Assembly (NCBI GenBank): GCA_035709005.1
Contig: DASTFB010000132.1
Coordinates: 33,737 to 97,736 of the forward strand
Reading direction: 5' to 3'
From: Candidatus Methylomirabilota bacterium
GTDB taxonomy: Bacteria; Methylomirabilota; Methylomirabilia; Rokubacteriales; CSP1-6
Length of the DNA stretch: 64,000 bases
Positions 1 through 64,000 of this stretch are shown piece after piece. A program made the position numbers and the translations under genes. Under the pieces are notes generated by a model, which had not been told where the DNA came from, ran no database searches, and saw nothing but the letters and a program-made list of their open reading frames with translations. How positions within the stretch are numbered: position 1 is the stretch's first letter; every line of letters starts with the position of its first letter.

Positions 1-412
1 CGGCCACGTCGTCGTTCGCGGCCCAGCCCTCGTAACGGATGGCGCACAGCACCGCGGCACGCATCGGCTCGCACATACGCGCCCACGGGATCGGCGGTCC
101 GGCGTGGAGGATCGTTCGGGGTGGCAGCCCGAGGGCCTCCCAGGCTGGACGACAGTCGACCAGCACCGGCTCGCCGTTGACCAGGCGCTCGAACGCCTCG
201 GCATTCGCCGGCTCGATGAGCTGCCGCCGCTCCTGCAGCCGGTCCAGCGCGGCGGCAAGCCTGGGCTCCGCGCCGGCCGGCGGCCGCCAGTCCAGATGAG
301 CCACGGCCACGCCGAGCCGCTCCAGCTCCGCGGCGAAGAGGGGCAGCCCCAGGCTGAGCACTCGCGGCTTGCCGGCGAGCAAGGATCGGTCCGGGCACAT
401 CTTCGGCCCCAT
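1..412 (-). CDS. YlbE-like DUF1116 family protein, N-terminal part (gene runs off the window start); carries an N-terminal segment resembling the C-terminus of E. coli FdrA
   Basis: Minus-strand frame open from the ATG at about 412 down to nt 1. The translation MGPKMCPDRS...TILHAGPPIPWARMCEPMRAAVLCAIRYEGWAANDD matches the conserved HAGPP..W...GPM core of YlbE (DUF1116). The first roughly 60 aa resemble the FdrA C-terminal tail. It is absent from the ORF track because no stop falls inside the window. Confidence 0.5.
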   Translation of the reverse strand, partial: MGPKMCPDRSLLAGKPRVLSLGLPLFAAELERLGVAVAHLDWRPPAGAEPRLAAALDRLQERRQLIEPANAEAFERLVNGEPVLVDCRPAWEALGLPPRTILHAGPPIPWARMCEPMRAAVLCAIRYEGWAANDDVA

Positions 413-438
413 ATTAGAATGCTTCCGGGGTTCGTGGC

Positions 439-1089
439 ATGGCGCGCATCTTCCTGCTCTCGCCGGCGAACTGCTCGGGCATCAGGGCTCGGATGGTGAT
501 GCGCGAGGCAGCGAGCTTCGATCTGGCCCGCAGGCTCCGTCAGGATGACGGAGCCTCGCTCGGCGAAGTGTTCAGCTTCCTGAGCGGGCTCTACTTCCGG
601 GGCAAGCTCGCCTACGCCCGGGCCTTCGCGGCGGCCCCCGATCCCACCTGTGCCCTCACGGGCGAGGGCGTGTTCGTCATCACGCCGGGGTCCGGGCTCT
701 ACCGACCGTCAGCGGCGGTCACCTTGCGGACGCTCCAGGCGTTCGCCCGCGTCGACGTGGATCCCGGCGACCCGCGCTTTCGGCGGCCCCTGGTGGCCGC
801 GGCCCGTCGGGTCCGCGAGCGGATCGGACCACACTGTGAGGTCGTGCTGCTGGGCAGCGTGGCCTCACCGAAGTACGTGGACGTCCTCGGGGCCGTGTTC
901 GGAGACCGGCTCCGGTTCCCGCTCGATTTCGTGGGGCGGGGCGACATGAGCCGCGGCGGCCGCATGCTCCGCTGCGTGGCCGCCGGGCGTGAGCTCGAGT
1001 ACGGTTCCGTGATCGGGGCCGTCGTTCACGGGCCGAGGCCGCCCCGACTGTCGCCGCTCGGGCGAGGCCCACGGGCGGCGTCGCCATGA
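439..1089 (+). CDS. Conserved hypothetical protein (216 aa), translationally coupled (ATGA) to the downstream Prim-Pol gene
   Basis: 216-aa ORF with a plausible composition. Its stop overlaps the start of the 1086..2081 gene. I recognise no family confidently; there is only a weak GRG..G..ML resemblance to YlbF/DUF2877. Confidence 0.45.
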   Translation: MARIFLLSPANCSGIRARMVMREAASFDLARRLRQDDGASLGEVFSFLSGLYFRGKLAYARAFAAAPDPTCALTGEGVFVITPGSGLYRPSAAVTLRTLQAFARVDVDPGDPRFRRPLVAAARRVRERIGPHCEVVLLGSVASPKYVDVLGAVFGDRLRFPLDFVGRGDMSRGGRMLRCVAAGRELEYGSVIGAVVHGPRPPRLSPLGRGPRAASP

Positions 1090-2081
1090 GCCGAGCGGCC
1101 ACGCGCGGCCATCATCCCGCGCGTCGCACGGGCGGGCCCCGCCGCCGGCGGGGTCCGGTCCCGCGGGTGACGATCCCGCGCGCCCGCGCCAGCGTCGTGC
1201 TCACGGTCGGGCAGCGTCAGGTCCAGCTCACCAACCTGGGCAAGCCGTTCTGGCCGCAGCTCGGGATCACCAAGGGCGACCTGCTGCAGTACTACGCGGA
1301 TGTCGCGCCGCTCCTACTGCCCCACGTGCGCGACCGGGCCATGGTCATGCGCCGCTATCCCGACGGCGCCCAGGGGCCCTCGTTCTTCATGAAGCGGGCG
1401 CCGGTGCCCCGGCCGGAGTGGATCGAGACGTGCAGCATCGCCCATGCCTCCGGCAACGTCATCGACTTCCCGCTCATCCAGGATCTGCCGGCGCTGCTCT
1501 GGGTCGTCAACCTGGGCTGCATCGATCTCAATCAGTGGTACGCCCGCTGCGACGACGTGGACCGACCGGACTGGCTGCACTTCGACCTCGACCCCGGCAC
1601 CGCCTCCTTCCCGCAGGTCATCGAGACCGCTCTGATCCTCCGCCAGGCGCTGGACTCGCTCCGGATGCCGAGCTACGTCAAGACCACGGGATCCAAGGGC
1701 CTGCACGTCTACGTGCCGATCGTCCGCGGGCCCCTGCAGAAGGAGGTGTGGGCGGTGGCCAAGGCGCTGGCCCTGGAGCTGGCCAGCCGCCACCCGATGC
1801 TCATGACCGCCGAGTATCGGGTGGCCCGGCGCCCGCCCGGTCGGGTGCTCGTGGATTACAACCAGAACGCCTGGGGGCGTACGCTGGCCTCCATCTACTC
1901 GGTACGACCGCACCCACGCGCCTGCGTGTCGACGCCCGTCACCTGGGACGAGCTCGCCGCGGGCGTCCGCACGGAGGATTTCCGCCTGGACAACGTGCGG
2001 CCGCGGCTGGCCCGACTCGGGGACCTCTGGGCCCCCCTGCTGGCCACCCGCGGCCGCTTCGATCTGCGGCGACTGGGCTGA
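1086..2081 (+). CDS. LigD-type polymerase/primase domain protein (stand-alone Prim-Pol, Prim-PolC-like)
   Basis: 331 aa with the motifs ...YADVAPLLLPHVRDRAMVMRRYPDG...SKGLHVYVPI...VDYNQN.., typical of the NHEJ/BER primase-polymerase domain of LigD. Confidence 0.85.
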   Translation: MSRAATRGHHPARRTGGPRRRRGPVPRVTIPRARASVVLTVGQRQVQLTNLGKPFWPQLGITKGDLLQYYADVAPLLLPHVRDRAMVMRRYPDGAQGPSFFMKRAPVPRPEWIETCSIAHASGNVIDFPLIQDLPALLWVVNLGCIDLNQWYARCDDVDRPDWLHFDLDPGTASFPQVIETALILRQALDSLRMPSYVKTTGSKGLHVYVPIVRGPLQKEVWAVAKALALELASRHPMLMTAEYRVARRPPGRVLVDYNQNAWGRTLASIYSVRPHPRACVSTPVTWDELAAGVRTEDFRLDNVRPRLARLGDLWAPLLATRGRFDLRRLG

Positions 2082-2151
2082 GGTTCACGCGGCAGCTTTG
2101 GGATCCATCCAGAAGAAGCCCAGATGAGGTCCTTGACCGCCAAGTTGACGA

Positions 2152-2388
2152 TCAGCTTGGTGGCCATGCTCGGGTGCCGGACGGCCCATTCGACACCCGG
2201 GTCCCCTTCCAGCGCAGCGTCTTGGCGGCTCGAGCGCTCTGCAGCGCCTCTCCCGCCACGAAGTGGCCGTTCTTCCTGAGCACGTCATCGTAGGCGAAAC
2301 ACTCCTGCATCATCGTGTCCTGCTCGGTTTTCGACATCGCCTCCCACTTCTTCTCATCCATGTATCCGAGACAGAGAAACTTCAACAT
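2152..2388 (-). CDS. YciI-like (DGPF-family) protein, apparently truncated; its C-terminal motifs lie in other frames
   Basis: Reading from the internal Met (MLKFLCLGYMDEKKWEAMSKTEQ...VAGEALQSARAAKTLRWK) this matches the YCII-related domain. The expected DGPF..QLGG..IEV C-terminal half is missing from this frame, and fragments like it (QLGG; DLIWAS..IP) appear in the other two frames between 2085 and 2200. Confidence 0.45.
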   Translation of the reverse strand: MLKFLCLGYMDEKKWEAMSKTEQDTMMQECFAYDDVLRKNGHFVAGEALQSARAAKTLRWKGTRVSNGPSGTRAWPPS

Positions 2389-2474
2389 TGCCTCCCTCGT
2401 GGGTGTCAGGCCGGCTGTCGGCCTCTCGTAGTCAGTCGAACGAGCAGCGTGAGAATCGACAGCGGGGCCCGGGC

Positions 2475-3638
2475 TCACGATCCGGCACGCGCCTCCGGGT
2501 ACGGCCGGCGGCGGTCGCGGGCGCCAAAGACCCGCTCCAGCTCGTAGGCCGGCGTGACCTCCAGCTGGTCGTAGAGGCACTCAGCAGGCCGCTTGTCGGG
2601 GCGCCAGCGCAGGAACTGCGTCGCATGCCGGAAGCGAGAACCCTGCATGTGATCGTAGGCCACCTCGCACACTCGTTCCGGCCGGAGCGGCTCCCAGCTC
2701 AGATCCTTGCCGCGATTCCAACGGCTAGCGGCGCCGGGCAGCCGCTGCCCCCCGGCGCTCACGTCCTCCTCGACCTCGGCCCAATGCCGCCAGGGATGGT
2801 TCTCCAGCGCGCGGTCGCGCAACGGCGCCAGCTCGGCGACGAGCCGGGTTCGCACCGCGTTGCTGAAGGCGGAAGCGACACCGACATGGTGCAGCGTGCC
2901 GGTCTCATCGTAGAGGCCGAGCAGCAGCGAGCCGACCATCGTGCCCGCTCCCTTCTTGTGCCAGCGAAAGCCGGCGACGACGCAGTCGGCGGTCCGCACA
3001 TGCTTCACCTTGATCATCGTGCGCTCGCCGGCCCGATAGGGCGCCTCCAGGCGCTTGGCCATGACGCCGTCCAGCCCGGCGCCCTCGAAACGACGAAACC
3101 AGTCCTCGGCCAGGGCCCGATCCCGCGTGGCTGGCGACAGGTGCACCGGCGGCGGCGCGCCGGCCAGGACTTGCTCCAGCCGGTGGCGCCGCACGGCCAG
3201 CGGCACCTGGCGCAAATCCTCGTCGTCCAGGGCGAGAAGGTCCCAGGCTACGAACGACGCGGGGGACTGCGCGGCCAGCAGCTTCACCCGGGAAGCGGCC
3301 GGATGGATGCGCAACAGCAGGGCCGCGAAATCGAGGCCCCCGCTGCCGACGATGACGATCTCGCCGTCGACCACGCAGCGCTGGGGCAGCGCGGCGGCCA
3401 GCGGAGCCACCAGCTCGGGGAAGTATCGATTCATGGGCTTCTCGTCACGGCTCTGCAGCAGGACCTCGTCGCCGTCCCGGAACACCAGCGTTCGAAAGCC
3501 GTCCCATTTGGGCTCGAACTGCCACCCGGCGCCGCCGGGCAAGGCGTCGGCGGCTTTCGACAACATCGGCGCGATGGGTGGCGCGAAGGGCAGTCGGGCG
3601 AACTCCCCGCCGTGGTCGCGGGCCGACGGCGTCGTCAT
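2475..3638 (-). CDS. ligC: ATP-dependent DNA ligase, stand-alone ligase plus OB domain (LigC-like)
   Basis: 387 aa from the internal Met MTTPSARDHGG.. The adenylation motif I, KWDGFR, is present in ...QFEPKWDGFRTLVF... The ATG at 3638 overlaps the TGA of the upstream sigma gene. Confidence 0.85.
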   Translation of the reverse strand: MTTPSARDHGGEFARLPFAPPIAPMLSKAADALPGGAGWQFEPKWDGFRTLVFRDGDEVLLQSRDEKPMNRYFPELVAPLAAALPQRCVVDGEIVIVGSGGLDFAALLLRIHPAASRVKLLAAQSPASFVAWDLLALDDEDLRQVPLAVRRHRLEQVLAGAPPPVHLSPATRDRALAEDWFRRFEGAGLDGVMAKRLEAPYRAGERTMIKVKHVRTADCVVAGFRWHKKGAGTMVGSLLLGLYDETGTLHHVGVASAFSNAVRTRLVAELAPLRDRALENHPWRHWAEVEEDVSAGGQRLPGAASRWNRGKDLSWEPLRPERVCEVAYDHMQGSRFRHATQFLRWRPDKRPAECLYDQLEVTPAYELERVFGARDRRRPYPEARAGS

Positions 3639-4885
3639 CCGGGCAACTCGGCCAGCCGTCGCTCGAGAAACCTCCGCTGCGGTTCCTGCCGCGTGAGGCT
3701 GAGGGCCCGGGCGTAGGAGGCTCGGGCCTCGGCCGTCCGGCCCAGTCGTCGGCACAGCTCGGCCCGCGCGGAGTGGGCCAGGGCATAGTTGTCGAGATTG
3801 CCCCGGGCGAGGATCGCCTCGATGAGGGCCAGTCCGGCCAGGGGGCCGTCGCGCATGGCCACGGCCGCGGCGCGGTTCAGCTCGACCACTGGCGAGGGAT
3901 CCACGCGGACCAGAACGTCGTAGAGGCTGACGATCTGTGACCAGTCCGTCGCGGCCGCGGTGGGCGCCTCGGCGTGTACCGCTGCGATCGCCGCCTGCAG
4001 CGTGTACGGGCCGAACCGGCGCGAGGCGAGTGCGCGCTCCAACAGCGTCAGTCCCTCGGCGATCTGATGGCGATTCCAGCGCGAACGGTCCTGCTCGTCG
4101 AGGAGGACCAGCTCGCCGGTCGGCGACGTGCGCGCGGCGCGTCGCGATTCGTGCAACAGCATCAGGGCCAGCAGTCCCTCGGCTTCCGGCTCCGGCAGCA
4201 GCGCGACCAGCAGGCGCCCCAGACGGATCGCCTCGGCCGAGAGGTCGGGCCGCGTCAGCGAGGAGCCCGACGAAGCGGAATATCCTTCGTTGAAGACCAG
4301 GTAGATGACGTGCAGTACGATGTCCAGCCGCTCGGGCAGCTCGGCGCGGGACGGCACCTGGTAGGGAATACGCGCCTCCCGGATCTTCGTCTTGGCGCGC
4401 ACCACTCGCTGGGCCACCGTGGGCGCGGCACTGAGGAAGGCGCGCGCGATCTCCTCGGTGGTGAGGCCGCAGACTTCGCGCAGGGTCAGCGCCACCTGGG
4501 CATCGGCCGGCAGGGCGGGATGGCAGCACGTGAAGATCAAGCGCAGCCGGTCATCTTCGAGTGTCTCGTCGTCGCGGCTGGTGGCGTCCGCGGCCTGGGC
4601 GTCGAGCCGTTCGGCGAGCTCGGCCAGCGAGGCGTCGAACCGGACGCGTCGGCGCATGCCGTCGATGGCCTTGAACCGGCCGGCCGACACCAGCCAGGCC
4701 CGGGGATTGGCCGGCAGGCCGTCGCGCGGCCATTGTGCCACCGCCGCGGCGAAGGCGTCGTGCAGCGCCTCCTCGGCGAGGTCGAAATCCCCGAGCACCC
4801 GGATGAGGGTCGCCAGCACGCGGCGAGACTCGGAACGGTAGAGGCTCTCCACCACTTCGCGCGTCTGATCCGACGTCTGCTCTGT
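3635..4885 (-). CDS. ECF sigma factor with a long TPR-like C-terminal extension (about 416 aa; ECF42-like architecture)
   Basis: The sigma-2 region (VVESLYRSESRRVLATLIRVLGDFDLAEEALHDAF..) and sigma-4 region (ALTLREVCGLTTEEIARAFL..RVVRAKTKIR) are followed by a roughly 230-aa extension. The probable start is a TTG at about 4885 (MTEQTSDQ...) preceded by GGAGAG; the ORF track extends to a GTG at 4948. Confidence 0.8.
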   Translation of the reverse strand, partial: TEQTSDQTREVVESLYRSESRRVLATLIRVLGDFDLAEEALHDAFAAAVAQWPRDGLPANPRAWLVSAGRFKAIDGMRRRVRFDASLAELAERLDAQAADATSRDDETLEDDRLRLIFTCCHPALPADAQVALTLREVCGLTTEEIARAFLSAAPTVAQRVVRAKTKIREARIPYQVPSRAELPERLDIVLHVIYLVFNEGYSASSGSSLTRPDLSAEAIRLGRLLVALLPEPEAEGLLALMLLHESRRAARTSPTGELVLLDEQDRSRWNRHQIAEGLTLLERALASRRFGPYTLQAAIAAVHAEAPTAAATDWSQIVSLYDVLVRVDPSPVVELNRAAAVAMRDGPLAGLALIEAILARGNLDNYALAHSARAELCRRLGRTAEARASYARALSLTRQEPQRRFLERRLAELPG

Positions 4886-5216
4886 CAACGCGCGCGCTCT
4901 CCAGGCCAGGACCGCCGGCGCTCCATGATGGGCCGCACCTCGACACACCCCGGGAGCCGGGGCGGGATCCCGGAGGCCACCCGGGCCTCGAGGTGGCTCG
5001 GGGGCCAGGCGTCCAGGCTCATGGGTGCTCCGCGTCGTGGACGAACAGCTCGGGACGCGAGATAGTCGCGGGAAGAGCCGGAATCGACAAGGATGTCGAT
5101 TTGGGCCCGGACCGGTCGACTAGACCGTAGAGCGATGACGACCGTGGGGCGGGCCGCGCCAGTCGTGCCGACAACGGCCGGCCCCGGCTGGCATCAGGCT
5201 CGGGAAGGAGCAGGAC

Positions 5217-6332
5217 ATGAGCGGAGTACGGGTTCTGGTCGGTACGCGCAAGGGTGCGTTCGTCCTCACGTCCGACGCCAAGCGCACACGGTGGGACGTC
5301 AGCGGTCCTCACTTCGGGGGATGGGAGCTCTATCACCTCAAAGGTTCTCCCGCTGACCCGAATCGCCTTTATGCCTCGCAGTCGAGCGGCTGGTTCGGGC
5401 AGCTGATCCAACGCTCCAACGACGGCGGCAAGACGTGGGAGCCGGTCGGTAACAAGTTCGTCTACGAAGGCGTTCCCGGCACTCATCAGTGGTACGACGG
5501 CTCGCCCCACCCCTGGGCATTCGCCCGGGTCTGGCACCTCGAACCCTCCCTGTCCGATCCGGATACAGTCTACGCCGGGGTCGAAGACGCCGCCTTGTTC
5601 CGATCGGTCGACGGCGGGCAAACCTGGCAAGAGCTTCCCGGCCTCCGGCGCCACAGCTCCGCGTCCACCTGGCAGCCGGGCGCGGGCGGAATGTGTCTGC
5701 ACACGATCCTGCTGGATCCCCAGGCCCCCGGCCGGATCTTCGTCGCCATCTCGGCGGCGGGCGTGTTCCGCACCGACGACGCCGGCGAGACGTGGCGGCC
5801 GATCAACCGGGGCTTGCATTCGGAAGGCATCCCCGACCCGAACGCGGAGGTGGGCCACTGCGTTCACCGCATCACGATGCACCGATCGCGTCCGGGCGTG
5901 CTGTTCATGCAGAAGCACTGGGACGTCATGCGCAGTGACGACGCGGGCACTTCTTGGCACGACGTCGGCGAGAACTTGCCCAGTGATTTCGGCTTCCCCA
6001 TCGAGGTGCACGCACACGAGCCGGACACCATCTACGTCGTTCCGATCAAGAGTGACTCGGAGCACTATCCGCCCGACGGAAAGCTCCGCGTCTATCGCAG
6101 CCGGACGGGCGGGCACGAGTGGGAGGCGCTCACGACGGGCCTGCCCCAACGCGACTGCTACGTCAACGTGCTCCGCGACGCGATGGCCGTCGACGCGCTG
6201 GACCCGTGTGGCGTGTACTTCGGGACCACCGGCGGGCAGGTCTATGCCTCCGCCGATGCCGGCGACCACTGGGCTCCCGTCGTCCGCGACCTGCCGGCGG
6301 TGGTGTCCGTGGAAGCCCAGACCCTGCCATGA
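5217..6332 (+). CDS. BNR/Asp-box repeat beta-propeller protein (sialidase-like fold, function unknown)
   Basis: 371 aa with at least six S-x-D-x-G-x-T-W Asp-box repeats ([48 protein letters not shown]). A GGAAGGAG RBS lies 6 nt upstream. Confidence 0.8.
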
Positions 6333-6625
6333 TCCGGGTCGTGCTCCCGGCCCACTTGCGAGCTCTCGCTCGCGTCGACGGTGAGGTGCACCTGGACGTG
6401 GGCGGGCGGGCCACGCAGCGCTCGGTGCTCGATGCGCTCGAGGCCCGCTATCCGACGCTGCGGGGGACGATCCGCGACCACGCCACCCAGCAGCGCCGGG
6501 CGCTGGTGAGGATCTTCGCTTGCCAGGAGGACCTGTCTCACGAGTCGCCGGACGCCCCGCTGCCCGAGCCGGTCGTCGCCGGCGCCGAGCCCTTGCTGAT
6601 CGTCGGCGCCATGGCCGGCGGGTAG
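6329..6625 (+). CDS. MoaD/ThiS-family ubiquitin-like sulfur-carrier-type protein ending in Gly-Gly
   Basis: 98 aa ([24 protein letters not shown]...LIVGAMAGG). Its ATG overlaps the TGA of the BNR gene. It has the beta-grasp-like pattern and a C-terminal GG. Confidence 0.7.
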
Positions 6626-6671
6626 GCGCCGGCGTCGGCCGCGTCCCGCGAGTGCTTGCCGGCCCCGCTGG

Positions 6672-8183
6672 TCAGCCGCTGACGGCGCGGGCGATCCGCG
6701 CGGCCAGCCGGGCGGCCTGGGCGTTCGACGGCATGACGATGACGCCGTGGGCGGTGAGCGTGGCCACCTGGGCCTGCCGTCCCTGGGGGTCGCCGTCAGT
6801 GCCCACGACGCAGGCGACGATGGCCAGCCCGCGCTGCCGCGCACGCGCGTCGGTGCGCGCCCGCTCGAGCGCGGGGACCAGCTCGCCGGCGGGATCAGGG
6901 TGGGCTCCGTAACCCAGGATGACGTCCAGCAACAGGATGGCCGTGGCCGGATCGGCGGCCTCCCGGACGATCCACTCCCGGCGAACGCTCCCGTCGATCA
7001 TCGGGTGAGGCCGACCCACGGTGAACATGTCCTCGCCGAGGTCGACGACGCGGTGAGCGCCGGCGCCCGACGTCACGTCGGGAGCGACGTCGGGCAGCAC
7101 CGCTGCCAGAATGGCCCGCGCCTCCCAGGCCAGCGTGCCTCCCGCAAAGACGCCGCTGATGCAGCGTTGCCCCGGCGCCAGCCCGCGCGCGGCCTCGGCC
7201 ACGAGCCGCTCCACCTCGCCGGCGGGCATGGTGAATTCCGTCGCGATCGGACGCTCCTTCCTGGCCTGGGCCACCGCGGCCCGCGCGCAGTCCTCGAGAG
7301 AACCCGATCCCGAGCCGACGAAGTGCGCGACGCAAGGCTTGCCGAGCCGTCCGATCTCCGACGCCAGCCGGGCCGCCACAGCCTTTCCGGGTGGCTTGCC
7401 GATCACGCACAGGACTTCGGTAGCCTCGTCCTCGGCGAGCACGACGAGCGCCCGCGACATCATGAGTCCACCGACCGCATCCGTCAGATCGCGCCCGCCT
7501 ACGCCGATGCCGTGCGAGATGCCTTCGCCGTAGCGGGCGACGAGCGTGCTCACCTCTTGCAACCCCGTCCCCGAAGCCGCGGCGATGCCGATCCGACCGC
7601 GGGGCACGGCATTGGCGAATCCTAGCGGCACGCCGTTGAGCAGCGCCGTCCCGCAGTCGGGGCCCATGAGAAACAGCCCCTGACCGAGGGCCAGACGCTT
7701 GAGCTCGAGCTCGGCCTCGACGGGAACGTTGTCGCTGAAGAGCATGACGTGCAGTCCCATATGCAGTGCCTTGCGAGCCTCCGCTGCTGCGTAGAGCCCG
7801 GGGACGGAGATGAGCGCGAGGCTGGCATCGGGAAGGGTGCGGATCGCCGACGTCAGCGTGCGGGCGCGGCGGTCCGGGGCGCCCGACAAGCCCCCCCGCG
7901 CTCGCGGTGGGCCAGTCAGCAGCGCGGTCCGGGCCGCCGCTTCAGCGCCGCTGGCCGCCGCCTCGTCGGCCGCCGCGACCGCGATGAGCAGATCGGCGGG
8001 CGCCGTGTCCGGGGCGTCCGGAGGCAGGAGGCCGGCGTCGGCAAGCAGGGCGCGGTTCTGCGGCGTGCCCATCATGGCGGCCGCCCGCTCGACGCCGGGA
8101 ACGGCCTCCATGTCGCGAGTGAGCCGCATGAGGGTCACCGAGTCGTGATACGCGCTCCGCCAGACGAAGTTCCAGACGGGCAT
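6672..8183 (-). CDS. fdrA: FdrA-family protein (succinyl-CoA-synthetase-alpha-like; oxamate carbamoyltransferase subunit homolog)
   Basis: 503 aa with strong similarity to E. coli FdrA throughout (SVTLMRLTRDME..VMMGTPQNRALL, LALISVPGLYAA, MGPDCGTALLNGVPLGFANAVPRGRIGIAAASGTGLQE). It lacks the last roughly 50 aa of E. coli FdrA. Confidence 0.85.
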   Translation of the reverse strand: MPVWNFVWRSAYHDSVTLMRLTRDMEAVPGVERAAAMMGTPQNRALLADAGLLPPDAPDTAPADLLIAVAAADEAAASGAEAAARTALLTGPPRARGGLSGAPDRRARTLTSAIRTLPDASLALISVPGLYAAAEARKALHMGLHVMLFSDNVPVEAELELKRLALGQGLFLMGPDCGTALLNGVPLGFANAVPRGRIGIAAASGTGLQEVSTLVARYGEGISHGIGVGGRDLTDAVGGLMMSRALVVLAEDEATEVLCVIGKPPGKAVAARLASEIGRLGKPCVAHFVGSGSGSLEDCARAAVAQARKERPIATEFTMPAGEVERLVAEAARGLAPGQRCISGVFAGGTLAWEARAILAAVLPDVAPDVTSGAGAHRVVDLGEDMFTVGRPHPMIDGSVRREWIVREAADPATAILLLDVILGYGAHPDPAGELVPALERARTDARARQRGLAIVACVVGTDGDPQGRQAQVATLTAHGVIVMPSNAQAARLAARIARAVSG

Positions 8184-8239
8184 CGCTCAGCCACCGCGCG
8201 AAGGATCGAGCCCCGCCAGCGCCCTGAACGCTGCCCGCC

Positions 8240-9598
<1,359 letters not shown>

Positions 9599-9607
9599 TG
9601 TCGCTCG

Positions 9608-11836
9608 CTAGGCCTGGGTCTCGACCGCAGCCGACAGGCGCGCCACGGGAAGCTCGACCACGAAGCGGCTCCCCCGCGGGTGGTTGTCCTCCACCCAGAC
9701 GGCCCCGCCGTGCTCGGTGATGATCTCGTGGACGATGGGCAGCCCCAGGCCCATGCCGGTGGTCTTCGTCGAGAAGTACGGCAGGAACAGCTTGTCCTTG
9801 TCCTCGGGCTTGATCCCCGGACCGGAATCGCTCACGATGAGCTGGACGCGGCCTCCGTCGGGCGCCAGCGCGATCTCGATGTCCACGTCCCCTCCGCCGC
9901 CCACCGCCTCCACGGCATTGTCGACCAGATTGAGCAGGGCCCGCTTGATGTAGTCGGGGTCGAACTCCAGGAGGGGCAAGTCGTCGGGGTACCGGGTGCT
10001 GAACCGCAACGTGGGATGGGACTCGCGGTAGAGACTCGCCACGCTGTCCACCAGGGGGCGCAGGTCAGCGGGCCGCGGGGTGAGCACCGGCATCCGGGCG
10101 AATCGCGAGAACTCGTCCACGAGGCGGCGGAGACCGTTGACTTCCTGGATGATGATGCCGGTGCACTCGGCCACCAGCTCGTGGTCGCCGGCGTTACGGG
10201 TCAGACGCCGACGCAGGCGCTGGGCCGACAGTTGGATCGGCGTGAGCGGATTCTTGATCTCGTGGGCGATCCGCTGGGCCACTTCGCGCCAGGCGGCCAG
10301 CCGCTGCGCTTTGAGCAGCTCGGTGAGGTCGTCTACGACGAGCACGGCTCCGGCGTACTCGCCTTCGGGCCCGCGCAGTGCGGTGGCCGAGGCCAGCAGC
10401 GAGACGGTGGCGCCTTTGCGGCGCAGATGGAGCTCCTGATCGACCGCCCCCGCCCGAAGCCGGCGCACCCGCTGGACGAGGCCGATCACGTCGGCCAGGT
10501 CGGGACTGCCGAACACCTGCTCCACCGGCCGGCCCACCGCGGTCGCCCCCTGCAGCCCGAACATGGCCGCGGCCGCCCGGTTCAGGGTGGTGACGCAGCC
10601 CTGAGGATCCAGGGAGACGACGCCGGTGGTGACCGCCTCCATCACCGTCTCGATGTACCGTCGACGTTCCTCGAGCTCCGTGTGCTTGTCTTGCAGGTCC
10701 AGATACGCTTCTTCCAGCTGCCGCTTGGAGCGACCGAGATCTTCGGTCATGCGGTTGAACGAGTCCACGAGGACGCCCAGCTCGTCGTCGGCGCGCACCT
10801 GCACCTTGTAGCTCAGGTTGCCGGCCGCCACCTCCCGGGTGCCTTCGGCCAGCTCGGCGATGGGCCCGGTGATGCCGCGGGCCAGATAGAGCCCGAACCA
10901 GGTGAAGGAGAACACGATGATCAGGGTCAGCAGCATGAACAGCAGGATGTAGATGCCCTTGATGGGGTTCTTCACCAGCTTGAGCTGCTTGTACTCCAGA
11001 AAGGCCTGGGCGATCCCCCGGATCCGGTGTTCCAGTCGCTCGGCCACGTGGGTCCCCACCACGACCGTGCCGAGGATGCGGCGATCGGAGTCGCGGGCCA
11101 CCACCGGGGCGAAGGCCTCGATGAGATCGCCCGAGTAGACCTCGCGGACCGTGGTGACGTGTTGGCCGGCCAGCCCCAGGCGCAGTTGCCCTTCGTTGAT
11201 GTCACGGGTCGGCAGCTCGCCCAGGGCCGGGTCGTTGACGTGGGCCAGTTCCTGCCCTTTCGCGCTGAAGACGGTGATGGCGCTGAGCCCCAGCTGTTCC
11301 TGCTGCTCGACCAGGTAGGCGGCCAGCGCCTCGCGCCGGGCGTCCTCGAGCAGCGCGTCGCGCTCGACGACGCGGGCGATGTGCTGCCCGTGGCGCAGCG
11401 CGGCCGCCTGGAGGTTCTGGTAGTACGTCTGGGCCACCGACAGCGCCTGTTCCAACGGCTGCTCGACCTGCGGCTTGAACCAGCCTTCGATGGATTTGTT
11501 GATGAAGTTTGAGGCGATCGTGAAGATCAGGATGGCGGGCGCCAGGGCCAGCGACAGGAAGGCCAGGACGAGCTTCGTCTTGAAGCGTGACCCCAGGAGC
11601 TTTCGGCGACGCTCGAACCAGAGCTTGACGAGGTTCCGGAGCAGGAGCACCAGCAGGAGCAGGAAGACGATGAGGTTGAGGTTGAACAGCGCGAACACGA
11701 CAATGTTCGAGGCAAGCGGGACTTCGGGCACCCGCATCTCGAAGTTCAGGGCCGTGGCCACCACCAAGAAGGCCAGGGCCGCGGTGACGATCACGGCGTT
11801 GCGGCGGCGCCGGCTGGGTTCGGTCAGCAGGGGCAT
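9608..11836 (-). CDS. ntrY: Sensor histidine kinase NtrY-like (transmembrane, HAMP, PAS, HisKA, HATPase)
   Basis: 742 aa with N-terminal transmembrane helices, a H-box (IAHEIKNPLTPIQL) and a G-box (DSGPGI). It lies immediately upstream of ntrX. Confidence 0.85.
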   Translation of the reverse strand: MPLLTEPSRRRRNAVIVTAALAFLVVATALNFEMRVPEVPLASNIVVFALFNLNLIVFLLLLVLLLRNLVKLWFERRRKLLGSRFKTKLVLAFLSLALAPAILIFTIASNFINKSIEGWFKPQVEQPLEQALSVAQTYYQNLQAAALRHGQHIARVVERDALLEDARREALAAYLVEQQEQLGLSAITVFSAKGQELAHVNDPALGELPTRDINEGQLRLGLAGQHVTTVREVYSGDLIEAFAPVVARDSDRRILGTVVVGTHVAERLEHRIRGIAQAFLEYKQLKLVKNPIKGIYILLFMLLTLIIVFSFTWFGLYLARGITGPIAELAEGTREVAAGNLSYKVQVRADDELGVLVDSFNRMTEDLGRSKRQLEEAYLDLQDKHTELEERRRYIETVMEAVTTGVVSLDPQGCVTTLNRAAAAMFGLQGATAVGRPVEQVFGSPDLADVIGLVQRVRRLRAGAVDQELHLRRKGATVSLLASATALRGPEGEYAGAVLVVDDLTELLKAQRLAAWREVAQRIAHEIKNPLTPIQLSAQRLRRRLTRNAGDHELVAECTGIIIQEVNGLRRLVDEFSRFARMPVLTPRPADLRPLVDSVASLYRESHPTLRFSTRYPDDLPLLEFDPDYIKRALLNLVDNAVEAVGGGGDVDIEIALAPDGGRVQLIVSDSGPGIKPEDKDKLFLPYFSTKTTGMGLGLPIVHEIITEHGGAVWVEDNHPRGSRFVVELPVARLSAAVETQA

Positions 11837-12402
11837 CAGCGCACGCGCCGGACCGTCCGATAATCGGATTGCAGCACCGTCTCTTCGGCGGTGCCCGCCA
11901 TTCGCGCCACGAACGTGTTCTCGCCGTTGAGGGCGGCCTCGGCCCGGACCCGGACGTAGATGACCGCGTTGAGGTCGACGTCGGCGGCCGGGCTGAGCTT
12001 GGCGGCCCGCAGCTCCGAGATGACCCGCTGGGCGTCGCGCAGGTCACGTGTGGCATAGATCGGTCGCGTCTCGCCTTTGAGCGAGGCCACGCGGAACTCC
12101 TTGCTCACGACATTGTAGGTCAGGTTGCGCTCGATGACCCTGGTGGTGAGCAGGCGGTCGCGCCACCCGCGATTGAGCTGCCAGAGCTCGATGGTAAAGC
12201 GGAGGTGGCTAGGGATGCCGCTGTAGATCGGCTCGTCGAACGTCGGGGGCACGGCTCCCACTGCGACGACGTGGACGGTGAAATCGTGGTCGTTGAGATA
12301 GACCGCGAGGTCGGTCAGGCGGAGCTCGCCCCGGGCGGACACCGGGACGGCGAGCCACGCGCCGACGATGAACATCAGGAGTCCCGCACGCAGACCTGCC
12401 AT
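11836..12402 (-). CDS. DUF4390 domain protein (conserved partner of ntrYX)
   Basis: 188 aa with a signal peptide. Its stop overlaps the ntrY start. This architecture commonly precedes ntrY. Confidence 0.65.
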   Translation of the reverse strand: MAGLRAGLLMFIVGAWLAVPVSARGELRLTDLAVYLNDHDFTVHVVAVGAVPPTFDEPIYSGIPSHLRFTIELWQLNRGWRDRLLTTRVIERNLTYNVVSKEFRVASLKGETRPIYATRDLRDAQRVISELRAAKLSPAADVDLNAVIYVRVRAEAALNGENTFVARMAGTAEETVLQSDYRTVRRVR

Positions 12403-12416
12403 AAGGCCGACAGGAC

Positions 12417-12448
12417 ATTATAGCGTCGGGTCCCGAGCGCGACTCGGG
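12417..12448 (-). promoter_or_regulatory. Perfect TATAAT -10 box 14 nt upstream of the DUF4390-ntrY-ntrX start, preceded by the 17-nt palindrome CCCGAG-CGCGA-CTCGGG
   Basis: Seen in the sequence. The palindrome (12432..12448) directly abuts the lpxC stop. Confidence 0.35.
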
Positions 12449-13348
12449 TTAGATGGCGGCGGGGGCGGGCGCCAGGCCGCCGTGCTGAGCCGCCTCCCGG
12501 ACCGGCAGCGCAACGCCGGCCGGTCGGCGATCGAGGCCGAGGGCTCGTTGAATCGCGACGACGAGGTCGAAGTTCAGGGCGTGGCCGGCGTTGCGGGCGA
12601 TCACATAGCCCACGACGGGCCGCCCGAGCAGGGCCAGGTCGCCGATGAGGTCCAGAATCTTGTGCCGGACGAACTCGTCCCGATAACGCAGGCCGTTCAG
12701 GGCGCCACGCTTGCCCACGCCGATGGCGTTCTCCAGCGAGGCGCCCCGCGCCAGGCCGTTACGGCGCATCTCTCCCAGATCCTTGAGGAACCCGTAGGTC
12801 CGCGCCGGGGCGAACTCCTCGACGAACATCCGCTCGGTCGGGGCGCAGGTGATGGCCTGGACACCGATGGCCGGATGGTCGTTGTCCAGCGTGTAGCTGA
12901 TACGGAAGACGTCGGATGGAAGGATCTGGATCCACCGCCCGCCGCCGCCGACCCGGATCGGGTATGGAACGACGATGGGCCGCTTCGGTGCTGACTGCTC
13001 CACCCGGCCGGCGGACGCGAGGAGCGCCACGAAGGGCTTGGCGCTGCCGTCCCCGGCCGGGATCTCCGGCCCGTCCACCTCGATGAGCAGGTTGTCGAGC
13101 CCGAGGCCGGCGGCCGCCGCCATCAGGTGCTCGACGGTCTGGATCTTCGTGCCGTTGCGGCCGATCGTGGTCGCGTAATGGGAGTTCATCACGCTTTCGG
13201 GCGCTGCCGCGATGGCGTCGTCGTCGCCCTGGCGGAAGACGATGCCGGAGTTCGCCGGCACTGGAGACACCCTGATACGGGCCGGCTTGCCGGAGTGCAG
13301 GCCGACGCCCTCGAGCTCGACTGGTCGGCGGATCGTACGCTGGTGCAT
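12449..13348 (-). CDS. lpxC: UDP-3-O-acyl-N-acetylglucosamine deacetylase
   Basis: Matches the LpxC family (MHQRTIRRP..HSGKPARIRVSP..TTIGRNG..IQTVEHLMAA). I chose the ATG at 13348; the ORF track starts at a TTG at 13369. Confidence 0.85.
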   Translation of the reverse strand: MHQRTIRRPVELEGVGLHSGKPARIRVSPVPANSGIVFRQGDDDAIAAAPESVMNSHYATTIGRNGTKIQTVEHLMAAAAGLGLDNLLIEVDGPEIPAGDGSAKPFVALLASAGRVEQSAPKRPIVVPYPIRVGGGGRWIQILPSDVFRISYTLDNDHPAIGVQAITCAPTERMFVEEFAPARTYGFLKDLGEMRRNGLARGASLENAIGVGKRGALNGLRYRDEFVRHKILDLIGDLALLGRPVVGYVIARNAGHALNFDLVVAIQRALGLDRRPAGVALPVREAAQHGGLAPAPAAI

Positions 13349-13365
13349 AGCCGGGTGGAAGGTGA

Positions 13366-13380
13366 GCAACCTGGGTGCCA
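13366..13380 (-). promoter_or_regulatory. Consensus sigma-54 promoter (TGGCAC-N5-TTGC) immediately upstream of the lpxC ATG
   Basis: The minus strand reads cTGGCACccaggTTGCt. It overlaps the alternative TTG start given in the ORF track. Confidence 0.35.
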
Positions 13381-13494
13381 GACGGCACGGGAGATCTAAC
13401 GCTATGTTTTTCCAGACTAAATATAGTGACTACGGAGTCCGGGATCGCTGTCGCGTCGCAGCCGTGCAACATGCCGGAGGGGGGGCTGTCTCAT

Positions 13495-14259
13495 TTAGGA
13501 AACATGCTCGCCACCGAGATCTCCGAACCTGAACTGCAGTACCGCGATAACGGAGAGGCCGGCAGTTTCCGTGCGCAGGGTCCGTGGCCCGAGAGAGGCG
13601 AGCGACCACCCGCGCACGCTGGCGCGCCCCACCTCCTCGAGGCTCAGGCCACCCTCTGGTCCGACGAGCACGACCGCGGTGGCCGGCACGCGGCCGAGGT
13701 CCTCGCAGAGGCTGGCCAGCGACGGCGCTTGACCTTCCCACAGGCACAGGCGCAGGTCCGCCGAAGTGACGTCGGAATCCAACCACTCGTCCAGCGAGCG
13801 AGGCACCTCGACCTGGGGGATGAAGGCCCGGCCGCTCTGCTTGCTCGCCTCCTTGGCCACGCGTTGCCATCGACGCGCTCGATCGCGCCAGCGGCCGGGG
13901 TCGGCCCGAACGACGGTGCGCTCGGTGAGGGCGGGCATCACGCGCCGGACCCCCAGCTCCGTCGCGGCCCGGACGATGGCTTCCATCTTGTCGCCCTTGG
14001 GCACGCCCTGCACCAGGCTGATGGCGAGCGGGGACTCCGAGGCGCTCGGCGCCACGCGGAGAATCATGCCGGTCGCGGCCTCGCCCAACTGCTCGAGCCG
14101 GACGGTGTAGTCGTGGCCGCGCCCATCGACCGCGACGACCAGGTCTCCGGGGGTCAGGCGCAGCACGGCGCTCATGTGACGGCTTTCCGCTTGGTCGAAG
14201 GCGACGCGGTCGCCGCTGATCTGCTCCGGCGTCACCGTGAAGCGTCGCGGGCCGCTCAC
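13495..14259 (-). CDS. rsmE: 16S rRNA (uracil1498-N3)-methyltransferase
   Basis: 254 aa, RsmE/DUF558 family (RFTVTPEQ...LVGPEGGLS). Confidence 0.8.
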   Translation of the reverse strand: MSGPRRFTVTPEQISGDRVAFDQAESRHMSAVLRLTPGDLVVAVDGRGHDYTVRLEQLGEAATGMILRVAPSASESPLAISLVQGVPKGDKMEAIVRAATELGVRRVMPALTERTVVRADPGRWRDRARRWQRVAKEASKQSGRAFIPQVEVPRSLDEWLDSDVTSADLRLCLWEGQAPSLASLCEDLGRVPATAVVLVGPEGGLSLEEVGRASVRGWSLASLGPRTLRTETAGLSVIAVLQFRFGDLGGEHVS

Positions 14260-15131
14260 GCTACCCGTCTCAGCACGAGGGTGCTCCAGCCGTCCACGGA
14301 GCGAACGGTGACCGGAACGAAGCCGTGCGCCGTGATCGTGGCGCTGACGGCCGGCGCTTCCGGATCCAGGATGCCGCCGAGCACCAGGGCGCCAGCGGGC
14401 GCGACATACCGAGCGTAGTGGGGGCCCAGACGCAGGTGAGCGGGCGCCAGCAGATTGGCGAGCACGAGGCCGGCGGCCGCCGAGGTGAGACTTCCCGCGT
14501 CGCTCTGCAAGGGCCGCACGCGCTCCGTCACGCCGTTGCGGCGGGCGTTGGCCGCGGCGCAGGCGAGCGCGTCGGGATCATCATCCACGGCCAGCACGGT
14601 CAAGACGCCGAGCCGGACCGCGGCGATGGCCAGGATCCCCGAGCCCGTCCCCAGGTCGATCGCTGTCCGCGGCGATGCCCGCTCCATGATGTCCTCCAGA
14701 CTTTCCAGGCAGCCCTGTGTGCTGGCGTGGTGACCAGTGCCGAAAGCCCGGCCGGGGTCGATCACGATCGGGATGCGCTCGCCAGCCGCGCACGCGTCCC
14801 AGGGCGGCGCGATGAGCAGCCGGCGGCCCACCGACAGCGGGCGGAAGTGAGCGCGCCAGGCCTGGGACCAATCGACGTCGGCCACGCGGCTCAGGGTCGA
14901 GTCCTGCGGCGCGGGAAGTCCGAGGGCTCGTAACCCGGCCAGGTAGTTCGCCAGGCGGGTCCCGATGCCGGCTCCCGCGCCGGGAGGGAAGAAGGCCCGC
15001 AGCCGCAGCTCGCGTCCCGGCGCCTCCTCGCCCACGACGCCCAGGGCGCCGAGCTCCCAGAGAAAGTTGGTCAGCGCCTCCTCGACCGCCTCGGGTGCGC
15101 TGATGGCCAGCTCCCAGTACGCGCTGCTCAT
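14256..15131 (-). CDS. prmA: Ribosomal protein L11 methyltransferase
   Basis: 291 aa, PrmA family with a SAM-binding motif (DLGTGSGILAIAA). Confidence 0.85.
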   Translation of the reverse strand: MSSAYWELAISAPEAVEEALTNFLWELGALGVVGEEAPGRELRLRAFFPPGAGAGIGTRLANYLAGLRALGLPAPQDSTLSRVADVDWSQAWRAHFRPLSVGRRLLIAPPWDACAAGERIPIVIDPGRAFGTGHHASTQGCLESLEDIMERASPRTAIDLGTGSGILAIAAVRLGVLTVLAVDDDPDALACAAANARRNGVTERVRPLQSDAGSLTSAAAGLVLANLLAPAHLRLGPHYARYVAPAGALVLGGILDPEAPAVSATITAHGFVPVTVRSVDGWSTLVLRRVA

Positions 15132-15154
15132 TCGGGGGCAGGCCGACGCCCGCG

Positions 15155-16243
15155 TCAGCCGATCAGCTTCTTCATGCGCTCGAGGAACGCGCCCAGCAGC
15201 GGGCCGCTGTGGCCCCTGGCGGCGGCCTCGAAGGCCTGCAGCGCCTCGCGCTGCGCCGCGTTCAGCTTCTGGGGGACTTCGAGCAGGAGGCGGTAGCAGG
15301 CATCACCGTGACCGCGCTCGCGCAGGCGCGGCATGCCGCGGCCTCGCAGCCTCAAGATCTGATTCGGCTGAGTGCCCGCCGGAATCTTCAGCGACGCGGT
15401 GCCCGAGATCACCGGCACCGTGACTTCCGCGCCGAACACGAGCTGGGGATAGGTCACCGGCAGCGTGCAGTAGAGATCCGCGCCGTCGCGGGTGAAGAGC
15501 TCGTGCTCCCGGACTCGCACCACCACGTACAGGTCGCCCGCGGGCCCGCCGCCCAGTCCGCTCGCCCCCTCTCCGGGCATTCTCAGCTGCATGCCATCGT
15601 CGATCCCGGGCGGGATCTTGACCGAGAGCAGCCGCTCGGCCCGCTGGCGGCCCTCGCCGCGACAGGCCCGGCACGGATCGCGGTTGAGCTCGCCTTCCCC
15701 GTGACACTTGGGGCAGGTGCGCGCCACCGTGAGGAAACCCTGGCTGATTCGTATCTCGCCGCGCCCGTGGCACGTGTCACAGGTCGTGCGGCGGCCCCCC
15801 GGCTCGACACCGCTGCCGTGGCAGGCCTCGCAGCGGTCCAGGCGGGGCACCTGGATCTTCGTCTCGGTGCCGCTGGCCGCCTCCTCCAGCGCAATGGCCA
15901 GCTCGTACTGCAGGTCTTCGCCGCGGGCGGCCCGCCCGCGGCGGCCCCGGCCGGAACCGGCGAAGAAGCTCTCGAAGATGTCATCGAACAGCGTGCCGAA
16001 ACCCTGGTCGAACCCGGTCGTGACGCCGACGGTCCCGAAGCGATCGTACTGGGCCCGCTTGTCGGGATCGGACAGGATGGCGTAGGCTTCGTTGACCTCC
16101 TTGAAGCGCTCCTCGGACTGCTTGTCGCCCGGATTCCGGTCGGGGTGGTACTGCAGGGCGAGCTGCCGATAGGCTTTCTTGAGGTCGACGTCGCTTGCGC
16201 TGCGGGGGACCCCCAGCACCTCGTACAAATCGCGGGGCGGCAT
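15155..16243 (-). CDS. dnaJ: Molecular chaperone DnaJ
   Basis: J domain ([15 protein letters not shown]), a Gly/Phe region, and four CxxCxGxG zinc-finger repeats. Confidence 0.9.
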
Positions 16244-16269
16244 CTACCCGAGGCGGAGAGGCAGCCGGA

Positions 16270-16788
16270 TCATGCGGCGTCCTCGTCGGGGGCCGCCGCG
16301 ACCGCGACCTGGGCAGGACGGAGCACCCGGCCGTGGAGGAGATACCCGGGAGCGATCTCCGATACGACCGTTCCCGGTTCCTCGGTGGCGCTGATCACCC
16401 GCGCGGTCGCCTCGTGGCGTGTGGGATCGAAGGCCTGCCCGAGGGCGGAGTACCGGGCCATCCCGTGGCGCTCGAGCACGCGCAGCAGCTCGCGCTGGAT
16501 GAGCTCCACCCCTTCCAGGACCCCCTTGGCGTCTGCCGTGGCCCGCGCCGCGGCGAGCGCCCGGTCCAGGTTGTCGAGCGCCGGCACGAGATCGCGGAGA
16601 AGCGTCTCGTTGGCGTAGCGGGTGTAGTCCTCCCGGTCGCGCTGTGCGCGACGGCGCATGTTCTCCGTTTCGGCGAGCGCGCGGAGCAGGCGGTCGCGCT
16701 GTTCTTCGAGCTGGCGTTTGAGCTCGGCCACCTCGCTCTCGGCCGCCGGCTGATCGTTCCCGGTGTCGGTCCGTTCGTCGTCTCTCAT
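16270..16788 (-). CDS. grpE: Nucleotide exchange factor GrpE
   Basis: 172 aa, GrpE family (ENMRRRAQRDRED...). Confidence 0.9.
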   Translation of the reverse strand: MRDDERTDTGNDQPAAESEVAELKRQLEEQRDRLLRALAETENMRRRAQRDREDYTRYANETLLRDLVPALDNLDRALAAARATADAKGVLEGVELIQRELLRVLERHGMARYSALGQAFDPTRHEATARVISATEEPGTVVSEIAPGYLLHGRVLRPAQVAVAAAPDEDAA

Positions 16789-16843
16789 CTCAACGAATTA
16801 TAGCAGCCGCTCGGTGCTCGCCTGGCTCGCCGGGTCGACGCGG

Positions 16844-17863
16844 TCAGGACGGCAGGTAGAGATCCTGCCGGGCCCGCGACAGTGCCTCGGTGACGTGGCG
16901 CGCCGTCTCGTTCACCACCGAGATGACCTCGGGGTAGGGCAGGCGGCGAGGGCCGACCACACCCAGGATTCCGAGAACCTGGTTGCGGTACAGGTAGGTC
17001 GATGTGATCAGCGTGCACTCCCGCATCTCCGCGTAGGGATTCTCCTCGCCGATGGTGACATGCACCCCCTGGTCCTCGGCGAGGCCGGCCATGAGGCTGG
17101 CCAGCCGCTCCTTCTGCTCGAACGTCCGCAGGAGCTCGCGCGTCGTCTCCAGGTCCCAGAATTCCGGATGGTCCAGCATGTTGATCGCGCCGCTGATATA
17201 GAGCGTACGGCCGCGGAGCATCTCCACGACCTGCTCGGTGATGGCCCGGGCCCGCGTATGCAGCTCGTCCAGCGGGTCGGCCGGGGCCGTCTCCATCGCC
17301 ACGATGCTCGCCACCGTGCGGTCCCGGAAGCGCCGCATCAGCTCCCGCCCGATCTTCCGAACCTCCTCGGCGGGAAGCGGTGGGTCCAGGCTGATCGCCC
17401 GCGCCGTAACCCATCCGGTCTCCGTCACCAGGACGGCCAGCGCCCGGTCGGGCTCGAGCGGGATGAGCTCGACCCGGTTGATCGTCGTATGCCGTAGCGG
17501 CGGGGCCAGCAGGAGGCCGGTCATCTTGGTCACGGCCGACAAGTGCTCGGACGTGCGCTCCATGAAGTCGTCGATCCCGGTGCCCCGGGGGGGCAGCGCC
17601 TCGGTCGCCGGGGAGCCGGACGTGGGCCGCGGGAACGAGTCGACGTACAGGCGGTAGGCCTTGTCGGTCGGCACGCGGCCGGCGCTGGCGTGGGGCTGGG
17701 TCAAATACCCCATCTCCTCGAGATCCGCCATCACGTTCCGGATGGTGGCCGGGGAGAGGTTGCGAAAGTACCGTTTGGCGAGCAGGCGCGAGCCCACAGC
17801 CTCCGCCGAGTCGACGTATTCCCGGATCAACGCGATGAGGACATCGCGGTGACGTTTATCCAT
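16844..17863 (-). CDS. hrcA: Heat-inducible transcription repressor HrcA
   Basis: Starts at the internal Met MDKRHRDVLIALIREYV..; HrcA family. Confidence 0.85.
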   Translation of the reverse strand: MDKRHRDVLIALIREYVDSAEAVGSRLLAKRYFRNLSPATIRNVMADLEEMGYLTQPHASAGRVPTDKAYRLYVDSFPRPTSGSPATEALPPRGTGIDDFMERTSEHLSAVTKMTGLLLAPPLRHTTINRVELIPLEPDRALAVLVTETGWVTARAISLDPPLPAEEVRKIGRELMRRFRDRTVASIVAMETAPADPLDELHTRARAITEQVVEMLRGRTLYISGAINMLDHPEFWDLETTRELLRTFEQKERLASLMAGLAEDQGVHVTIGEENPYAEMRECTLITSTYLYRNQVLGILGVVGPRRLPYPEVISVVNETARHVTEALSRARQDLYLPS

Positions 17864-17919
17864 CCGTGTTCTTGTAACAATCGGGTCTGAGCAAGTCAAG
17901 GCGGGCACGGCCGAACGGC

Positions 17920-19221
17920 CTAGAGAAGCTCGACGAACAGGGCGTCGGACAGGAGGAATCCGGACTCCGTGAGGGTGACCCGCTCGGCGTCGGCCCGGAC
18001 CAGTTTCGCCTGCTCCCAGTCGGCGACCAGGCCCCCAAGCCGCGGATCATCGAGCAACCGCTGCTCCAGCCAGGCCCGTGGCACCCCGTCGGCCGTGCGG
18101 AGCCCCAGGATGAGCCGCTCGGCGAGCCGCTGGCGCGGCGTCAGGCGCTCCCACGTCTCGACAGGCAGGGCTCCCGTATCGAGCGCGGCGACGTAGCGCG
18201 GCACCGGCTTGTGGTTGCTGTACCGGACGTCGCCGAGGAATCCGCAGGCGCCGGGGCCACAGGCCAGGTATTCGGCGGCCTGCCAGTAGATCAGATTGTG
18301 CCGCGAGCGGAAGCCGGGGCGCGCGTAGTTCGAGATCTCGTAATGCTCGAGCCCGCGGACGCGTGCGGCGTGGGCCAGCGCCCAGTATTGCTCGATGACG
18401 ACGTCCTCCGTCGGCAGCTCGGGCGCTCCCGCCGATCCCCACAGGCTCCCCGCGTCCAGAGTGAGCCCGTAGGCGGAGAGGTGATCGGGCCGCCAGTCGA
18501 GCACCTGCCCGACCGTCCCGGCCCAGGCGGCGGTGTCCACGCCCGGGAGACCGTACATGAGATCTACGCTCACGTTGTCAGCCCCGCTGGCGCGGGCCGC
18601 CTCGAACGCGGCCCGTGCGTCGGCGGCTCCATGACGACGGCCGAGCCGGGTCAGCACGCCGTCGTCCAGGGCCTGGACTCCCAGGCTGAAGCGGTTGACG
18701 CCGGCGGCGCGATAGCCGGCGAAGGTCTGGACCGACACGCTTTCCGGATTGCATTCGAGCGTCACCTCGACATCCCCGGCGACCCGGAATTCCCCGCGGA
18801 GCACTGCCAGCAGAGCGGCCACGTCGTCGGGATGCAGCAGGCTGGGCGTGCCTCCGCCGATGAAGATGCTCACCAGCGTGACCGCGCCCGCCCAGGGCAG
18901 AGCCCCCAGCAGCCTGATCTCCCGATCGGCGGCCACGAGGTAGCGGCCCAGCGCGGCTTGGTCGAACGGGGCCGTGTTGAACGAGCAGAAGTGACATCGC
19001 GCCTCACAGAACGGCATGTGGATGTAGAACCCCAGCTCGTTGCCGCTCGGCCGCGTCTCTCCCAGAATGCCCAGCGGCGAAGCGGCCAGTGCGTCTGTGA
19101 GGCGTCCGCGGGCAGGGGGTGCGGGGACCCCTGTGAGACCCGTTTCCCTGGCGGCCGTCCGGGCGCGGAGGCGGATCAAACCGTGGTCACGACTCACTTC
19201 AGGCGATGACTCAAGCGCCAC
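17920..19221 (-). CDS. hemW: Radical-SAM heme chaperone HemW (HemN-like, oxygen-independent coproporphyrinogen-III oxidase family)
   Basis: Contains the CxxxCxxC radical-SAM motif (MPFCEARCHFCSF). Its position between lepB and hrcA is as in the Firmicute lepA-hemN-hrcA cluster. The N-terminal extent is uncertain. Confidence 0.8.
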   Translation of the reverse strand: MALESSPEVSRDHGLIRLRARTAARETGLTGVPAPPARGRLTDALAASPLGILGETRPSGNELGFYIHMPFCEARCHFCSFNTAPFDQAALGRYLVAADREIRLLGALPWAGAVTLVSIFIGGGTPSLLHPDDVAALLAVLRGEFRVAGDVEVTLECNPESVSVQTFAGYRAAGVNRFSLGVQALDDGVLTRLGRRHGAADARAAFEAARASGADNVSVDLMYGLPGVDTAAWAGTVGQVLDWRPDHLSAYGLTLDAGSLWGSAGAPELPTEDVVIEQYWALAHAARVRGLEHYEISNYARPGFRSRHNLIYWQAAEYLACGPGACGFLGDVRYSNHKPVPRYVAALDTGALPVETWERLTPRQRLAERLILGLRTADGVPRAWLEQRLLDDPRLGGLVADWEQAKLVRADAERVTLTESGFLLSDALFVELL

Positions 19222-19275
19222 GGTAGTTGCGGCGGGGCACGGGCGTGGCGACAGCCCGGGTGCCCGTGCCCGGTT

Positions 19276-19998
19276 TCAAGGTATGTACTTGCCGAGCCGC
19301 CACCACCGCATCCAGTGCCGCTCGCTATTCCACGACCAGTAGATCAGGAAGGCTTTGCCCTTGATCTTCTCCCGGCGGACGAACCCCCAGTAGCGGCTGT
19401 CCTGAGAATTGTCGCGGTTGTCCCCCATGACGAAGTAGGAGTCGGGCGGCACCGCGGTCGGCTCGCATCCGTAGGCGTAGCCGCAGTACGTCTGGCCGGT
19501 GCCGGTGTGGCCGGAGTTGGGCGCGGTGTGCTTGACGTAGGGTTCCCGCAGCCGCTGCCCGTTGACATGCACATCATGGCCCCGGATGACGATCTGGTCG
19601 CCGGGCACCCCGACGATCCGCTTGATGAAGTCTCGCTTCTCGTCCTGAGGGTACTTGAACACGATGATGTCGCCCCGCTGCGGCTCCCGCAGACCGGGCA
19701 TGTGGATGTCCGTGAAGGGCAGCTCGGGTCCGTACAGGAACTTGTTGACGAGGATGTAGTCCCCCACCAGGAGGGTGTCCATCATCGACCCGGACGGGAT
19801 GGTGAAGGCCTGGACCACCAGCGTGCGGATGATCAGGGCCAGGACGATCGCGATGACGATCGCCTCGCCGTACTCCCGAACCAGCGACTTCCGGCGTCCC
19901 TTGGTCCCGACCGTCTCGGTCGCCGCCCCGTCGCCGTCGCGCGATCCCGTGACCGGTACCCGTATTTTTGATTCCACCTCGACTTTTCGGTCGTCCAT
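19276..19998 (-). CDS. lepB: Signal peptidase I
   Basis: Catalytic Ser and Lys boxes (IPSGSMMDTL.., VMGDNRDNSQDSRYWG). Confidence 0.85.
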   Translation of the reverse strand: MDDRKVEVESKIRVPVTGSRDGDGAATETVGTKGRRKSLVREYGEAIVIAIVLALIIRTLVVQAFTIPSGSMMDTLLVGDYILVNKFLYGPELPFTDIHMPGLREPQRGDIIVFKYPQDEKRDFIKRIVGVPGDQIVIRGHDVHVNGQRLREPYVKHTAPNSGHTGTGQTYCGYAYGCEPTAVPPDSYFVMGDNRDNSQDSRYWGFVRREKIKGKAFLIYWSWNSERHWMRWWRLGKYIP

Positions 19999-19999
19999 G

Positions 20000-21790
20000 T
20001 CAGCTCTTGAGAACGGTGAGGAAGGCTTCCTGAGGTACCTCGACCTTGCCCACCTGCTTCATGCGCTTCTTGCCTTCTTTCTGCTTTTCGAGCAGCTTGC
20101 GTTTCCGGGTGATGTCTCCTCCGTAGCATTTGGCGGTGACGTTCTTGCCCATGGCCTTGACCGTCTCCCGGGCAATGACCCGGCTGCCGATGGCGGCCTG
20201 GATCGCGACTTCGTAAAGCTGGCGCGGGATCACCCCGCGGAGCTTCTCCACCAGCGTCTTGCCCCGCTCGTAGGCCTTGTCCCGGTGGACGATGATGCTC
20301 AGGGCATCGACGGGATCGCCGTTGAGGAGGATGTCGAGCTTCACGAGATGGGACGGCCGAAAGTCGGAGAACTCGTAGTCGAAGGAGGCGTAGCCCCGGG
20401 AGATCGACTTCAACGTGTCGTAGAAGTCGATGACGATCTCGGCCAGCGGGAAGTCGAAGCGGATGTGCACGCGCTTGCCGAGGTATTCCAGGGACTTGTG
20501 CTCGCCACGCTTCTCCTGGGCCAGTTTGTAGATGGCCGTCATGAACTCGGTGGGCACGTACACCGAGGACTTCACGTAAGGCTCTTCCATCGCCTCGATG
20601 TGATCGGGGGTGGGAAGCTTCGACGGGTTGTCGATGTCCAGGACCTCGCCGGCGGTCGTCAGGACCCGGTAGCGCACCGAGGGCGCGGTGACGATGACCG
20701 ACAGGTTGAACTCACGCTCCAATCGTTCCTGGACGATCTCCATGTGGAGCAGGCCCAGGAAGCCGCAGCGGAAGCCGTAGCCGAGTGCCAGCGAGGTCTC
20801 CGGCTCGAAGTTGAACGCGGGGTCGTTGAGCCGAAGCTTCTCCAGGGCGTCGCGCAGCGCCTCGTAGTCGGTGTCCTCGATGGGATAGAGGCCCGCGAAG
20901 ACCATCGGCTTGGCGTCGCGATACCCGGGAAACGGCTCGGCGGTGGGGCGGGCCGCCTCGGTGATGGTCTCGCCGACTTTCGCATCGGACACGCGCTTGA
21001 TGGAGGCCGTGAGATACCCGACCTGGCCGGCCGACAGCTCCTCGACCTGCCGCATCTCGGGCGTGAAGACCCCCACCTGCTGGACCTCGTAGGTCCGCCC
21101 GTTGGACATGAGGAGGATCCGCGTTCCGGCCCGCACGCGCCCGTCCTGCAGCCGCAGGTACACGACGACGCCCTGGTACGAGTCGTAGAAGGAGTCGAAG
21201 ACCAGGGCCTTGAGGGGGGCTGCCGCGTCGCCGGTGGGAGGCGGAATGCGGCTGACGATCGCCTCCAGCACCTCCGGCACTCCGGTGCCGTGTTTGGCCG
21301 AGATGGCCAGCGCGTCGGCGCCATCCAACCCCAGGACTTCCGAGATCTGGGTCCGCGTGCCCTCCTCGTCGGCCGCGGGGAGATCGATTTTGTTGATGAC
21401 GGGGATGATCGCCAGCCCGGCATCGGCGGCCAGATAGTAGTTGGCCAGGGTCTGAGCTTCGATGCCCTGGGAGGCGTCCACGATCAGCACGGCGCCCTCG
21501 CAGGCCGCCAGCGCCCGGGACACTTCGTAGGAGAAGTCCACATGTCCCGGCGTGTCGATGAGGTTCAGGGTGTATTCCTGGCCGTCGCGGGCCCGGTAGA
21601 GAAGGCGGACGGTGTGGGCCTTGATCGTGATCCCGCGTTCGCGCTCGAGGTCCATGGAATCGAGCACCTGATCGACGGCCTTCTTGGCGTCCATGGTACC
21701 GGTCAGCGCGAGCAGACGATCGGCCAGCGTCGACTTGCCATGGTCGATGTGGGCGACGATCGAGAAATTGCGGATGCGGGCCAGCGTCAT
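20000..21790 (-). CDS. lepA: Elongation factor 4 (LepA)
   Basis: 596 aa starting [27 protein letters not shown].. Full-length LepA. Confidence 0.95.
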
Positions 21791-21807
21791 GACGCCTCAG
21801 TCTACCA

Positions 21808-22878
21808 TCAGCGAGTGATCCGAGCCCCGTCGCTCACGACGGTTCCGGCCGCCACCACGGCGCCCCCCGCGATGGTGGCGTCGCTGCCGATGCGAACGTC
21901 GTTGGCGATCACGCACTCGCGAAGGACGGCGCCGGCTCCGATTTGCACACGCTCCCAGACCACCGCCTCCTCCACGCGGGCCCCGGAGCCGACCACGGAG
22001 CCGGCCCCGATGACGGTCCGCGGCCCTACCCTGGCTCGGTCTTCCACGCGCGCGGCGGCGCCGATGACGACGGCGCCTTCCAGGCGGGCGTCCGAAGCCA
22101 GGACGACGTCCTCGGCCACCCAGGCCGCGCCCTGCCGCCGCCCAGCGGGAACCAGCGACGTGCGCACCCGCCCGTCGAGCAGGTCCATCTGGGCGATGCG
22201 ATAGGCGTCGGGGCTCCCGATGTCCCGCCAGTACGCGGTGGGGCACCAGGCGAAGCAGGCGACGCCGTCGGCAATCAGGGCGGGGAAGACCTCGCGCTCG
22301 ATCGAGACGGCCCGTTCGGCAGGGATTCGCCGCAGCAATTCGGCGTCGAGCAGGTAGACGCCGGCGTTGATCGTGTCCGCCGTGAGAGGCTCATCCGTCG
22401 CCGGCTTCTCCCGAAAGCGATGGATACGGCCGTCGGCATCGATTTCGACCAGGCCGTACGGTCGGGGATCGGGGACCCGCGTCAATAGAATGGTGAGGCG
22501 GGCCTGCCGCGCCTCGTGGAACCTGGCCATCGCCGTGAGGTCGACGTCGGTCAGGATGTCGCCGTTGAGCACCCAGACCCGGCCGCGGACGAGATCGGCC
22601 GCGTTGCGCACGCCCCCGCCCGTGCCCAGCGGCTCCTTTTCCACGACGTACCGCAGCCCGGCGCCCAACATCGCGACGCCCATCGCGTCCCTGACGTCTT
22701 CCACCCGGTATGAGCACGTGAGGATCACGTCGCCCACGCCGTGCTGACTCAGCAGTGCGAGCTGATAGGCGAGAAAGGGCCGGTTCAGGAGCGGGACCAC
22801 CGGTTTGGCGCGAGCCAGCGTCAGCGGGCGAAGCCGCGTCCCCTGGCCTCCGGCGAGGATGACGGCCTGGGCGCTCAG
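21808..22878 (-). CDS. NDP-sugar pyrophosphorylase (mannose-1-P guanylyltransferase / glucose-1-P thymidylyltransferase-like) with a C-terminal left-handed beta-helix
   Basis: The ORF track starts at a GTG at 22800. The essential AVILAGGQGTRLRPLT motif is encoded in frame just upstream of that GTG, with no ATG, GTG or TTG before it, which suggests a CTG start at about 22878 or a sequence error. Confidence 0.7.
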   Translation of the reverse strand: MSAQAVILAGGQGTRLRPLTLARAKPVVPLLNRPFLAYQLALLSQHGVGDVILTCSYRVEDVRDAMGVAMLGAGLRYVVEKEPLGTGGGVRNAADLVRGRVWVLNGDILTDVDLTAMARFHEARQARLTILLTRVPDPRPYGLVEIDADGRIHRFREKPATDEPLTADTINAGVYLLDAELLRRIPAERAVSIEREVFPALIADGVACFAWCPTAYWRDIGSPDAYRIAQMDLLDGRVRTSLVPAGRRQGAAWVAEDVVLASDARLEGAVVIGAAARVEDRARVGPRTVIGAGSVVGSGARVEEAVVWERVQIGAGAVLRECVIANDVRIGSDATIAGGAVVAAGTVVSDGARITR

Positions 22879-23045
22879 CTGTTCGGCGCCCAGGGCTGGG
22901 CCTCGTCGATGAGCATGACGGGGATGCCGTCGCGGATCGGGTAGGCCTTGCGGCAGGCCGGACAGATGATACGCGTCTCCTCGAACCGGAGATCGCCCTT
23001 ACAGGCCGGGCAGACCAGGATAGCTTTGAGCTCATCGTCGATCAT
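22875..23045 (-). CDS. Trm112/YcaR-family small zinc-ribbon protein (56 aa)
   Basis: MIDDELKAILVCPACKGDLRFEETRIICPACRKAYPIRDGIPVMLIDEAQ. Not in the ORF track as such (a 214-aa ORF there is in another frame). Confidence 0.7.
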   Translation of the reverse strand: MIDDELKAILVCPACKGDLRFEETRIICPACRKAYPIRDGIPVMLIDEAQPWAPNS

Positions 23046-23049
23046 GGCG

Positions 23050-23973
23050 TCACCCCCTTTCTTTAAAGTGCTCGAGCGTGCGCGTCAGGCCCTCGTCGAG
23101 CGCGGTGGCCGGGGTCCAGCCCAGCACGGCCTTCACGCGGCCGGCGTCGAGAACGCTGCGACGCTGTTCCCCCGGCTTGGCCGGGCCGTGCACGGGAGCC
23201 CGGTCGATCCGGGCCAGCCGGGCCAGCCGCCGGTAGAGCTCGTTCACCGTCGTCTCGATGCCGGTGGCGATGTTGAACACGCCCATGGCATCGGCGCGGG
23301 TCAGGGTCCGCACCACGGCGTCGGCGACGTCGTCCACGTAGACATAGTCGCGAGTCTGCTCGCCATCACCGTTGATGAGACAGGACTGCCCGCTCAGGAG
23401 GCGGTGGGTGAAGATGGCGACCACGCCGGCCTCTCCGTGCGGATTCTGCCGGGGCCCGTAGACGTTGGCCAGCCGCAGCGACACCCCGCGGCCACCGCCG
23501 AGGTCCGCCCAGACCTCCAGGTATCGCTCGGCCGCGACCTTGGACACCCCGTAGGGGGACGTGGCCCGCGTCGGGTGGTCCTCCGGAGTGGGCAGCACGT
23601 CGGTGTCGCCATAGGCGGCGCCTCCGGTGGACGTGTAGACGACGCGGCCCACCCCGACCCGGCGGCAGGCCTCGAGCAGGTTGAGCGTACCGAGGAGGTT
23701 CACGCTGGCGTCGAAGGCCGGATCGATCACGGAGCGCGCCACCGCCGCCTGAGCGGCCACGTGGACGACGGCCTCGGGCCGCTGGGCGGCAACGATGCCG
23801 GCCAGGCGGGCGCTGCGGATGTCGCAGACCTGCAGCGTCGCTTGGGGGTGGAGATTCGCAGCCCGACCGCTGCTCAGGTTGTCGACGACGACGACCGTGT
23901 GCCCGTCGGCGACGAGGCGGTCGACGACGTGGGAGCCGATGAAGCCGGCTCCGCCGGTGACCAGAACTTTCAC
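23050..23973 (-). CDS. NAD-dependent epimerase/dehydratase (UDP-sugar 4-epimerase-like)
   Basis: Motifs [10 protein letters not shown] and YxxxK (SPYGVSK). Confidence 0.8.
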
Positions 23974-24905
23974 CGGCCCAGCTTCCTGCGAAACCAGTCG
24001 ATGGTGAGCCGGAGGCCTTCCTCGCTATCCAGGCGCGGCTCCCAGCCGAGCAGGGTGCGAGCGCGCGTGATGTCGGGTTGGCGCACCTTGGGGTCGTCCT
24101 CGGGCAGGGGCCGGAAGACGATCTCGCTGGGGGACGCCGTGAGGCGGATGATTCGCTTGGCCAGCTCCAGCAGGGTCATCTCGTGGGGATTGCCCAGGTT
24201 GACGGGCTCGTTGATCGGCGCCTGCATCAAGCGCCAGATGCCCTCCACCAGGTCGTCGATGTACTGGAAGGATCGGGTCTGCGAGCCGTCGCCGAAGACG
24301 GTGAGGGGCTGGCCGGTGAGGGCCTGGGTGACGAAGGCCGGAATGGCCCGGCCGTCGTTGAGCCGCATGCGGGGGCCGTGACAGTTGAAGATCCGGGCGA
24401 TACGAGTGTCGATGCCGTGCGTCCGGTGATAGGCCATCGTCAGGGCCTCGGCGAAGCGCTTGGCTTCGTCGTACACGCCGCGCGGGCCCACCGGATTGAC
24501 ATGGCCCCAATAGTCCTCGCGCTGAGGATGCACGAGCGGGTCGCCGTACACCTCCGATGTGGAGGCCAGCAAGAAGCACGCCCGCTTGGCCTTGGCCACC
24601 CCGAGGGCCTGGTGCGTGCCCAGCGCCCCCACCTTGAGGGTCTGGATGGGCAGGGCCAGGTAGTCGTTGGGGGAGGCGGGACTGGCAAAGTGCAGGATCC
24701 AGTCGAGCTCACCCTCGACCTCGATGTAGTGCGTGACGTCGTGGCGGACCAGCGTGAAGCCGGGGTCGTCGCGGAGGGGGGCCACATTCTCCGGCGTGCC
24801 GGTGATGAAGTTGTCCATGCACACGACACGCGCGGAGCGCCGCAGCAGGAACTCGCACAGGTGGGAGCCGATGAAGCCTGCGCCGCCGGTGATGAGCACC
24901 CGCAT
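23970..24905 (-). CDS. UDP-glucuronate decarboxylase (UDP-xylose synthase)
   Basis: UXS-type SDR ([30 protein letters not shown]). Its ATG overlaps the stop of the upstream gene. Confidence 0.8.
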
Positions 24906-24914
24906 GGTGGCGGG

Positions 24915-26225
24915 CTAGGCGGGCAACACCGGCTTGCGGCCGATGGAGTAGTACTCGAACCCGAGGCGGCGCATGCGCTCCGGCTCCCAAAGATTCCGCC
25001 CGTCGAAGATCACCGGCCGGCGCATCAGGCCGCGCACGCGCTCCAGGTTGAGAAACTTGAACTCGTTCCACTCGGTGACGAGGACGAGCCCGTCGGCCCC
25101 GGTCGCCGCCTCGTAGGGAGAATCGCAATAGCTGACCGCGGCCGACAGCGCCTTGCGGGCATTGGGCACCGCCACCGGATCGTAGGCCCGGACCCGGGCA
25201 CCAAGAGCGAGCACCCGGCCGATGACCTCGATCGACTTCGCCTCGCGCATGTCATCGGTGTTGGGTTTGAAGGCCAGCCCCAGGATGGCCAGGGTCTTGT
25301 CGTCCAACGGATCGAGCGTCTTCCGGATCTTCTCGACGAAGTGGGAGACACGGTCGCGGTTGATGTCGATCACCGCCTTGAGCAGCCGGAAGTCGTAGCC
25401 GAGCGTGGCGGCGGTGTGGATCAACGAGTCGGTGTCTTTGGGAAAGCAGCTTCCCCCGAAGCCGAGCCCGGCCTGCATGAACGCCGGCCCGATGCGGGCG
25501 TCCAGGCCGACCCCTTTGGTGACCTGAGCGACGTCGGCACCCGCCAGCTCGCAGATATTGGCGATGGCGTTGATGAAGGAGATCTTGGCGGCCAGACAAG
25601 CGTTGGAGGCGTACTTGATCATCTCCGCCGACGGCACATCGGTGATGATCATCGGGCGCTCCAGCGGGGCGTAGAGCTCGAGCAGGATCATGGCCACCTG
25701 CTGGTTGGAGGCGCCGATGACGATCCGATCCGGGCGCAGGGTATCCTCGATGGCCGAGCCCTCGCGCAGGAACTCCGGGTTCGACACCACGTCGAAGGGC
25801 ACCGGCCTGGGCTGGTGTCGCTGGATCACATCGCGCACGAGGTCCCCGGTGCCCACCGGCACCGTCGACTTGTTCACGATCACCGTGTGCCGCTCCATGG
25901 CCTGCCCGATGCCCTTGGCCACCGCCTCCACCGCCGTCAGGTCGGTCTGGCCGTTGTTGCCGGCCGGCGTGGCCACCGTGATGAAGACGATCTGCGATCG
26001 TTTGACAGCGGCGGCCAGATCGACGGTGAAGCGCAGGCGCCCATCGGTGACGTTTCGGGCGACCATCTCCTCCAGCCCCGGCTCATAGATGGGCATCCGG
26101 CCGGCTTCCAGGGCGGCGATCTTATCCGGCTGGTTGTCCACACAGATGACCTCGTTGCCGAGGTCGGCGAACACCGCGCCGGTGACGAGACCGACATAGC
26201 CGGTTCCGACTACGCAGATGTTCAT
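24915..26225 (-). CDS. ugd: UDP-glucose 6-dehydrogenase
   Basis: 436 aa starting MNICVVGTGYVGLVTG.. UDP-glucose/GDP-mannose dehydrogenase family. Confidence 0.9.
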   Translation of the reverse strand: MNICVVGTGYVGLVTGAVFADLGNEVICVDNQPDKIAALEAGRMPIYEPGLEEMVARNVTDGRLRFTVDLAAAVKRSQIVFITVATPAGNNGQTDLTAVEAVAKGIGQAMERHTVIVNKSTVPVGTGDLVRDVIQRHQPRPVPFDVVSNPEFLREGSAIEDTLRPDRIVIGASNQQVAMILLELYAPLERPMIITDVPSAEMIKYASNACLAAKISFINAIANICELAGADVAQVTKGVGLDARIGPAFMQAGLGFGGSCFPKDTDSLIHTAATLGYDFRLLKAVIDINRDRVSHFVEKIRKTLDPLDDKTLAILGLAFKPNTDDMREAKSIEVIGRVLALGARVRAYDPVAVPNARKALSAAVSYCDSPYEAATGADGLVLVTEWNEFKFLNLERVRGLMRRPVIFDGRNLWEPERMRRLGFEYYSIGRKPVLPA

Positions 26226-26309
26226 GGAGGTTGGCCAGACCCATGATAGCAGAGGCAGGCAAGCTTGAACGAGCCCGCGACGATCGACCGGGCGTGAACG
26301 ACCGCCGGC

Positions 26310-26507
26310 TCAGGCTACCAGGGGGCCGTCGTCCGTCGGGTCGGAATCCGCGAGCCCGTCGATCTGCTCGCGGGCGTTGCGCTGCGCCTCGCCCAGGGAA
26401 TCAAAGCGGTGGCCCGAGATCGTGATGGTATTGCTTTCATCCCGGGCCTTCCACATCCACTCCCGTCGATGGCGACCGACGGGCACGAACTCCACTCTGA
26501 CCGGCAC
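26310..26507 (-). CDS. Small DUF1508/YegP-like protein (about 65 aa)
   Basis: From a GTG at about 26507 preceded by GGAGGAG: VPVRVEFVPVGRHRREWMWKARDESNTITISGHRFDSLGEAQRNAREQIDGL matches a single YegP-like repeat. The ORF track extends it to a TTG at 26564, across the predicted sigma-54 promoter. Confidence 0.5.
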   Translation of the reverse strand: MPVRVEFVPVGRHRREWMWKARDESNTITISGHRFDSLGEAQRNAREQIDGLADSDPTDDGPLVA

Positions 26508-26544
26508 GTGACTCCTCCAACCTTCGAATGCCGCGAGCGGAGGT

Positions 26545-26559
26545 GCAATGCCAGTGCCA
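26545..26559 (-). promoter_or_regulatory. Consensus sigma-54 promoter (TGGCAC-N5-TTGC) upstream of the DUF1508 gene
   Basis: The minus strand reads cTGGCACtggcaTTGCa. The predicted start site is about 27 nt upstream of the GTG with its SD. Confidence 0.4.
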
Positions 26560-26597
26560 GGCAAGTTTAGGTGCGCGTCGGACGTGTGCCTCCAGGA

Positions 26598-27353
26598 CTA
26601 GGCGTCGTCCCGCTCGGCGGCGACCCACCGGAAGAACACGAGGGTGAAGACGGCCAGCGGGACCACGCCGGACGGGACCCACATGAGGACCCCGCCCAGG
26701 CGCTGGTCGACCAACGGGTCTACGCCCAGGCTCGAGGCGGCCGCGGCGTACGAGGGATAGAGCACCTGCTCGGCGGCGGTGATCATCGCCGCCACCACGG
26801 TCATGGGCACGCCGAAGACGAACAGGTAAAGCAGCTGGGCCCCGTAGGGCAACGCCGGCAGAAGCCGCGACGGGCTCAACACCGGCCACCACGCGAGCAC
26901 GGCCGCCGCCACGAGTGCGGCGTGCTCGAGGGCGTGCCAGCCGGCAGAGCCCAGGGCGCGCTCGAAGGGGCCCGGGAGGTGCCACACGACGAGGGCCGCC
27001 TCGTACAGGATCAGCGCCGACACCGGATGGGTGACCGCACGCGCGACGCGCCGGCCGGCGAGCGGCCGGAGGAGGCGGGCGAGGATCCCGTCGATCATCC
27101 AGTCCGGCGTGCCGGCCAGGAGCAGGGGCGGCACCACCAGCATCAGAAGCAGGTGCTGCACCATGTGGGCGCTGAACAGGGCTTGCTCGGCCAGGTCGTG
27201 CAGCGGTCCGTTGACGGCGCCCAGGGCGGCCAGCAGGCCGGCGCCGAACGCCATGGTCCTTTCGACGGGCGGGCGCCACCGCCGGCGCCACCACGCCAGA
27301 GCCCACATCATAAACAGCGCGGCCGCCCCGACGAGGCTCTCCAGGTGGATCAT
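26598..27353 (-). CDS. ctaG: Cytochrome c oxidase (caa3-type) assembly factor CtaG
   Basis: 251-aa polytopic membrane protein with conserved His residues (HMVQHLLLMLVVPPLLLAG). Confidence 0.65.
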   Translation of the reverse strand: MIHLESLVGAAALFMMWALAWWRRRWRPPVERTMAFGAGLLAALGAVNGPLHDLAEQALFSAHMVQHLLLMLVVPPLLLAGTPDWMIDGILARLLRPLAGRRVARAVTHPVSALILYEAALVVWHLPGPFERALGSAGWHALEHAALVAAAVLAWWPVLSPSRLLPALPYGAQLLYLFVFGVPMTVVAAMITAAEQVLYPSYAAAASSLGVDPLVDQRLGGVLMWVPSGVVPLAVFTLVFFRWVAAERDDA

Positions 27354-27652
27354 CGCCCGAGCACCAGGAACTCCCCGTAGAGCGTCAGCAGCGCCAGCCC
27401 CAGGCTGATGGCGACGACGAGCGGACCCACGAAGAGCACGGTCAGCGAGCGGCCCTCGTAGCGGAGGTGCATGAAGAACAGCACCACCAGCGCGAACTTC
27501 GCCGTCGACATGACGAGCAGCAGCGGCACGATGACGGGGGCCAGACGCCGGATATAGATGACCCCGAATTCCAGCGCGGTGATCAGCGTCAGGATGACGG
27601 CGACCGCGACGTAGGTACGAACGGTCGCGTGATGCGGGGCGTTGCTCTTCAT
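27350..27652 (-). CDS. ctaF: Cytochrome c oxidase subunit IV (CtaF-like, about 100 aa)
   Basis: From the internal Met MKSNAPHH.. there are three transmembrane helices. Its ATG overlaps the stop of ctaD/E. Confidence 0.6.
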   Translation of the reverse strand: MKSNAPHHATVRTYVAVAVILTLITALEFGVIYIRRLAPVIVPLLLVMSTAKFALVVLFFMHLRYEGRSLTVLFVGPLVVAISLGLALLTLYGEFLVLGR

Positions 27653-30006
27653 GACGGGACGAGGTAGACGAGGGTGAAGATGGCGATCCAGACGATGTCG
27701 ACGAAATGCCAGTAGAGCCCGGCCACTTCTACCTTGACGGCGTCCTTCGCGCCGAGCCGACCACGCAGGTCCAGGACCAGCAGCGAGCACAGCCAGACCA
27801 CTCCCAGGGCCACATGCGCCCCGTGGAAGCCAGTGAGTACGAAGAACGTCGATCCGAAGAGGTTCCGGCTGAGCGTGAGCCCCTCGTGCACGAAGTGGGT
27901 GAACTCGTAGGCCTGGAACCCCAGGAAGATGATGCCGAAGAGGGCCGTGCCGGCCAGCCACAGGCGGGCCTGGATCCGATCGTCCCGCTGGACGGCGCCC
28001 AGGGCCAGCACCATGAGGAGGCTGGACATCAGCAGATCGAAGGTGCTGAGCGTGGTGAGGGGGATGTTGAGGATTTCGTCGGGATAGGGCCCGATGACGC
28101 TGCCCCCTCGGTAGGCCATGTACGTCGCGATCAGGGTGCCGAAGAACAGGCACTCGGATCCGAGGAAGGTCCACATCCCCACCTTGCGATGGTCGACGCC
28201 GAGGGCGCCCGTCTGGTCGACGTAGAGGGGGTCACCGTGATGCTGCAGCGTGAAGCGGAAGGCACCGCACACGGTCACCAGCGCCCCCGCCAGCACGACG
28301 CCCACGTGGATCAGCGCGCCCGCGGCCGCCACGCCCACGCCCAGCGCGGTCAGCAGCGGCCAGCCTGAAGGCGCCGGCAGGTGGAGGTCGTGGCTCGCCG
28401 CCGGCGGGGCCAGCGGCGGCCGCCGGGGGCCGTACTTCTCCCGCCAGAACGTGTCGCGACCGTAGATCGGCGGGACGGTATCGAAGTTGTGAGCCGGCGG
28501 CGGGGACGGGATCCGCCATTCCAGGGTTCGCCCGTCCCACGGATCGGCGGGGGCCCGTTGGCCCCGGCGCAGGCTGACAAGCGCGTTGAGGATGAAGAGC
28601 AGCACGGCCACCGCGATGCCGAAGGCGCCGATCGAAGAGACCAGATTCCACAGCGACCAGCCGGCCCCCTCGGGGTACGTGAAGATCCGGCGGGGCATGC
28701 CCACGGCGCCCAGGTAGTGCTGGGGGAAGAAGGCGACGTTGAAGGCGAGGAAGAGCGTCCAGAACTGCCAGCGTCCCCAGCGCTCGTCGAGCAGGCGTCC
28801 GGTCATCTTCGGCCACCAGTAGTAGGCGCCGGCGAAGAGCCCGAAGAGACTGCCCCCGATGAGCACGTAGTGCAGGTGCGCGACGACGAAATAGCTGTCG
28901 GTCTGCTGCAGGTCCACGGGCGGCGACGAGTGCATGATGCCGCTGAGCCCGCCGATGGTGAAGGAGGCGATCAGTCCGGCCGCGAAGTGCAAGGCCGTCG
29001 TGGGCCGGATGCTCCCGCCCCAGAGGGTGGCCAGCCAGTTGAAGATCTTCACGCCGGTGGGGATGGCGATGAGCATGGTGGCGATCGAGAACGCGGTGTC
29101 GGCGATGGGCCCCATCCCCGCCGCGAACATGTGGTGACTCCACACCCCGAAGCCGAAGAAGCCGATGAGCACGCCGGAATAGATCACGACGGGAGCGCCG
29201 AACAGGGGCTTCCGGGCGAAGGTCGGCAACACCTCGGAGACGATGCCGAAGGCGGGCAGGATGAGGATGTACACCTCGGGGTGGCCGAAGATCCAGAACA
29301 GGTGCTGCCAGAGGTGGAGGTCGCCGCCCGCCGTCACGTCGTAGAACCGGGTGCCGAAGAACCGGTCGAACATGAGGAAGATCAGCCCCACCGTGATGGG
29401 TGGAAAGGCGAGCAGGATGAGGAACTGCACGACCAGGGTCATCCACACGAACACCGGCATGCGCATGAGGGTCAGGCCCGGCGCTCGCATATTGAGAATC
29501 GTGACGACGAAGTTCACGGCGGCGATCAGGGAGGACACCCCCAGCACCTGCAGGCTGAGCAGCCAGAAATCCACGCCGGCCGTGGGCGAGAACGGCCGCA
29601 GGGTGAGATTGGCGTAGCCGAACCAGCCGACATCGGGCGGCGTGCCGGCCAGGAAGCTGGCGTTGAGGAGCAGCCCGCCGGCCAGGAAGAGCCAGTAGGA
29701 CAGGGCGTTGAGCCGGGGGAAGGCCACGTCGCGGGCCCCGATCATCAGCGGCACCAGGTAGTTGAAGAAGGCGGCGTTCAGCGGCATGACGGCCAGGAAG
29801 ACCATCGTGGTGCCGTGCATGGTGAACAGCGCGTTGAAGGCCTCGGCGCTGACCACCGTGTTGCCGGGGGCGGCCAGTTGCAGCCGGATGAGCAGGGCCT
29901 CGATCCCGCCGATCACCAGGAACACGACAGCCGACACCCCGTAGAGGATGCCGATGCGCTTGTGGTCGACGGTGGTAAGCCAGAGGATCAGCGAACGTCG
30001 GCTCAC
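27649..30006 (-). CDS. ctaD: Cytochrome c oxidase subunit I fused to subunit III (785 aa)
   Basis: Subunit I heme and CuB ligands (GHPEVYILILP, WAHHMF-type motifs), followed by a roughly 200-aa subunit-III-like C-terminus. Confidence 0.9.
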   Translation of the reverse strand: MSRRSLILWLTTVDHKRIGILYGVSAVVFLVIGGIEALLIRLQLAAPGNTVVSAEAFNALFTMHGTTMVFLAVMPLNAAFFNYLVPLMIGARDVAFPRLNALSYWLFLAGGLLLNASFLAGTPPDVGWFGYANLTLRPFSPTAGVDFWLLSLQVLGVSSLIAAVNFVVTILNMRAPGLTLMRMPVFVWMTLVVQFLILLAFPPITVGLIFLMFDRFFGTRFYDVTAGGDLHLWQHLFWIFGHPEVYILILPAFGIVSEVLPTFARKPLFGAPVVIYSGVLIGFFGFGVWSHHMFAAGMGPIADTAFSIATMLIAIPTGVKIFNWLATLWGGSIRPTTALHFAAGLIASFTIGGLSGIMHSSPPVDLQQTDSYFVVAHLHYVLIGGSLFGLFAGAYYWWPKMTGRLLDERWGRWQFWTLFLAFNVAFFPQHYLGAVGMPRRIFTYPEGAGWSLWNLVSSIGAFGIAVAVLLFILNALVSLRRGQRAPADPWDGRTLEWRIPSPPPAHNFDTVPPIYGRDTFWREKYGPRRPPLAPPAASHDLHLPAPSGWPLLTALGVGVAAAGALIHVGVVLAGALVTVCGAFRFTLQHHGDPLYVDQTGALGVDHRKVGMWTFLGSECLFFGTLIATYMAYRGGSVIGPYPDEILNIPLTTLSTFDLLMSSLLMVLALGAVQRDDRIQARLWLAGTALFGIIFLGFQAYEFTHFVHEGLTLSRNLFGSTFFVLTGFHGAHVALGVVWLCSLLVLDLRGRLGAKDAVKVEVAGLYWHFVDIVWIAIFTLVYLVPS

Positions 30007-31007
30007 TACTTCAGGCTCAACAGGTAGGCCGCCAGAGCGCGGGCCTCGGGCTCGCCGAGCCCCAGATCGGGCATCTTGACGGCGGGCTTGAGGGCGGCGG
30101 GGTCACGCAGCCAGGCTACGAGGTTGTCGGGGGTGTTCGGCAGCAGCCCGGCGCCCAGCGTGGTCCGGCTTCCGAAGTGGGTGAGGTCGGGGCCGAGCAC
30201 GCCGACCGATACTCCCTGGATGGTATGGCAGCCCACGCACGCGCTCCGGGCGTAGATGGCCTTGCCTTCGGCCGCCTCACCGGCGGGTTCGGCCGGCGGG
30301 GCCTGCTGCGCGGCGACCCAGCGGTCGAACGCCGCCGGTTCCTGCACGATGACCCGCAGGCCCATCAGGGCGTGAGAGGCTCCACAGAACTCCGCGCACT
30401 GCCCGGGATATTCGCCGGGCGTCTCGGGCGTCAGCGTGATGTGAAGCCGTCGCCCGGGAACGACGTCGCGCTTGCCGCCGAGGCGGGGCACCCAGAAGGA
30501 GTGGATGACGTCGGGACCTTCCAGGAGCAGCACGGCCGGACGGCCCGCCGGAAGGTGCAGCTCGTTGGCCGTCACCACCTTCAGGGACGGGTAGTGAAAT
30601 TCCCACCACCACTGCCGACCGCGGACCGTGACCTCCAGGGCGCCGGAGGGCGCCGGTCGACTGGTCTGGAAGATCACCTGAATGGTGGGAATGGCGATGA
30701 CCAGCAGCACCACGGCCGGGGCGATGGTCCAGGCGATCTCCAGCGCGGTGTGCCCGCGGACCTGCCGCGGTGTCGGCCGGTCCGGGCGAGCCCGGAAGCG
30801 AAGCAGCACCCACACCAGGACGACCGAGACCACCGCGGCGATGCCGAGGCTGGCCCATGTAATGATGGCGTACACGTCGAGGATCGCGCGGGCGAAGTCC
30901 GAGTCCGCAACCAGTGTGGAGCGCGGTCCGTCCCAGGCGCAGCCGCCGACGAGGACGAGCAGCACGGCCGGAGCGCGGCGCAGACAGCGGTGCGCGCGAG
31001 AGCCCAT
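30006..31007 (-). CDS. ctaC: Cytochrome c oxidase subunit II with a C-terminal cytochrome c domain (caa3-type); lipoprotein signal
   Basis: CuA motif (HSFWVP..CAEFCGASHALM) and CVGCH heme c. The likely start is an internal Met followed by a lipobox (LVGGC). Confidence 0.85.
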   Translation of the reverse strand: MGSRAHRCLRRAPAVLLVLVGGCAWDGPRSTLVADSDFARAILDVYAIITWASLGIAAVVSVVLVWVLLRFRARPDRPTPRQVRGHTALEIAWTIAPAVVLLVIAIPTIQVIFQTSRPAPSGALEVTVRGRQWWWEFHYPSLKVVTANELHLPAGRPAVLLLEGPDVIHSFWVPRLGGKRDVVPGRRLHITLTPETPGEYPGQCAEFCGASHALMGLRVIVQEPAAFDRWVAAQQAPPAEPAGEAAEGKAIYARSACVGCHTIQGVSVGVLGPDLTHFGSRTTLGAGLLPNTPDNLVAWLRDPAALKPAVKMPDLGLGEPEARALAAYLLSLK

Positions 31008-31168
31008 GGCTATGCGGGTCACGATACCGACCGGGGGCTGGCCCCGCAAGCCCGCGAGGATCCCACTTCCTTGCAGTTGAAGCCAACCCGGGCGATGCTC
31101 TCGGGCTGCCACCCTCATGCACGAGAGCTCGACCGACACGATCAACGGGTCTGGGCGAGGAGGCCACC

Positions 31169-31486
31169 ATGCTGGCGATGTGGGTCAAGGTTCGCATCAA
31201 GCCCGAAGGACGAGAGCGCTTCCTGAAGGCGATCGAAGTAGACGCGCTCGGATCGGAACGCGACGAGCCCGGTTGCGCGCGCTTCAACGTCCTGCAGGAC
31301 GCTCAGGACGAGAACGTCTACTATTTCTACGAGGTCTACAAGGACGAGGCTGCCCTCGAGGTCCATCGGAAGACGCCCCACTATGCCGTGTGGCGTGAGG
31401 CGGCCGATACGCTGGATGGCCCGACCCAGGCGACCCGCTGCGCCACAGTCTTTCCGACCGCTGACGCCTACTGGCGCAAGCGGTAG
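31169..31486 (+). CDS. Antibiotic-biosynthesis-monooxygenase (ABM) domain protein
   Basis: 105 aa (MLAMWVKVRIKPEGRERFLKAIE..). AGGAGG lies 7 nt upstream. Confidence 0.75.
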   Translation: MLAMWVKVRIKPEGRERFLKAIEVDALGSERDEPGCARFNVLQDAQDENVYYFYEVYKDEAALEVHRKTPHYAVWREAADTLDGPTQATRCATVFPTADAYWRKR

Positions 31487-31505
31487 CAAACCGGAGTCGA
31501 GCCCG

Positions 31506-33428
31506 CTAGGGCAGCGGGATATTGAACGCCCTGGACAAGCCGTAGGCCGTGGCCGTGACCGCCGCCGCATAGGGCACCAGCAGCCAGCGTAGATTCGTGC
31601 GCATCCACAGCATGACCGAAAGATAGGCGCCGAGCGCCGGCAAGAAGCCGACGAACGGAAGGGCCGCCAGACCCGCGCCGAGCAACGCGAGCTGGACCAC
31701 CTCGCTGTGTGGCGGCCACGGGCTGTCGGGCGTTCGACGACGCAGGTGCCCGAACAGGAGCGCCAGCGCCGCCAGGAAGCCGGGGACGGCAGCCAGCAAC
31801 GGGACCAGCCGGCTGTCGGGCGCGAAGTCGAAGCTGCGGACGATGGCCGCCCCCAGCGCCAGGGCGGCGCCCAGGGCCAACAGGAGATCCAGGCCGAGCC
31901 GGATGCCGAGCCCGCCGGCGGGCGCGGCCGCCGCCGGGACGGCGGGGCGGGCCGCCGCCCTCGTCTTGCTGCCGGCCAGCGCGCGTCTGAACGTGACCGC
32001 GATATGAATGACGACGACGACGATCAAGGCGATGACGACCGGCCCCCGCAGCCAGCTCCAGCCGTGCAACTGATAGGCGAGCCAGAAGTTGCGCTCGATG
32101 GGTTCGGTGAGCACGAAGCCCACCAGCAACGGCGCCCGCGGCCACTGAGCGCGCTTCATCAGCCAGCCCAGGACGCCGAACCCGAACAGGGCGGCGAAGT
32201 CCAGCACGTTCTTCTTGATCTCGAACGAGCCGAGCAGGATCACCGCGATGAGCGGGGCGGCCACCAGGCCGAACTCGATCCGCGTGATGCGGGCGATCCA
32301 GGGACTGGCCGCGAAACAGAGGGCGGCCCCCAGCACGGCGGCGAGGGCGCTGGACCAGACGATCAGGAACATCAGATCGAGGTTCATCTGGACGAAGCGC
32401 GGCCCCGGGTAGTAGCCGTAGACGAACAGGGCCCCCAGGAACACCGCGGCGGCCGGTCCTCCGGGAACGGCGAACAGCAGAGTTGGAACGAGGTCGGTGG
32501 TGATGGTGGCGTTGTTGGCGCCCTCGGCGGCGAGCATGCCGCGGGGGTCGCCCTTGCCGATCATCGACTTGTCTCGAGCCGTCGACACCGCCTGGCCATA
32601 GGCGATCCACGTCGAGGCCGAAGCGCCGACGGCGGGGATGACGCCGAACACGACGCCGATTACCGAGCCCATGGCCACGACCTGCCAGTGGCGGATGACG
32701 TCGCGCACGCCCTCGGCCCAGCCGGACAGCTTGAAGCGCTGCTGGGCGATGGCCCCGCCCTGGCCCAGCATCACGATCACCTCGGCGACGCCGAACAGAC
32801 CGAGGGCGACGATGGTGAGCGCGAACCCGTCGAGCAGATACGGTGAGCCGAAGGTGTAGCGCAGCTCGGGCGCCGAGGGCGCGACGCCGACCGTGCCGAG
32901 CAGGAGGCCGAGGGTGGCGGCCAGGATGCCTTTCGTCGGGCTGTCGCCCACCAGGCCGCTCGCATAGGCGAGGCCGACGATCGCCAGCATCAAGAGCTCG
33001 CCCGTGCCGAGGGCGAGCACGAGGGGGCCGGCGATCGGGATGGCCAGCGTGAGCACGAACGCGCCGATCAACCCGCCGATCATCGACGCGAGAAAGGCGC
33101 CGCCGAGAGCCCGCCCGGCTTCACCCCGGCGGGCCATGGCGAAGCCTTCGATGGCGGTGGGACCGGAAGACGCGGACGTCGGGGTGCCGAACAGTACCGC
33201 GGCGATGGTGTCGGAGGTGTAGACGACGCCCGTCGCGCCGAGCAGCACGGCCAGCCCCGAGAACGGGTCCATGGTGAGCACGAAGGGCAACAGGATCGAG
33301 ACGGCGCCGATGCCGCCCAGGCCCGGCATCATCCCGATGATGCCGCCCGCCAGCAGGCCGATCATGAGCATGCCCAGGCGGTGGGGATCGGCGAAGGCGA
33401 CCAGCGCGGTGCCAGCCTCCTGCCACAT
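31506..33428 (-). CDS. tctA: Tripartite tricarboxylate transporter TctA permease with a TctB-like C-terminal extension
   Basis: 640 aa. The first roughly 490 aa are TctA-like. After an Ala/Pro linker, about 140 aa carry 4 predicted transmembrane helices ending ..NIPLP, resembling TctB. Confidence 0.75.
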   Translation of the reverse strand: MWQEAGTALVAFADPHRLGMLMIGLLAGGIIGMMPGLGGIGAVSILLPFVLTMDPFSGLAVLLGATGVVYTSDTIAAVLFGTPTSASSGPTAIEGFAMARRGEAGRALGGAFLASMIGGLIGAFVLTLAIPIAGPLVLALGTGELLMLAIVGLAYASGLVGDSPTKGILAATLGLLLGTVGVAPSAPELRYTFGSPYLLDGFALTIVALGLFGVAEVIVMLGQGGAIAQQRFKLSGWAEGVRDVIRHWQVVAMGSVIGVVFGVIPAVGASASTWIAYGQAVSTARDKSMIGKGDPRGMLAAEGANNATITTDLVPTLLFAVPGGPAAAVFLGALFVYGYYPGPRFVQMNLDLMFLIVWSSALAAVLGAALCFAASPWIARITRIEFGLVAAPLIAVILLGSFEIKKNVLDFAALFGFGVLGWLMKRAQWPRAPLLVGFVLTEPIERNFWLAYQLHGWSWLRGPVVIALIVVVVIHIAVTFRRALAGSKTRAAARPAVPAAAAPAGGLGIRLGLDLLLALGAALALGAAIVRSFDFAPDSRLVPLLAAVPGFLAALALLFGHLRRRTPDSPWPPHSEVVQLALLGAGLAALPFVGFLPALGAYLSVMLWMRTNLRWLLVPYAAAVTATAYGLSRAFNIPLP

Positions 33429-33509
33429 CAGATCGGATCCGGCGCCCTCATGCCTCGAGCCGCGTCTCGAAGCATGAGGGCGATCGCGGCGCCACCGCCA
33501 CCGGGGGGA

Positions 33510-34610
33510 TCAGAGCTTGACGTTGTACTTTTTGGTCAGAAGCTCGCGGAGATACGTGCTGACCTCGGGGCTGGGCGACAGCGCTTTCTTGACCCCCGGC
33601 TCGACCTTCTTCCCCGCCTGCAGCGGATAGCCGCCGGTGACCTTCTTGCCTTTTTCGTGGAACTCGGGATCGGCATTGGTCTTGGCGGCCGCGATGGCGA
33701 AGGCGTCGATCGCCGCCGGCGGCGTGCCGGCCGGCATCCAGCCGATGATGCCGGCTTCGAACGTGAGCGCCGAGGCGGCCTGGAACGCGCCCCACACGGG
33801 GCCGCCGGGCTCCTTGCCGCGCAGCTGTTTGTAGACCTCGTACACGGACGGCAGGTCCTTCACCACGAGATCGCGCGCGGTGAAATTGCCGTCGGCGTCG
33901 GAGGACCCGCCGGTGAACAGCGGCACGGCCTTCTTGGCGTCCACCAGGGCGCGCACCTGGGTGAGATAGACGGAGGTGAACTGGAAGTCGAAATTGGTCT
34001 CGCCGCGCTCGAAGGCCAGTCGGATCGGGCCGCGACCGGGGAACCCGAGGACGGTCTTGATCGGCAGCTCCAGCAACTCGAAGGCCAGCAGCACCGGCAG
34101 ATCGCTGCCGGTCGCGGCGATGCCGCCGTAGACCAGGGGCACCTTCGGCTTCAGGAGGTCCGCGGGCGTCTGGATGCCGGTCGCCGGCGACGCGTAGACG
34201 ACCGGTCCGATCCCGATCGAATAGGCGATGCGCTTGTTGGCGAGGTTGTAGGCGACGCCCTTCTGCTTGAACATGAAGGGGAACGCGGTCGACGAGGTGG
34301 TGGAAAGGATGAGCAGGCCGTCGTCCTTGCCCTGCTTCTCGAAATGGTTGGCCCCCAGGATCGAGCCACCGCCGGGCATGGTGGTGACGTTGAAGGTCGG
34401 ATTGCCGGGGACGTGCTTGCTCAGAAACGGCGTCACGAAGCGGGTGGTGACCTCGCCGGCGCCGCCGGGCGCGAACGGCACGATCACGTCGATGGTCTTG
34501 CCGGCATAGAAATCGGCGGCGCGGGCGTACCGGGTCGGCCCCAGCGCGGCGGCGATCGTGGCGGCCGCGCCGGCGGCCAGCACCTCGCGACGGCTCGGAT
34601 GTGCGTTCAT
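33510..34610 (-). CDS. tctC: Tripartite tricarboxylate transporter substrate-binding protein (TctC/Bug family), Tat signal
   Basis: From the internal Met MNAHPSRREVLAAGAA.. Bug-family fold. Confidence 0.85.
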   Translation of the reverse strand: MNAHPSRREVLAAGAAATIAAALGPTRYARAADFYAGKTIDVIVPFAPGGAGEVTTRFVTPFLSKHVPGNPTFNVTTMPGGGSILGANHFEKQGKDDGLLILSTTSSTAFPFMFKQKGVAYNLANKRIAYSIGIGPVVYASPATGIQTPADLLKPKVPLVYGGIAATGSDLPVLLAFELLELPIKTVLGFPGRGPIRLAFERGETNFDFQFTSVYLTQVRALVDAKKAVPLFTGGSSDADGNFTARDLVVKDLPSVYEVYKQLRGKEPGGPVWGAFQAASALTFEAGIIGWMPAGTPPAAIDAFAIAAAKTNADPEFHEKGKKVTGGYPLQAGKKVEPGVKKALSPSPEVSTYLRELLTKKYNVKL

Positions 34611-34727
34611 GCGTTCTCCTTTCCTGGGATGCGGTGGCGTTTGGCCGGCGGCGGTCAGCGTAACCCGAAGGGGGGATGCCTGGCCAGCGCCCCACCCGGC
34701 GCCGGGCCAGACCCCGTGGACCATCGT

Positions 34728-35966
34728 TCAGCCGGCCAGGGCCAGCAGCGTATGGAGCAGCACGTTGGCCCCGCGCTCGATGTCCACGGCCTCGCTGGTC
34801 TCGTCCACCCGGTGGCTGCGGCCACCCTTCGAGGGAATGAAGATCATCCCCGCGTCGGTGATCCGGGCCAGGTTCTGGGCGTCGTGCCCGGCCGCCGAGT
34901 ACAGGCGCTGGGCTTTGAGCCCGAGCCGGTCGCAGGCCGTCTCGGCAGCCGCCATGACACGCTCCGCGAAGGACGTTGGTGCCGTGGCGGACAGCGGTCG
35001 GATCTCGACCCCGATTCCGCGCGTGCTGGCCACGGCCGTGGCCAGCGCCTCGACCGCCGGGGTCAGACGCGCGAGCACGCCGGGATCGGGGTCGCGCATC
35101 TCGTGGATCAGCTCCGTCCGCCCCGGCACGACATTGGCAGCGCCGGGATAAACCGCGACATAGCCGATGTTGCTGACGGTCACCGGGCTGCCGTCCGTGG
35201 TGATCAGCGCCCGCGCCTGCAGGGCGAAATCGGCGGCGGCCAGGAAGGCATCTCGCCGCCGGTCCATCGGCGTGGTCCCGGCGTGGTCGGCCTGGCCGCT
35301 GAACACGATGCGCGCCCGGCGCACCCCGACGATCCTGTCCACGATGCCGATGTGGAGGCCGGCCTCCTCGAGTCGCGCTCCTTGCTCGATGTGCAGCTCC
35401 ACGTAGGCGGCCACCGAGCCGGCGGGCGCCCGGGCTTCCGGGGCATGGAGGGCGTCGAACCCAGCGCGCCGCATCGCGTCCACCAGGCGATCGCCGTCGA
35501 GCGAGGCCAGGTCGGGAATGCGAGCCACATCGAGATTCCCCGCGAACGCCCGCGAGCCGAAGAGGCTTCCGTAACGCCCCTCCTCGTCGCTCCACGCCGC
35601 CACAGCCAGCGGGCGGGCGGGGCGAATTCCGGCCTCGCGCACGGTTTGCAGGCACTCGAGCCCGGCGATGACTCCGAGGGCTCCGTCGAGGGTCCCCCCC
35701 TCGGGAACGGTATCGATATGCGAGCCGGTGACGATCACCGGGTGGTCCGCCTGGAAGCTTCGGGCCCCCAGACCACCGAAGGTGTTGCCGGCGGGGTCGA
35801 TCCACGCTTCCAGCCCGGCGCTTCGTATCTCGGCCACCAACCAGGCCCGCGCGGCCTCGTGGGCGGGGCTCCACGCGGCGCGGCTCACCCCGCCGCCGGG
35901 CAGGGCGCCGAAGCCGGCCAGGGCACGCAGGCGAGAGTCGAGCCGCGAGGCGCAGACGTGGGTCAC
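34728..35966 (-). CDS. M20-family Zn-dependent amidohydrolase (allantoate amidohydrolase / N-carbamoyl-amino-acid hydrolase type)
   Basis: 412 aa (TGSHIDTVPEGG..DGALG; EEGRYG..). Confidence 0.8.
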   Translation of the reverse strand: MTHVCASRLDSRLRALAGFGALPGGGVSRAAWSPAHEAARAWLVAEIRSAGLEAWIDPAGNTFGGLGARSFQADHPVIVTGSHIDTVPEGGTLDGALGVIAGLECLQTVREAGIRPARPLAVAAWSDEEGRYGSLFGSRAFAGNLDVARIPDLASLDGDRLVDAMRRAGFDALHAPEARAPAGSVAAYVELHIEQGARLEEAGLHIGIVDRIVGVRRARIVFSGQADHAGTTPMDRRRDAFLAAADFALQARALITTDGSPVTVSNIGYVAVYPGAANVVPGRTELIHEMRDPDPGVLARLTPAVEALATAVASTRGIGVEIRPLSATAPTSFAERVMAAAETACDRLGLKAQRLYSAAGHDAQNLARITDAGMIFIPSKGGRSHRVDETSEAVDIERGANVLLHTLLALAG

Positions 35967-35992
35967 GCCGCGGCAGTATACGCCCGGACGCC
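35963..35992. promoter_or_regulatory. Conserved 30-nt block CACGSCGSGGCAGTATACGCCNNGACGCCG, site 1, containing the palindrome GGCAGTATACGCC; adjacent to TTGACT-N16-TATAGC
   Basis: 26 of 30 positions are identical to site 3. It lies in the divergent region between the M20 amidase gene and the amidohydrolase-2 gene. Confidence 0.5.
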
Positions 35993-36049
35993 GCTTGACT
36001 CACGGGGCGCCGTCCTCTATAGCGGCCGTGAGCAGACCGGGAGGCGACC

Positions 36050-36880
36050 ATGCTGATCGTCGATTCGCAGATCCACATCTGGCAGAACGCCAGGATGAGC
36101 GCTCACCATCGCCAGATCCCGACCTATTCGGTCGATGACGCGCTGGCCGAGATGGCCGGGGCCGGCGTCGATGGCGCGGTCATCCATCCGCCGAGCGCTT
36201 TGGGCGAGCCGGTCAACGCGCTCGCCGTCGAGGCGGTCCGCCTGCATCCCGACAAGTTCTGCATCCTCGGGCATTTCGACCTCCAGAGCCCGGATCGCGA
36301 GACCATCGTGGCTCGGTGGCGCGAGCGGCCCGGCATGCTCGGCTTTCGCTTCACCTTCAACCAGCCCCACCAGAAGGCCTGGTGGACCGACGGCTCGCTC
36401 GACTGGTTCTGGGCGGCGGCGGAGAAGGCCCAGCTGCCCGTGGGGCTCCTGGCCGGGGGCAACATGGCGGCCCTGGCGAAGATCGCCGAGCGGCATCCGG
36501 GCTTGAAGCTCCACATCGACCACCTCGGGCGCCATGGCGGCGGCAGCGGGCTGAAGGACGACGCGGCCTTCGCCGATCTCAAAGACACCCTGGCGCTCGC
36601 CCGGTTCCCCCACGTCGCGATCAAGATGTCGGGCGCGCCCAGCTATTCGAGCCAGCCCTATCCGTACCGAAACATCCACGACTACCTGCGCCAGATCTTC
36701 GAGGCGTTCGGTCCCGAGCGCTCGTTCTGGGGCACCGACATCACCCGTATGCCCTGTTCGTACCGGCAATGCGTGACGATGTTCACCGAGGAGCTGCCGT
36801 GGCTCCGGGGCCGCGACCTCGAGCGGGTGATGGGCGGCGCCATCGTCGACTGGCTCGGCTGGAAACGCCCCGCCGCCTGA
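36050..36880 (+). CDS. Amidohydrolase-2 family (TIM-barrel metal-dependent hydrolase/decarboxylase)
   Basis: 276 aa starting MLIVDSQIHIW.. with a metal-ligand pattern. Confidence 0.75.
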   Translation: MLIVDSQIHIWQNARMSAHHRQIPTYSVDDALAEMAGAGVDGAVIHPPSALGEPVNALAVEAVRLHPDKFCILGHFDLQSPDRETIVARWRERPGMLGFRFTFNQPHQKAWWTDGSLDWFWAAAEKAQLPVGLLAGGNMAALAKIAERHPGLKLHIDHLGRHGGGSGLKDDAAFADLKDTLALARFPHVAIKMSGAPSYSSQPYPYRNIHDYLRQIFEAFGPERSFWGTDITRMPCSYRQCVTMFTEELPWLRGRDLERVMGGAIVDWLGWKRPAA

Positions 36881-37004
36881 GCGCCCGCTGGCGGCGCGGG
36901 ACGGCGTTCAGGGCATCACCGCGCCTGTGTCGACGTTCCAGGCGCGGACCGCTCTCACCCTCGCCGAGTAGGTCTTTCCGGGGGTGCGGCAGGGCTGAAT
37001 CGCG

Positions 37005-38651
37005 CTACCGCAACGCCCCGCGATGGGAGAAGCGTGTCTCCTGGCTGGTGATGAACTCCAGGAGCGCGGCCTGGCCGTTCTCGGTGGCCTTGCGGGCCCG
37101 GGCGAAGGCGCCGGCGATGTCCTCGGGCCGCTCGACCCGCTCGCTCCAGCCGCCCAGGGCGCGCCCCAGATCCGCGTAGCGCCCGCCGATGTCGCGGGCG
37201 CCGAACTTGTCGTGAGACACGACGAGGTGCGGGATTTCGATGGCCATGGCCGAATTGTTGAGCACGACGGTGCAGACGGGGATGCCGCAGCGCACTGCGG
37301 TCTCGAAATCGAGCCCGGTCATGCCGAAGGCGGCGTCGCCCATGAAATTGACGCAGAACCTGTCGGGGGCGGCGAGCTTGGCGCCGATGATGAGGCCGAG
37401 CCCGGTGCCGAGCGCGTGGGACTTGCCCCAGCCGAGATAGCTGCGCGGCGAAACGGCCCGGTAGAAGGGCAGGAGCTGGTCGCGCGGGCTCCCCGAGTCG
37501 TGCGTGACGATCGCCTCTCGCGGGTCGACCGTGCGCATGAAGTCGGCGATGACCCGATAGGGATTGATCGGGACCTCCTTCGAGCCGAGGGTCGGCGCCC
37601 ACTCGGCCAGCCAGGCCGTGCGAACGCGCTCGAGCTCGGTGCGCACGTGCTCCCGCCCGGCGGGGCGGCCGCCCTGGGCCGTCACGGCCTCGATGAACTG
37701 ACGCAGCACCAGGCGCGCGTCCCCCAGCAGCGGGTAGTCGGCCGCGTAGCTCTTGTTGAGGTCCCGCTCGTCATTGGTGGCGTGGATGAGCGTCTTGCCG
37801 GCCGGGATGCTGGCGGCCATCCCGTGGCGGGTGAAGCTGCAGCCGATGCCGAAGACCACGTCGGCCTCGCGGAGATAGTGCAAGGTCGGCCCGCTCACGG
37901 ACGGGCCACCGGCGCCGAGCGCGAGCGGGTGGTCCTCGGGGAACGCGCTCTTGGCTTCCATCGTGGTCATGACCGGCGCTTGGAGCAGGTCGGCCAGCTC
38001 GAGCAGCTCGGCCGACGCCTCGGCGTACAGCACGCCCTGACCAGCGTGAATCACCGGCCGCCGCGCCTCGCGCAGCACCCGGGCGGCCGTCTCGACGTCG
38101 CGGGCATTGGCGCCGGCCGCCGTCGCCTTGACGGGCCGGTACGCCTCGATGAGGGCCTCAGGGACTTCTTCACTCACGACGTCGGCGGGGATCTCGACCA
38201 TCACCGGGCCCGGGCGGCCCATGCGCATCAGGCTCATGGCCCGGCGCATGACGTCCGCGATCTGCGTGCTCATGCTGACGGTCTCGACGGACTTCGTCAC
38301 CGACGCGTAGATGCGCGCCGAGCTGAACAGGGGGAAGACCTGCGCGCGGTCGCGCGGGTGCCCGAGCGGCAGGATCAGCATCGGCGTGGAGTCGGAGTAC
38401 GCGGTGGCCACGCCGGGAAAGGCGTTCTCGGCCCCGGGGCCGTACTGCATGCAGAAGACGGCGAGCGTCTTGCCGTTCCTCACCCGCGCATAGCCGTCGG
38501 CGATCCCCACGCCCACCCGTTCCTGACGGCAGAGCACGGGCCGGATGTCGGCCTTGGCCGCGGCCTCGATCACCGGGGTGGTGGGATAGGCGCTCAAGAA
38601 CTCGGCGCCCTCCATCTTCAGAATGCGGGCGATGGCCTCGACGACGTTCAC
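37005..38651 (-). CDS. Thiamine-pyrophosphate-dependent enzyme (acetolactate-synthase-like, three-domain)
   Basis: 548 aa with a TPP-binding motif (GDAAFGMTGLDFETAVR..NN). Confidence 0.8.
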   Translation of the reverse strand: MNVVEAIARILKMEGAEFLSAYPTTPVIEAAAKADIRPVLCRQERVGVGIADGYARVRNGKTLAVFCMQYGPGAENAFPGVATAYSDSTPMLILPLGHPRDRAQVFPLFSSARIYASVTKSVETVSMSTQIADVMRRAMSLMRMGRPGPVMVEIPADVVSEEVPEALIEAYRPVKATAAGANARDVETAARVLREARRPVIHAGQGVLYAEASAELLELADLLQAPVMTTMEAKSAFPEDHPLALGAGGPSVSGPTLHYLREADVVFGIGCSFTRHGMAASIPAGKTLIHATNDERDLNKSYAADYPLLGDARLVLRQFIEAVTAQGGRPAGREHVRTELERVRTAWLAEWAPTLGSKEVPINPYRVIADFMRTVDPREAIVTHDSGSPRDQLLPFYRAVSPRSYLGWGKSHALGTGLGLIIGAKLAAPDRFCVNFMGDAAFGMTGLDFETAVRCGIPVCTVVLNNSAMAIEIPHLVVSHDKFGARDIGGRYADLGRALGGWSERVERPEDIAGAFARARKATENGQAALLEFITSQETRFSHRGALR

Positions 38652-38664
38652 GGTTGGCGCTCCT

Positions 38665-39102
38665 TCAGGCTCTCGGCTCGGCGATGAAGACCGGGATCCG
38701 CCGCGCGGTCTTCGCCTGGTACTCCTCGTAGGGCGGATACGCCGCGACGGCGAGCTTCCACAGCCGCGCCCGCTCCGTCTCGTCGCTGACCTCGCGGACC
38801 CGCATCGGCTTGACGACGGTGTGGTCGCGGATCTCCACGCCGGGGTTCGCGCGCAGGTTGTACACCCAGACCGGGTGCGTCGGTGCGCCGCCCATCGAGC
38901 CGACGAGGACGTAGTTGGCGCCGTCCGTCACGCGCATCAGCGGGGTCTTGCGAATCGCGCCCGTTTTGTTGCCGGTGTGCGTCACGATGATCACCGGCAG
39001 GCCGGTGTCGCGGAGCGTGGTGCCTTCCCTCCCGCCACTGCGCTCGTAGAGCTCCACCTGCTCGCGCACCCACTGCCGGGGGCTGGGGACATAAGGGGGC
39101 AT
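38665..39102 (-). CDS. Deazaflavin (F420)-dependent nitroreductase family protein (DDN/PF04075)
   Basis: 145 aa (WVREQVELYERSGGREGTTLRDTGLPVIIVTHTGNKTGAIRKTPLMRV..). Confidence 0.75.
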   Translation of the reverse strand: MPPYVPSPRQWVREQVELYERSGGREGTTLRDTGLPVIIVTHTGNKTGAIRKTPLMRVTDGANYVLVGSMGGAPTHPVWVYNLRANPGVEIRDHTVVKPMRVREVSDETERARLWKLAVAAYPPYEEYQAKTARRIPVFIAEPRA

Positions 39103-39267
39103 CGTGATCTCCTCGTTGAGTGGTGACTCGGCACACTAGGAGCGATCCGCGCACGTGTCAAGGCTCACGGGCTCGGCTCAGCAACGGCTTCGACAACATT
39201 CAGCGCGTGGAGGCCGGGCGCGCCCCGTTCTGGGTGGTCCCCGAGCTGCGGAGCTAGGCGGCGCCCC

Positions 39268-40176
39268 TCAGTTGGCCACGGACGGCCGGAGACGCTCGGC
39301 GATGATGTCGATGGTCTGGTGGATCGCCGGGTAGGTCGCGTAGGACACCTCGAGGGCGATGTGGCCGCACCCGAGGTCCCGAAAGCCGCGCAGCTCATCC
39401 GCGATCGCTGGGGGGGAGCCGCCGATCACGTGGCGCCCGCGGATGAGCGCCATGTCCACCGCGGGCCGATGCACGCCCTCGATCACGATGGGGATGCGCA
39501 GGGACAGGGCGGGTTCACCCTCGCGACCGACCTCTTTCCAGAGGCGGCGGAGTGTGTCCACGCCTTGGCGGAACGCGTCGAGCGTGGTCGCGGTCGCGTG
39601 CCAGCCGTCGCCGAGCCGGGCGACGCGGCGGAGCGCGCCCTCGCTGTTGCCGCCGACGTAGAGCGGCGGCCGCGGCTTCTGGAGCGGCATCGGGGAGAAC
39701 GTCACCCCATCCAGCCGGTGACGCTTCGTCTGGATCTTCGGGTGCTCCTGCGTCCACAAGGTACGGAACAGCTCCAGGGCTTCCTCGCTCCGGCTGACGC
39801 GCTCCTTGAAGGGCACGCCGAGCGCGTCGAATTCTCCTTCCAGCCAGCCGATGGCGGCGCCCACGATCAGGCGGCCGCCGGAGAGGACGTCCACGCTGGC
39901 CAGCAGCTTGGCCACCGGAACCGGCGAGCGGTACGGGAGGATCACGACACTGGTGCCCAGCGCGATGCGCTGGGTGACACCAGCGAGCCACGGCAAGACC
40001 GCGAGCGGATCGAGCATATGCTCGCGATAGATCACGTTCGCCTGGTCGGGCACGATCACGTGGTCGGTGACCCAGACGGAATCGAGGCCGCGCTCCTCGG
40101 CGCGGCGCGCGACCTCGAGCATGCGCGACACCTCGATCGGACGGCCATAGTGCGGCAAGCAGACACCGAGCTTCAT
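39268..40176 (-). CDS. LLM-class (luciferase-like) F420-dependent oxidoreductase
   Basis: From the internal Met MKLGVCLPHYG.. TIM-barrel LLM pattern. Confidence 0.75.
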   Translation of the reverse strand: MKLGVCLPHYGRPIEVSRMLEVARRAEERGLDSVWVTDHVIVPDQANVIYREHMLDPLAVLPWLAGVTQRIALGTSVVILPYRSPVPVAKLLASVDVLSGGRLIVGAAIGWLEGEFDALGVPFKERVSRSEEALELFRTLWTQEHPKIQTKRHRLDGVTFSPMPLQKPRPPLYVGGNSEGALRRVARLGDGWHATATTLDAFRQGVDTLRRLWKEVGREGEPALSLRIPIVIEGVHRPAVDMALIRGRHVIGGSPPAIADELRGFRDLGCGHIALEVSYATYPAIHQTIDIIAERLRPSVAN

Positions 40177-40182
40177 CGGGCG

Positions 40183-40195
40183 GCAGTATACTCCT
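40183..40195. promoter_or_regulatory. GGCAGTATACTCC, site 2 of the same palindromic motif
   Basis: It lies in the 35-nt divergent spacer between the LLM gene and the frameshifted ribH2 gene. Confidence 0.4.
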
Positions 40196-40211
40196 GTCAC
40201 GGAGGGACACC

Positions 40212-40703
<492 letters not shown>

Positions 40704-40727
40704 CCTATCCCGGCTGGGAGCCCGGGC

Positions 40728-41556
40728 GGTGAAGACGGTCCTCATCACTGGTGCCGCCGGAGACGTCGGCGCGCATCTCAGCCGAGAGCTGGCCGGAAAA
40801 TACAAGCTGCGGCTGTCCGACAAGCGCCCCCTGAAGGCGGCCAAGGGGCAGACGTTCGTGAAAGCCGACGTCGCGAAGATGGCCGACGCGCTCCGCATCA
40901 CCAAGGGCGTCGACGCCATCGTGCATCTTGGCGGGTATTCGGTGGAAGGCCCGTGGCCGGCCATTCTGCAGGCGAACATCATCGGCTGCTACAACGTGTT
41001 CGAGGCGGCGCGGCGCAACGGCGTGAGGCGCATCCTCTTCCCGACCAGCAACCATGCCGTCGGCTTCTACCGCCGGGACCAGACGATCGACCATCGCGTC
41101 TACATCAAGCCCGACAGCCGGTACGGCGTCTCCAAGGTCTTCGGCGAGGCGCTCGGCAGCCTCTATGCCGACAAATACGGCATGGAGGTCTTCATGATAC
41201 GCATCGGCAATGTGAACCCCGCGCCGATCGACAGGCGCCGGCTCTCGATCTGGATCAGCCCGAGAGATCTCGCGCAGCTCGTCTCGATCGGGATCGACCA
41301 TCCCGACGTCAAGTTCGAGATCGTGTACGGCATCTCCCGGAACACGCGCGCCTGGTACGATAACTCCAACGCCTTCCGTCTCGGCTATCGGCCTCAGGAC
41401 GACAGCGAAGTCCACGCCGCCGCGGTGCTGGCGCGAGAGAAACCGAGCGACGACGTGATCGCGGAGACCCACCAGGGCGGCAGCTTCTGCACCGCCGAGG
41501 ACGTGCCGAATCCTGCCGCGCCGAGGAAACCCGCGAACAAAGGCAGGAGGAAATGA
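40728..41556 (+). CDS. udh: Uronate dehydrogenase-like NAD-dependent SDR
   Basis: From a GTG at about 40728 (VKTVLITGAAGDVGAHL..). Similar to Udh throughout (HLGGYSVEGPW..ILQANIIG.YN..YGVSK..). Confidence 0.7.
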
Positions 41557-41584
41557 CGAGGGACGTCCTTGACCTTCGCCCTCC

Positions 41585-41605
41585 CCCCGCAGAAGCCGTG
41601 CGGGG
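41585..41605. terminator. GC-rich hairpin (7-bp stem CCCCGCA/TGCGGGG, 7-nt loop) between the convergent udh and CoA-transferase genes
   Basis: Seen in the sequence. There is no U-tract, which is typical of high-GC genomes but makes this weak evidence. Confidence 0.25.
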
Positions 41606-41661
41606 CCGCGCGATCGCCGCCACCATCGCGTCCCGGGCGGCCGTTCGTCCCTAGAGAGCGA

Positions 41662-42855
41662 TCAGACCACGCCGTCTTTGGCGAGCGCGGTGATCTCCGC
41701 CTCGCTGTACCCGAGCTCGACCAGGATGTCGTGCCGATGCTGGCCGAGGAGTGGCGACGGGCCGATCGTCGTCGGTGAGGCGGAGAGCTTGATCGGGTTG
41801 CCCACGGTCACGTATCGCCCACGCACCGGGTGCTCGATTTCGACGATCATCTCTCGCTCCCGAAGATGCGGATCCCCGAGCACCTCGCCGGTGTCCAGGC
41901 AGGCCCCACAGGGGACGCCGGCGGCTGCCAGGATCTTCATGACCTCGTGTTTGGAGCGCTGGGACGTCCACGCCTCGATCAGCCCGTCGACCTCGACCTT
42001 GCGCTGCCAGCGTGCGTCCGCGGTTTCGAAGCGCGTGTCGCCGATGAGGTCGTCCCGCCCCATGGCGCGCAGCAGTGGGTGCCACATCTGCTGCTGCGCG
42101 TAGATGAAAACGTAGTCGTTGGCGCCGCCGGGCGCGCAGCGGTACGTCGTCCCCGGCACATTGGTACCGAGCTGATTGCCGGAGCGCTCTCGCGCCTTGC
42201 CGTGGCGCTGGTGGTCACGCAGGCTGACGCGGATGAGGTTGACGACCGCGTCTTGCATCGACACCTCGACCTGCTGCCCCTGGCCGGTGGTGTGGCGCTG
42301 CATGAGCGCGGCGAGGATGCCGATCACGCAGTGCATGCCGGTACCGGAGTCGCCGATCGCAGGCCACATGTACATCGGCGGGCCGTCGGCGACGCCGGTC
42401 ACGCTCATGGCCCCGCCCATGGCTTGCGCGATGGGCTCGTAGCTCTTGTAGTCGCGGTAGGGCCCGTACGAACCGAAGCCCTTGATGCTCGCGAACACCA
42501 ACCGTGGATTGATCGCCTGGAGAATCGGATAGCCGAAGCCGAGGCGCTCGATGACGCCGGGGCCGAAGTTCTCCAGCAGCACGTCGGCCGTCTTCAGCAG
42601 GGTCCGGAAGACGTCCTTGCCGCGCGGGTGCTTCAGATTGAGCGTCAGGCTTCGCTTGTTCGCGTTGAACGACAGGTAGAAGAGGCTGTCGGCGTCGGGT
42701 CGGTCCCGGTGGGTGTGCCGAGCCGGGTCGCCCATGTCCGGCTCCTCGACCTTGATGACGTCGGCGCCCAGCCAGGCTAGCATCTGGCCGCAGGACGGCC
42801 CCGCCTGGTTGTTCGTGAGATCGACGACCCGGATACCCGCCAGCGCCTCGCCCAT
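41662..42855 (-). CDS. CoA-transferase family III (CaiB/BaiF/Frc-like)
   Basis: 397 aa (IRVVDLTNNQAGPSCGQMLAWLGADVIKVE..). Confidence 0.85.
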   Translation of the reverse strand: MGEALAGIRVVDLTNNQAGPSCGQMLAWLGADVIKVEEPDMGDPARHTHRDRPDADSLFYLSFNANKRSLTLNLKHPRGKDVFRTLLKTADVLLENFGPGVIERLGFGYPILQAINPRLVFASIKGFGSYGPYRDYKSYEPIAQAMGGAMSVTGVADGPPMYMWPAIGDSGTGMHCVIGILAALMQRHTTGQGQQVEVSMQDAVVNLIRVSLRDHQRHGKARERSGNQLGTNVPGTTYRCAPGGANDYVFIYAQQQMWHPLLRAMGRDDLIGDTRFETADARWQRKVEVDGLIEAWTSQRSKHEVMKILAAAGVPCGACLDTGEVLGDPHLREREMIVEIEHPVRGRYVTVGNPIKLSASPTTIGPSPLLGQHRHDILVELGYSEAEITALAKDGVV

Positions 42856-42971
42856 CGTCCGTATCCTCCCGCCAAGATTCTAAAGCCGTCCGGTCTTCGA
42901 GGAGCAGCCAGGGCCATTGACACGGGAGTGCGACACGCTACCATCACGGCCACAATGCGGCTCAAGGCTCA

Positions 42972-45383
42972 GTGAGCGTGGACACGGTGCGGACGGTCAC
43001 GGGGTACTGCGGGTTCTGCGCGGTGCACTGTCCGGTCGTCACGACGGTGGACGGGGCGCGGATCGTCTCGGTCGAACCGGATGGCGCGCATCCGTATGGC
43101 GGTGCGATCTGTTCCAAGGGGCGGGCGGCGCCCGAGTTCCACGACCACGGCGACCGCGTGAACGTTCCACTGCGCCGCACGCGGCCGAAGACGGACCCCG
43201 ACCCCGGCTGGAAGCCCTGCCGCTGGGACGAGGCGCTCGACCTGATCGCGGACAAGCTGCTCGCAGTGCGCGCGGCCGCCGGCCCGCAGGCGGTGGCGTT
43301 CAACAAGGGGACGACCGGCGGCACCGCACTCACGGATTCCGAGCGCTGGCTCCAGCGGCTCATCAATCACTTCGGGACGCCGAACATCGGCGGGACGACC
43401 CATCTGTGCCAGTGGCCGCGCGACACCGGCGGGGCCCAGTACACGTTCGGCACGCACGCGCTGCCCATGCCCGACGTCCACCGCAGCGCCGCGATCGTGC
43501 TCTGGGGCTCGAACCCGAACGGGAACTTCCTGAGTCTGGCCACCGACGTCGCGGCGGCGAAGGCGCGGGGGGCCAAGCTGCTGGTGATCGACCCGCGCCG
43601 GGTGGGTCTCGCCAACAAGGCCGACGTCTGGCTTCAGGTCCGGCCGGGCACCGATGGAGCGCTCGCGCTGGGCCTGATCCATCTCCTGATCCGCGAGCGC
43701 CGATACGACGACGAGTTCGTGCGGGGGTGGACGAATGCGCCCTTTCTCGTGCGCGACGACACGGGAGCGCTGCTCACCGGCGTGGACCTCGACGGTGCAT
43801 CGTCGGCGTCCGGCGTGTACGTGGCGGTAGGGGAAAGGGACGGCCGCCTCGTGCGCTACGACGCCGGGCGCGGCGCGTACGCGAGCGATGCGCGCCTGGC
43901 GCTGGGTGGGTCGGGCGACGTCCGGCTGGCCGACGGGCGCCGAGTGACGTGCCGACCCGTGTTCGAGCGCCTGGCCTCGATCGTCGCCGGGTATCCGCCC
44001 GATGTGGTCGCGGAGACCACCGGCGTGTCGGCCGGGAAGATCGTGGCGGCCGCGCGGTTGCTCGGCGAGCACCGCCCGGTATCGCACTATTTCCACAACG
44101 GCCTCGTGCAACACACGAACGCCACGCAGGCGGCCCGGGCCATCGAGGTCCTCTACGCGTTGATCGGCGATTTCGACCGGCCGGGGGGCAATGTGGCGGG
44201 CCCGTCGCCACGGGTGCACGACGTCAGCGCCAAAGCGGTGCTGCCCAGCGCCCTGGCGGCGATGCGGCTGGGACGCCCGGAGCGGCCGATCGGCCCGCCG
44301 GCCGCGCCGGGTGTCGTCACCGCCTACGATCTCTACCGCGCGATCCTCGACGGCCAGCCGTACCGGGTGCGGGCGTTGGTGTCATTCGGCGCCAACATGC
44401 TGCTGGCCAACGGCGACTCGCTACGGGGCCGGCGCGCGCTCGAACAGCTCGAGTTCTTCGCGCAGATCGAGCTCACGCACACGCCGACCAGCCGCTTCGC
44501 CGACGTGCTGCTGCCCGCCGCGAGCTGGATGGAATCGTCGGCCCTCAAGGTCGGTCACCGCTATCCGCCGCAGGCCATGGCTCACATCCAGTTCCGGGAG
44601 GCCGTGGTGCCGCCCCTGTACGAGCGCCGCTCGGACGTCGAGATCCTCTTCGGCCTCGCCACGCGGCTCGGCCTGGGCGACGTCTTCTGGGGCGGTGACG
44701 TCGAGGCCGGGTATCGCTACCTGCTGGAGCCGGCCGGCGTCAGCCTGGATGCCCTGCGGGGGCGGCCGTACGGGATCGCCGCCACCGGGACGCCATTGCG
44801 CTACCGGAAGTTCGCGGAGATCGAGGAGGGCCGCGGAGTGGCGCGGGGATTCGCGACGCCGACCAGGAAGGTGGAGATCTTCGCCACTCGCTTCGCCGAG
44901 CACGGCTTGCCGGCGCTGCCGCACTACGTCGAGCCGGCCCTGAGTCCGCGGAGCCGCCCGGACCTGGTCGAGCGCTTCCCTCTCGTGCTGACCAACGCCA
45001 AGCGCCCGCAATACCTCCACAGCCAGCTCCGCGGCCTGCCTAGCCTCAGAAAGACTGCGCCCAACCCCACCGCCGAGATCCATCCCGACACCGCAAAGCG
45101 CTTCGACGTGACGTCAGGCGAATGGATCCTCGTGGAGACCCCGAGCGGCCGGGTCCGCGCGCAGGCGCACGTCACCGACACGGTGCTCGCCGGTGTCGTC
45201 TGCTGCTCCCACGGCTGGTGGGAAGCGTGTCCGGAGCTGGACCTGCCGGGCTTCGACCCTTTCACCGAAGCCGGCGCCAACCAGAACCTCCTCGTCCTCA
45301 ACGACCAGCACGACCCGGTCAGCGGCGGTACCCCCCACCGCTCCACGCTCTGTCGTGTGGTCAAGGCCGCGCGGCCTTCCTAG
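42972..45383 (+). CDS. Molybdopterin-dependent oxidoreductase (cytoplasmic; formate-dehydrogenase / nitrate-reductase-like)
   Basis: 803 aa with an N-terminal [4Fe-4S] Cys cluster (CGFCAVHCPV..C), no Tat signal and a GTG start. Confidence 0.85.
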   Translation: MSVDTVRTVTGYCGFCAVHCPVVTTVDGARIVSVEPDGAHPYGGAICSKGRAAPEFHDHGDRVNVPLRRTRPKTDPDPGWKPCRWDEALDLIADKLLAVRAAAGPQAVAFNKGTTGGTALTDSERWLQRLINHFGTPNIGGTTHLCQWPRDTGGAQYTFGTHALPMPDVHRSAAIVLWGSNPNGNFLSLATDVAAAKARGAKLLVIDPRRVGLANKADVWLQVRPGTDGALALGLIHLLIRERRYDDEFVRGWTNAPFLVRDDTGALLTGVDLDGASSASGVYVAVGERDGRLVRYDAGRGAYASDARLALGGSGDVRLADGRRVTCRPVFERLASIVAGYPPDVVAETTGVSAGKIVAAARLLGEHRPVSHYFHNGLVQHTNATQAARAIEVLYALIGDFDRPGGNVAGPSPRVHDVSAKAVLPSALAAMRLGRPERPIGPPAAPGVVTAYDLYRAILDGQPYRVRALVSFGANMLLANGDSLRGRRALEQLEFFAQIELTHTPTSRFADVLLPAASWMESSALKVGHRYPPQAMAHIQFREAVVPPLYERRSDVEILFGLATRLGLGDVFWGGDVEAGYRYLLEPAGVSLDALRGRPYGIAATGTPLRYRKFAEIEEGRGVARGFATPTRKVEIFATRFAEHGLPALPHYVEPALSPRSRPDLVERFPLVLTNAKRPQYLHSQLRGLPSLRKTAPNPTAEIHPDTAKRFDVTSGEWILVETPSGRVRAQAHVTDTVLAGVVCCSHGWWEACPELDLPGFDPFTEAGANQNLLVLNDQHDPVSGGTPHRSTLCRVVKAARPS

Positions 45384-45974
45384 GCCGCGCGGCCACCCAG
45401 GCGGCCACCGCGGACCCGGCGACGGCGAGGGCCGCGGCGGCGAACGGAATCTGGTAATTTCCGGTCGCGTCGAACAGCCAGCCGCCCAGGAAAGGCCCAA
45501 TCGCGCCGCCCAGGCCGCCACCCGCCTGGACCACCCCGAGGATCGCGCCCAGATGTGGCCCCGAGAAGAAGTCGGCGGGAATCGCCGAGAGCTGCGCGAT
45601 GCGCATGCCGAAGCCGAATCCGGAGGCCGTGCAGAGCAGGAGAAGCGGTAGATCGTGAGGGCCTCGCAACGCGCCCTGACCCGCAAGGGCCAGAGCCAGA
45701 CCGAGAACCAGTCCGCTGATGGTCACGACCGTTCGCGCTCCCCGGCGATCGGAGAGCCAGCGGCGACGGACGCCCAGACCACGAAGCACAGCCAGCTCAG
45801 CGAGTAGCCGAGCGCGGTCGGGCCGCGTCCCCACACGAACACTTCGAGGATCGCGAATAAAAGAGTGCGAACGTGGATCGCGGAGCCCACGCGAGAACGG
45901 TAGCGCAACTCACCCGGATCGCCGCTGTGTGGTAGTGATGGCGGCATCGTCGAGCCACAGGACCATGGCGGCAT
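45361..45974 (-). pseudogene. MFS transporter remnant (C-terminal half only, oxalate/formate-antiporter-like), frameshifted near 45800
   Basis: The 157-aa ORF matches TM7-12 of the intact MFS at 62619..63902 (WLSDRRGARTVVTISGLVL...GGLGGAIGPFLGGWLFD). The N-terminal six-helix half is absent; that space is occupied by alkA. Confidence 0.5.
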
Positions 45975-47379
45975 AGGCCCGCCAGGGCCGCCACCGCTCC
46001 GCCCGACGCTGGAGCAGAGCCGGCGAAGGTCTGGCCAGGTGCCGTCGCATGGCGCGGAGAAGACCGTGATCGCCCACGGGGAAGGCGTCGGGCTCGCGCA
46101 GCGCGCGCATCGCGATGTACTCCGCGGTCCAATCGCCGATGCCGGGCAAGGTCACCAGTTCGGCCACCGTGTGCTCCACCGAGCCGGTCGTCCGAAGCAG
46201 CGTTGGATCTCTCATCACCGCAGCCGCCAGCGACGAGATGGCCGCGGCCCGCGCGCGGGGGACTCCGATGCTCGAGAGATCAGCATGGGCCAGCGTCTTG
46301 GCGTCCGGAAACAGGACCCGCAGGTCACCACCCGAGCTCGGCGTGCCGAGTCGCTCGCCGAAGGTCGCCGCCAGCCGTCCGGCCAGCGTCGATGCCGCGG
46401 CGACGCTCACCTGCTGGCCGAGCGTGGCCCTCACGGCGAGCTCGAACGCGTCCCACGCTCCCGGAACCCGCAGTCCCGGGCGTGCGGCGAGGCGGGACGC
46501 CAGCGCGGGATCACGGCCGAGGTGCGTGGCGATCGGCTCCGGATCCGCGTCGAGGTCGAAGAGGTGGCGCAAGCGTGCCGCAATGGCGGCCAGCGCGGGC
46601 AACCGATCGACGGTGATCGTGGCCAGGAGAAACGGCTCGGCGGCCGACCGGATCTCCACGATCCCCTGCGTGCCGTCCAGGCTGATCGTCCGGCGGTAGA
46701 CCCCGTTCTCGACCGACTCGACACCCGGAATCGCCCGCCGTGCGAGAAATGCCAATACCCCGGCCCAGTCGTACGGAGGCCGGTATGGTAGGCGCAGCGT
46801 GAGCCGAGACGCCGTCGATGCGGCCGCCCGCCGCAGGTCACGCGGGGGGCGGCCGAATGTCCGCTGCATCACCGCGTTGAAGCGGCGGACACTGCCGAAC
46901 CCCGCTCCGAGCGCGACCTGCGTCAGGGGCAGGCCGGTATCGGTAATGAGTTGCTTGGCGAGAAAGACGCGCTGCACTTGCAGGACCGCAACGGGGGAGG
47001 CTCCGACGTGCCGTCGGAACAGACGCCGCAAGTGCCGGCTCCCGACGCCCAGCCGCGAGGCGAGTGCTTCGAGGTTCGTGGCCTCGGGCCCGTCCTCGGC
47101 GAGGAGGCGGAGCGCACGGTCGACCGTCGCCACCGTCCCGCTCCACGCCGGAACTCCCGGGCTGATCTCGGGCCGACAACGGAGGCAGGGCCTGAACCCG
47201 GCAGAGTATGCCGCCGCCGCCGTCGGAAAGAAGACACAGTTTTCGAGCCTGGGCGTCGGGGCCGGACAAATCGGCCGGCAGAAGATTCCCGTGGACAGTA
47301 CCCCGGTCAGAAAGCGCCCGTCGAAGCCTCGATCCCGGGCCTGGACAGCGCGATAGCACGCCTCGTGGTCAAGATCCAT
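45910..47379 (-). CDS. alkA: AdaA-AlkA fusion: Ada zinc-binding domain, AraC-type HTH, and DNA-3-methyladenine glycosylase II
   Basis: 489 aa with an N-terminal Cys motif (FCRPICPA..CLRCRPE), an AraC HTH and a C-terminal HhH-GPD glycosylase. Confidence 0.85.
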   Translation of the reverse strand: MDLDHEACYRAVQARDRGFDGRFLTGVLSTGIFCRPICPAPTPRLENCVFFPTAAAAYSAGFRPCLRCRPEISPGVPAWSGTVATVDRALRLLAEDGPEATNLEALASRLGVGSRHLRRLFRRHVGASPVAVLQVQRVFLAKQLITDTGLPLTQVALGAGFGSVRRFNAVMQRTFGRPPRDLRRAAASTASRLTLRLPYRPPYDWAGVLAFLARRAIPGVESVENGVYRRTISLDGTQGIVEIRSAAEPFLLATITVDRLPALAAIAARLRHLFDLDADPEPIATHLGRDPALASRLAARPGLRVPGAWDAFELAVRATLGQQVSVAAASTLAGRLAATFGERLGTPSSGGDLRVLFPDAKTLAHADLSSIGVPRARAAAISSLAAAVMRDPTLLRTTGSVEHTVAELVTLPGIGDWTAEYIAMRALREPDAFPVGDHGLLRAMRRHLARPSPALLQRRAERWRPWRAYAAMVLWLDDAAITTTQRRSG

Positions 47380-47466
47380 GCCGCTCGATTCCGATGATAG
47401 ACGCCGGCCGGACGAGACGTCTCGCCGTTTTCGGACACGATTGGCGACGTCCCGAGACGCTCCGAG

Positions 47467-48450
47467 CTAGGCGCCGAGCGTCGTGAAGTAGCCCGGCGGA
47501 TAGCGCTCGCCGGCGACGGCACCGGGGCGAAACACCTCGCTCAGCTGCTCCAGCTCTTCGGGACTGAGCGCCACGTCGACCGCCGCGGCGTTGGCCTCGA
47601 CGTAACGCCGCTGCTTGGTGCCGGGAATCGGCACGACGTCGTCCCCGCGGCTCAGCAGCCAGGCCAGCGCGACCTGTGCCGCGGTGAGATCGTGGGCGGC
47701 GCCGATCCGCTCCAGCGCGTGCACGAGCTCCAGATTGCGCTCCAGGTTCCGGGGATGGAATCGGGGATGGATCCGGCGCCGGTCGTGCGGCGCGATGTCG
47801 TCCAGCCTGCGGATGTTGCCGGTGAGCAGCCCGCGGCCGAGCGGCGAGTAGGCCACGAACCCGGTTCCGAGCCGGCGGCAGGCGGGCAGGATTTCAGCTT
47901 CCACGTGGCGGGCCCACAACGAGTACTCGGTCTGCAGGGCGGCGATGGGGTGGATCCGGTTCGCGCGCTCGAGGGACTTCGGGCCGGCCTCCGACAAGCC
48001 GAGATACCGGACCTTGCCCGCGCGCACGAGCTGCGCCATGGCGCCAACAGTGTCCTCGATCGGCACGTCAGGGTCGATGCGGTGCAGGTAGTAGAGATCG
48101 ATGATGTCGACGCCGAGCCGCCGAAGGCTGGCCTCGCACGCCCGTGGCACGTAGTCCGGCCGTCCGTTGTAGCCCTTCTTCCCGCCCGGCAGATCGAGGT
48201 TGCCGAACTTCGAGGCGAGGACGACCTCGTGGCGGCGGCCCTGAATGGCCTGCCCGATGAGCTGCTCGTGCCGCCCCCCGGAATAGGCGTCCGAGGTGTC
48301 GAAAAAGTTGACACCCAGATCGAGGGCCCGCCGCATCGTCGCGATCTGCTCGGCGTCGTCCCGTTCCCCGAAGCTCGTGGTGGCGCTGCCGGGACCCAAT
48401 CCGATCGCCGAGACCACCAACCCGCCCCGGCCCAGGGCCCGCGTCTTCAT
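47467..48450 (-). CDS. Aldo/keto reductase
   Basis: 327 aa (DTSDAYSGG..; LASKFG). Confidence 0.9.
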   Translation of the reverse strand: MKTRALGRGGLVVSAIGLGPGSATTSFGERDDAEQIATMRRALDLGVNFFDTSDAYSGGRHEQLIGQAIQGRRHEVVLASKFGNLDLPGGKKGYNGRPDYVPRACEASLRRLGVDIIDLYYLHRIDPDVPIEDTVGAMAQLVRAGKVRYLGLSEAGPKSLERANRIHPIAALQTEYSLWARHVEAEILPACRRLGTGFVAYSPLGRGLLTGNIRRLDDIAPHDRRRIHPRFHPRNLERNLELVHALERIGAAHDLTAAQVALAWLLSRGDDVVPIPGTKQRRYVEANAAAVDVALSPEELEQLSEVFRPGAVAGERYPPGYFTTLGA

Positions 48451-48499
48451 CGTGGTCCTCCCTTCGCCGCCCAGCCTTTTCGGGCGGGAGCCTGCGCAG

Positions 48500-48529
48500 C
48501 ACGGCGGGGCAGTATACGCCTTGACGCCG
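48500..48529. promoter_or_regulatory. Conserved block, site 3 (CACGGCGGGGCAGTATACGCCTTGACGCCG), overlapping the -35 of TTGACG-N18-TACAAT
   Basis: It lies in the divergent region between the aldo/keto reductase gene and the first ACAD gene. Confidence 0.5.
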
Positions 48530-48548
48530 AGAGCCCGGCCTCCCTACA

Positions 48549-49787
48549 ATGAACCATCGTTCAGTCCCCGGATCCCCTCAGGAGGGCGACTTGGATCTCA
48601 CGCTGAATTCGGAGCAGGAGGCGTTCCGCACCCGCGTCCGAGCATGGCTCAAGGCGAACATCCCCGCCGAGTGGCAGTCGCGCCTGGCGGCCAGCGCCGA
48701 CGTCCCGCGCCCCGAGGCATACGACCTGCTGCGTGGCTGGCAACGCCGGCTGTACGAGGCCGGGTTCATCGGGCTGACCTGGCCCAAGGAGTACGGGGGG
48801 CAGGGCCTGACCTTTCTCGAGGAGATGATCCTGCACCAGGAGATGGCGCTGGCCAAGGCGCCGCCGATTCTCAACATCCTCGGGGTCGGCATGGCTGGCC
48901 CCACGATCTTCGCGTACGGGACCGAGGCCCAGAAACAGCGCTACCCGGCGAAGATCCTGTCCTGCGAGGAAATCTGGTGTCAGGGCTATTCCGAGCCCAA
49001 TGCGGGCTCGGACCTGGCGTCGCTGCAGACGCGGGCCGTCAAGGACGGGGAGTACTGGGTGATCAACGGGCAGAAGGTGTGGACCTCGCTCGCCCACGTC
49101 GCCGACTGGATGATGCTCCTGGCCCGCACCGATCCTGACGCGCCCAGGCACAAGGGCATCACGTACTTCCTGCTCGACATGCACGCGCCCGGCGTGACGG
49201 TGCGCCCGCTCCGCCAGATCACCGGCGATCCCGAGTTCAACGAGGTCTTCTTCGACAACGTCCGCGTCCACGAGTCCCAGATCCTGGGCGGGCTGAACAA
49301 CGGCTGGACGGTGGGGCTCACCACGCTGATGTACGAGCGCCTGGCCCTGGGCTTCGGCCTGCAGGTACGCCTGCGCATCGCGCTCGACGGCCTGGTCGAG
49401 CTGGCCCGGCGCATGGAGAAGGATGGCCGTGTCATCACCAAGGATCCCGTGATGCGGCAGAAGATCGCCCAGGTGTGGATCGAGACCGAATGCTTGAAGT
49501 ACACGGGCGCCCGGGCCATCACCCGCCTGCTGCGCGGTGAGATCCCGGGACCGGAAGCCTCGACCGGCAAGATGATCTGGGTCGAGACCCACCAGCGGCT
49601 GCAAGACCTGGCCATGGAGATCCAGGGGCCCTACGGTCAGCTCGCTCGCGGCTCGGACTGGTCGGTCGAGGGCGGGCTCTGGCAGTATACGTTCCTCCGC
49701 TCGCGCGCGAACTCCATCGAGGGCGGCACGACGGAGGTGCAGAAGAACATCATCGGCGAGCGGCTCCTGGGCCTGCCCAAGGGTTAA
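48549..49787 (+). CDS. Acyl-CoA dehydrogenase family protein
   Basis: 412 aa with ACAD N-terminal, middle and C-terminal domains. The start may instead be a TTG at about 48591 behind GGAGGG. Confidence 0.85.
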   Translation: MNHRSVPGSPQEGDLDLTLNSEQEAFRTRVRAWLKANIPAEWQSRLAASADVPRPEAYDLLRGWQRRLYEAGFIGLTWPKEYGGQGLTFLEEMILHQEMALAKAPPILNILGVGMAGPTIFAYGTEAQKQRYPAKILSCEEIWCQGYSEPNAGSDLASLQTRAVKDGEYWVINGQKVWTSLAHVADWMMLLARTDPDAPRHKGITYFLLDMHAPGVTVRPLRQITGDPEFNEVFFDNVRVHESQILGGLNNGWTVGLTTLMYERLALGFGLQVRLRIALDGLVELARRMEKDGRVITKDPVMRQKIAQVWIETECLKYTGARAITRLLRGEIPGPEASTGKMIWVETHQRLQDLAMEIQGPYGQLARGSDWSVEGGLWQYTFLRSRANSIEGGTTEVQKNIIGERLLGLPKG

Positions 49788-49819
49788 CGGGCTCGTCGGC
49801 GCCATCGCGGGGAGAGGGC

Positions 49820-50959
49820 ATGAATTTCGGGTTCAGCGACGAGCAGGAGCTGCTCCGGGCCACCGCTCGCAAGTTCCTCGAGAACGAGTGCACCTCGGCC
49901 TTCGTGCGCAAGCGCATGGAGGAGGCGGCGGGGACCACTGACGACTTCTGGTCCAAGCTGGCCGAGCAGGGGTGGCTGGGGCTCGTCTATCCCGAGCAGT
50001 ACGGCGGCAGCGGGCTGGGCTTCGTGGATCTCACGGTGCTGATGGAGGAGATGGGGCGGGTCGTGATGCCGGGGCCGTATCTGTCCACGGTGCTCCTCGG
50101 GGGGTTGACCATCCTGGAATCGGGCTCGGCCGAGCAGAAGGCGGCCTGGCTCCCCCGAATCGCCGCAGGTCAGGCCAAGGCGGCGCTGGCCTGGACCGAG
50201 CCCAACGCCCGCTGGGACGCCGCCGGAGTCACCGTAGCGGCCAAGCCGCTCGGCGACGAGTGGGTGTTGAACGGCACCAAGCTCTTCGTGCTCGACGCCC
50301 ACCTGGCCGACGTTCTGGTCGTCGTCGCCCGCACGGCCGACGGCAAGCAGCCCGAGCACGGGGTGAGCCTTTTCCTGGTGCCGAAGGGGACGGCGGGGCT
50401 GGAGGTGAAGCTGCTGCCGACCATGGACCAGACCCGAAAGCTGTGCGAGGTGACGTTTCGCGACGTGCGGGTGCCCGGCGCCGCGCTCCTCGGCTCGCGC
50501 GACGCGGGCTGGAGCCCGCTCAGTCGCGTCATCGACCGGGCCACGGTGGCGCTGTGCGCCGAGATGTGCGGCGGCGCCCAACGGGTGCTGGACATGACCG
50601 TGGACTATGCGAAAGTCCGGGTCGCCTTCGGGCGTCCGATCGGCTCGTACCAGGGGGTGAAACACAAGGCCGCCGACATGCTGGTCGATGTCGAGAACGC
50701 CAAGTCGCTCACCTACTACGCGGCCTGGGCGGTGGACGAGAACGTGCCCGAAGCCCCGCTGGCGGCCTCGATGGCCAAGGCCTACTGCTCGGACGCCTTC
50801 CGGAAGGCGGCCGGCACCGGCATCCAGCTGCACGGCGGCATCGGCTTCACCTGGGAGCACGACCTGCACCTCTATTTCAAGCGGGCGAAGTCCTCCGAGT
50901 TCGCCTTCGGGGACGCCACGTACCACAGGGAGCGGGTCGCGCAGCTGATCAACCTGTAG
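49820..50959 (+). CDS. Acyl-CoA dehydrogenase family protein (second, tandem)
   Basis: 379 aa starting MNFGFSDEQELLR.. Confidence 0.85.
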   Translation: MNFGFSDEQELLRATARKFLENECTSAFVRKRMEEAAGTTDDFWSKLAEQGWLGLVYPEQYGGSGLGFVDLTVLMEEMGRVVMPGPYLSTVLLGGLTILESGSAEQKAAWLPRIAAGQAKAALAWTEPNARWDAAGVTVAAKPLGDEWVLNGTKLFVLDAHLADVLVVVARTADGKQPEHGVSLFLVPKGTAGLEVKLLPTMDQTRKLCEVTFRDVRVPGAALLGSRDAGWSPLSRVIDRATVALCAEMCGGAQRVLDMTVDYAKVRVAFGRPIGSYQGVKHKAADMLVDVENAKSLTYYAAWAVDENVPEAPLAASMAKAYCSDAFRKAAGTGIQLHGGIGFTWEHDLHLYFKRAKSSEFAFGDATYHRERVAQLINL

Positions 50960-51019
50960 CGGATCGCGCCGCCCTCATGGCGTCCGCAACTTTTCTCGAC
51001 CGGTTCATGGTCGAGCTCC

Positions 51020-51325
51020 TTGCCGGAGCGCTGCTCGCGCCTCGTCGCCTGGTCACTTCCCGCCGCGGCCCAGCCGCCAGCGGGGCTGTCCCGCGTGGGA
51101 GTCATCGTGGCGATCGGCGGCCCGCCGGCCAACCGGCGGGTGGATGAGCTCAGACAGGGACTGGAGGAGTTGGGGTGGGTCGAGGGCCGGAATCTCGCGC
51201 TCGAGGTTCGCCACGCCGGGGGCAGCCGTGACCGCGAGGACCCTGGGCCGGTCGCTTCCCTCCACGCTGTTGATCCAGGCGACCCAGGTGCTCCAGTAGC
51301 CCTGCGCGAGCGCCCTGGGGGCTAG
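51020..51325 (+). pseudogene. Fragment of a PF04392-type ABC transporter substrate-binding protein gene
   Basis: Only about 70 N-terminal residues (..VGVIVAIGGPPANRRVDELRQGLEELGWVEGRNLALEVRHAGG..) match the family, which is normally around 330 aa. Confidence 0.35.
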
Positions 51326-51335
51326 AATCGACATC

Positions 51336-52148
51336 GTGAGCGCGCCCGTCGAGCCCAAACCCGCTGCGTCGGTGCTGCTCGTGCGAACGGCCGGCCCCGG
51401 TGTGGTCGAGCCGCTCGAGGTGTGGATGGTGAGGCGGCAGAAGGCCATGCGCTTCCTCGGCGGCTACTACGCGTTCCCCGGCGGCAAGGTCGATCCTGCC
51501 GACACCACGCCGGACGCTCTGGGCCGCTGCTACGGGTTGAGTGCCGCCGACGCCGCGCGGATCATCGACGCCGGCGAGCCGGCTCCGGACGTGCCGCCCC
51601 TCGCGTACTGGATGACGGCGGTCCGGGAGCTGCTGGAGGAGAGCGGCCTCTTTCTGGCCTGCGACCGGCACGGGCGTCCCATCGGTGCCGGCGAGCCGGC
51701 GGTGGCCGACAGCATCGACGATCTCCGCAAGGCGCTCATGGCCGGTGAGCAGTCGTTCGCCGCCCTGCTCGGCGGGCGGGGCTGGTACGCCGACCTGCGC
51801 CCCTTCCGGTATCTCTCGCACTTCGTCACGCCGACGGCGAGCCCGATCCGGTTCAGCGCGCGCTTCTTTCTCTGCGCCGTGCCGGCTGGACAGCGTCCGC
51901 GCCTGTACACCGAAGAGACGTCGGAGGGCTTCTGGATCATGCCGGGGGAGGGATACCGGCGGTTTCGGGCGGCGGAGATGGCGATGGCCGAGCCCGCCGA
52001 ATACGGGCTGGGCTATCTGGCCCAGTTCGAGTCCCTCGACCACCTGTGGGCGGCCCACGCCGACCACCGCGAGAAGTTCCACGGGATCATCGACCGGATC
52101 GACAGCTTCTGGAAGGACTTCGACTGGTCCCGGAGCCGACACCGCTAG
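51336..52148 (+). CDS. NUDIX hydrolase
   Basis: 270 aa with a Nudix-like box (AFPGGKVDPADTTPDALGRCYG..ELLEESG). Confidence 0.7.
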   Translation: MSAPVEPKPAASVLLVRTAGPGVVEPLEVWMVRRQKAMRFLGGYYAFPGGKVDPADTTPDALGRCYGLSAADAARIIDAGEPAPDVPPLAYWMTAVRELLEESGLFLACDRHGRPIGAGEPAVADSIDDLRKALMAGEQSFAALLGGRGWYADLRPFRYLSHFVTPTASPIRFSARFFLCAVPAGQRPRLYTEETSEGFWIMPGEGYRRFRAAEMAMAEPAEYGLGYLAQFESLDHLWAAHADHREKFHGIIDRIDSFWKDFDWSRSRHR

Positions 52149-52245
52149 CGGCCGGGCCCGAGCCTGGACGGCGCCGGGGCCCTTTGCTACACTCCGCGGC
52201 GGCCTCCGCACTCCAACTGGGACAGACAGGAGGTACTGCCGTGGT

Positions 52246-53419
52246 CATGGTCCTCCGTAGCCTCATCGTCGGGCTGTTCACCGCCGCCCTGGCCGTCACC
52301 CCCGTCGCCGCCGCCGAGACCGTGAAGATCGGGTTCATCACGTCGCTGTCGGGCCCGGCCGGGATCATCGGCAAGCACATGAAGGATTCGGTGGAGCTGG
52401 CCCTGGACCACCTCGGCCGCAAGGTCGGTGGGCTGGAGACCGAGGTGATCTATGGGGACGATCAACGCAAGCCCGACGTGGGCAAGCAGCTCGCCGACGA
52501 GATGCTCAAGAAGCACCGGGTACACTTCGTCAGCGGGATCATCTGGTCGAACGTCATGCTGGCTGTCGCGCCCACCGTCACGCAGGCCGGGACGTTCATG
52601 ATCGGCACCAACGCCGGCCCCCACCAGCTGGCCGGCAAGATGTGTCACGAGCTGTTCTTCACGACGTCCTGGCAGAACGACCAGACGCCGGAGGCCATGG
52701 GCAAGTACATGTCGGACCAGAAGCTCACCGACGTCTACGCCATGGCCCCCAACTACGCCGCCGGCAAGGACATGATCGCGGGCTTCAAGCGCTATTTCAA
52801 AGGCCGGATCCTCGAGGAGGTCTACACCAAGCTCGGCCAGCAGGACTATCAGGCCGAGATCAGCCAGATCCGGGCCAGGAACCCCAAGGCCGTGTTCGTG
52901 TTCTATCCGGGCGACATGGGCATCCAGTTCGTGAAGCAGTACGTCCAGGCCGGACTGCGCGAGCAGACCCCCCTCTACTCCGTGTACACGATCGACGAGG
53001 TGACGCTGCCGGCCCTGAAGGACGTCGCCCTGGGCATCTTCGAGACGCGATACTGGAGCCCGGACCTCAAGAACGAGGCGAATCAGAAGTACATCAGCGA
53101 CTTTCGCAAGAAGTTCGGTTACACCCCCTCGTTCTATGGCGCCCAGAGCTACGACGGCATCATGCTGATCGACGCTGCGGTGCGGGCGGTCAAGGGGGAC
53201 CTGGCCGACAAGAAGGGGATGATCGCGGCCATGCGGAAGGCCGACTACCGGTCGACCCGCGGCGCCTACACGTACAATGTGAACCACTTCCCGGTTCAGA
53301 ACTTCTACCTGCTCAAGACCGTCAAGGGGGCGGGCGGGGCGGCCGAGATGCAGATCCAGAAGGCCGTCTTCGAGAAACACAAGGATTCCTACTACAAGGA
53401 ATGCGGGATGAAGTGGTAG
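52246..53419 (+). CDS. livK: Branched-chain amino acid ABC transporter substrate-binding protein
   Basis: Signal peptide followed by a LivK/LivJ-like fold. AGGAGG lies upstream; the start may be a GTG at 52241. Confidence 0.85.
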
Positions 53420-53488
53420 TTCCCCGCCAGTGGTGAAGCAGGGGCGCGGGACCACCACCGCGCCTCTGTTCTTTATGCGGATGCGCCG

Positions 53489-54412
53489 ATGACCTTGCTG
53501 CTGGTGCTGGAGCAGGCGCTGAACGGCTTGCAGTACGGCGTGACGCTCTTCCTCATGGCCGCCGGCCTCACCCTCGTGTTCGGCATCATGAACCTGGTCA
53601 ACCTGGCCCACGGCTCCCTGTACATGGTGGGGGCTTATCTGGCCACGACCTTCTACCAGTGGACCGGCTCCTTCCTGGCCGGCGTGGCGCTGGCCCTGGC
53701 CGCCACGCTCGGGCTGGGCATCCTGCTGGAGATCGTCGCGCTGCGCACGCTCTACGAGCGCGACCACCTGGACCAGGTGCTGGCCACCTTCGGGCTCATC
53801 CTGTTCTTCAACGAGCTGGTGGCCATCCTGTGGGGGCGCGCGGCCCTCTACACGAGTCTGCCCGCCTGGCTCGGTGGTCACGTGCCGGTACTTCCGGGTG
53901 TGCGCTATCCCGTCTACCGCGCCGTGGTGATCGTGGTGGGGCTGGCGGTAGCCGTGCTGCTCTGGGGACTCGTGGCGCGCACGCGCCTGGGCATGCTCAT
54001 TCGGGCCGGCGCCAGCAATCGGACCATGGTGGCCGCGCTCGGCGTCAACATCCGGCTGCTCTACACGCTGGTCTTCGGCCTGGGCGCAGCCCTGGCCGGT
54101 CTGGCCGGGCTCATGGCCGGTCCCATCTACGCCGTCCAGCCCGGGATGGGCGAGCAGATCCTCATCCAGGTCTTCGTGGTCATCGTCATCGGCGGCATCG
54201 GCTCGATCCGCGGCGCCCTGGTGGCCGCGATCATCGTGGGAATGGTGGACACACTCGGCCGAGCCTTCTTGAAGCCGACCCTGGCCACGTTCCTGTCACC
54301 GAGCGCCGCTGACAGCGCGGGCCCGGCGCTGGCCTCCATGCTCATCTACCTCTTGATGGCTGTCGTGCTTCTCTTCCGGCCGCAAGGGCTGTTCCCGGTG
54401 CGCGCCCGGTAG
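53489..54412 (+). CDS. livH: Branched-chain amino acid ABC transporter permease
   Basis: 307-aa polytopic protein, LivH family. Confidence 0.85.
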   Translation: MTLLLVLEQALNGLQYGVTLFLMAAGLTLVFGIMNLVNLAHGSLYMVGAYLATTFYQWTGSFLAGVALALAATLGLGILLEIVALRTLYERDHLDQVLATFGLILFFNELVAILWGRAALYTSLPAWLGGHVPVLPGVRYPVYRAVVIVVGLAVAVLLWGLVARTRLGMLIRAGASNRTMVAALGVNIRLLYTLVFGLGAALAGLAGLMAGPIYAVQPGMGEQILIQVFVVIVIGGIGSIRGALVAAIIVGMVDTLGRAFLKPTLATFLSPSAADSAGPALASMLIYLLMAVVLLFRPQGLFPVRAR

Positions 54413-54414
54413 CG

Positions 54415-55359
54415 ATGGCGCTCTCGCCTCGCACGCTGGCCGTGAGCGCGTGTGTCATCGCCCTCGGCCTGGTCCCGCTCGCCGCCGCCGTCCTGGACGA
54501 GCCGTTCTATATCGATCTCTTCCGCCGGATCATGATCTTCGCCATCGCCGCGTTGAGCCTGGATCTCGTCCTCGGCTACGGGGGCATGGTCTCCTTCGGC
54601 CACGCCGCCTACCTGGGGGTGGGGGCGTACGCCGTGGGCGTCCTCGCCTATCACGGCGTGGACAACGGCTACCTCCAATGGGCCGTGGCCATCCTGGCCT
54701 CCGCGCTGATCGCCCTGGTGATCGGCGCTGTGTCCATCCGGACGAGCGGCGTGTACTTCATCATGATCACCCTGGCCTTCACCCAGATGCTCTACTACCT
54801 GGGCATCAGCATCGAAGAGTACGGGGGCGACGACGGCATGCGGCTGGCCACGCTCAGCCAGTTCGCCGGGGTCATCGATCTCGGCGACGCCACCGCTTTC
54901 TACTACCTGGTCCTCGGCATCCTGGCGCTGTTCCTGCTGCTGGGCCACCGCATCGTGAACGCGCGGTTCGGGATGGTGATCCGCGCGGCCCGCTCCAACG
55001 AGGGCCGCGCGCTGGCCATCGGGTTTTCGCCGTATCGCTACAAGCTGGCGGCCTTCGTCATCGCGGGGGCGATGGGCGGCGTGGCCGGCGCCCTGCTCGT
55101 CAACCACACCGCGTATCTGACTCCGGAGTTCATGCACTGGACGCGCTCGGGCGAGATCATGTTCATGGTGATCCTGGGCGGCATGGGTACGTTGATCGGG
55201 CCCGTCGTGGGCGCCCTGGTGCTGCTCCTGCTCGAGGACATGCTGTCGGCGTGGACCGTGCACTGGCAGATCATCCTGGGCCCGTTCCTGGTGCTGGTCG
55301 TATTGTTCGCCAAGCGAGGTCTGGTCGGCCTGCTGCCCGATGGGGCCGGGCGTGGCTGA
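54415..55359 (+). CDS. livM: Branched-chain amino acid ABC transporter permease
   Basis: 314 aa, LivM family. Confidence 0.85.
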   Translation: MALSPRTLAVSACVIALGLVPLAAAVLDEPFYIDLFRRIMIFAIAALSLDLVLGYGGMVSFGHAAYLGVGAYAVGVLAYHGVDNGYLQWAVAILASALIALVIGAVSIRTSGVYFIMITLAFTQMLYYLGISIEEYGGDDGMRLATLSQFAGVIDLGDATAFYYLVLGILALFLLLGHRIVNARFGMVIRAARSNEGRALAIGFSPYRYKLAAFVIAGAMGGVAGALLVNHTAYLTPEFMHWTRSGEIMFMVILGGMGTLIGPVVGALVLLLLEDMLSAWTVHWQIILGPFLVLVVLFAKRGLVGLLPDGAGRG

Positions 55360-56107
55360 GCCGCTGCTCGAGATCCGGGGCGTCATCAAGAGCTTCGGCG
55401 GGCTCATCGCGACCAACCGGGTCGACCTCGACGTGACGGAGGGGGAGACCCACGCCCTCATCGGGCCCAACGGCGCTGGCAAGACCACCCTCATCGGGCA
55501 GCTGACGGGCGAGATCGCGCCCGATGCCGGGCGGATCCGGTTCGCCGGGGAAGACGTGACCGCCCTGTCCACGCCGGCGCGCTCGCTCCGCGGCCTGGCC
55601 CGGTCGTTTCAGGTGACGAGCATCTTTCGCGACTTCACGGCGCTGGGCAATGTCGCCCTCGCCGTGCAAGCCCATGCCGGCTCCAGCTTTCGTTTCTGGC
55701 GGCCGGTCCACAGTGATCCCGGGCTGCGGGTCCCGGCGCTCGACATCTTGCGCTCGGTGGGCCTGGTCCAACGGGCCGACGTGATCGCCGCTGCCCTGGC
55801 CCACGGCGAGCAGCGGCAGCTCGAGATCGCCATGGCCCTGGCGACCCGACCGCGGCTGCTCCTGCTCGACGAGCCGATGGCCGGGATGGGTCCCGAGGAA
55901 TCGCAGCGCATGATCGCATTCCTCCGCGGCCTCAAAGGCCGCTACACCATGCTGCTGGTGGAGCACGACATGGACGCGGTGTTCGCGCTGGCCGATCGCA
56001 TCTCGGTGATGGTGTACGGCCGGCTCATCGCCTCGGGCTCACCGGAGGAGGTGCGCTCCAACTCGGACGTCCGTCAGGCCTACCTGGGCGCGGACGAAAG
56101 GCGATGA
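55340..56107 (+). CDS. livG: Branched-chain amino acid ABC transporter ATP-binding protein
   Basis: Walker A (GPNGAGKTT), signature and Walker B motifs. Confidence 0.9.
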   Translation: MGPGVAEPLLEIRGVIKSFGGLIATNRVDLDVTEGETHALIGPNGAGKTTLIGQLTGEIAPDAGRIRFAGEDVTALSTPARSLRGLARSFQVTSIFRDFTALGNVALAVQAHAGSSFRFWRPVHSDPGLRVPALDILRSVGLVQRADVIAAALAHGEQRQLEIAMALATRPRLLLLDEPMAGMGPEESQRMIAFLRGLKGRYTMLLVEHDMDAVFALADRISVMVYGRLIASGSPEEVRSNSDVRQAYLGADERR

Positions 56108-56808
56108 TGCTGGCGGTCACGGGGCTGCAAGCCGGCTACGGCACCTTCCAGGTGCTCTTCGGCGTCAACCTGGAGGTCAGGGCTGGCGAGGTGGTGACGC
56201 TGCTCGGCCGCAACGGCATGGGGAAGAGCACCACGATCCGGGCGATCATGGGACTGCTGCCGGTCCGGGCGGGCGAGGTGCGCTTTCTGGGCCAGGACAT
56301 TCACCGGCTGCCGTCGTATCGGGTGGCCCAGGCCGGCGTTGGTCTGGTGCCCGAGGGGCGCCAGATATTTCCCAACCTCACGGTGAGGGAGAATCTGATC
56401 TCCACGGCGGCCAACCGTCAGCACCAGCCGGATCCCTGGACGCTCGAGAAAGTCTTCGATCTGTTCCCGCATCTGGCCGGGCGTACCCGGATCATGGCCG
56501 GGGCGCTGTCCGGGGGCGAGCAGCAGATGCTGGCCATCGGCCGTGCGCTCATGACGAACCCGCGTCTGCTGATCCTCGACGAAGCCACCGAGGGCCTCGC
56601 CCCGCTGGTGCGGGTCGAGATCTGGCGGTGCATCGAACGCCTGAAGGCCGCCGGCCAGTCGATCCTGCTCGTCGACAAGAACGTGCGGGTGCTGACGCGT
56701 GTGGCCGACACGCACTACATCATCGAGAAGGGCCGCATCGTGTGGTCGGGACCGTCGGCGGAGCTGGCGGCCCGGGAAGATCTCCAGCGCCGCTATCTCG
56801 GCGTGTAG
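56104..56808 (+). CDS. livF: Branched-chain amino acid ABC transporter ATP-binding protein
   Basis: Walker A (GRNGMGKST) and LSGGEQQ. Confidence 0.9.
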   Translation: MMLAVTGLQAGYGTFQVLFGVNLEVRAGEVVTLLGRNGMGKSTTIRAIMGLLPVRAGEVRFLGQDIHRLPSYRVAQAGVGLVPEGRQIFPNLTVRENLISTAANRQHQPDPWTLEKVFDLFPHLAGRTRIMAGALSGGEQQMLAIGRALMTNPRLLILDEATEGLAPLVRVEIWRCIERLKAAGQSILLVDKNVRVLTRVADTHYIIEKGRIVWSGPSAELAAREDLQRRYLGV

Positions 56809-56888
56809 GATCGGAGGGCTCGGCACCCCTCTGGAGCGTCCCCCAGGAAGGAGTTGCGCAAGCGCAGCCCGCGCCCGAAACTCGACGG

Positions 56889-57740
56889 GTGCCCTGGATC
56901 GATCCGAGGTTCCCGAAGACAGCTACACCGAGCGACCTGGTCGGCCGCGTGCTGGGCCTCAACCCCGGGCTGATGACCGGGCCGGGCACCAACACGTACC
57001 TGGTGGGCCGGCGCGATCCCATCCTCATCGATACCGGCAGCGGCGTCCCCGAGTACGTGCCCCTGCTCGAGGGCTACCTGCGCGAGCGGGGCTGGCGACA
57101 GCCCGACCGGGTGGTGCTGACCCACCGGCACCCGGACCATCTCGGCGGCGTCGGCGCCTTGCGCGAGCGCTTCCCCGGCCTGCCGGTCGCAAAGATGCGC
57201 CACCGGGATGCCGTCCTCCCCGAGCCCGTCGACGACCTCCGTGATGGCGCCGTCATCGAGACCGACGGCGTGACGCTGGTCGCCGTCCACACCCCCGGCC
57301 ACGCCTCCGACCATCTCTGCTACTTCCTGGTCGAGGAGCGGGCGGTCTTCACGGGGGACGTGGTCCTGGGGGGCTCGACGACGGTGATCCCGCCGGGCGA
57401 CGGCGACCTGCTCGATTATCTGGCCTCGCTGCGCCGGCTCCAGGCCCTGGGGGTCGGGCGCATCTACCCGGCCCACGGACCGGTCATCGAGGATGGCCCG
57501 GGTCGCCTGGCCGAGTACATCGAGCACCGGCTCCTGCGCGAGCGCCAGATCCTGGAAGCGCTCGGCGACGGGCCGGCCACGATTCCCGCGCTGGTGAAGC
57601 GGATCTACGTCGACGTGCCGGTGGCGCTCCACGGGGCCGCCGCCATGTCCGTAGAGGCCCACCTGCGCAAGCTGGCCCGCGAGGGTCGCGCGCGCGAGCA
57701 CCGGGCCCCCGACGCGCCGTCCCGCTGGGAATCGATGTGA
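56889..57740 (+). CDS. MBL-fold metallo-hydrolase
   Basis: HxHxDH motif (THRHPDHLGG). GTG start assumed. Confidence 0.7.
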   Translation: MPWIDPRFPKTATPSDLVGRVLGLNPGLMTGPGTNTYLVGRRDPILIDTGSGVPEYVPLLEGYLRERGWRQPDRVVLTHRHPDHLGGVGALRERFPGLPVAKMRHRDAVLPEPVDDLRDGAVIETDGVTLVAVHTPGHASDHLCYFLVEERAVFTGDVVLGGSTTVIPPGDGDLLDYLASLRRLQALGVGRIYPAHGPVIEDGPGRLAEYIEHRLLRERQILEALGDGPATIPALVKRIYVDVPVALHGAAAMSVEAHLRKLAREGRAREHRAPDAPSRWESM

Positions 57741-57879
57741 ACAGGACACGGGCACCCGGGCTTGATCTCGGCTCATTTCACCGCTCGCCTCGCGCCTCGG
57801 CGGCACTCGGCTCGCACTGCGGCCCGTGCCCCGCGCAATCGCGGTCGGCGCTTCTTCTTGGACCCGATCAGGAGGTGAG

Positions 57880-58698
57880 TCAGGCGCTGAGCACGCAGAC
57901 CGCGTCGGGCGTCAGCACCTGGGCGGCGATGGATTCGACACAAAAGAGGTGCAAGGCGTCGACGTCGTGCCAGCGGTAGCCGACGCTCAGGTCGCCGCCG
58001 ACGGTGATGACGAAATCGTCGCCCCGGCCCGAGAAGACCGCCCCGCCGCGGAGCACCGAGGAGCGGTGCACGGCCTGGATCCGCTCCTTGACCTGTTCGC
58101 TGGCCGGGTAACCACACCCGCTGGCCTGAGCCTGCCAGAACTCGTTGAAGCGTCCGGGCTCGAGCACCGCGATATACGGACCCGCGATGCCGCTGCGATC
58201 GAGGGTGTCGGCCGCCCCGATGAGATCGGCCACGGCCCGGCCCGGCTCGTTCCAGTCGCCCAGCGTCAGGCGGGGCGACTTGCCGGACGTGAGAAACCCG
58301 CCACCGTTGTTGTCGCCGTAGAAGACGATCTGGTCTTCGGTCTCGGCCACGTCGCGAGCGGCGGCCTCGGCCGCCGCCGTCTCCAGGACGGGCGCTCCGC
58401 GCTCGAAGGTCTCCACCTCCGACCACGAGATGGAAAAATCGGCCCGGATTTCGGTAAGCAGCGCCACGTCCGGGTGAAATGCCCGCGCGCTCCCCCGGGG
58501 CCGCAGCCCGGGAGCCGGTCGCAGCGTGCCCAGGCTGGCGGCGACATAGTCCCAGCCCTTGGGGCCGTCGAAGTCGGCGACTCTTCGCCCGGCCAGAACG
58601 TGGATCGCGGCTTTACGGACCGCGGCGTCGACCTCCTCCCAGACCCGCTCGGAAACGGGTGCCCCTTTGCGGCGCTGCAGAAAGTCCGCCATCGTCAT
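57880..58698 (-). CDS. Family-1 encapsulin nanocompartment shell protein
   Basis: MTMADFLQRRKGAPVSERVWEEVDAAVRKAAIHVLAGRRVADFDGPKGWDY...GGDFVITVGGDLSVGY. HK97-fold encapsulin family. Its ATG overlaps the TGA of the EncFtn gene. Confidence 0.85.
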   Translation of the reverse strand: MTMADFLQRRKGAPVSERVWEEVDAAVRKAAIHVLAGRRVADFDGPKGWDYVAASLGTLRPAPGLRPRGSARAFHPDVALLTEIRADFSISWSEVETFERGAPVLETAAAEAAARDVAETEDQIVFYGDNNGGGFLTSGKSPRLTLGDWNEPGRAVADLIGAADTLDRSGIAGPYIAVLEPGRFNEFWQAQASGCGYPASEQVKERIQAVHRSSVLRGGAVFSGRGDDFVITVGGDLSVGYRWHDVDALHLFCVESIAAQVLTPDAVCVLSA

Positions 58699-59072
58699 CG
58701 CTTTCTCAACGACCCGATCCCCGTGATCCGAGGCGGCGCCGGAGGCTCGGTGCCGTCGCCGGCTTCCTCGATCGCCAGGACGGGTCGGTCGGTGAACAGG
58801 TACATGCGCAGGTAACGGTCGAAGCCCTCGTCCTGGCGACGTAGCCACTCGAGGACCATCGCGGCGTGTTCCTTTTCCTCATCGCGGTTGTGCGCCAGGA
58901 TCTCGCGAAGCGCGGCGTCGCCGGTGGCATCGACTCGCTGCTGGTACCAGTCGATTGCCTCCAGTTCCTCCATCAAGCTGACGATAGCCCGATGCAGGTC
59001 ACGGGTGCGTGGGCTCAGCGAGTCGGCCGGTTCGTGGAAGCCTTCCGACGCCACGGGCCGTCCGAGTTGCAA
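58695..59072 (-). CDS. Encapsulated ferritin-like cargo protein (EncFtn) with a C-terminal targeting peptide
   Basis: HRAIVSLMEELEAIDWYQQRVDA...AHNRDEEKEHAAMVLEWLRR matches EncFtn. The C-terminus GIGSLRKR is the cargo-loading peptide. Confidence 0.8.
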   Translation of the reverse strand: MQLGRPVASEGFHEPADSLSPRTRDLHRAIVSLMEELEAIDWYQQRVDATGDAALREILAHNRDEEKEHAAMVLEWLRRQDEGFDRYLRMYLFTDRPVLAIEEAGDGTEPPAPPRITGIGSLRKR

Positions 59073-59101
59073 ACGCGAGGCCGGTGACTACGCTGCCGCC
59101 G

Positions 59102-59839
59102 CTATCGACGGGCGGCGCTGATGAGGGCGCTGAAGAGGCTACGGGCGGCCGGGTCGTGATCCACGAGGTCTTCCGGATGCCACTGGACACCAACGACGAA
59201 CCCGCCGCCGTCCTCTCCCTCGACGGCTTCGATGACGCCATCCGGGGCCCAGGCCACGTCCCGCAAACCGCGCCCCAGGCGATCGATGGCCTGGTGGTGA
59301 AAGCTGTTGACCTTGAGGTCACCGGCGCCCAGGATCGCTCCTATCTGCGTCCCCTCCACCATCACCTTGACCTCGTGGGTCGCCTGCTGCCGCGGCTCAC
59401 GCTGGGCATGGTCGATCGGGCTCGTCGGGTAGGCGTCGGGAACGTGCTGGTGCAGGGACCCTCCCAGCGCGACGTTGAGGACCTGCGCGCCGCGGCAGAT
59501 GGCCAGGACGGGGAGCCCTTGGTGCAGTGCCCGTCGGGTCGCCTCGATCTCAAGCTCGTCGCGCGCTTGCGACACCGCCTCGGCCTTGGGGTGCCTTCGC
59601 TGGCCGAACCATTCGGGGTCGATGTCCCCGCCGCCGGTGAGGACGAGGCCATCCAGCCGGTCCCACAGCGCCTGGAGGGCGGGGGGATCCAGGTACGGCG
59701 GCAGGAGCACGGGCACGCCACCCGCCCGTTGCACGGCCAGGACGTACGCGCGGTTCAGGTGAGCCCGTGGGGGCGTGGACCCGGGATCGTCGTCCGGCGT
59801 GACGGACGTGGTCAGGGCGATCAACGGCGCGCGAGACAT
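59102..59839 (-). CDS. Gamma-glutamyl-GABA hydrolase-like class-I glutamine amidotransferase (peptidase C26)
   Basis: 245 aa with a catalytic Cys and His pattern (LAICRGAQ.., FHHQAID). Confidence 0.8.
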   Translation of the reverse strand: MSRAPLIALTTSVTPDDDPGSTPPRAHLNRAYVLAVQRAGGVPVLLPPYLDPPALQALWDRLDGLVLTGGGDIDPEWFGQRRHPKAEAVSQARDELEIEATRRALHQGLPVLAICRGAQVLNVALGGSLHQHVPDAYPTSPIDHAQREPRQQATHEVKVMVEGTQIGAILGAGDLKVNSFHHQAIDRLGRGLRDVAWAPDGVIEAVEGEDGGGFVVGVQWHPEDLVDHDPAARSLFSALISAARR

Positions 59840-59908
59840 GACGCCAGCCTAGCACGACCCGACAATCGCCCCGTCGCGGCCCACGCGCCCGATGTATGAT
59901 AGCGGGCA

Positions 59909-61651
59909 ATGTCCCTCGACTCCGCCTCGGCCCAGCGCTCGGCCCCGCTGCACAGGCCCACGCACACCGTGCAGGTGATCGGAACCCGTTGGGCCGTGGC
60001 CGGCGGTCACCCGCTGGCCGTGGAAGCCGGCGCCCGGATCCTGGGCGCCGGTGGCAACGCGATCGACGCGGGTGTGGCCGCGGGTCTCTGCCTGGGCGTG
60101 GTTCACCCCGACATGGTCTCGGTGGCCGGCGTGGCGCCGATTCTCGTGCACCTGGCGGGCAGCGGGCAGACCTGGCAGGTCGCTGGCGTGGGTCCGTATC
60201 CGCGCGCCTCCACGGTGGAGTACTTCCGCACCCGACACGGCGGGCAGATCCCGCCCGGCCTGGGCCGCACGGTCGTGCCGGCGGCGCCCGACGCCTGGTG
60301 CACCGCGCTGGCCCGCTGGGGCACGATGAGCTTCGCCGAGGTCGCGGCGCCCGCGACCGAGCACGCCGAGCGGGGCTTCCCGGTCTCCGAGTTCTCCGCC
60401 TACCAGATGGCGGCGAATGCCGAAAAGTATCGCCGGTGGCCGACCTCGACGGCCCTCTACTTGAAGAACGGGCGTGCGTATCGGGCCGGCGAGGTCCTGA
60501 CCCAGCGAGAGCTGGGCCAGACGCTGCATCGGATGGCGGCGGCCGAGCGCCGCGCGGGAGGCAGCCGGGCCGACGGCATCGGCGCCGCGCGCGACGAGTT
60601 CTATCGCGGCGAGACGGCCCGGCTGATCGCCGAGTTCCACCGCCGCGAGGATGGGCCCCTGACGCTGGCTGACCTCGAGACCTTCGCCGTGGAGGTGGGC
60701 CCGGCGCTCTTGGGGACGTTCGGGACGTGGCAGATGGCGACCTGCGGCTACTGGTGCCAGGGCCCGGTGCTGCTGCACATGCTCAACATGCTCGAGGGCC
60801 TGAATCTGGAATCCCTGGGTCACAACTCGCCGGCCTACCTGCACCGAATCGTGGAGACGATCAAGATCGCCTTCGCCGACCGGAACGCCTACTTCACCGA
60901 TCCCAAGTTCGCCGACGTGCCGGAGTTCCTCCTCAGCAAGAGCTACGCGGCACAGCGGCGAGAGCTGATCGGCGAGCGAGCCTGGGCCGAGATGCCTCCG
61001 GCCGGTCCGCCGGCGCGTGCCCAGGCCGTGACCGGGCAGGCAGTGATCGCCACCGGTGTGGCCGAAGGCCTCGACACGAGCTACGTGGCCGTCGTCGATG
61101 CCGAGGGCAACGGCTTCTCCGCCACCCCGAGCGACCCGAATGCGGACTCACCGGTCGTGGCCGGCGTGGGCTGCGTCGTGTCGCCGCGTGGTTCGCAGGG
61201 CTGGCTGGATCCCGCTCACCCCGGGGTCGTGGCACCGGGCAAGCGGCCGCGGCTCACCCCGGCGCCGGCCATGGTCTTCAACGGGGGGCGGCTGGCGATG
61301 CCCTTCGGCACGCCGGGTGGTGACGTGCAGCAGCAGGCCATGCTGCAGGTCTTCCTCAACATCGCCGTGTTCGGCATGGCGCCCCAGCAGGCGGTGGAAG
61401 CGCCCCGGGTGGCCTCGCGAAGCTTCCCCGACTCCTTCTGGCCCCACGTGATGGCGCCGGGCAAGGTCGAGGTCGAGGGCCGGATTCCTCAGGACACCTG
61501 CGCGGCGTTGGCCAGGCTCGGTCACGACGTGTCGATGTGGCCGGACTGGGAATGGCGAGCCGGAGCGGTGTGCGCCGTGAGGGTTGACGGCGAAGGCGTC
61601 CGCTGGGCCGCGGCCGATCCGCGTCGAGGCGCCCACGCCATCGCGCGGTAG
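59909..61651 (+). CDS. ggt: Gamma-glutamyltransferase
   Basis: 580 aa, with the GGT family autoprocessing Thr region (TSYVAVVD). Confidence 0.9.
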   Translation: MSLDSASAQRSAPLHRPTHTVQVIGTRWAVAGGHPLAVEAGARILGAGGNAIDAGVAAGLCLGVVHPDMVSVAGVAPILVHLAGSGQTWQVAGVGPYPRASTVEYFRTRHGGQIPPGLGRTVVPAAPDAWCTALARWGTMSFAEVAAPATEHAERGFPVSEFSAYQMAANAEKYRRWPTSTALYLKNGRAYRAGEVLTQRELGQTLHRMAAAERRAGGSRADGIGAARDEFYRGETARLIAEFHRREDGPLTLADLETFAVEVGPALLGTFGTWQMATCGYWCQGPVLLHMLNMLEGLNLESLGHNSPAYLHRIVETIKIAFADRNAYFTDPKFADVPEFLLSKSYAAQRRELIGERAWAEMPPAGPPARAQAVTGQAVIATGVAEGLDTSYVAVVDAEGNGFSATPSDPNADSPVVAGVGCVVSPRGSQGWLDPAHPGVVAPGKRPRLTPAPAMVFNGGRLAMPFGTPGGDVQQQAMLQVFLNIAVFGMAPQQAVEAPRVASRSFPDSFWPHVMAPGKVEVEGRIPQDTCAALARLGHDVSMWPDWEWRAGAVCAVRVDGEGVRWAAADPRRGAHAIAR

Positions 61652-61680
61652 CGGTCCCACCCGCCGCGAGAGATCGTAGC

Positions 61681-62322
61681 TTACTCTCGGTCCTCCTCGA
61701 CCGTCTGCGTCCGGGCGGGCTCGGCGTTCTTCAAGGCCGCCAGAGGACGCCGATCGGCGCCGCCGACACCTTCGGCGACGATGATCGACTTCGCGCGGAA
61801 CGCCAATCCGGGATCGCGGCGCCAGCCGCGCACGATATCCCTCAACTGGAGCAGCGGCCCGCGCTCCGCGCTCTTCGGCGGGACCAGCTCCAGCTGATCC
61901 AGGATCGCGACCTCGAGATCGGCGAGCCCGCCTGCCCGATCGAAGGCCAGAAAGGCGCGGCCGTCGGCGAGCTGGATGAGGGAGACGCCCCGCAACGGGG
62001 TGAACACCTCGGGTTGAACCACGATGAGGGCCCGGCGGCCGGGCAGGTGCACGAGTTCGGCTAACGGCGCCGGGCCCGGGGGCCGTCGCCGCTGCCCGCC
62101 ATCGCTGAGGATCGGCTCGACCAGCCGCACGATCGCCCAGCCCAGATCCCGGTGAATCGTCCGGAGGGCATCCAGCACCTCCTGGGGCAGCGTCAGGGCG
62201 ACCACTTGTGAAGGACGCCCGAACTTGGGCGGGCGGCCCCGGGCGGCTCGACGCGGTGACCCCGCATCCACGTCCGGCGCGGCCCTCCTCTTCGGTGAGG
62301 CCCTCTTCGGGCGACGTGCCAT
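61681..62322 (-). CDS. Hypothetical protein with a basic N-terminus containing AT-hook-like RGRP and GRP motifs
   Basis: From the internal Met MARRPKRASPKRRAAPDVDAGSPRRAARGRPPKFGRPSQ... It has good GC3 bias and a GGAGGGAG RBS. Confidence 0.5.
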   Translation of the reverse strand: MARRPKRASPKRRAAPDVDAGSPRRAARGRPPKFGRPSQVVALTLPQEVLDALRTIHRDLGWAIVRLVEPILSDGGQRRRPPGPAPLAELVHLPGRRALIVVQPEVFTPLRGVSLIQLADGRAFLAFDRAGGLADLEVAILDQLELVPPKSAERGPLLQLRDIVRGWRRDPGLAFRAKSIIVAEGVGGADRRPLAALKNAEPARTQTVEEDRE

Positions 62323-62356
62323 CTCCCTCCCCGGTCGGTAGGCGCGTAGAATTAAC

Positions 62357-62385
62357 TTGAAAAAATAGAAAACATGAGTATTAAT
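62357..62385 (+). promoter_or_regulatory. Sigma-70-like promoter TTGAAA-N17-ATTAAT inside a 22% GC patch
   Basis: Seen directly in the sequence. The patch 62346..62405 is extremely AT-rich relative to the roughly 70% GC surroundings. Confidence 0.4.
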
Positions 62386-62415
62386 CCTAAAAAAATTATT
62401 CCTGACCGCCGGGTG

Positions 62416-62577
62416 ATGATCATGGCAGAGTCCGGCCCCCCCATCCAGATGCATTCAGCGCGGCCGATGACGCTCTGGGCCTTCCTCTGGGACCGCCGGT
62501 GGTTCTGGCTCGGCCCCCCACTCGTGGTCCTGGGGTCGCTGCTGCTGATGATGCTGGTCGGTCGACCGTGGCCCTAG
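62416..62577 (+). CDS. Putative small membrane protein (about 53 aa)
   Basis: MIMAESGPP...WFWLGPPLVVLGSLLLMMLVGRPWP. GC3 is around 90%. It lies downstream of the AT-rich promoter; the ORF-track ATG at 62374 lies within the promoter spacer. Confidence 0.35.
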   Translation: MIMAESGPPIQMHSARPMTLWAFLWDRRWFWLGPPLVVLGSLLLMMLVGRPWP

Positions 62578-62618
62578 CCTGAGTCGCGGCGCTCCCAGCG
62601 ACTGCCGAGCCGCGCCGG

Positions 62619-63902
62619 CTACGAGGTGGCCGGCGCCGGCGCGCCGGCCGGGGTCGGCCGGGCGGAGATCGGCTCCTCCCGGATGAGGAGGGCCAGGCCC
62701 GCGGCGAGGATCGCCATGACGGCGGCCGACACGAACGCGCTCGCGTAGCTGCCGGTCCACTCGAAGATCCAGCCGGCCAGGGCGGCGCCCAGAGCGGCGC
62801 CGACCTGATGCGCGAAGAAGATCCAGCCGGACAGCTCACCGACCGAGTATCGCCCGAAGATGTTCGCGGTGAGGGTCGTCGTGGGAGGCACCGTGGAGAT
62901 GTAGTTGAGCCCGAACAGCGCCGCCCACAGGTGCAGCGACGGCACGTCCCAGACGTAGAGCAGGAACAGCAGGGACAACCCGCGCACGAAGTAATAGGTC
63001 GCCAGGGGGCCGCGTCGGCCGAAGCGGTCACAGAGCCAGCCCGAGCCGATCGTTCCGACGATGTTGAGAGCCCCCATCACCCCCAGCGCGGACGACGCCT
63101 GCAGCGGCGTGAAGTTGTGCTCCAGGGCGTGCGGCATGAAGTGGGTGAGGATCATGCCGTTCGAGGTGTAGCCGCAGACGAAGAACGTGGCCATCAGCAG
63201 CCAGAATTGCGGCCATTGAGCCGCCTCGGTCACCGAAACCCGGCCCGCCGCCTGACGGGCCGCGGCCTGGGCCGCGGTCGCTAGCGGCCCGCTGGAGCCA
63301 TAGGGCCGGACGCCGCGCTCTTCCGGATTGTTGCGAACCAGCCAGGCGCCGACCGGCAACACCAGCACGAGGAGCCCCACGCCCAGCCAGAGGAAGCTGG
63401 AGCGCCAGCCAAAGAAAACCGTGAGGGCCGTAGCCAGCGGGATGACGACGAGCTGCCCGGCCGACATTCCACCGGCGGCCACGCCCATGGCCAGCCCCCG
63501 CCGGCTCTCGAACCAGCGGCTCACGACCGTGGAGCCGGTCGTCATGGCTACGCCCCCCGCGCCCAGGGCCATCAGGACACCGGCGGTCAGGTAGACGTGC
63601 CACAACTGCTGCACGAAGGCCGAGCTGATGGATCCGACGCCGAGGACGAACAGGCCCAGGACGATCACCCGACGCGGACCCCAGACGTCGGCCAGCCGGC
63701 CGACCCAGGGCCCGACCGCTCCCAGAAGGAGCAACGAGATCGCGGCGGCGCCCGAGAGCGCCCCGCGCGTCCAGCCGAACTCCGCCTCCATGGGCTTGAT
63801 GTAGACACCGAACACGGCGCGCAGACCGGTGGACGCCATCATGGACAGCGTCAGCGCACCGAGGACCACCCAGGCCGGGTGCAGGGAGCGGGCGCGGCTC
63901 AC
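62619..63902 (-). CDS. MFS transporter, oxalate/formate antiporter (OFA)-like family
   Basis: 427 aa with 12 transmembrane helices (YIKPMEAEFGWTRG..). Confidence 0.85.
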   Translation of the reverse strand: MSRARSLHPAWVVLGALTLSMMASTGLRAVFGVYIKPMEAEFGWTRGALSGAAAISLLLLGAVGPWVGRLADVWGPRRVIVLGLFVLGVGSISSAFVQQLWHVYLTAGVLMALGAGGVAMTTGSTVVSRWFESRRGLAMGVAAGGMSAGQLVVIPLATALTVFFGWRSSFLWLGVGLLVLVLPVGAWLVRNNPEERGVRPYGSSGPLATAAQAAARQAAGRVSVTEAAQWPQFWLLMATFFVCGYTSNGMILTHFMPHALEHNFTPLQASSALGVMGALNIVGTIGSGWLCDRFGRRGPLATYYFVRGLSLLFLLYVWDVPSLHLWAALFGLNYISTVPPTTTLTANIFGRYSVGELSGWIFFAHQVGAALGAALAGWIFEWTGSYASAFVSAAVMAILAAGLALLIREEPISARPTPAGAPAPATS

Positions 63903-64000
63903 GAGCTTGAGATGATATAGGACGACCGCCAGATTCAGACCGTTGTCAGACCTTGCGTGAATGGGGGTGGTTTGGAGGGGGGCAGGCTTCTGCCCCCCTC

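What the first reader, a model, noticed from the sequence alone, without database searches (positions are those of the whole stretch)
439..4948. ECF42-like sigma factor translationally coupled to a LigC-type DNA ligase, next to a stand-alone Prim-Pol and a decayed DGPF (YciI) gene
The TGA of the sigma gene overlaps the ATG of the ligase (3635-3638), so the two are co-expressed. ECF42-type sigma factors, with a long TPR tail, are classically linked to DGPF/YciI proteins whose function is unknown. Here a base-excision-repair/NHEJ-type ligase sits between the sigma gene and the YciI-like gene. A LigD-type primase-polymerase, coupled to an unknown 216-aa gene, lies convergent to them. This places an orphan stress sigma factor together with a LigC/Prim-PolC-type repair module, a combination I have not seen described.
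Basis: partly seen in the sequence, partly recalled or inferred. Interest (0 to 1): 0.55.

Follow-up and report, generated by a model that had tools for sequence, protein, structure and literature searches.

The report
Stress sigma factor coupled to LigC
In a soil Methylomirabilota genome, the gene for a poorly understood ECF42-type stress sigma factor overlaps by four bases the gene for a LigC DNA-repair ligase; similar pairings recur in a few other bacteria, which gives a testable link between this sigma family and DNA gap repair, and the unknown 216-aa neighbour belongs to an unnamed family that travels with repair polymerases and ligases.

Summary
The sigma stop codon and the ligase ATG share ATGA at 3635-3638. 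The sigma factor has the ECF42 architecture. The ligase passes NCBI's LigC model. The YCII gene is a real remnant: a 98%-identical relative carries an intact 127-aa copy, and the window lacks about 351 bp of it.

Three corrections apply. The sigma gene probably starts at TTG 4888, giving 417 aa. The Prim-Pol is not Prim-PolC, because it lacks Loop 3. It belongs instead to a subfamily that is nearly always preceded by the 216-aa gene.

The sigma-to-ligC order is kept in relatives whose sigma is 87-98% identical. Among 80 species-level ligC loci, ECF42 sigma genes of other subgroups sit directly upstream of ligC in one locus and of Prim-PolC in two, against about 0.24 expected. A clade-specific ECF42-type promoter, TGTCGAT-N16-TCGAC, marks the YCII gene, a divergent BNR operon and, with a shortened spacer, the sigma-ligC operon.

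My best reading is a sigma-ligC operon, probably autoregulated, that ties nick sealing to an ECF42 stress response. This arrangement is a minority one, seen in about 5% of ligC loci, and it has not been tested experimentally.

The 216-aa family has 1765 clusters, no Pfam model and no clear structural match. It may be a new accessory factor of Prim-Pol/LigC repair.

The parts
439..1089 (+). p216, a 216-aa protein of a conserved but unnamed family. It is the first gene of the p216-Prim-Pol operon.
   Evidence: No hit in Pfam, NCBIfam, PADLOC or PHROGs. More than 8000 homologues were found, and every one that carries a source name is called 'hypothetical protein'. The family has 1765 clusters at 50% identity. 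The AlphaFold model has pLDDT 89.9. In 37 of 50 metagenome loci the gene is followed directly by a Prim-Pol or a LigC-type ligase.
1086..2081 (+). Stand-alone NHEJ-type primase-polymerase of the LigD-Pol type. It has no Loop 3. An alternative start lies at GTG 1167.
   Evidence: PF21686 E 3e-84 and TIGR02778 at 226.9 bits, above the cut-off. ATGA overlap with p216 at 1086-1089. The PDB matches to Prim-PolC 6sa0 (179 bits, chain residues 3-291 only) and to Methanocella NHEJ polymerase 5dmu (178 bits) are about equal.
2082..2167 (-). Possible remnant of the 5' end of a VOC/glyoxalase-type gene (MATKLIVNLAVKDL...). It runs into the antisense strand of the Prim-Pol 3' end.
   Evidence: Seen in the translation, and the same remnant is present in L004. 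Calling it a VOC N-terminus rests on my recollection of that family's typical N-terminus and was not tested with a profile.
2152..2388 (-). Truncated YCII (DGPF) gene. The first ~66 codons are retained, followed by junction sequence and a stop codon.
   Evidence: Pfam YCII E 0.0034, profile positions 2-41 of 95. It is 96% identical over 71 residues to the intact 127-aa YCII of L004/L007.
2171..2191 (.). Deletion junction. About 351 bp are missing relative to L004, and a 21-nt piece is the reverse complement of the sequence that flanks the break in L004.
   Evidence: blastn coordinates and direct sequence comparison.
2435..2461 (-). ECF42-type promoter motif TGTCGATTCTCACGCTGCTCGTTCGAC, 46 nt upstream of the YCII start.
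   Evidence: A weight matrix built only from sites in other loci scores it 28.3 bits, the best score in the 64-kb window. The best unrelated site scores 13.1. The same motif precedes YCII genes in L011, L015, L028 and L067.
2475..3638 (-). ligC, an ATP-dependent DNA ligase with the catalytic core only (387 aa). It carries a 13-residue N-terminal extension created by use of the overlapping ATG.
   Evidence: NF006078/PRK08224 at 522.8 bits. KWDG motif. Homologues are 374 aa and begin MRLPF, whereas the window reads ARLPF at that position.
3635..3638 (-). ATGA overlap of the sigma stop codon and the ligase start codon.
   Evidence: The same overlap occurs in L007, L172 and L028. L174 has an 11-nt spacer instead.
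3635..4888 (-). ECF42-type sigma factor, 417 aa from TTG 4888. The open frame extends upstream to GTG 4948.
   Evidence: Sigma70_r2, Sigma70_r4_2, DUF6596 and TPR_2. Homologues are 417 aa.
5065..5089 (-). Candidate autoregulated promoter of the sigma-ligC operon, TGTCGATTC-N-CGAC. Its spacer is 15 nt here.
   Evidence: The alignment shows the same element with a 16-nt spacer in L007 and the canonical 17-nt spacer in L172.
5094..5120 (+). ECF42-type promoter motif facing the divergent BNR operon.
   Evidence: 23.5 bits with the matrix built from other loci, the second best score in the window. It is conserved in L007 and L172.
5217..6332 (+). BNR/Sortilin-like repeat protein of 371 aa, predicted to be an ECF42 target.
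   Evidence: Pfam BNR and Sortilin-Vps10 hits. NF045728 matches only partially, at 80.5 bits against a cut-off of 175. It lies next to the sigma gene in L007 and in the contig of P0242.
6329..6625 (+). 98-aa protein ending in Gly-Gly, with a weak resemblance to ubiquitin-like SAMP1/MoaD proteins. Its start overlaps the BNR gene by 4 nt.
   Evidence: ORF translation. NF041918 SAMP1 E 0.0055, below its cut-off. No Pfam hit. Called as a 98-aa gene in relatives.

Best explanation
The locus is an ECF42 sigma-factor operon that has taken in a LigC DNA ligase.

The sigma gene (TTG 4888 to TGA 3635) and ligC (ATG 3638 to 2475) form one transcript, and ligase translation is coupled to termination of sigma translation. 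This is inferred from the four-base overlap and from the absence of any room for a promoter between the genes.

The operon is probably read from an ECF42-type promoter 177 nt upstream of the sigma start, so sigma activity would raise its own level and that of LigC together. The same sigma is predicted to drive the downstream YCII gene, which is truncated in this strain, and the divergent operon encoding the BNR protein and the Gly-Gly-ended small protein. These links are inferred from the motif.

The convergent operon encoding p216 and a LigD-type Prim-Pol would supply the gap-filling polymerase. I found no ECF42 motif in front of that operon.

Taken together, the locus would tie gap filling and nick sealing to whatever stress activates this ECF42 factor. 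The expected lesions are oxidative or electrophile damage processed through abasic sites, by analogy with mycobacterial LigC. The activating signal, the activity of the promoters and the repair function are all untested.
For: Gene identities and the overlap are established.

Conservation within the clade:
- Sigma at 98% identity (L007 and four further contigs from separate samples), 90% (L172 and two more) and 87% (L174) is always followed by ligC.
- L174 has an 11-nt spacer and the canonical MRLPF ligase start. The overlap in the window is therefore a later tightening of an existing pair.

Recurrence elsewhere, among 80 species-level ligC loci:
- L028 has a sigma only 56% identical (blastp; 52% by tblastn) with the same ATGA overlap onto ligC. 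It also has a convergent operon running from an ECF42-type promoter through YCII and DoxX to Prim-PolC.
- L047 and L067 have YCII, sigma and Prim-PolC in one direction, with a 4-nt overlap in L047.
- L014 has a YCII-sigma pair divergent from ligC.
- These sigmas fall into at least four subgroups.
- Direct adjacency was seen three times against 0.24 expected, Poisson P 0.002. With an upper-bound background density P is 0.036. Counting L028 and L067 as one event gives about 0.02 (and my own recalculation).

Promoter evidence:
- TGTCGAT-N16-TCGAC precedes YCII genes in several genomes. It resembles the mapped S. meliloti RpoE10 promoters, TGTCGG-N17-CGTC (PMC6180224).
- A matrix built from other loci picks out exactly two sites in the 64-kb window.
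- The element upstream of sigma has the canonical 17-nt spacer in L172.
- Five of the ten strong sites in 1.01 Mb of ligC loci lie at the borders of the ligC/Prim-PolC pair.

Background from the literature:
- The LigC complex repairs oxidative base damage and is induced in stationary phase in mycobacteria (PMC5663958).
- ECF42 factors need their TPR extension for activity and are typically linked to YCII proteins (PMC8999054).
Against: - The pairing is rare. Only about 5% of ligC loci have a sigma next to them, and 58 of 75 show only the ligC/Prim-PolC pair.
- The nearest sigma relatives outside the clade (81-82% identity; L010, L011) have no ligase.
- In the window the promoter spacer upstream of sigma is 15 nt rather than 17, so autoregulation may be weak or lost here.
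- The YCII partner, which has been proposed to take part in ECF42 regulation, is truncated in this strain.
- No ECF42 motif precedes p216-Prim-Pol, so the polymerase may not be co-regulated with the ligase.
- In S. meliloti the ECF42 factor did not raise expression of its own operon (PMC6180224).
- The statistics rest on few events and on a rough background density.
- There are no expression data at all.
Confidence: 0.5

Rival explanations
1. Neutral gene-order accident. The convergent end of the ligC/Prim-PolC pair is a rearrangement-prone spot in these genomes, and ECF42 genes are numerous. On this view a sigma gene landed next to ligC by chance, and the two are co-transcribed without any selected regulatory logic.
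For: - The region shows gene decay and rearrangement: a truncated YCII gene, DoxX and VOC remnants, and a complex deletion junction.
- The whole 6.2-kb block sits between fdrA and ylbE homologues, which are adjacent genes in E. coli.
- Most ligC loci and most close sigma relatives lack the pairing.
- The enrichment is modest, P about 0.002-0.04.
Against: - Sigmas of four different subgroups are found next to ligC or Prim-PolC, in four distinct arrangements.
- Three of these junctions are 4-nt overlaps (window, L028, L047).
- Within clade II the linkage persists although the ligases have diverged to 63-83% identity to the window's.
- In L174 compared with the window, the junction has become tighter rather than decaying.
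Confidence: 0.3
2. A locus in decay. In this particular strain the module is being lost. The YCII partner is deleted and the spacer of the sigma promoter has shrunk, so the sigma-ligC unit may be silent or expressed only at a basal level, whatever it did in the ancestor.
For: - A 351-bp deletion is present relative to 98%-identical contigs that carry an intact YCII gene.
- The promoter spacer is 15 nt in the window, 16 in L007 and 17 in L172.
Against: - The sigma, ligase, Prim-Pol and p216 reading frames are all intact, and the catalytic motifs are present.
- L174 lacks a YCII gene between ligC and Prim-Pol yet keeps the sigma-ligC pair.
- The deletion could also be an assembly artefact.
Confidence: 0.12
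3. Independent expression. The ligase is driven mainly by its own promoter inside the 3' part of the sigma gene, and the overlap is merely compact packing of two genes.
For: Nothing supports this directly. Promoters of this phylum are uncharacterised, and the sigma-70 consensus scan is uninformative at 70% G+C: it found 0 sites against 0.3 expected.
Against: - No ECF42-type or sigma-70-like site lies inside the sigma gene.
- The canonical ligase start has been lost, and translation must now begin at the ATG that overlaps the sigma stop codon. This favours coupled expression.
Confidence: 0.08

Closest known systems
ECF42 sigma factor/YCII (DGPF) modules: S. venezuelae Sven_0747, Sven_4377 and Sven_7131; S. 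meliloti RpoE10; P. putida ECF-10
   Same: - The architecture is sigma2 and sigma4 followed by a C-terminal extension of about 225 residues with a TPR.
- No anti-sigma gene is nearby.
- A YCII gene sits in the operon neighbourhood.
- The promoter is of the TGTCGx-N17-CGxC type.
- Predicted targets include VOC/glyoxalase-type and other small proteins of unknown function.
   Different: - A DNA ligase is inserted between the sigma gene and YCII and is translationally coupled to sigma.
- In other loci a Prim-PolC is the last gene of the YCII-sigma operon.
- No DNA-repair gene is mentioned for ECF42 in the papers I could read.
Mycobacterial LigC/Prim-PolC excision-repair complex (Plocinski 2017; Brissett 2020)
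   Same: - The ligase meets NCBI's LigC equivalog model and consists of the catalytic core only.
- In 58 of 75 related loci it is paired with a true Prim-PolC orthologue (350 bits to 6sa0, alignment covering Loop 3).
   Different: - In the window the partner polymerase lacks Loop 3 and belongs to the p216-linked subfamily.
- The ligase is expressed from a sigma-factor operon.
- No BER glycosylase gene was seen in the 8 kb examined.
Split LigD/NHEJ operons (separate Pol, Lig and PE genes with Ku)
   Same: - The Prim-Pol passes the ligD_pol domain model.
- Operons of p216, Prim-Pol and ligase exist in L158 and L159 and look like a LigD split into separate genes.
   Different: - tblastn found no Ku in the window or in the 160 related loci (L012-L171). 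No Pfam PE/LigD_N hit was obtained on the window's proteins or the few relatives scanned; most related loci were not searched for PE.
- p216 occupies the position where an accessory or end-processing component would be expected, yet it is unrelated in sequence to Ku and to PE.
YaaA/DUF328 (E. coli peroxide-stress DNA-binding protein, PDB 5caj), compared with p216
   Same: - Four short motifs occur in the same order in both proteins: SPA, SGLY, VV-L-S--Y and RG-MSR (my reading of the sequences printed).
- YaaA binds DNA and protects against DNA damage.
   Different: - Profile methods find nothing beyond a 7-residue match.
- p216 is about 40 residues shorter.

Membership tests
ECF42 group of ECF sigma factors | Sigma-70 regions 2 and 4 only, with no region 3 or region 1 | tested here: met
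   PF04542 at residues 36-103 and PF08281 at residues 138-189 of the 437-aa frame. No other sigma region was hit.
ECF42 group of ECF sigma factors | C-terminal extension of about 200 residues containing tetratricopeptide repeats | tested here: met
   DUF6596 at residues 207-306 (E 9.6e-39). A TPR_2 hit at residues 389-419 has E 4.4e-05 but scores 23.7 bits, below its cut-off of 27. The feature is as described in PMC8999054.
ECF42 group of ECF sigma factors | A YCII-related (DGPF) gene in the immediate neighbourhood and no anti-sigma gene | tested here: met
   A YCII remnant lies at 2152-2388, and an intact 127-aa YCII gene occupies the same place in L004 and L007. No anti-sigma-like ORF lies next to the sigma gene.
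ECF42 group of ECF sigma factors | Target promoter of the TGTCGx (-35) ... CGxC (-10) type | tested here: met
   TGTCGAT-N16-TCGAC is found upstream of YCII and BNR in the window, and upstream of YCII genes in L011, L015, L028 and L067. Compare S. meliloti RpoE10, TGTCGG-N17-CGTC. Its function was not tested.
ECF42 group of ECF sigma factors | Placement in the ECF42 clade by the ECF classification profiles (ECFfinder / ECF Hub) | not testable with these tools
LigC (stand-alone ATP-dependent DNA ligase C) | Match to the LigC equivalog model above its cut-off | tested here: met
   NF006078/PRK08224 at 522.8 bits against a cut-off of 296. The LigD ligase-domain model TIGR02779 scores 159, below its cut-off of 227.75. 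Equating PRK08224 with ligC comes from my own knowledge; the tool names the model only 'ATP-dependent DNA ligase'.
LigC (stand-alone ATP-dependent DNA ligase C) | Catalytic core only (adenylation and OB domains), with no fused Pol or PE domain, and an intact KxDG motif | tested here: met
   Only PF01068 and PF04679 are hit, in a protein of 387 aa. KWDG is at residue 44.
LigC (stand-alone ATP-dependent DNA ligase C) | Operon or neighbourhood association with Prim-PolC | tested here: not met
   The convergent polymerase in the window is not a Prim-PolC. In 58 of 75 related loci the association does hold.
Prim-PolC | AEP/LigD-type Prim-Pol catalytic core | tested here: met
   PF21686 E 3e-84. The DLD motif is at 167-169 and GSKGLHVY is present.
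Prim-PolC | C-terminal Loop 3 extension (M. smegmatis residues 313-333), which is required for short-gap filling | tested here: not met
   The alignment to 6sa0 covers chain residues 3-291 only, and the protein ends 13 residues after the aligned part. The score to Prim-PolC (179 bits) equals that to the archaeal NHEJ polymerase 5dmu (178 bits). The ligC-linked polymerase of L028 aligns to residues 5-346 at 350 bits. Loop 3 is as defined in PMC7442782.
YCII / DGPF protein | Full-length YCII domain (PF03795) above the gathering score | tested here: not met
   The window copy scores 18.3 bits against a cut-off of 24 and matches profile positions 2-41 only. It is a truncated remnant of a genuine YCII gene. 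Pfam YCII is on record for the 127-aa gene of the near-identical contigs, and 71 residues are 96% identical.
DUF328 / YaaA (considered for p216) | Sequence-profile match to the family | tested here: not met
   No Pfam hit even at E 10. hhalign probability is 0.4-0.5%. 5caj was not found by hmmsearch of the PDB at E 10.
DUF328 / YaaA (considered for p216) | Shared fold | tested here: inconclusive
   [not shown]
LigD phosphoesterase domain or Ku (considered for p216) | Pfam LigD_N or Ku domain | tested here: not met
   No Pfam or NCBIfam hit for p216. No Ku-like structure appears among the fold matches.

The most novel reading that the evidence does not exclude
Some subgroups of ECF42 sigma factors, a very large family with no assigned physiological role, may control a DNA-damage tolerance and gap-repair response that includes LigC and Prim-PolC. 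Separately, p216 may be a previously unrecognised third component of bacterial Prim-Pol/LigC repair: a DNA-binding or end-processing factor that fills the role Ku or the phosphoesterase domain plays for LigD. The evidence for p216 is its position as first gene of Prim-Pol and/or LigC operons in 74% of informative loci, and its fusion to P-loop kinase domains of the AAA_33 type in some members.
Probability: 0.27. Interest if true: 0.75.

Novelty: new variant of a known kind. Interest (0 to 1): 0.55.

Why it matters
ECF42 is one of the largest ECF groups, with more than 10,000 sequences according to the reclassification preprint read. Its signal and its physiological role are both unknown. The regulon members known so far are small proteins of unknown function.

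LigC/Prim-PolC repair has no known regulator beyond induction in stationary phase. A recurrent physical coupling between the two gives each field a concrete experiment. One can overexpress or delete the sigma factor and measure ligC and Prim-PolC expression, together with survival after organic peroxides or alkylating agents.

The p216 family is a second lead. It is widespread, unnamed, confidently folded and has no clear structural relative, and it is linked to repair polymerases and ligases as tightly as Ku is to LigD. This kind of genomic link is what led to the discovery of bacterial NHEJ.

If neither idea holds up, the result is still a clean annotation of an unusual operon.

Tried and rejected
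- **Defence system or mobile island.** No PADLOC or PHROGs hits. No flanking repeats, and no integrase in the ORF list. G+C content is uniform at 65-74%. Rejected as a recognisable mobile element, although the block does split fdrA from ylbE.
- **RNA element in the long sigma leader.** No Rfam match at E 1 or better.
- **The 45-aa ORF upstream of sigma (4885-5022).** It was called only in the contigs carrying the 98%-identical sigma (P0241), including L007, and not in the 90% relative. I treat it as probably spurious.
- **Sigma-70 promoter and terminator scan.** Uninformative at this G+C content.
- **The strict S. meliloti-type pattern TGTCGR-N16-18-CGTC.** It gave no site in the locus. The clade uses CGAC at the -10 position.
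- **p216 as a YaaA homologue.** Profile methods fail, so I keep it only as a lead.
- **AFDB fold libraries.** These were not available.
- **The primary ECF42 paper (PMC6182237).** It is not held in the library, and the reclassification paper has no supplements held. I therefore could not check the published ECF42 neighbourhood tables for ligase or Prim-Pol domains.

Full report
**Source and layout**

The window is about 70% G+C. The exact sequence of its 216-aa protein is HET9492413.1 from a Methylomirabilota (Rokubacteria) MAG, on a 162,755-bp contig. The closest ligase and sigma homologues are also labelled Rokuibacteriota.

The genes in window coordinates are:
- the 5' part of an allG/ylbE homologue (1-382, minus strand);
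- p216 (439-1089, plus strand);
- Prim-Pol (1086-2081, plus);
- a 390-bp convergent spacer that holds gene remnants;
- ligC (2475-3638, minus);
- the sigma factor (3635-4888, minus);
- a 328-bp divergent control region;
- a BNR-repeat protein (5217-6332, plus);
- a 98-aa protein ending in Gly-Gly (6329-6625, plus);
- fdrA (6672-8183, minus).

**Checking the observation**

- The sigma TGA and the ligase ATG share ATGA at 3635-3638.
- The sigma factor has regions 2 and 4, DUF6596 and a C-terminal TPR.
- The ligase scores 522.8 bits against NF006078/PRK08224, whose cut-off is 296, and it falls below the cut-off of the LigD ligase-domain model.
- The polymerase matches PF21686 and passes TIGR02778.
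- p216 and Prim-Pol also share an ATGA, at 1086-1089.

The 'decayed YciI' is real, and its origin can be traced. Contig L004, 98% identical to window 1-3005, has an intact 127-aa YCII gene. The window lacks about 351 bp of it. At the junction, 21 nt (2171-2191) are the reverse complement of the sequence that flanks the break in L004. This is either a complex deletion or an assembly chimera.

Two corrections follow.
- Sigma homologues are almost uniformly 417 aa, so TTG 4888 is the likely start.
- Ligase homologues are 374 aa and begin MRLPF. The window reads ARLPF at that position, so the ligase must use the upstream ATG that overlaps the sigma stop codon. This gives it a 13-residue extension.

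**Is the sigma-ligase pairing recurrent?**

Within the clade it is.
- Five contigs from five samples with a 98%-identical sigma show sigma followed by ligC with a 4-nt overlap. The two contigs that extend past ligC also carry an intact YCII gene.
- The 90% relative shows the BNR gene, then sigma, then ligC with the overlap.
- The 87% relative, L174, shows sigma, an 11-nt spacer, ligC with the canonical start, and a convergent Prim-Pol 92% identical to the window's.

The pair therefore predates the overlap, and the junction has become tighter over time. The next closest sigmas (81-82%; L010, L011) have no ligase. One follows three YCII genes and the other sits beside a glyoxalase gene.

Seen from the ligase side, a scan of GTDB species representatives returned 80 ligC loci at 60-87% identity.
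- The standard arrangement is ligC convergent with a long Prim-Pol, in 58 of 75 loci that have enough downstream DNA.
- That long polymerase is a true Prim-PolC orthologue. The L028 copy scores 350 bits to M. smegmatis Prim-PolC (6sa0), and the alignment covers Loop 3.

ECF42 sigma genes lie at the border of this pair in four loci.
- L028 has sigma followed by ligC, again through an ATGA overlap. It also has a convergent operon running from an ECF42-type promoter through YCII and DoxX to Prim-PolC, with 17-nt and 8-nt gaps.
- L047 has YCII, sigma and Prim-PolC in one direction, with a 4-nt overlap.
- L067 has the promoter, YCII, sigma and Prim-PolC in one direction.
- L014 has a YCII-sigma pair divergent from ligC.

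By pairwise identity these sigmas belong to different subgroups. The window clade is one. L028, L067 and L040 form another, at 81-83% to each other. L047 and L014 are each separate.

I estimated a background density of 2.8 ECF42 genes per Mb from the non-adjacent flanks and from unrelated loci. Three direct adjacencies against 0.24 expected gives Poisson P 0.002. The conservative figure is 0.036, and treating L028 and L067 as one event gives about 0.02. The association is therefore real but weak in frequency, at about 5% of ligC loci.

**Promoters**

The S. meliloti ECF42 factor RpoE10 uses TGTCGG-N17-CGTC (PMC6180224). That exact pattern is absent from the locus. The relaxed pattern TGTCGR-N15-18-CGWC occurs 12 times in the window, and three of those are in this locus.

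Comparing loci gave a clade consensus of TGTCGAT-N16-TCGAC upstream of YCII genes in L011, L015, L028 and L067 and upstream of a glyoxalase gene in L010. A weight matrix built only from those foreign sites scores two window sites at 28.3 bits (2461-2435, upstream of YCII) and 23.5 bits (5094-5120, facing the BNR operon). Nothing else independent scores above 13.1; the two 13.9 scores are the reverse strands of those same two sites.

The element upstream of sigma (5089-5065) has the same -35 half, TGTCGATTC, and a CGAC -10. Its spacer is 15 nt in the window, 16 in L007 and the canonical 17 in L172. This supports autoregulation of sigma-ligC in the clade, and it raises the possibility that the promoter is weakened in this strain.

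Across 1.01 Mb of ligC loci there are only ten strong sites, and five of them lie at the borders of the ligC/Prim-PolC pair. In L013 and L020 the site drives a 301-aa ORF whose N-terminus looks VOC/PhnB-like (by eye; not profile-tested) and that is divergent from Prim-PolC. ECF42 regulon genes and the LigC pair are thus habitual neighbours in these bacteria.

**The polymerase and p216**

The window's Prim-Pol is 35-46% identical to the ligC-linked Prim-PolCs. It aligns to 6sa0 only over residues 3-291, and it matches an archaeal NHEJ polymerase equally well. It therefore lacks Loop 3, the feature that adapts Prim-PolC to short gaps.

It belongs to a subfamily that travels with p216. Among 50 metagenome loci with at least 500 nt downstream of a p216 gene, 31 have this Prim-Pol (50-75% identical, mostly 60-75%) and 6 have a ligase immediately downstream on the same strand. 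The one such ligase scanned (L153) is LigC-type. L158 and L159 have p216, Prim-Pol and ligase in a row, and the L159 ligase is also LigC-type.

p216 has no hit in any family library. The family has 1765 clusters at 50% identity. Its conserved motifs are FLLSPA, SGLYFRGKLAY, VVLLGS-A--KY and FVGRGDMSRGG.

Four of ten unusually long family members are fusions to an AAA_33 P-loop kinase domain, in either order. I read p216 as a candidate accessory factor of Prim-Pol/LigC repair, either DNA-binding or end-processing. This is an inference from gene context only.

**How it most likely works**

What the sequence shows:
- one compact sigma-ligC unit, conserved across a clade;
- a convergent p216-Prim-Pol operon;
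- ECF42-type motifs at three places in the locus.

What is inferred:
- the sigma factor activates its own operon and therefore ligC;
- it also activates the YCII gene (now a remnant) and the BNR operon;
- LigC seals nicks after gap filling, by analogy with mycobacteria, where the LigC complex handles oxidative base damage and is induced in stationary phase.

The co-occurring predicted targets are YCII, DoxX, VOC/glyoxalase proteins and, in S. meliloti, glyoxalase-like proteins. They suggest a response to reactive small molecules, and DNA gap repair would be a sensible part of such a response.

The main rival is neutral co-location in a rearrangement-prone region. It is supported by the low frequency of the pairing and by the visible gene decay. 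It is weakened by the variety of independent arrangements and by the repeated 4-nt overlaps.

**Novelty**

No paper in the searchable library connects ECF42 with a ligase or a Prim-Pol. The primary ECF42 paper and the neighbourhood tables could not be read.

I class the locus as a new variant of a known kind: an ECF42/YCII module that has recruited LigC. It also carries a possibly new protein family, p216, attached to a known repair system.

Noticed in passing
window 2171-2191 (compare L004 2710-3082): The ~351-bp deletion that truncates YCII has a junction in which 21 nt (CGGGTGCCGGACGGCCCATTC) are the reverse complement of the sequence flanking the break in the intact relative. This could be a templated or fold-back repair scar, or an assembly chimera.
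   Followed up: partly
window 1-382 and 6672-8183; E. coli L176: The whole 6.2-kb block (p216 through the 98-aa gene) lies between homologues of fdrA/allF and ylbE/allG, both on the minus strand. In E. coli K-12 these are adjacent genes of one cluster (fdrA-ylbE-ylbF-ybcF). The block looks like an insertion into that operon, but no repeats or integrase were found.
   Followed up: partly
window 5094-6625: An ECF42-type promoter motif faces an operon encoding a BNR/Sortilin-like repeat protein and a 98-aa protein that ends in Gly-Gly, with a weak SAMP1/MoaD-like hit. The same pair sits beside the sigma gene in the 98% and 90% relatives.
   Followed up: partly
proteins P0371, P0404, P0374, P0375 (p216 family): Some family members are fused to an AAA_33 P-loop kinase domain, at either the N- or the C-terminus. 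One member (P0466) is fused to a GNAT acetyltransferase, and one apparent MurJ fusion (P0499) is probably a gene-call artefact.
   Followed up: partly
L158 4570-7256; L159 2124-4740; L142, L148, L149, L151, L153, L155, L168: Co-directional operons of p216, Prim-Pol and a ligase exist, as do operons of p216 and a ligase alone. The two ligases scanned (L153, L159) are LigC-type. This is a second kind of LigC module, distinct from the convergent ligC/Prim-PolC pair.
   Followed up: partly
L013 10481-11475; L020 10492-11481: In the standard ligC/Prim-PolC loci, a strong ECF42-type promoter site in the spacer next to Prim-PolC points away from it, toward a 301-aa ORF (N-terminus MQVQPYLFFEGRCQEALE...) that looks VOC/PhnB-like to me; this was not tested with a profile.
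   Followed up: partly
window 5065-5089; L007 2743-2768; L172 (alignment A3): The spacer of the promoter-like element upstream of sigma differs by single bases in C/G runs: 15 nt in the window, 16 in L007 and 17 in L172. This could tune or disable autoregulation between strains.
   Followed up: partly
L004 2626-2853; window 2082-2167: Further gene debris lies in the convergent spacer. L004 has a 75-aa fragment of a DoxX_2 protein, and both sequences carry the first ~14 codons of a VOC-like gene. L028 has intact YCII, DoxX and Prim-PolC in that order, which may resemble the ancestral state.
   Followed up: partly
L010 1284-7495: A sigma paralogue 82% identical to the window's has no ligase, but a Ku gene and an SNF2-family helicase lie 1-7 kb upstream of it.
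   Followed up: no
record titles of L012-L091: Loci whose LigC is 75-87% identical to the window's are labelled Thermoanaerobaculia, Alphaproteobacteria, Vicinamibacterales, Dehalococcoidia and so on. The NCBI names of these MAGs are probably unreliable, so 'different phyla' cannot be read from the titles.
   Followed up: no
window 4885-5022 (minus strand): A 45-aa ORF whose TGA overlaps the sigma TTG start was called as a gene in the contigs carrying the 98%-identical sigma (including L007) but not in the 90% relative. It is probably spurious, though it sits in an unusually long sigma leader of about 175 nt.
   Followed up: partly
window 1997-2057: An imperfect 29-nt inverted repeat with a 3-nt loop lies inside the last 85 nt of the Prim-Pol gene, at the convergent junction. 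It may act as a transcription-terminating hairpin for both operons.
   Followed up: no

Follow-up and report, generated by a model that had tools for sequence, protein, structure and literature searches.

Leaderless promoters have been described in Actinobacteria and Deinococcus-Thermus (Zheng et al., 2011, PMC3160421; Cortes et al., 2013, PMC3898074; de Groot et al., 2014, PMC4007540). A TANNNT hexamer about 10–12 nt upstream of the start codon marks such genes, and its three middle positions are little informative in high-GC phyla (PMC3160421); the −10 element of Mycobacterium tuberculosis is likewise TANNNT, without a −35 consensus (PMC3898074). The promoters considered here lie in a 64-kb window (the whole stretch of DNA that was analysed) from a Methylomirabilota/Rokubacteria bacterium. 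They share with the known leaderless promoters a TAnnnT hexamer a few bases before GTG or ATG, the lack of a Shine-Dalgarno (SD) sequence and of a recognisable −35, a high-GC genome, and a layout found in many genes. They differ in their phylum, Methylomirabilota, in a modal spacing of 8 nt after the hexamer, which is slightly longer than usual, and, set against the little informative middle positions of PMC3160421, in that the three middle bases of the hexamer before an M20 peptidase gene are frozen as TATACT. A full-text literature search combining “leaderless” with the phylum names (Methylomirabilota) found no paper.

The starting point was a short motif around GTATAC, GGCAGTATAC. Its 9-mer GCAGTATAC occurs four times in the window, always on the plus strand, at 35973, 40183, 48509 and 49682 (sites 1 to 4), against 0.01 copies expected from 100 dinucleotide shuffles, and these are also the only GTATAC hexamers in the 64 kb. 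All four copies listed in an earlier note on this DNA are therefore present and non-random. The 30-nt block that the note had described at two of them holds for its 26 of 30 identities (87%) and for site 3 at 48500–48529, whereas site 1 is 35964–35993 rather than 35963–35992. With up to two mismatches, a 13-mer form finds five matches against 1.19 expected, a count reached in 2 of 100 shuffles; the fifth match, GGCAGTGTCCGCC at 46884–46896 on the minus strand, was set aside as noise. No longer repeat surrounds the 30-nt block, and Rfam returned no match. The 21-nt block GGCAGTATACGCCNNGACGCC has 2 matches among 185,579 species genomes, no more than the few chance matches suggested by a rough composition-based guess (a guess, not a computed value). 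A dispersed repeat, MITE or IS remnant was rejected on these counts and because a transposase was not found.

Read on the minus strand, the three intergenic copies take a common form, G-TATACT-GCC-N5-RTG, that is, the exact 10-mer GTATACTGCC, five further bases, and GTG or ATG. The TATACT hexamers (35975–35980, 40185–40190 and 48511–48516, all on the minus strand) lie 8 nt upstream of that codon, which opens a real gene in the case of sites 1 and 2, and a hexamer so placed is a signature of leaderless mRNAs. No SD sequence separates hexamer and start at site 1 (GTG 35966) or site 2 (ATG 40176), and no −35 box was seen by eye 17 nt upstream at any site. Most probably, GGCAGTATAC is the −10 box of leaderless leftward genes, and a rearrangement of 12.5 kb has doubled a single promoter into sites 1 and 3; the motif finding is real but ordinary. 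TATACT would act as a −10 hexamer of the TAnnnT class, bound by a housekeeping-type RNA polymerase holoenzyme without a recognisable −35. From this anatomy we infer that transcription starts at, or 1–2 nt before, the GTG or ATG, and that the resulting mRNA, with neither leader nor SD sequence, would be translated straight from its 5′ end. Counted from its first T, the hexamer stands 14 nt before the start codon, 1–2 nt beyond the typical figure in PMC3160421, so that a leader of 1–2 nt is possible. The view that the motif marks promoter regions and is a DNA-level rather than a protein-level signal is borne out at these three sites.

At site 1 (35964–35993, minus strand) the sequence reads CGGCGTC-CG-GGCG-TATACT-GCCGCGGC-GTG, in which the 8 nt of GCCGCGGC separate the hexamer from the GTG of a gene for an M20 peptidase/amidohydrolase (34728–35966, minus strand; Pfam PF01546), whose homologues bear the source name N-carbamoyl-L-amino-acid hydrolase. 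Site 1 would drive this gene as a leaderless promoter. An ORF of 412 aa begins with the GTG at 35966; most homologues among the matches listed have this length too, which supports the start, and their N-termini align. A putative promoter on the other strand, TTGACT-17-TATAGC (35995–36023, plus strand), was read by eye ahead of an Amidohydro_2 gene (Pfam match; ATG 36050, SD GGAGG). The earlier note had a sigma-70-like −35/−10 pair directly abutting both site 1 and site 3; a consensus scan flagged the pair at site 3 (TTGACG-18-TACAAT) and left that at site 1, whose TATAGC lacks the final T, unflagged.

The M20 promoter can be followed through 80 orthologue loci with protein identities of 47–98%. 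Of these, 74 have an exact TATACT no more than 45 nt ahead of the start, and its spacing to an in-frame start is 8 nt in 32 loci, 10 nt in 22, 9 nt in 8 and 6 nt in 3. The flanks of the hexamer are variable and merely GC-rich: among 68 unique promoters the preceding base is G in 31, C in 16, T in 15 and A in 6, so that the G completing the GTATAC palindrome is present in 46%. Comparison with relatives, which the note had proposed as a footprinting check of its motif, keeps the hexamer but not the 13-mer, the flanks of which are lineage-specific. A C at −8 is constant in all 68 unique contexts from the hexamer-carrying loci, which is more than contacts with RNA polymerase alone would require. 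There is also a puzzle in that the whole TATACT is frozen in 62 of 71 M20 spacers, while the −10 element of the neighbouring acyl-CoA dehydrogenase-type (ACAD) operon drifts in those same spacers among TAGAAT (20), TATCAT (19), TACAAT (10) and TATGAT (8).

Site 2 lies, as had been claimed, in a 35-nt spacer, here between the ATG of a gene for an F420-dependent LLM-class oxidoreductase (complement of 40174–40176) and the ATG of a ribH-like gene at 40212. The LLM gene (39268–40176, minus strand; PF00296) is predicted to be leaderless; its source name is “TIGR03619 family F420-dependent LLM class oxidoreductase”, and most homologues among the matches listed have 302 aa, as does the ORF in the window. 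The minus strand reads TATACT-GCCGCCCG-ATG with the 8-nt spacing, which fits a leaderless LLM gene, and site 2 would drive it accordingly placed, as a leaderless promoter. Among the orthologues, L092 keeps TATACT-N8-ATG as in the window, L094 and L098 have TACGCT-N8-ATG, and L096 has a leadered form with an SD sequence. The core of site 2, AGTATACT (40185–40192), is an 8-bp palindrome that carries TATACT on each strand and is the only longer palindrome among the four sites. On the plus strand, 19 nt separate TATACT from the ribH-like ATG and include an SD GGAGGG (40201–40206), so that the symmetric AGTATACT may also offer a rightward promoter with a short leader. With a hexamer on each strand between divergent genes, site 2 resembles the promoters made bidirectional by −10 symmetry (Warman et al., 2021, in PMC10268837). 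Canonical members, as described there, have starts 18 bp apart and reciprocally paired −7T and −11A (PMC10268837), whereas the hexamers of site 2 are offset by 2 bp and the predicted starts are some 21–23 bp apart.

The layout of TAnnnT followed after 8 nt by a start codon is in wide use in this bacterium. Upstream of candidate gene starts in the window TAnnnT forms a peak: 5 cases stand at offset 8 and the range of offsets 6–10 holds 10, compared with about 0.6 at any offset elsewhere. Among the instances are TATAAT at 16788, TAGACT at 21790, TAGAAT at 51336, TAGGCT at 59839 and TATGAT at 59909. Genes other than M20 in 706 kb of DNA from relatives repeat the peak, with 22 cases of TAnnnT at offset 8 and 10 cases at offset 9 where the background is about 3, and 25 different hexamers lie behind it. 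Such variety makes the exact 10-mer GTATACTGCC at sites 1, 2 and 3 stand out, since other nearby leaderless promoters use many hexamers; duplication accounts for it at sites 1 and 3, but not at site 2.

The duplication is seen at site 3 (48500–48529, minus strand), which aligns to the spacers of L004, L005 and L009 and appears to be the ancestral M20 promoter beside the ACAD operon. In L004–L010, M20 and the first ACAD gene (ACAD1) are divergent neighbours, with a spacer of 89 nt in L004–L008 and L010 and of 182 nt in L009. This spacer aligns base for base with 48494–48600 of the window, including GTGCTGC, and 48494–48502 (minus strand) preserve as a relic the three codons that once opened M20, GTG CTG CGC, where L005–L008 have GTG CTG CAC. 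An ACAD1 homologue and the palindrome of the ACAD promoter (described below) are both present in 49 of 88 M20 loci, which makes the adjacency of M20 and ACAD ancestral; the arrangement in the window is shared only with relatives that are 98% identical. The inter-block segment of about 12.5 kb (35994–48499; the two block copies are spaced 12,536 nt apart) is missing at this place in the relatives, where M20 abuts ACAD1. It carries genes for Amidohydro_2, a TPP enzyme, an F420H2 quinone reductase, LLM, the ribH-like protein, an epimerase, a CoA-transferase, a molybdopterin oxidoreductase, an Ada-AlkA fusion and an aldo-keto reductase-type protein (AKR). An insertion or rearrangement of this length would have parted M20 from the ACAD operon. 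Some 30 nt with promoter and start codon would have accompanied M20 as a copy, now site 1, and the old copy would have stayed beside ACAD with its three relic codons, now aimed at AKR. Such a duplication by rearrangement would explain the 26/30 identity of sites 1 and 3, and the two are not independent. The three divergent intergenic regions of the earlier note therefore include two copies of one M20/ACAD spacer. The leaderless spacing to a true start does not hold for site 3: its GTG is a relic and out of frame with AKR, whose ATG (48450; Pfam match) comes 52 nt further downstream and has an SD sequence of its own. The relic promoter may now drive AKR, with a leader of about 52 nt if transcription starts near 48503.

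The same direct repeats, at 35964 and 48500, could be taken as the ends of an island, with GTATAC as the crossover core of a recombination scar or att-like site. They flank exactly the segment that is missing in relatives, and the downstream neighbour of M20 differs in almost every lineage examined. However, no integrase, transposase or tRNA gene was found in the segment, the repeat consists of the M20 promoter and start codon and is conserved in loci that never carried the insertion, and neither site 2 nor site 4 coincides with a breakpoint, all of which makes this origin highly improbable.

Site 4 (49681–49690, plus strand) is of another kind, as it lies inside ACAD1, 129 nt before the ATG of ACAD2 at 49820 (about 130 nt had been stated), where GGCAGTATAC forms the codons TGG CAG TAT ACG for W-Q-Y-T. 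The rare TAT had been read as a sign of selection on the DNA. At the same place L004 has TGGCACTACACG, L005 TGGCACTATACC and L009 TGGCACTACACC, with the codons TGG CAC TAY ACS (TAC or TAT, ACG or ACC). One relative thus has TAT without the motif, and the match in the window needs a His-to-Gln change, which speaks against such selection. Judging from these codons, site 4 is a coding coincidence in a conserved peptide, W-(H/Q)-Y-T, after one substitution of His by Gln.

The earlier note took the motif for a near-perfect palindrome and hence for the operator of a dimeric transcription factor that unites the flanking genes in one regulon. In its fuller form, a factor would bind GGCGTATACTGCC over the leftward −10 and abutting the rightward −35, and would co-regulate M20, LLM/ribH, AKR and the ACAD operon. 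Like the operators of TetR-, LexA- or FadR-type repressors, the motif overlaps promoter elements between divergent genes. The identical GTATACTGCC at three promoters, compared with about 25 hexamers at other leaderless promoters, is in favour of an operator, as are the M20 hexamer that is frozen across the phylum next to a drifting ACAD −10 and the recurrence of GGCGTATACTCCCC in L009 ahead of an unrelated cupin gene. Yet the symmetry falls short: at sites 1, 3 and 4 the 6-mer GTATAC is the whole dyad, the GGC/GCC arms being one base out of register, and its G is conserved in fewer than half of the orthologous M20 promoters. The lineage-specific flanks of the 13-mer, the derivation of two of the three intergenic copies from one duplicated promoter and the scarcity of GGCAGTATACGCCNNGACGCC among species genomes also count against an operator. 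The copies lie on one strand at a spacing of 8 nt fixed at sites 1–3, and TACGCT replaces the hexamer in LLM orthologues, which is the behaviour of a −10 box and not of an operator. Regulators do exist in the window, contrary to the earlier impression that none was obvious, namely an Ada/AraC-AlkA fusion (45910–47379), an ECF-type sigma factor, a sigma-54 activator and HrcA, but none is a typical local partner for the motif, and no gene of the TetR, IclR or GntR type turned up locally in the window. An operator at the motif, and with it the single regulon, is accordingly unlikely.

A better operator candidate, on grounds of conservation, is the palindrome TGAACCATCGTTCA (TGAAC-N4-GTTCA, 48550–48563), which fits TetR-, LexA- or FadR-type operators much better than the GTATAC motif does. 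It overlaps and directly follows the −10 of the ACAD operon promoter TTGACG-18-TACAAT (48521–48550, plus strand), a promoter that is conserved in L004, L005 and L009 and stands back-to-back with the −10 box of site 3, 4 nt apart. All 77 matches of TGAAY-N4-RTTCA in 525 kb of related loci fall in this ACAD promoter context.

What the leaderless −10 reading leaves to be explained is the constancy of TATACT. One proposal is a special promoter class, in which TATACT without a −35 is recognised by an alternative sigma factor (group-2, stationary-phase-like), and M20, LLM and others form one sigma regulon. The same hexamer, as TATACT or CTATACT without a −35 consensus, has been proposed as the −10 of Escherichia coli sigma-S promoters (PMC5650638), no −35 is visible 17 nt upstream at any site, and the invariant C at −8 of the M20 contexts would suit a dedicated factor. 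However, sigma-S is a proteobacterial factor and the phylum here is unrelated, its hallmark C at −13 is not enriched (16 of 68 promoters), and LLM orthologues carry TACGCT at the same place. The proposal, which argues from resemblance, is a lead only and rather improbable.

More broadly, the role of TATACT could go beyond that of a generic −10: it may define a class of promoters served by a dedicated sigma factor, or by a regulator with specificity for the −10 region itself. The M20 hexamer is fixed at all six positions across Methylomirabilota while the ACAD −10 drifts 25–30 nt away, and the extended word is found at LLM, cupin and other promoters, which is why such a class may exist, doubtful as we consider it. 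If it does, the leaderless genes of the TATACT class would make up a regulon that spans the phylum.

The motif GCAGTATAC occurs four times in the window, on the plus strand every time, against an expectation of 0.01. The copies lie where the earlier note had placed them, at 35964-35993 (site 1), around 40183 (site 2), at 48500-48529 (site 3) and around 49681 (site 4), and GTATAC has no occurrence in the window beyond these four. Sites 1 and 3, 12,536 nt apart, share a common 30-nt block with 26/30 identity, as had been stated, although the coordinates first assigned to site 1 were one base off. Taken together, the low expectation, the lack of other GTATAC occurrences and the shared block indicate that the recurrence of the motif is real. 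The description of its core as a near-perfect palindrome did not hold: symmetry is limited to GTATAC, the GGC/GCC arms being one base out of register, and a longer palindrome, AGTATACT, exists at site 2 alone. An Rfam scan of the whole window returned no match, which places the motif outside any known RNA element.

On the minus strand, the word common to the copies is GTATACTGCC. Site 1 reads GGCG-TATACT-GCCGCGGC-GTG, in which GTG is the start of an M20-family, N-carbamoyl-amino-acid hydrolase-type gene (412 aa; 34728-35966, minus strand), and site 2 reads GGAG-TATACT-GCCGCCCG-ATG, in which ATG starts an F420-dependent LLM oxidoreductase gene (302 aa; 39268-40176, minus strand). The corresponding strings are GGCG-TATACT-GCCCCGCC-GTG at site 3 and AACG-TATACT-GCCAGAGC-CCG at site 4. 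A Shine-Dalgarno (SD) sequence is absent from the 8-nt gap between TATACT and the start at sites 1 and 2. Both starts are correctly placed, since most of the homologues listed have exactly the lengths of the window genes (M20, 412 aa; LLM, 302 aa). In high-GC bacteria, TAnnnT a few bases before the start codon is the signature of leaderless genes (PMC3160421; PMC3898074). It is therefore likely that the motif represents the −10 boxes of leftward leaderless promoters, with two copies related by duplication, one independent symmetric promoter and one coding coincidence. On this reading, hits of TATACT-N6-10-RTG and GGCGTATACTSCC in Methylomirabilota MAGs would nearly all be expected where a −10 box belongs, on the same strand as the gene; an operator would predict hits in either orientation, at no set distance from gene starts.

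Exact TATACT stands just upstream of the start in 74 of 80 M20 loci (47-98% identity; 68 unique contexts), at a spacing to the in-frame start of 8 (32 loci), 10 (22), 9 (8) or 6 nt (3). The flanks are merely GC-rich and the preceding base varies (G 31, C 16, T 15, A 6), and GTATAC and the 13-mer GGCGTATACTGCC are therefore not conserved. By eye, no M20 promoter subgroup has dyad symmetry around TATACT extending beyond GTATAC. The M20 −10 is TATACT in 62 of 71 unique spacers (promoters of the related loci L004-L091, and 35975-35980 and 48511-48516 in the window), while the −10 of the acyl-CoA dehydrogenase (ACAD) genes, ~25-30 nt away in the same spacers, drifts among TAGAAT (20), TATCAT (19), TACAAT (10) and TATGAT (8). 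Generic RNA polymerase contacts do not explain the conservation of the three middle bases of the M20 hexamer. This frozen hexamer, together with the exact 10-mer common to sites 1/3 and site 2, is what speaks for a transcription factor docking on the motif, as the earlier note proposed; we consider such docking unlikely, because symmetry is missing, strand and spacing are fixed, the flanks are variable and no TetR-, IclR- or GntR-type partner gene was found in the window. On the last point, the window was said to hold no obvious regulator. Regulator genes are in fact present, all on the minus strand, namely an Ada Zn-finger/AraC-HTH/AlkA glycosylase fusion (45910-47379), an ECF-type sigma factor with DUF6596 and TPR domains (3635-4948) and an NtrY-like kinase with a sigma-54 activator (8240-11836), but none is obviously tied to the motif. 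A special sigma class reading the motif is likewise improbable; it could be suggested by analogy with (C)TATACT, proposed as the −10 consensus of E. coli sigma-S promoters that have no −35 (PMC5650638).

Among LLM orthologues, the window and L092 carry TATACT-N8-ATG, L094 and L098 carry TACGCT-N8-ATG, and L096 is leadered with an SD; the change of hexamer at a fixed position looks like ordinary −10 turnover. In the related locus L009, GGCGTATACTCCCC (8916-8921), the same word as in the M20 promoter of L004, precedes by 21 nt a Cupin_2 gene with an SD (AAGGAGGAG), a further TATACT promoter at an unrelated gene. In a scan of 185,579 species genomes, the 21-nt block GGCAGTATACGCCNNGACGCC matched twice, once in an Acidobacteria MAG and once in an Ectothiorhodospiraceae MAG, versus a few expected by chance according to a hand estimate, and thus provided no evidence of a conserved 21-mer. 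The opposite strand of the latter match (L003, 6881-6909; JAFIFV010000036.1) reads TATACT-GCCCCCTC-ATG before an unannotated ORF whose product starts MNPLYLLDASVYIFRAWF, so that this promoter layout either recurs in another phylum or is matched there by coincidence.

Sites 1 and 3, seemingly independent copies, proved to be a single promoter that was duplicated, as revealed by alignment with the M20-ACAD spacer of relatives. In L004-L010, whose M20 proteins are 80-82% identical, the M20 gene lies back-to-back with the ACAD1-ACAD2 operon, with a spacer of 89 nt in most. Window site 3 corresponds base for base to this spacer, across the ACAD −35 (TTGACG), −10 (TACAAT) and 5' region on one side, and GGCGTATACTGCCCCGCC followed by GTGCTGC on the other. 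After GGCGTATACTGCCCCGCC, relatives continue GTG CTG CAC GTT into the M20 gene; the window has GTG CTG CGC and then unrelated sequence into AKR, the leftward gene on the left of site 3. AKR starts at an ATG (48450) preceded by an SD of its own, and the GTG at 48502 is not in its reading frame. An ACAD1 homologue with the ACAD-promoter palindrome was found in 49 of the 88 collected M20 loci, spanning 55-82% M20 identity, which indicates that the M20-ACAD adjacency is ancestral; the arrangement of the window was found in 98%-identical relatives only. In the window, ~12.5 kb (roughly 35994-48499) now separates M20 from ACAD; a ~30-nt copy comprising the promoter and start codon moved with M20 to become site 1, and the old copy stayed as site 3, now facing AKR. 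The relic promoter thereby points at a newly adjacent gene, for which its promoter role is putative. The duplication and the repositioned relic are neat but ordinary genome evolution. The converse, in which the arrangement of the relatives arose by deletion between two ancestral repeats, was rejected because site 3 retains the first M20 codons, GTGCTGC, outside the function of the repeat, and because the adjacency is widespread at 55-82% identity. The 12.5-kb segment contains no integrase or transposase, and a mobile island was rejected on this ground; an att-like scar, which would also lack any mobility gene, is highly improbable. On the other side of M20, the downstream gene varies in almost every lineage (phn operon, polysaccharide deacetylase, lipase with CoA-transferases, or TctC/TctA, comparing L004, L005, L009 and the window), and the ACAD side is syntenic, with M20 at a rearrangement hotspot.

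At site 2, AGTATACT (40185-40192) places TATACT on either strand of a 35-nt spacer, leftward 8 nt from the LLM ATG and rightward 19 nt from the ATG of a ribH-like (DMRL synthase) gene, with GGAGGG between. It resembles the bidirectional promoters from −10 symmetry described in PMC10268837 in having a symmetric TATACT on both strands, but differs in register. That site 2 could be one more product of the site 1/3 duplication was rejected, as its upstream similarity is marginal (~7/10 with a gap) and LLM orthologues carry their own −10 there. The ribH-like gene itself (40212-40703) passes from frame 1 to frame 3 and back through two compensating frameshifts, and is thus a pseudogene or else misassembled. 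An independent Logan contig (L001) has an identical sequence over the region of the first shift, and an intact 154-aa gene is called at this position in a 98%-related JGI contig. Site 4, within ACAD1, had been taken to reflect selection on DNA. Its codons are CTC TGG CAG TAT ACG in the window, CTG TGG CAC TAC ACG in L004, CTC TGG CAC TAT ACC in L005 and CTC TGG CAC TAC ACC in L009. The motif arises solely from one His-to-Gln change in a conserved W-x-Y-T peptide and one relative without the motif likewise uses TAT, and hence there is no sign of DNA selection.

Operator-like behaviour is instead seen in TGAACCATCGTTCA (48550-48563), a perfect palindrome, TGAAC-CATC-GTTCA, that overlaps the ACAD −10 (TACAAT), extends just past it and covers the predicted transcription start. 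The element recurs upstream of ACAD1 homologues in L004-L091: TGAAY-N4-RTTCA has 77 matches across 525 kb of related loci, and every one falls in the ACAD-promoter context, whatever the −10 hexamer. The sole other near-match in the window (34717-34730, one mismatch) is at chance level. From these sequences, TGAACCATCGTTCA is a strong candidate for a repressor operator of the ACAD operon, although a 5' hairpin may be its form in some lineages. It offers, along with the frozen M20 hexamer, a testable by-product of this analysis.

The leaderless layout extends beyond these genes. Names given to the homologous proteins by their sources assign the window to Methylomirabilota/Rokubacteria. TAnnnT offsets, counted from hexamer end to start codon, peak at 8 nt before candidate starts in the window. 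In 706 kb of related contigs with M20 genes removed, TAnnnT occurs 22 times at offset 8 and 10 times at offset 9 over a background of ~3, and the peak comprises 25 different hexamers. Many gene starts in the window have TAnnnT 6-8 nt ahead and no SD, among them those at 16788 (TATAAT-8-ATG), 21790 (TAGACT-8-ATG), 51336 (TAGAAT-7-GTG), 59839 (TAGGCT-6-ATG), 59909 (TATGAT-7-ATG) and 63902; Pfam assignments of such housekeeping and metabolic genes include NUDIX, peptidase C26, gamma-glutamyltranspeptidase and MFS transporter, those at 16788 and 21790 being unannotated. Leaderless expression seems common in this Methylomirabilota genome. As regards composition, AT skew is locally strong, at +0.17 to +0.24 (26001-34000), −0.20 (54001-56000) and +0.18 (62001-64000), over genes for membrane proteins (cytochrome oxidase and TctA, minus strand; Liv permeases, plus; MFS transporter, minus), and is probably a codon-composition effect.

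The main value of these results is corrective. An AT-rich intergenic "palindrome" in a high-GC genome can be a leaderless −10 box read on the wrong strand, and seemingly independent motif copies can be one promoter duplicated by rearrangement. A full-text literature search found no paper discussing leaderless promoters in Methylomirabilota; the promoter is of a known kind, and the instance is a fresh one in this phylum. There is now sequence-level evidence for widespread use of leaderless promoters in Methylomirabilota (Rokubacteria), an uncultured soil phylum, and this is relevant to how gene starts are annotated in its MAGs.

Follow-up and report, generated by a model that had tools for sequence, protein, structure and literature searches.

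A Family 1 encapsulin and EncFtn gene pair that behaves as an autonomous cassette beside gamma-glutamyl enzyme genes in a Methylomirabilota sub-lineage

Results

Organization of the locus

We analyzed a 64,000-nt stretch of a Candidatus Methylomirabilota contig (the window), in which an encapsulin shell gene and the gene for its EncFtn cargo lie together on the minus strand, between a gene for a C26-family hydrolase and a gene for an MBL-fold hydrolase. The genes and features considered here are as follows.

8240-9598: NtrX-like sigma-54 activator (Sigma54_activat response regulator)
56889-57740, plus strand: MBL-fold hydrolase with a winged-helix tail (PF00753, E 4e-29; PF17778, E 1.8e-14)
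57880-58698, minus strand: Family 1 encapsulin shell gene, 272 aa, ATG at 58698
58695-58698, minus strand: ATGA overlap of the EncFtn stop (TGA, 58695-58697) and the shell start (ATG, 58696-58698)
58695-59054, minus strand: EncFtn cargo gene, 119 aa from GTG 59054
58698-58721, minus strand: C-terminal targeting peptide GIGSLRKR of EncFtn (C-terminus ...RITGIGSLRKR)
58866-58970, minus strand: ferroxidase-center and presumed entry-site codons of EncFtn (codons verified)
59068-59088, minus strand: promoter-like motif GTCACC-GGCCTCGCGTTTGCA, GG-N10-GC with sigma-54 -24/-12 geometry
59102-59839, minus strand: C26/class-I glutamine amidotransferase-like hydrolase, 245 aa (PF07722, E 9e-66)
59909-61651, plus strand: GGT-family Ntn hydrolase, 580 aa (PF01019, E 4.9e-104), divergent from the C26 gene

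The C26 protein retained its catalytic motifs CRG and HPE (Cys115 and His221-Pro-Glu223), and the GGT-family protein, which is identical to NCBI HET9492470.1 (Methylomirabilota bacterium), carried a conserved DTSY at residue 389 in which Thr is presumably the nucleophile. The initial annotation had named these genes gamma-glutamyl hydrolase and ggt. The C26 family assignment and the divergent position of the second gene were borne out, but the specific names were not: the C26 protein scored 107.6 against the PuuD (gamma-glutamyl-GABA hydrolase) equivalog NF008471 (cut-off 266) and the GGT-family protein 256 bits against TIGR00066 (cut-off 357.85), and because both scores lie under the equivalog cut-offs, the labels PuuD and canonical GGT are too specific. 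Both names are therefore family-level labels only (PF07722 and PF01019). On the other side of the pair, the MBL gene, whose product is called at 283-285 aa in relatives, is convergent with the shell gene and bounds the insertion site there.

The wider setting was cellular rather than prophage-like, the neighbors being metabolic and housekeeping genes, and a scan of ~45 window ORFs turned up no phage or iron genes. An Rfam scan of the whole window returned no RNA family. The 145-nt region following the shell gene folded with a stability like that of shuffled sequences (z -0.25), and no terminator is claimed there. A scan of positions 57600-60100 for sigma-70 promoters and intrinsic terminators found nothing, so that neither co-transcription nor termination can be argued from it.

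Shell and cargo proteins

The shell protein matched PF04454 with an E value of 1.3e-55 and 188.8 bits (cut-off 24.3) and the encap_f1 model NF041155 with 188.6 bits (cut-off 100) over residues 9-270, and these scores, above the curated cut-offs, place it in Family 1 by sequence. Among solved structures, the shell protein of Haliangium ochraceum, 7odw (E 6.8e-38), and that of T. maritima, 3dkt (E 2.6e-34), matched over their full length. An AF2 model of the shell protein (pLDDT 75, pTM 0.73) superimposed on solved encapsulins with TM scores of 0.65-0.71, the highest being with 7odw, and the best 50 PDB matches listed for the model were all natural or engineered encapsulins. The modeled chain adopted a compact encapsulin-type HK97 fold with N-terminal helices at residues 3-11 and 17-30 and no extended N-arm, in keeping with Family 1 encapsulins, which bear an N-terminal helix where most other HK97-fold proteins have an extended N-arm (PMC8346489). 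Model confidence was low at residues 35-56, which are taken to be the E-loop region. The T number is not readable from sequence; given that the encapsulins of H. ochraceum and T. maritima, its best sequence matches, are similar in length, it is a reasonable inference that the particle is most likely T=1 and ~24 nm in size.

The adjacent small protein scored above the cut-offs of both EncFtn family models, PF22277 (E 1.3e-41, 140.7 bits, cut-off 27) and TIGR04535 (145 bits, cut-off 125). Two starts can be read for its gene, GTG 59054 (119 aa) and TTG 59072 (125 aa), and the former is almost certainly the one used, as judged from alignment and gene calls: it falls precisely on the position at which relatives have their ATG (MASEGFHE...), gene callers on identical contigs give a protein of 119 aa, and TTG 59072 falls within a conserved non-coding motif. 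With GTG 59054 as the start, the true gap between the C26 and EncFtn genes is 47 nt; the C26 gene had been placed upstream on the same strand, correctly, with a gap of 29 nt, which has to be replaced by this value.

Mapped by gap-free alignment to 5da5/33bf (offset 4 in the 125-aa numbering), residues E29, E30, E32, W36, Y37, E60 and H63 of the 119-aa protein correspond, in the same order, to E31, E32, E34, W38, Y39, E62 and H65 of R. rubrum EncFtn, of which we take E31, E34 and W38 to be the entry site. All were invariant in 10 relatives. The di-iron ligands E30, E60 and H63 (ExxH motif), together with Y37, were thus intact in the small protein, the residue roles being those described for E32, E62, H65 and Y39 of R. 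rubrum (PMC11202242).

The protein ends in GIGSLRKR, in agreement with the core of the targeting-peptide consensus for Family 1, SDGSLGIGSLKRS (PMC8346489); G-S-L-R was invariant in 10 relatives, and the Gly/Ala/Pro linker preceding it was variable. At the junction of the two genes the minus strand reads ...AAGCGATGACGATG..., and the identical 4-nt overlap was called in six related loci (L001, L004, L007, L009, L012 and L101). The shell gene is thereby adjoined by a cargo gene with a C-terminal targeting peptide, and the central claims of the initial annotation, namely a complete Family 1 encapsulin-EncFtn pair, the targeting peptide and ATGA coupling, were confirmed by the family scores, the structural matches, the consensus core and the overlap itself, as was the presence of the di-iron site. 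A search of all window ORFs for targeting-peptide-like C-termini revealed no second cargo besides EncFtn; one 70-residue open frame (stop to stop) with such a tail was taken as spurious. The C26 protein, which ends in ...LFSALISAARR without a GSL motif, has no targeting peptide and was ruled out as encapsulin cargo on that ground; with its adjacency to the pair confined to one lineage, it qualifies neither as cargo nor as operon partner.

Relation to characterized encapsulins

Among solved systems, both proteins matched the H. ochraceum encapsulin/EncFtn system best (PDB 7odw, 7oe2, 7oeu and 5n5f), with 32-34% identity between the shells and 54% identity over 102 residues between the EncFtn proteins (E 8.3e-37). 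The system predicted in the window shares with it a two-gene logic in which the cargo carries a localization sequence; the two differ in the linker sequence before the targeting peptide and in the host, which is a member of the Myxococcota in the one case and of the Methylomirabilota in the other. R. rubrum EncFtn (Rru_A0973; PDB 5da5 and variant structures) aligned without gaps over 95 residues, at 63% identity, and has E32, E62, H65, Y39, E31, E34 and W38 in common with the window protein, whereas the length and composition of the C-terminal linker and the genomic context differ. The T. maritima encapsulin (maritimacin; PDB 3dkt, 7kq5 and 7mu1), which has an Flp cargo, is 264-265 aa long compared with 272 aa here, with TM scores of 0.65-0.67 to the model and ~30% identity. 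M. xanthus EncA belongs to the same shell family, and EncB and EncC are EncFtn-like cargos, but the matches were weak (EncC, E 3.8e-07; EncB, E 7.8e-04; EncA, E ~6e-21), and the M. xanthus system (EncA, EncB, EncC and EncD) has a 287-aa shell, T=3 architecture and several cargos, in contrast to the single cargo found here.

Comparison of related loci

The encapsulin pair was present at the corresponding site in the window and in L001-3, L004/5, L007/8, L009, L018 and L101/2, and missing from L021, L024, L027, L028, L031 and L032, in which GGT, C26 and MBL follow one another without an insert; in L022, L026 and L083 the empty site comprised C26-MBL only, the contig ending before GGT. The distance between C26 and MBL in the empty-site relatives was 1-290 nt. 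Encapsulin relatives at 56-65% identity had different neighbors altogether (L020 at 64%, L012-L017 at 56-59%). In neighbor-joining (NJ) trees of the GGT and MBL proteins, built without support values, the loci carrying the pair grouped in one subclade, with a few empty-site loci (L021 and L026/L083) nested among the occupied ones. A scan of genome contigs with the shell protein, made for synteny, yielded just two hits, both in Myxococcota and distant (28% identity), and was uninformative.

The EncFtn-shell pair thus behaves as an autonomous cassette of ~1.2 kb, situated between C26 and MBL in one Methylomirabilota sub-lineage, and the arrangement GGT<>C26><MBL is probably the older backbone. 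The gamma-glutamyl neighborhood of the cassette therefore appears accidental, and the pair probably adjoins gamma-glutamyl enzyme genes only through insertion there. The proposal of the initial annotation that iron storage is tied to gamma-glutamyl metabolism is not supported, in view of the empty-site backbones, the relatives in other contexts and the C26 protein having no targeting peptide, and it is further weakened by a conserved promoter-like motif lying between the C26 and EncFtn genes.

As a separate observation, EncFtn-Enc pairs were flanked by different MBL-fold families in two clades. A link between the pair and MBL-fold proteins was set aside as a probable coincidence, since the two clades differ in both MBL family and orientation, and the MBL type found in the window also occurs without the cassette.

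Upstream motif

Within the spacer upstream of EncFtn, the minus strand at 59068-59082 reads GGCCTCGCGTTTGCA, in which GG and GC are spaced 10 nt apart and TTGCW occupies the -12 position; the motif ends 13 nt ahead of the GTG start. GGC-N7-TTGCA was found 5' of EncFtn in seven loci (the window, L101, L004, L007, L009, L018 and L020), the last of which has a different genomic context without C26. A count over 556 kb of pooled sequence gave 11 occurrences of GGC-N7-TTGCA, 7 of them these EncFtn-upstream sites; the seven instances share a common ancestry and hence are not independent. The full -24 box TGGCAC was absent, all seven loci reading CGGC(C/G)Y and so departing from the consensus T and A. 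Two canonical TGGCAC-N5-TTGCW sites occur elsewhere in the window, and these, together with the NtrX-like activator, point to putative use of sigma-54 by the organism.

Taking sigma-54 transcription to start ~11-12 nt past the GC, the end of the motif 13 nt before the start codon suggests a near-leaderless transcript in the window. The Shine-Dalgarno region of other relatives is missing from both the window and L101. TTGCA was ruled out as a sigma-70 -35 box, as no locus showed a -10 box at 16-18 nt on inspection by eye, and the same kind of inspection of the 47-nt spacer detected no Fur or IdeR operator. A literature search returned no paper joining encapsulins with Methylomirabilota, and a full-text search none containing both encapsulins and sigma-54 or RpoN.

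Discussion

We consider it probable, with good confidence, that the locus encodes a classical Family 1 encapsulin iron-mineralizing nanocompartment, carried on an autonomous cassette with its own upstream motif. Assembly, cargo loading, ferroxidase activity and T number are all predicted by homology. By analogy with the solved systems, the 119-aa EncFtn would form ferroxidase-active decamers with di-iron centers at the dimer interfaces, and its G-I-G-S-L-R peptide, borne on a flexible Gly/Pro-rich linker, would dock to the inner face of the HK97-fold shell during self-assembly of what would most likely be 60 subunits. Fe(II) would enter through the shell pores and be oxidized by EncFtn, and the mineral would be retained within the shell. 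Translation of cargo and shell would be coupled through the ATGA overlap. Transcription of the cassette from its sigma-54-geometry motif would yield a near-leaderless mRNA in this genome, and read-through from C26 may also occur, given that the gap is short (47 nt) and holds no terminator.

The same short, terminator-free gap on a common strand is what a functional three-gene operon of C26, EncFtn and shell would show, in which the turnover of gamma-glutamyl compounds (by hydrolysis of glutathione or gamma-glutamyl amines, for instance) is coupled to iron storage or oxidative-stress defense. The order C26-EncFtn-Enc is indeed kept in six distinct relatives with shell identity down to 66%, and with no Shine-Dalgarno region in the window and L101, expression could rely on upstream transcription. 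The loci that keep this order, however, are all collinear over their available flanks (several kb to 20 kb), which indicates shared ancestry; C26 abuts MBL in related contigs devoid of encapsulin genes, the divergent C26/GGT pairing recurs in ~20 distinct loci with or without the cassette, and encapsulin relatives in other contexts have neither C26 nor GGT. The C26 protein is not tagged for encapsulation, and the terms 'glutamyl' and 'amidotransferase' do not appear in a large survey of Family 1 operon neighborhoods (PMC8346489). We therefore regard such an operon as improbable. Far more remote is the reading of the shell gene as a remnant HK97-type prophage capsid next to an unrelated ferritin-like gene. 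Encapsulins and phage capsids do share the HK97 fold and can be confused in sequence searches (PMC8346489), but the shell protein passes the curated Family 1 model, each of the best 50 structures listed as matches to its model is an encapsulin, natural or engineered, its modeled N-terminal helices are a Family 1 trait (PMC8346489), it is translationally coupled to a cargo bearing a targeting peptide, and no terminase, portal, protease or integrase was present among the window ORFs scanned.

With respect to regulation, we tentatively propose, as something short of probable, that the EncFtn-encapsulin of this sub-lineage is a self-contained presence/absence cassette expressed from a sigma-54-type promoter, with a near-leaderless mRNA in this genome. 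If this is true, nanocompartment synthesis would answer to an enhancer-binding protein signal and not to an iron repressor of the Fur/IdeR type. It is also conceivable, at less than even chances, that GGC-N7-TTGCA is bound by an unknown regulator, as its operator, or by another sigma factor, and that the cassette is expressed mainly by read-through from a leaderless C26 promoter. The -24 half deviates from TGGCAC, an additional conserved GTC lies 6 nt upstream, beyond the sigma-54 consensus, and a sigma-54 start in the window would leave a leader of ~3 nt before GTG, a poor codon for leaderless initiation. Against this stand the fixed GG-N10-GC, perfect TTGCA and variable middle, which form a sigma-54 signature; nor did any locus, inspected by eye, show a -10 box at sigma-70 spacing (the scan covered the window only). 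The motif also moves with the cassette to L020, where there is no C26, and the ATG of L101, 12 nt past the motif and without a Shine-Dalgarno sequence, fits a leaderless start.

The pair is an ordinary instance of a well-known system that is already annotated in NCBI: it is recognized by PGAP models, and the neighboring genes match HET9492469/70. With it, a well-understood system gains a further uncharacterized EncFtn encapsulin, this one from Methylomirabilota (Rokubacteria), an uncultured phylum. The useful outcome is a negative one, in that adjacency to gamma-glutamyl enzymes should not be taken as a functional link. A minor lead is offered by the conserved sigma-54-like element and the apparent leaderless transcripts, which could guide work on the regulation of encapsulin expression, a poorly known field.

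Gene organization and identity of the encapsulin pair

Reading of the ORFs showed the initial annotation of the locus to be accurate as to its four genes, the ATGA overlap between the EncFtn stop codon and the ATG of the shell gene, and the tail of the cargo protein (EncFtn C-terminus ...PPRITGIGSLRKR):

57880-58698, minus strand: Family 1 encapsulin shell gene (Enc), 272 aa
58695-59054, minus strand: EncFtn cargo gene, start GTG 59054, 119 aa
59102-59839, minus strand: C26 gene (class-I glutamine amidotransferase-like hydrolase), 245 aa
59909-61651, plus strand: GGT-family gene (Ntn hydrolase), 580 aa, divergent from C26

The C26-EncFtn gap had been given as 29 nt, a value that presupposes a start at TTG 59072. 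GTG 59054 aligns with the start ATG of relatives (MASEGFHE...), gene callers predict a 119-aa EncFtn in contigs encoding an identical shell protein, and TTG 59072 falls within a conserved non-coding motif (GTCnnC-GGC(C/G)-N6-TTGCA); therefore, the EncFtn gene was set at 58695-59054 and the gap at 47 nt. The EncFtn start codon is GTG in the window and ATG in all relatives.

The shell protein scored 188.8 bits against PF04454 and 188.6 bits against NCBIfam NF041155 ("family 1 encapsulin nanocompartment shell protein"; cut-off 100), and aligned end to end with Haliangium ochraceum 7odw (E 6.8e-38) and Thermotoga maritima 3dkt (E 2.6e-34). An AlphaFold2 model with 31 homologues as input had a pLDDT of 75 and a pTM of 0.73, residues 35-56 being the low-confidence region, and the best 50 listed fold matches in the PDB were natural or engineered encapsulins (TM-score up to 0.71).

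EncFtn scored 140.7 bits against PF22277 (EncFtn-like) and 145 bits against TIGR04535 (cut-off 125), with aligned-core identities of 54% to H. ochraceum EncFtn and 63% to Rhodospirillum rubrum EncFtn. Because the R. rubrum alignment was free of gaps, residues could be transferred directly (119-aa numbering, counted from GTG 59054): Glu31, Glu34 and Trp38, which we take to be the entry site, correspond to E29, E32 and W36 of the window protein. Glu32, Glu62, His65 and Tyr39, whose functional roles are described in a structural review (PMC11202242), correspond to E30, E60, H63 and Y37. All seven residues were found in the window EncFtn and were invariant across ten relatives, and the di-iron site, for whose absence the alignment was checked, was present. 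Alignment with relatives placed the targeting tail G-[IV]-G-S-L-R behind a variable Gly/Ala/Pro linker, in agreement with the core of the Family 1 consensus SDGSLGIGSLKRS of Andreas and Giessen (PMC8346489). No other credible targeting peptide was found at the C-termini of window ORFs, that of C26 included.

In every feature testable in silico, the predicted pair matches a classical Flp/EncFtn Family 1 encapsulin system, and it belongs to a well-known kind that standard annotation models already recognise. Among characterised systems, those of H. ochraceum, R. rubrum and T. maritima come closest; for the window pair we infer assembly, T number, cargo loading and ferroxidase activity.

Genomic context of the cassette

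The gamma-glutamyl neighbourhood was put to a decisive test from the C26 side: metagenome contigs were scanned with an alignment of C26 homologues, and all five window proteins were placed in each fetched locus by tblastn. The order GGT<>C26-EncFtn-Enc><MBL (<> divergent, >< convergent; MBL, MBL-fold hydrolase gene) was retained in the related loci L004, L007, L009, L018 and L101 with shell identities of 66-86%, and since these loci are collinear with the window across the available flanks (several kb to 20 kb), the conserved order within the lineage is evidence of common descent rather than of selection for linkage. EncFtn and Enc were absent from empty relatives, in which GGT and MBL were 70-79% and 72-78% identical to those of the window, respectively; by tblastn, these sites were arranged as follows:

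L021, L024, L027, L028, L031, L032: GGT(-) C26(+) MBL(-), nothing between
L022, L026, L083: MBL directly after C26, the contig stopping short of GGT

At the empty sites the C26 and MBL stop codons lay 1-290 nt apart, and no traces of the cassette were found in the interval. Encapsulin relatives also occurred in other contexts, with neither C26 nor GGT nearby: in L020 (64% identity) the relative lies between the genes for an amidohydrolase and a CoA-transferase, and in a large clade of 56-59% identity (L012-L017) a divergent Rieske gene stands on one side and a co-directional Lactamase_B_3 gene on the other. The family scores and the di-iron site bore out the encapsulin identification in the initial annotation, and the empty sites and other contexts lent no support to its proposed link to gamma-glutamyl metabolism. 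Judged by gene order, C26 evidently goes with GGT, and the encapsulin pair is evidently an independent cassette lying at the C26-MBL junction by chance.

The names of the C26 and GGT genes themselves are loose. The C26 protein carries Cys115 and His221-Pro-Glu triad motifs and scored 107.6 bits against the PuuD equivalog model, below the cut-off of 266; the GGT-family protein scored 256 bits against TIGR00066, below the cut-off of 357.85. The latter is identical to NCBI HET9492470.1, "gamma-glutamyltransferase [Methylomirabilota bacterium]", and HET9492469.1 is in the C26 protein cluster.

In neighbour-joining trees of GGT and MBL, calculated without support values, all occupied loci fell in one subclade with a few empty loci nested among them; the history suggested for the cassette is a single gain followed by losses. 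In L004 (81% relative), an insert of ~5 kb with HigB toxin, Peptidase_M78-like and Beta_protein genes is present between the shell and MBL genes (11391-15419), and this insert shows the junction to be an insertion hot-spot.

The MBL-fold gene flanking EncFtn-Enc belongs to a different family in each of two clades. In the window clade it is a convergent Lactamase_B plus winged-helix gene after the pair (window 56889-57740), and in the 56-59% clade it is a Lactamase_B_3 gene after the operon and co-directional with it (L012 8937-9983, L014 8859-9911, L016 7711-8694). This is probably a coincidence, because the window-type MBL gene occurs without the cassette. The small Rieske [2Fe-2S] gene of the 56-59% clade, absent from the window, is always divergent from EncFtn (L012 7198-7503, L014 7161-7475, L016 5914-6231); by analogy with the ferredoxins of IMEF systems, its product could serve as the electron-transfer partner when iron is released.

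Upstream element and putative leaderless starts

The spacer 5' of EncFtn is poorly conserved apart from one element:

59068-59088, minus strand: GTCnnC-GGC(C/G)-N6-TTGCA, also in L101, L004, L007, L009 and L018

The element was also found in L020, where the cassette has another genomic context. A count over both strands of 556 kb of pooled sequence gave 11 occurrences of GGC-N7-TTGCA in total, of which seven were EncFtn-upstream sites and an eighth was one of the window's canonical sigma-54 sites. In its GG-N10-GC spacing and its TTGCA, the element has the -24/-12 geometry of sigma-54 promoters, its -24 half (CGGCCY) being weaker than the consensus TGGCAC. The organism evidently uses sigma-54, since the window has genes for an NtrY/NtrX-like pair, with a Sigma54_activat domain, and contains canonical sites:

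8240-9598, minus strand: NtrX-like sigma-54-dependent response regulator, Sigma54_activat, GAFTGA motif
9608-11836, minus strand: NtrY-like histidine kinase
26544-26558 and 13365-13379, both minus strand: canonical sigma-54-type sites TGGCAC-N5-TTGCW (TTGCA/T), intergenic

One canonical site lies between CtaG-like and UDP-glucose dehydrogenase genes, and the other ends 16 nt 5' of the lpxC ATG, without a Shine-Dalgarno sequence. We give the EncFtn element a little less than an even chance of being a sigma-54 promoter. Read-through from C26 into EncFtn is possible, because a consensus scan found neither a sigma-70 promoter nor an intrinsic terminator. A literature search returned no paper on encapsulins jointly with sigma-54 or RpoN.

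From the end of the element to the EncFtn start there are 24-75 nt in most relatives, with a Shine-Dalgarno sequence in between, 13 nt to the GTG in the window and 12 nt to the ATG in L101. These last two lack a good Shine-Dalgarno sequence; the other relatives have a strong GGGAGGAAGG or GGAAGGA. The whole C26-EncFtn spacer measures 47 nt in the window (59055-59101), 70 nt in L101 and 74-358 nt in other relatives (compared: L004 9563-9644, L007 9550-9623, L009 1839-2196). A transcript from the element in the window or in L101 would be nearly leaderless.

The GGT/C26 divergent spacers (window 59840-59908, L004 8750-8822, L007 8762-8830, L009 1040-1110) were also compared, and -10-like boxes were identified:

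59846-59854, minus strand: TGcTAGGCT, 6 nt 5' of the C26 ATG
59895-59900, plus strand: TATGAT, 8 nt 5' of the GGT ATG

Both boxes are conserved in four relatives, 6-10 nt before the start codons, an arrangement that suggests leaderless C26 and GGT mRNAs; such starts seem to be the norm at this locus and are perhaps common in the lineage. The one mildly novel lead is that a presence/absence cassette has a conserved promoter arrangement that is sigma-54-like and near-leaderless.

Other features of the window

The other scanned ORFs were those of an ordinary chromosome (hrcA-grpE-dnaJ, lepA, lepB, cytochrome oxidase, lpxC, a Liv-type ABC transporter and acyl-CoA dehydrogenases). No ferritin, Bfr, Dps or Fur gene was found among the scanned window ORFs, which leave out ~2082-3634 and 45384-47466, where GC3-based gene picking gave no confident ORF. 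Long ORFs do exist in these two stretches, e.g. 45910-47379 (minus strand, 489 aa). An Rfam search of the window returned zero families. A 257-aa ORF at 61681-62454 (minus strand), without a Pfam or NCBIfam match, has a GC3 of 0.79, lower than that of the adjacent genes, and is rich in Arg and Pro in its N-terminal region.
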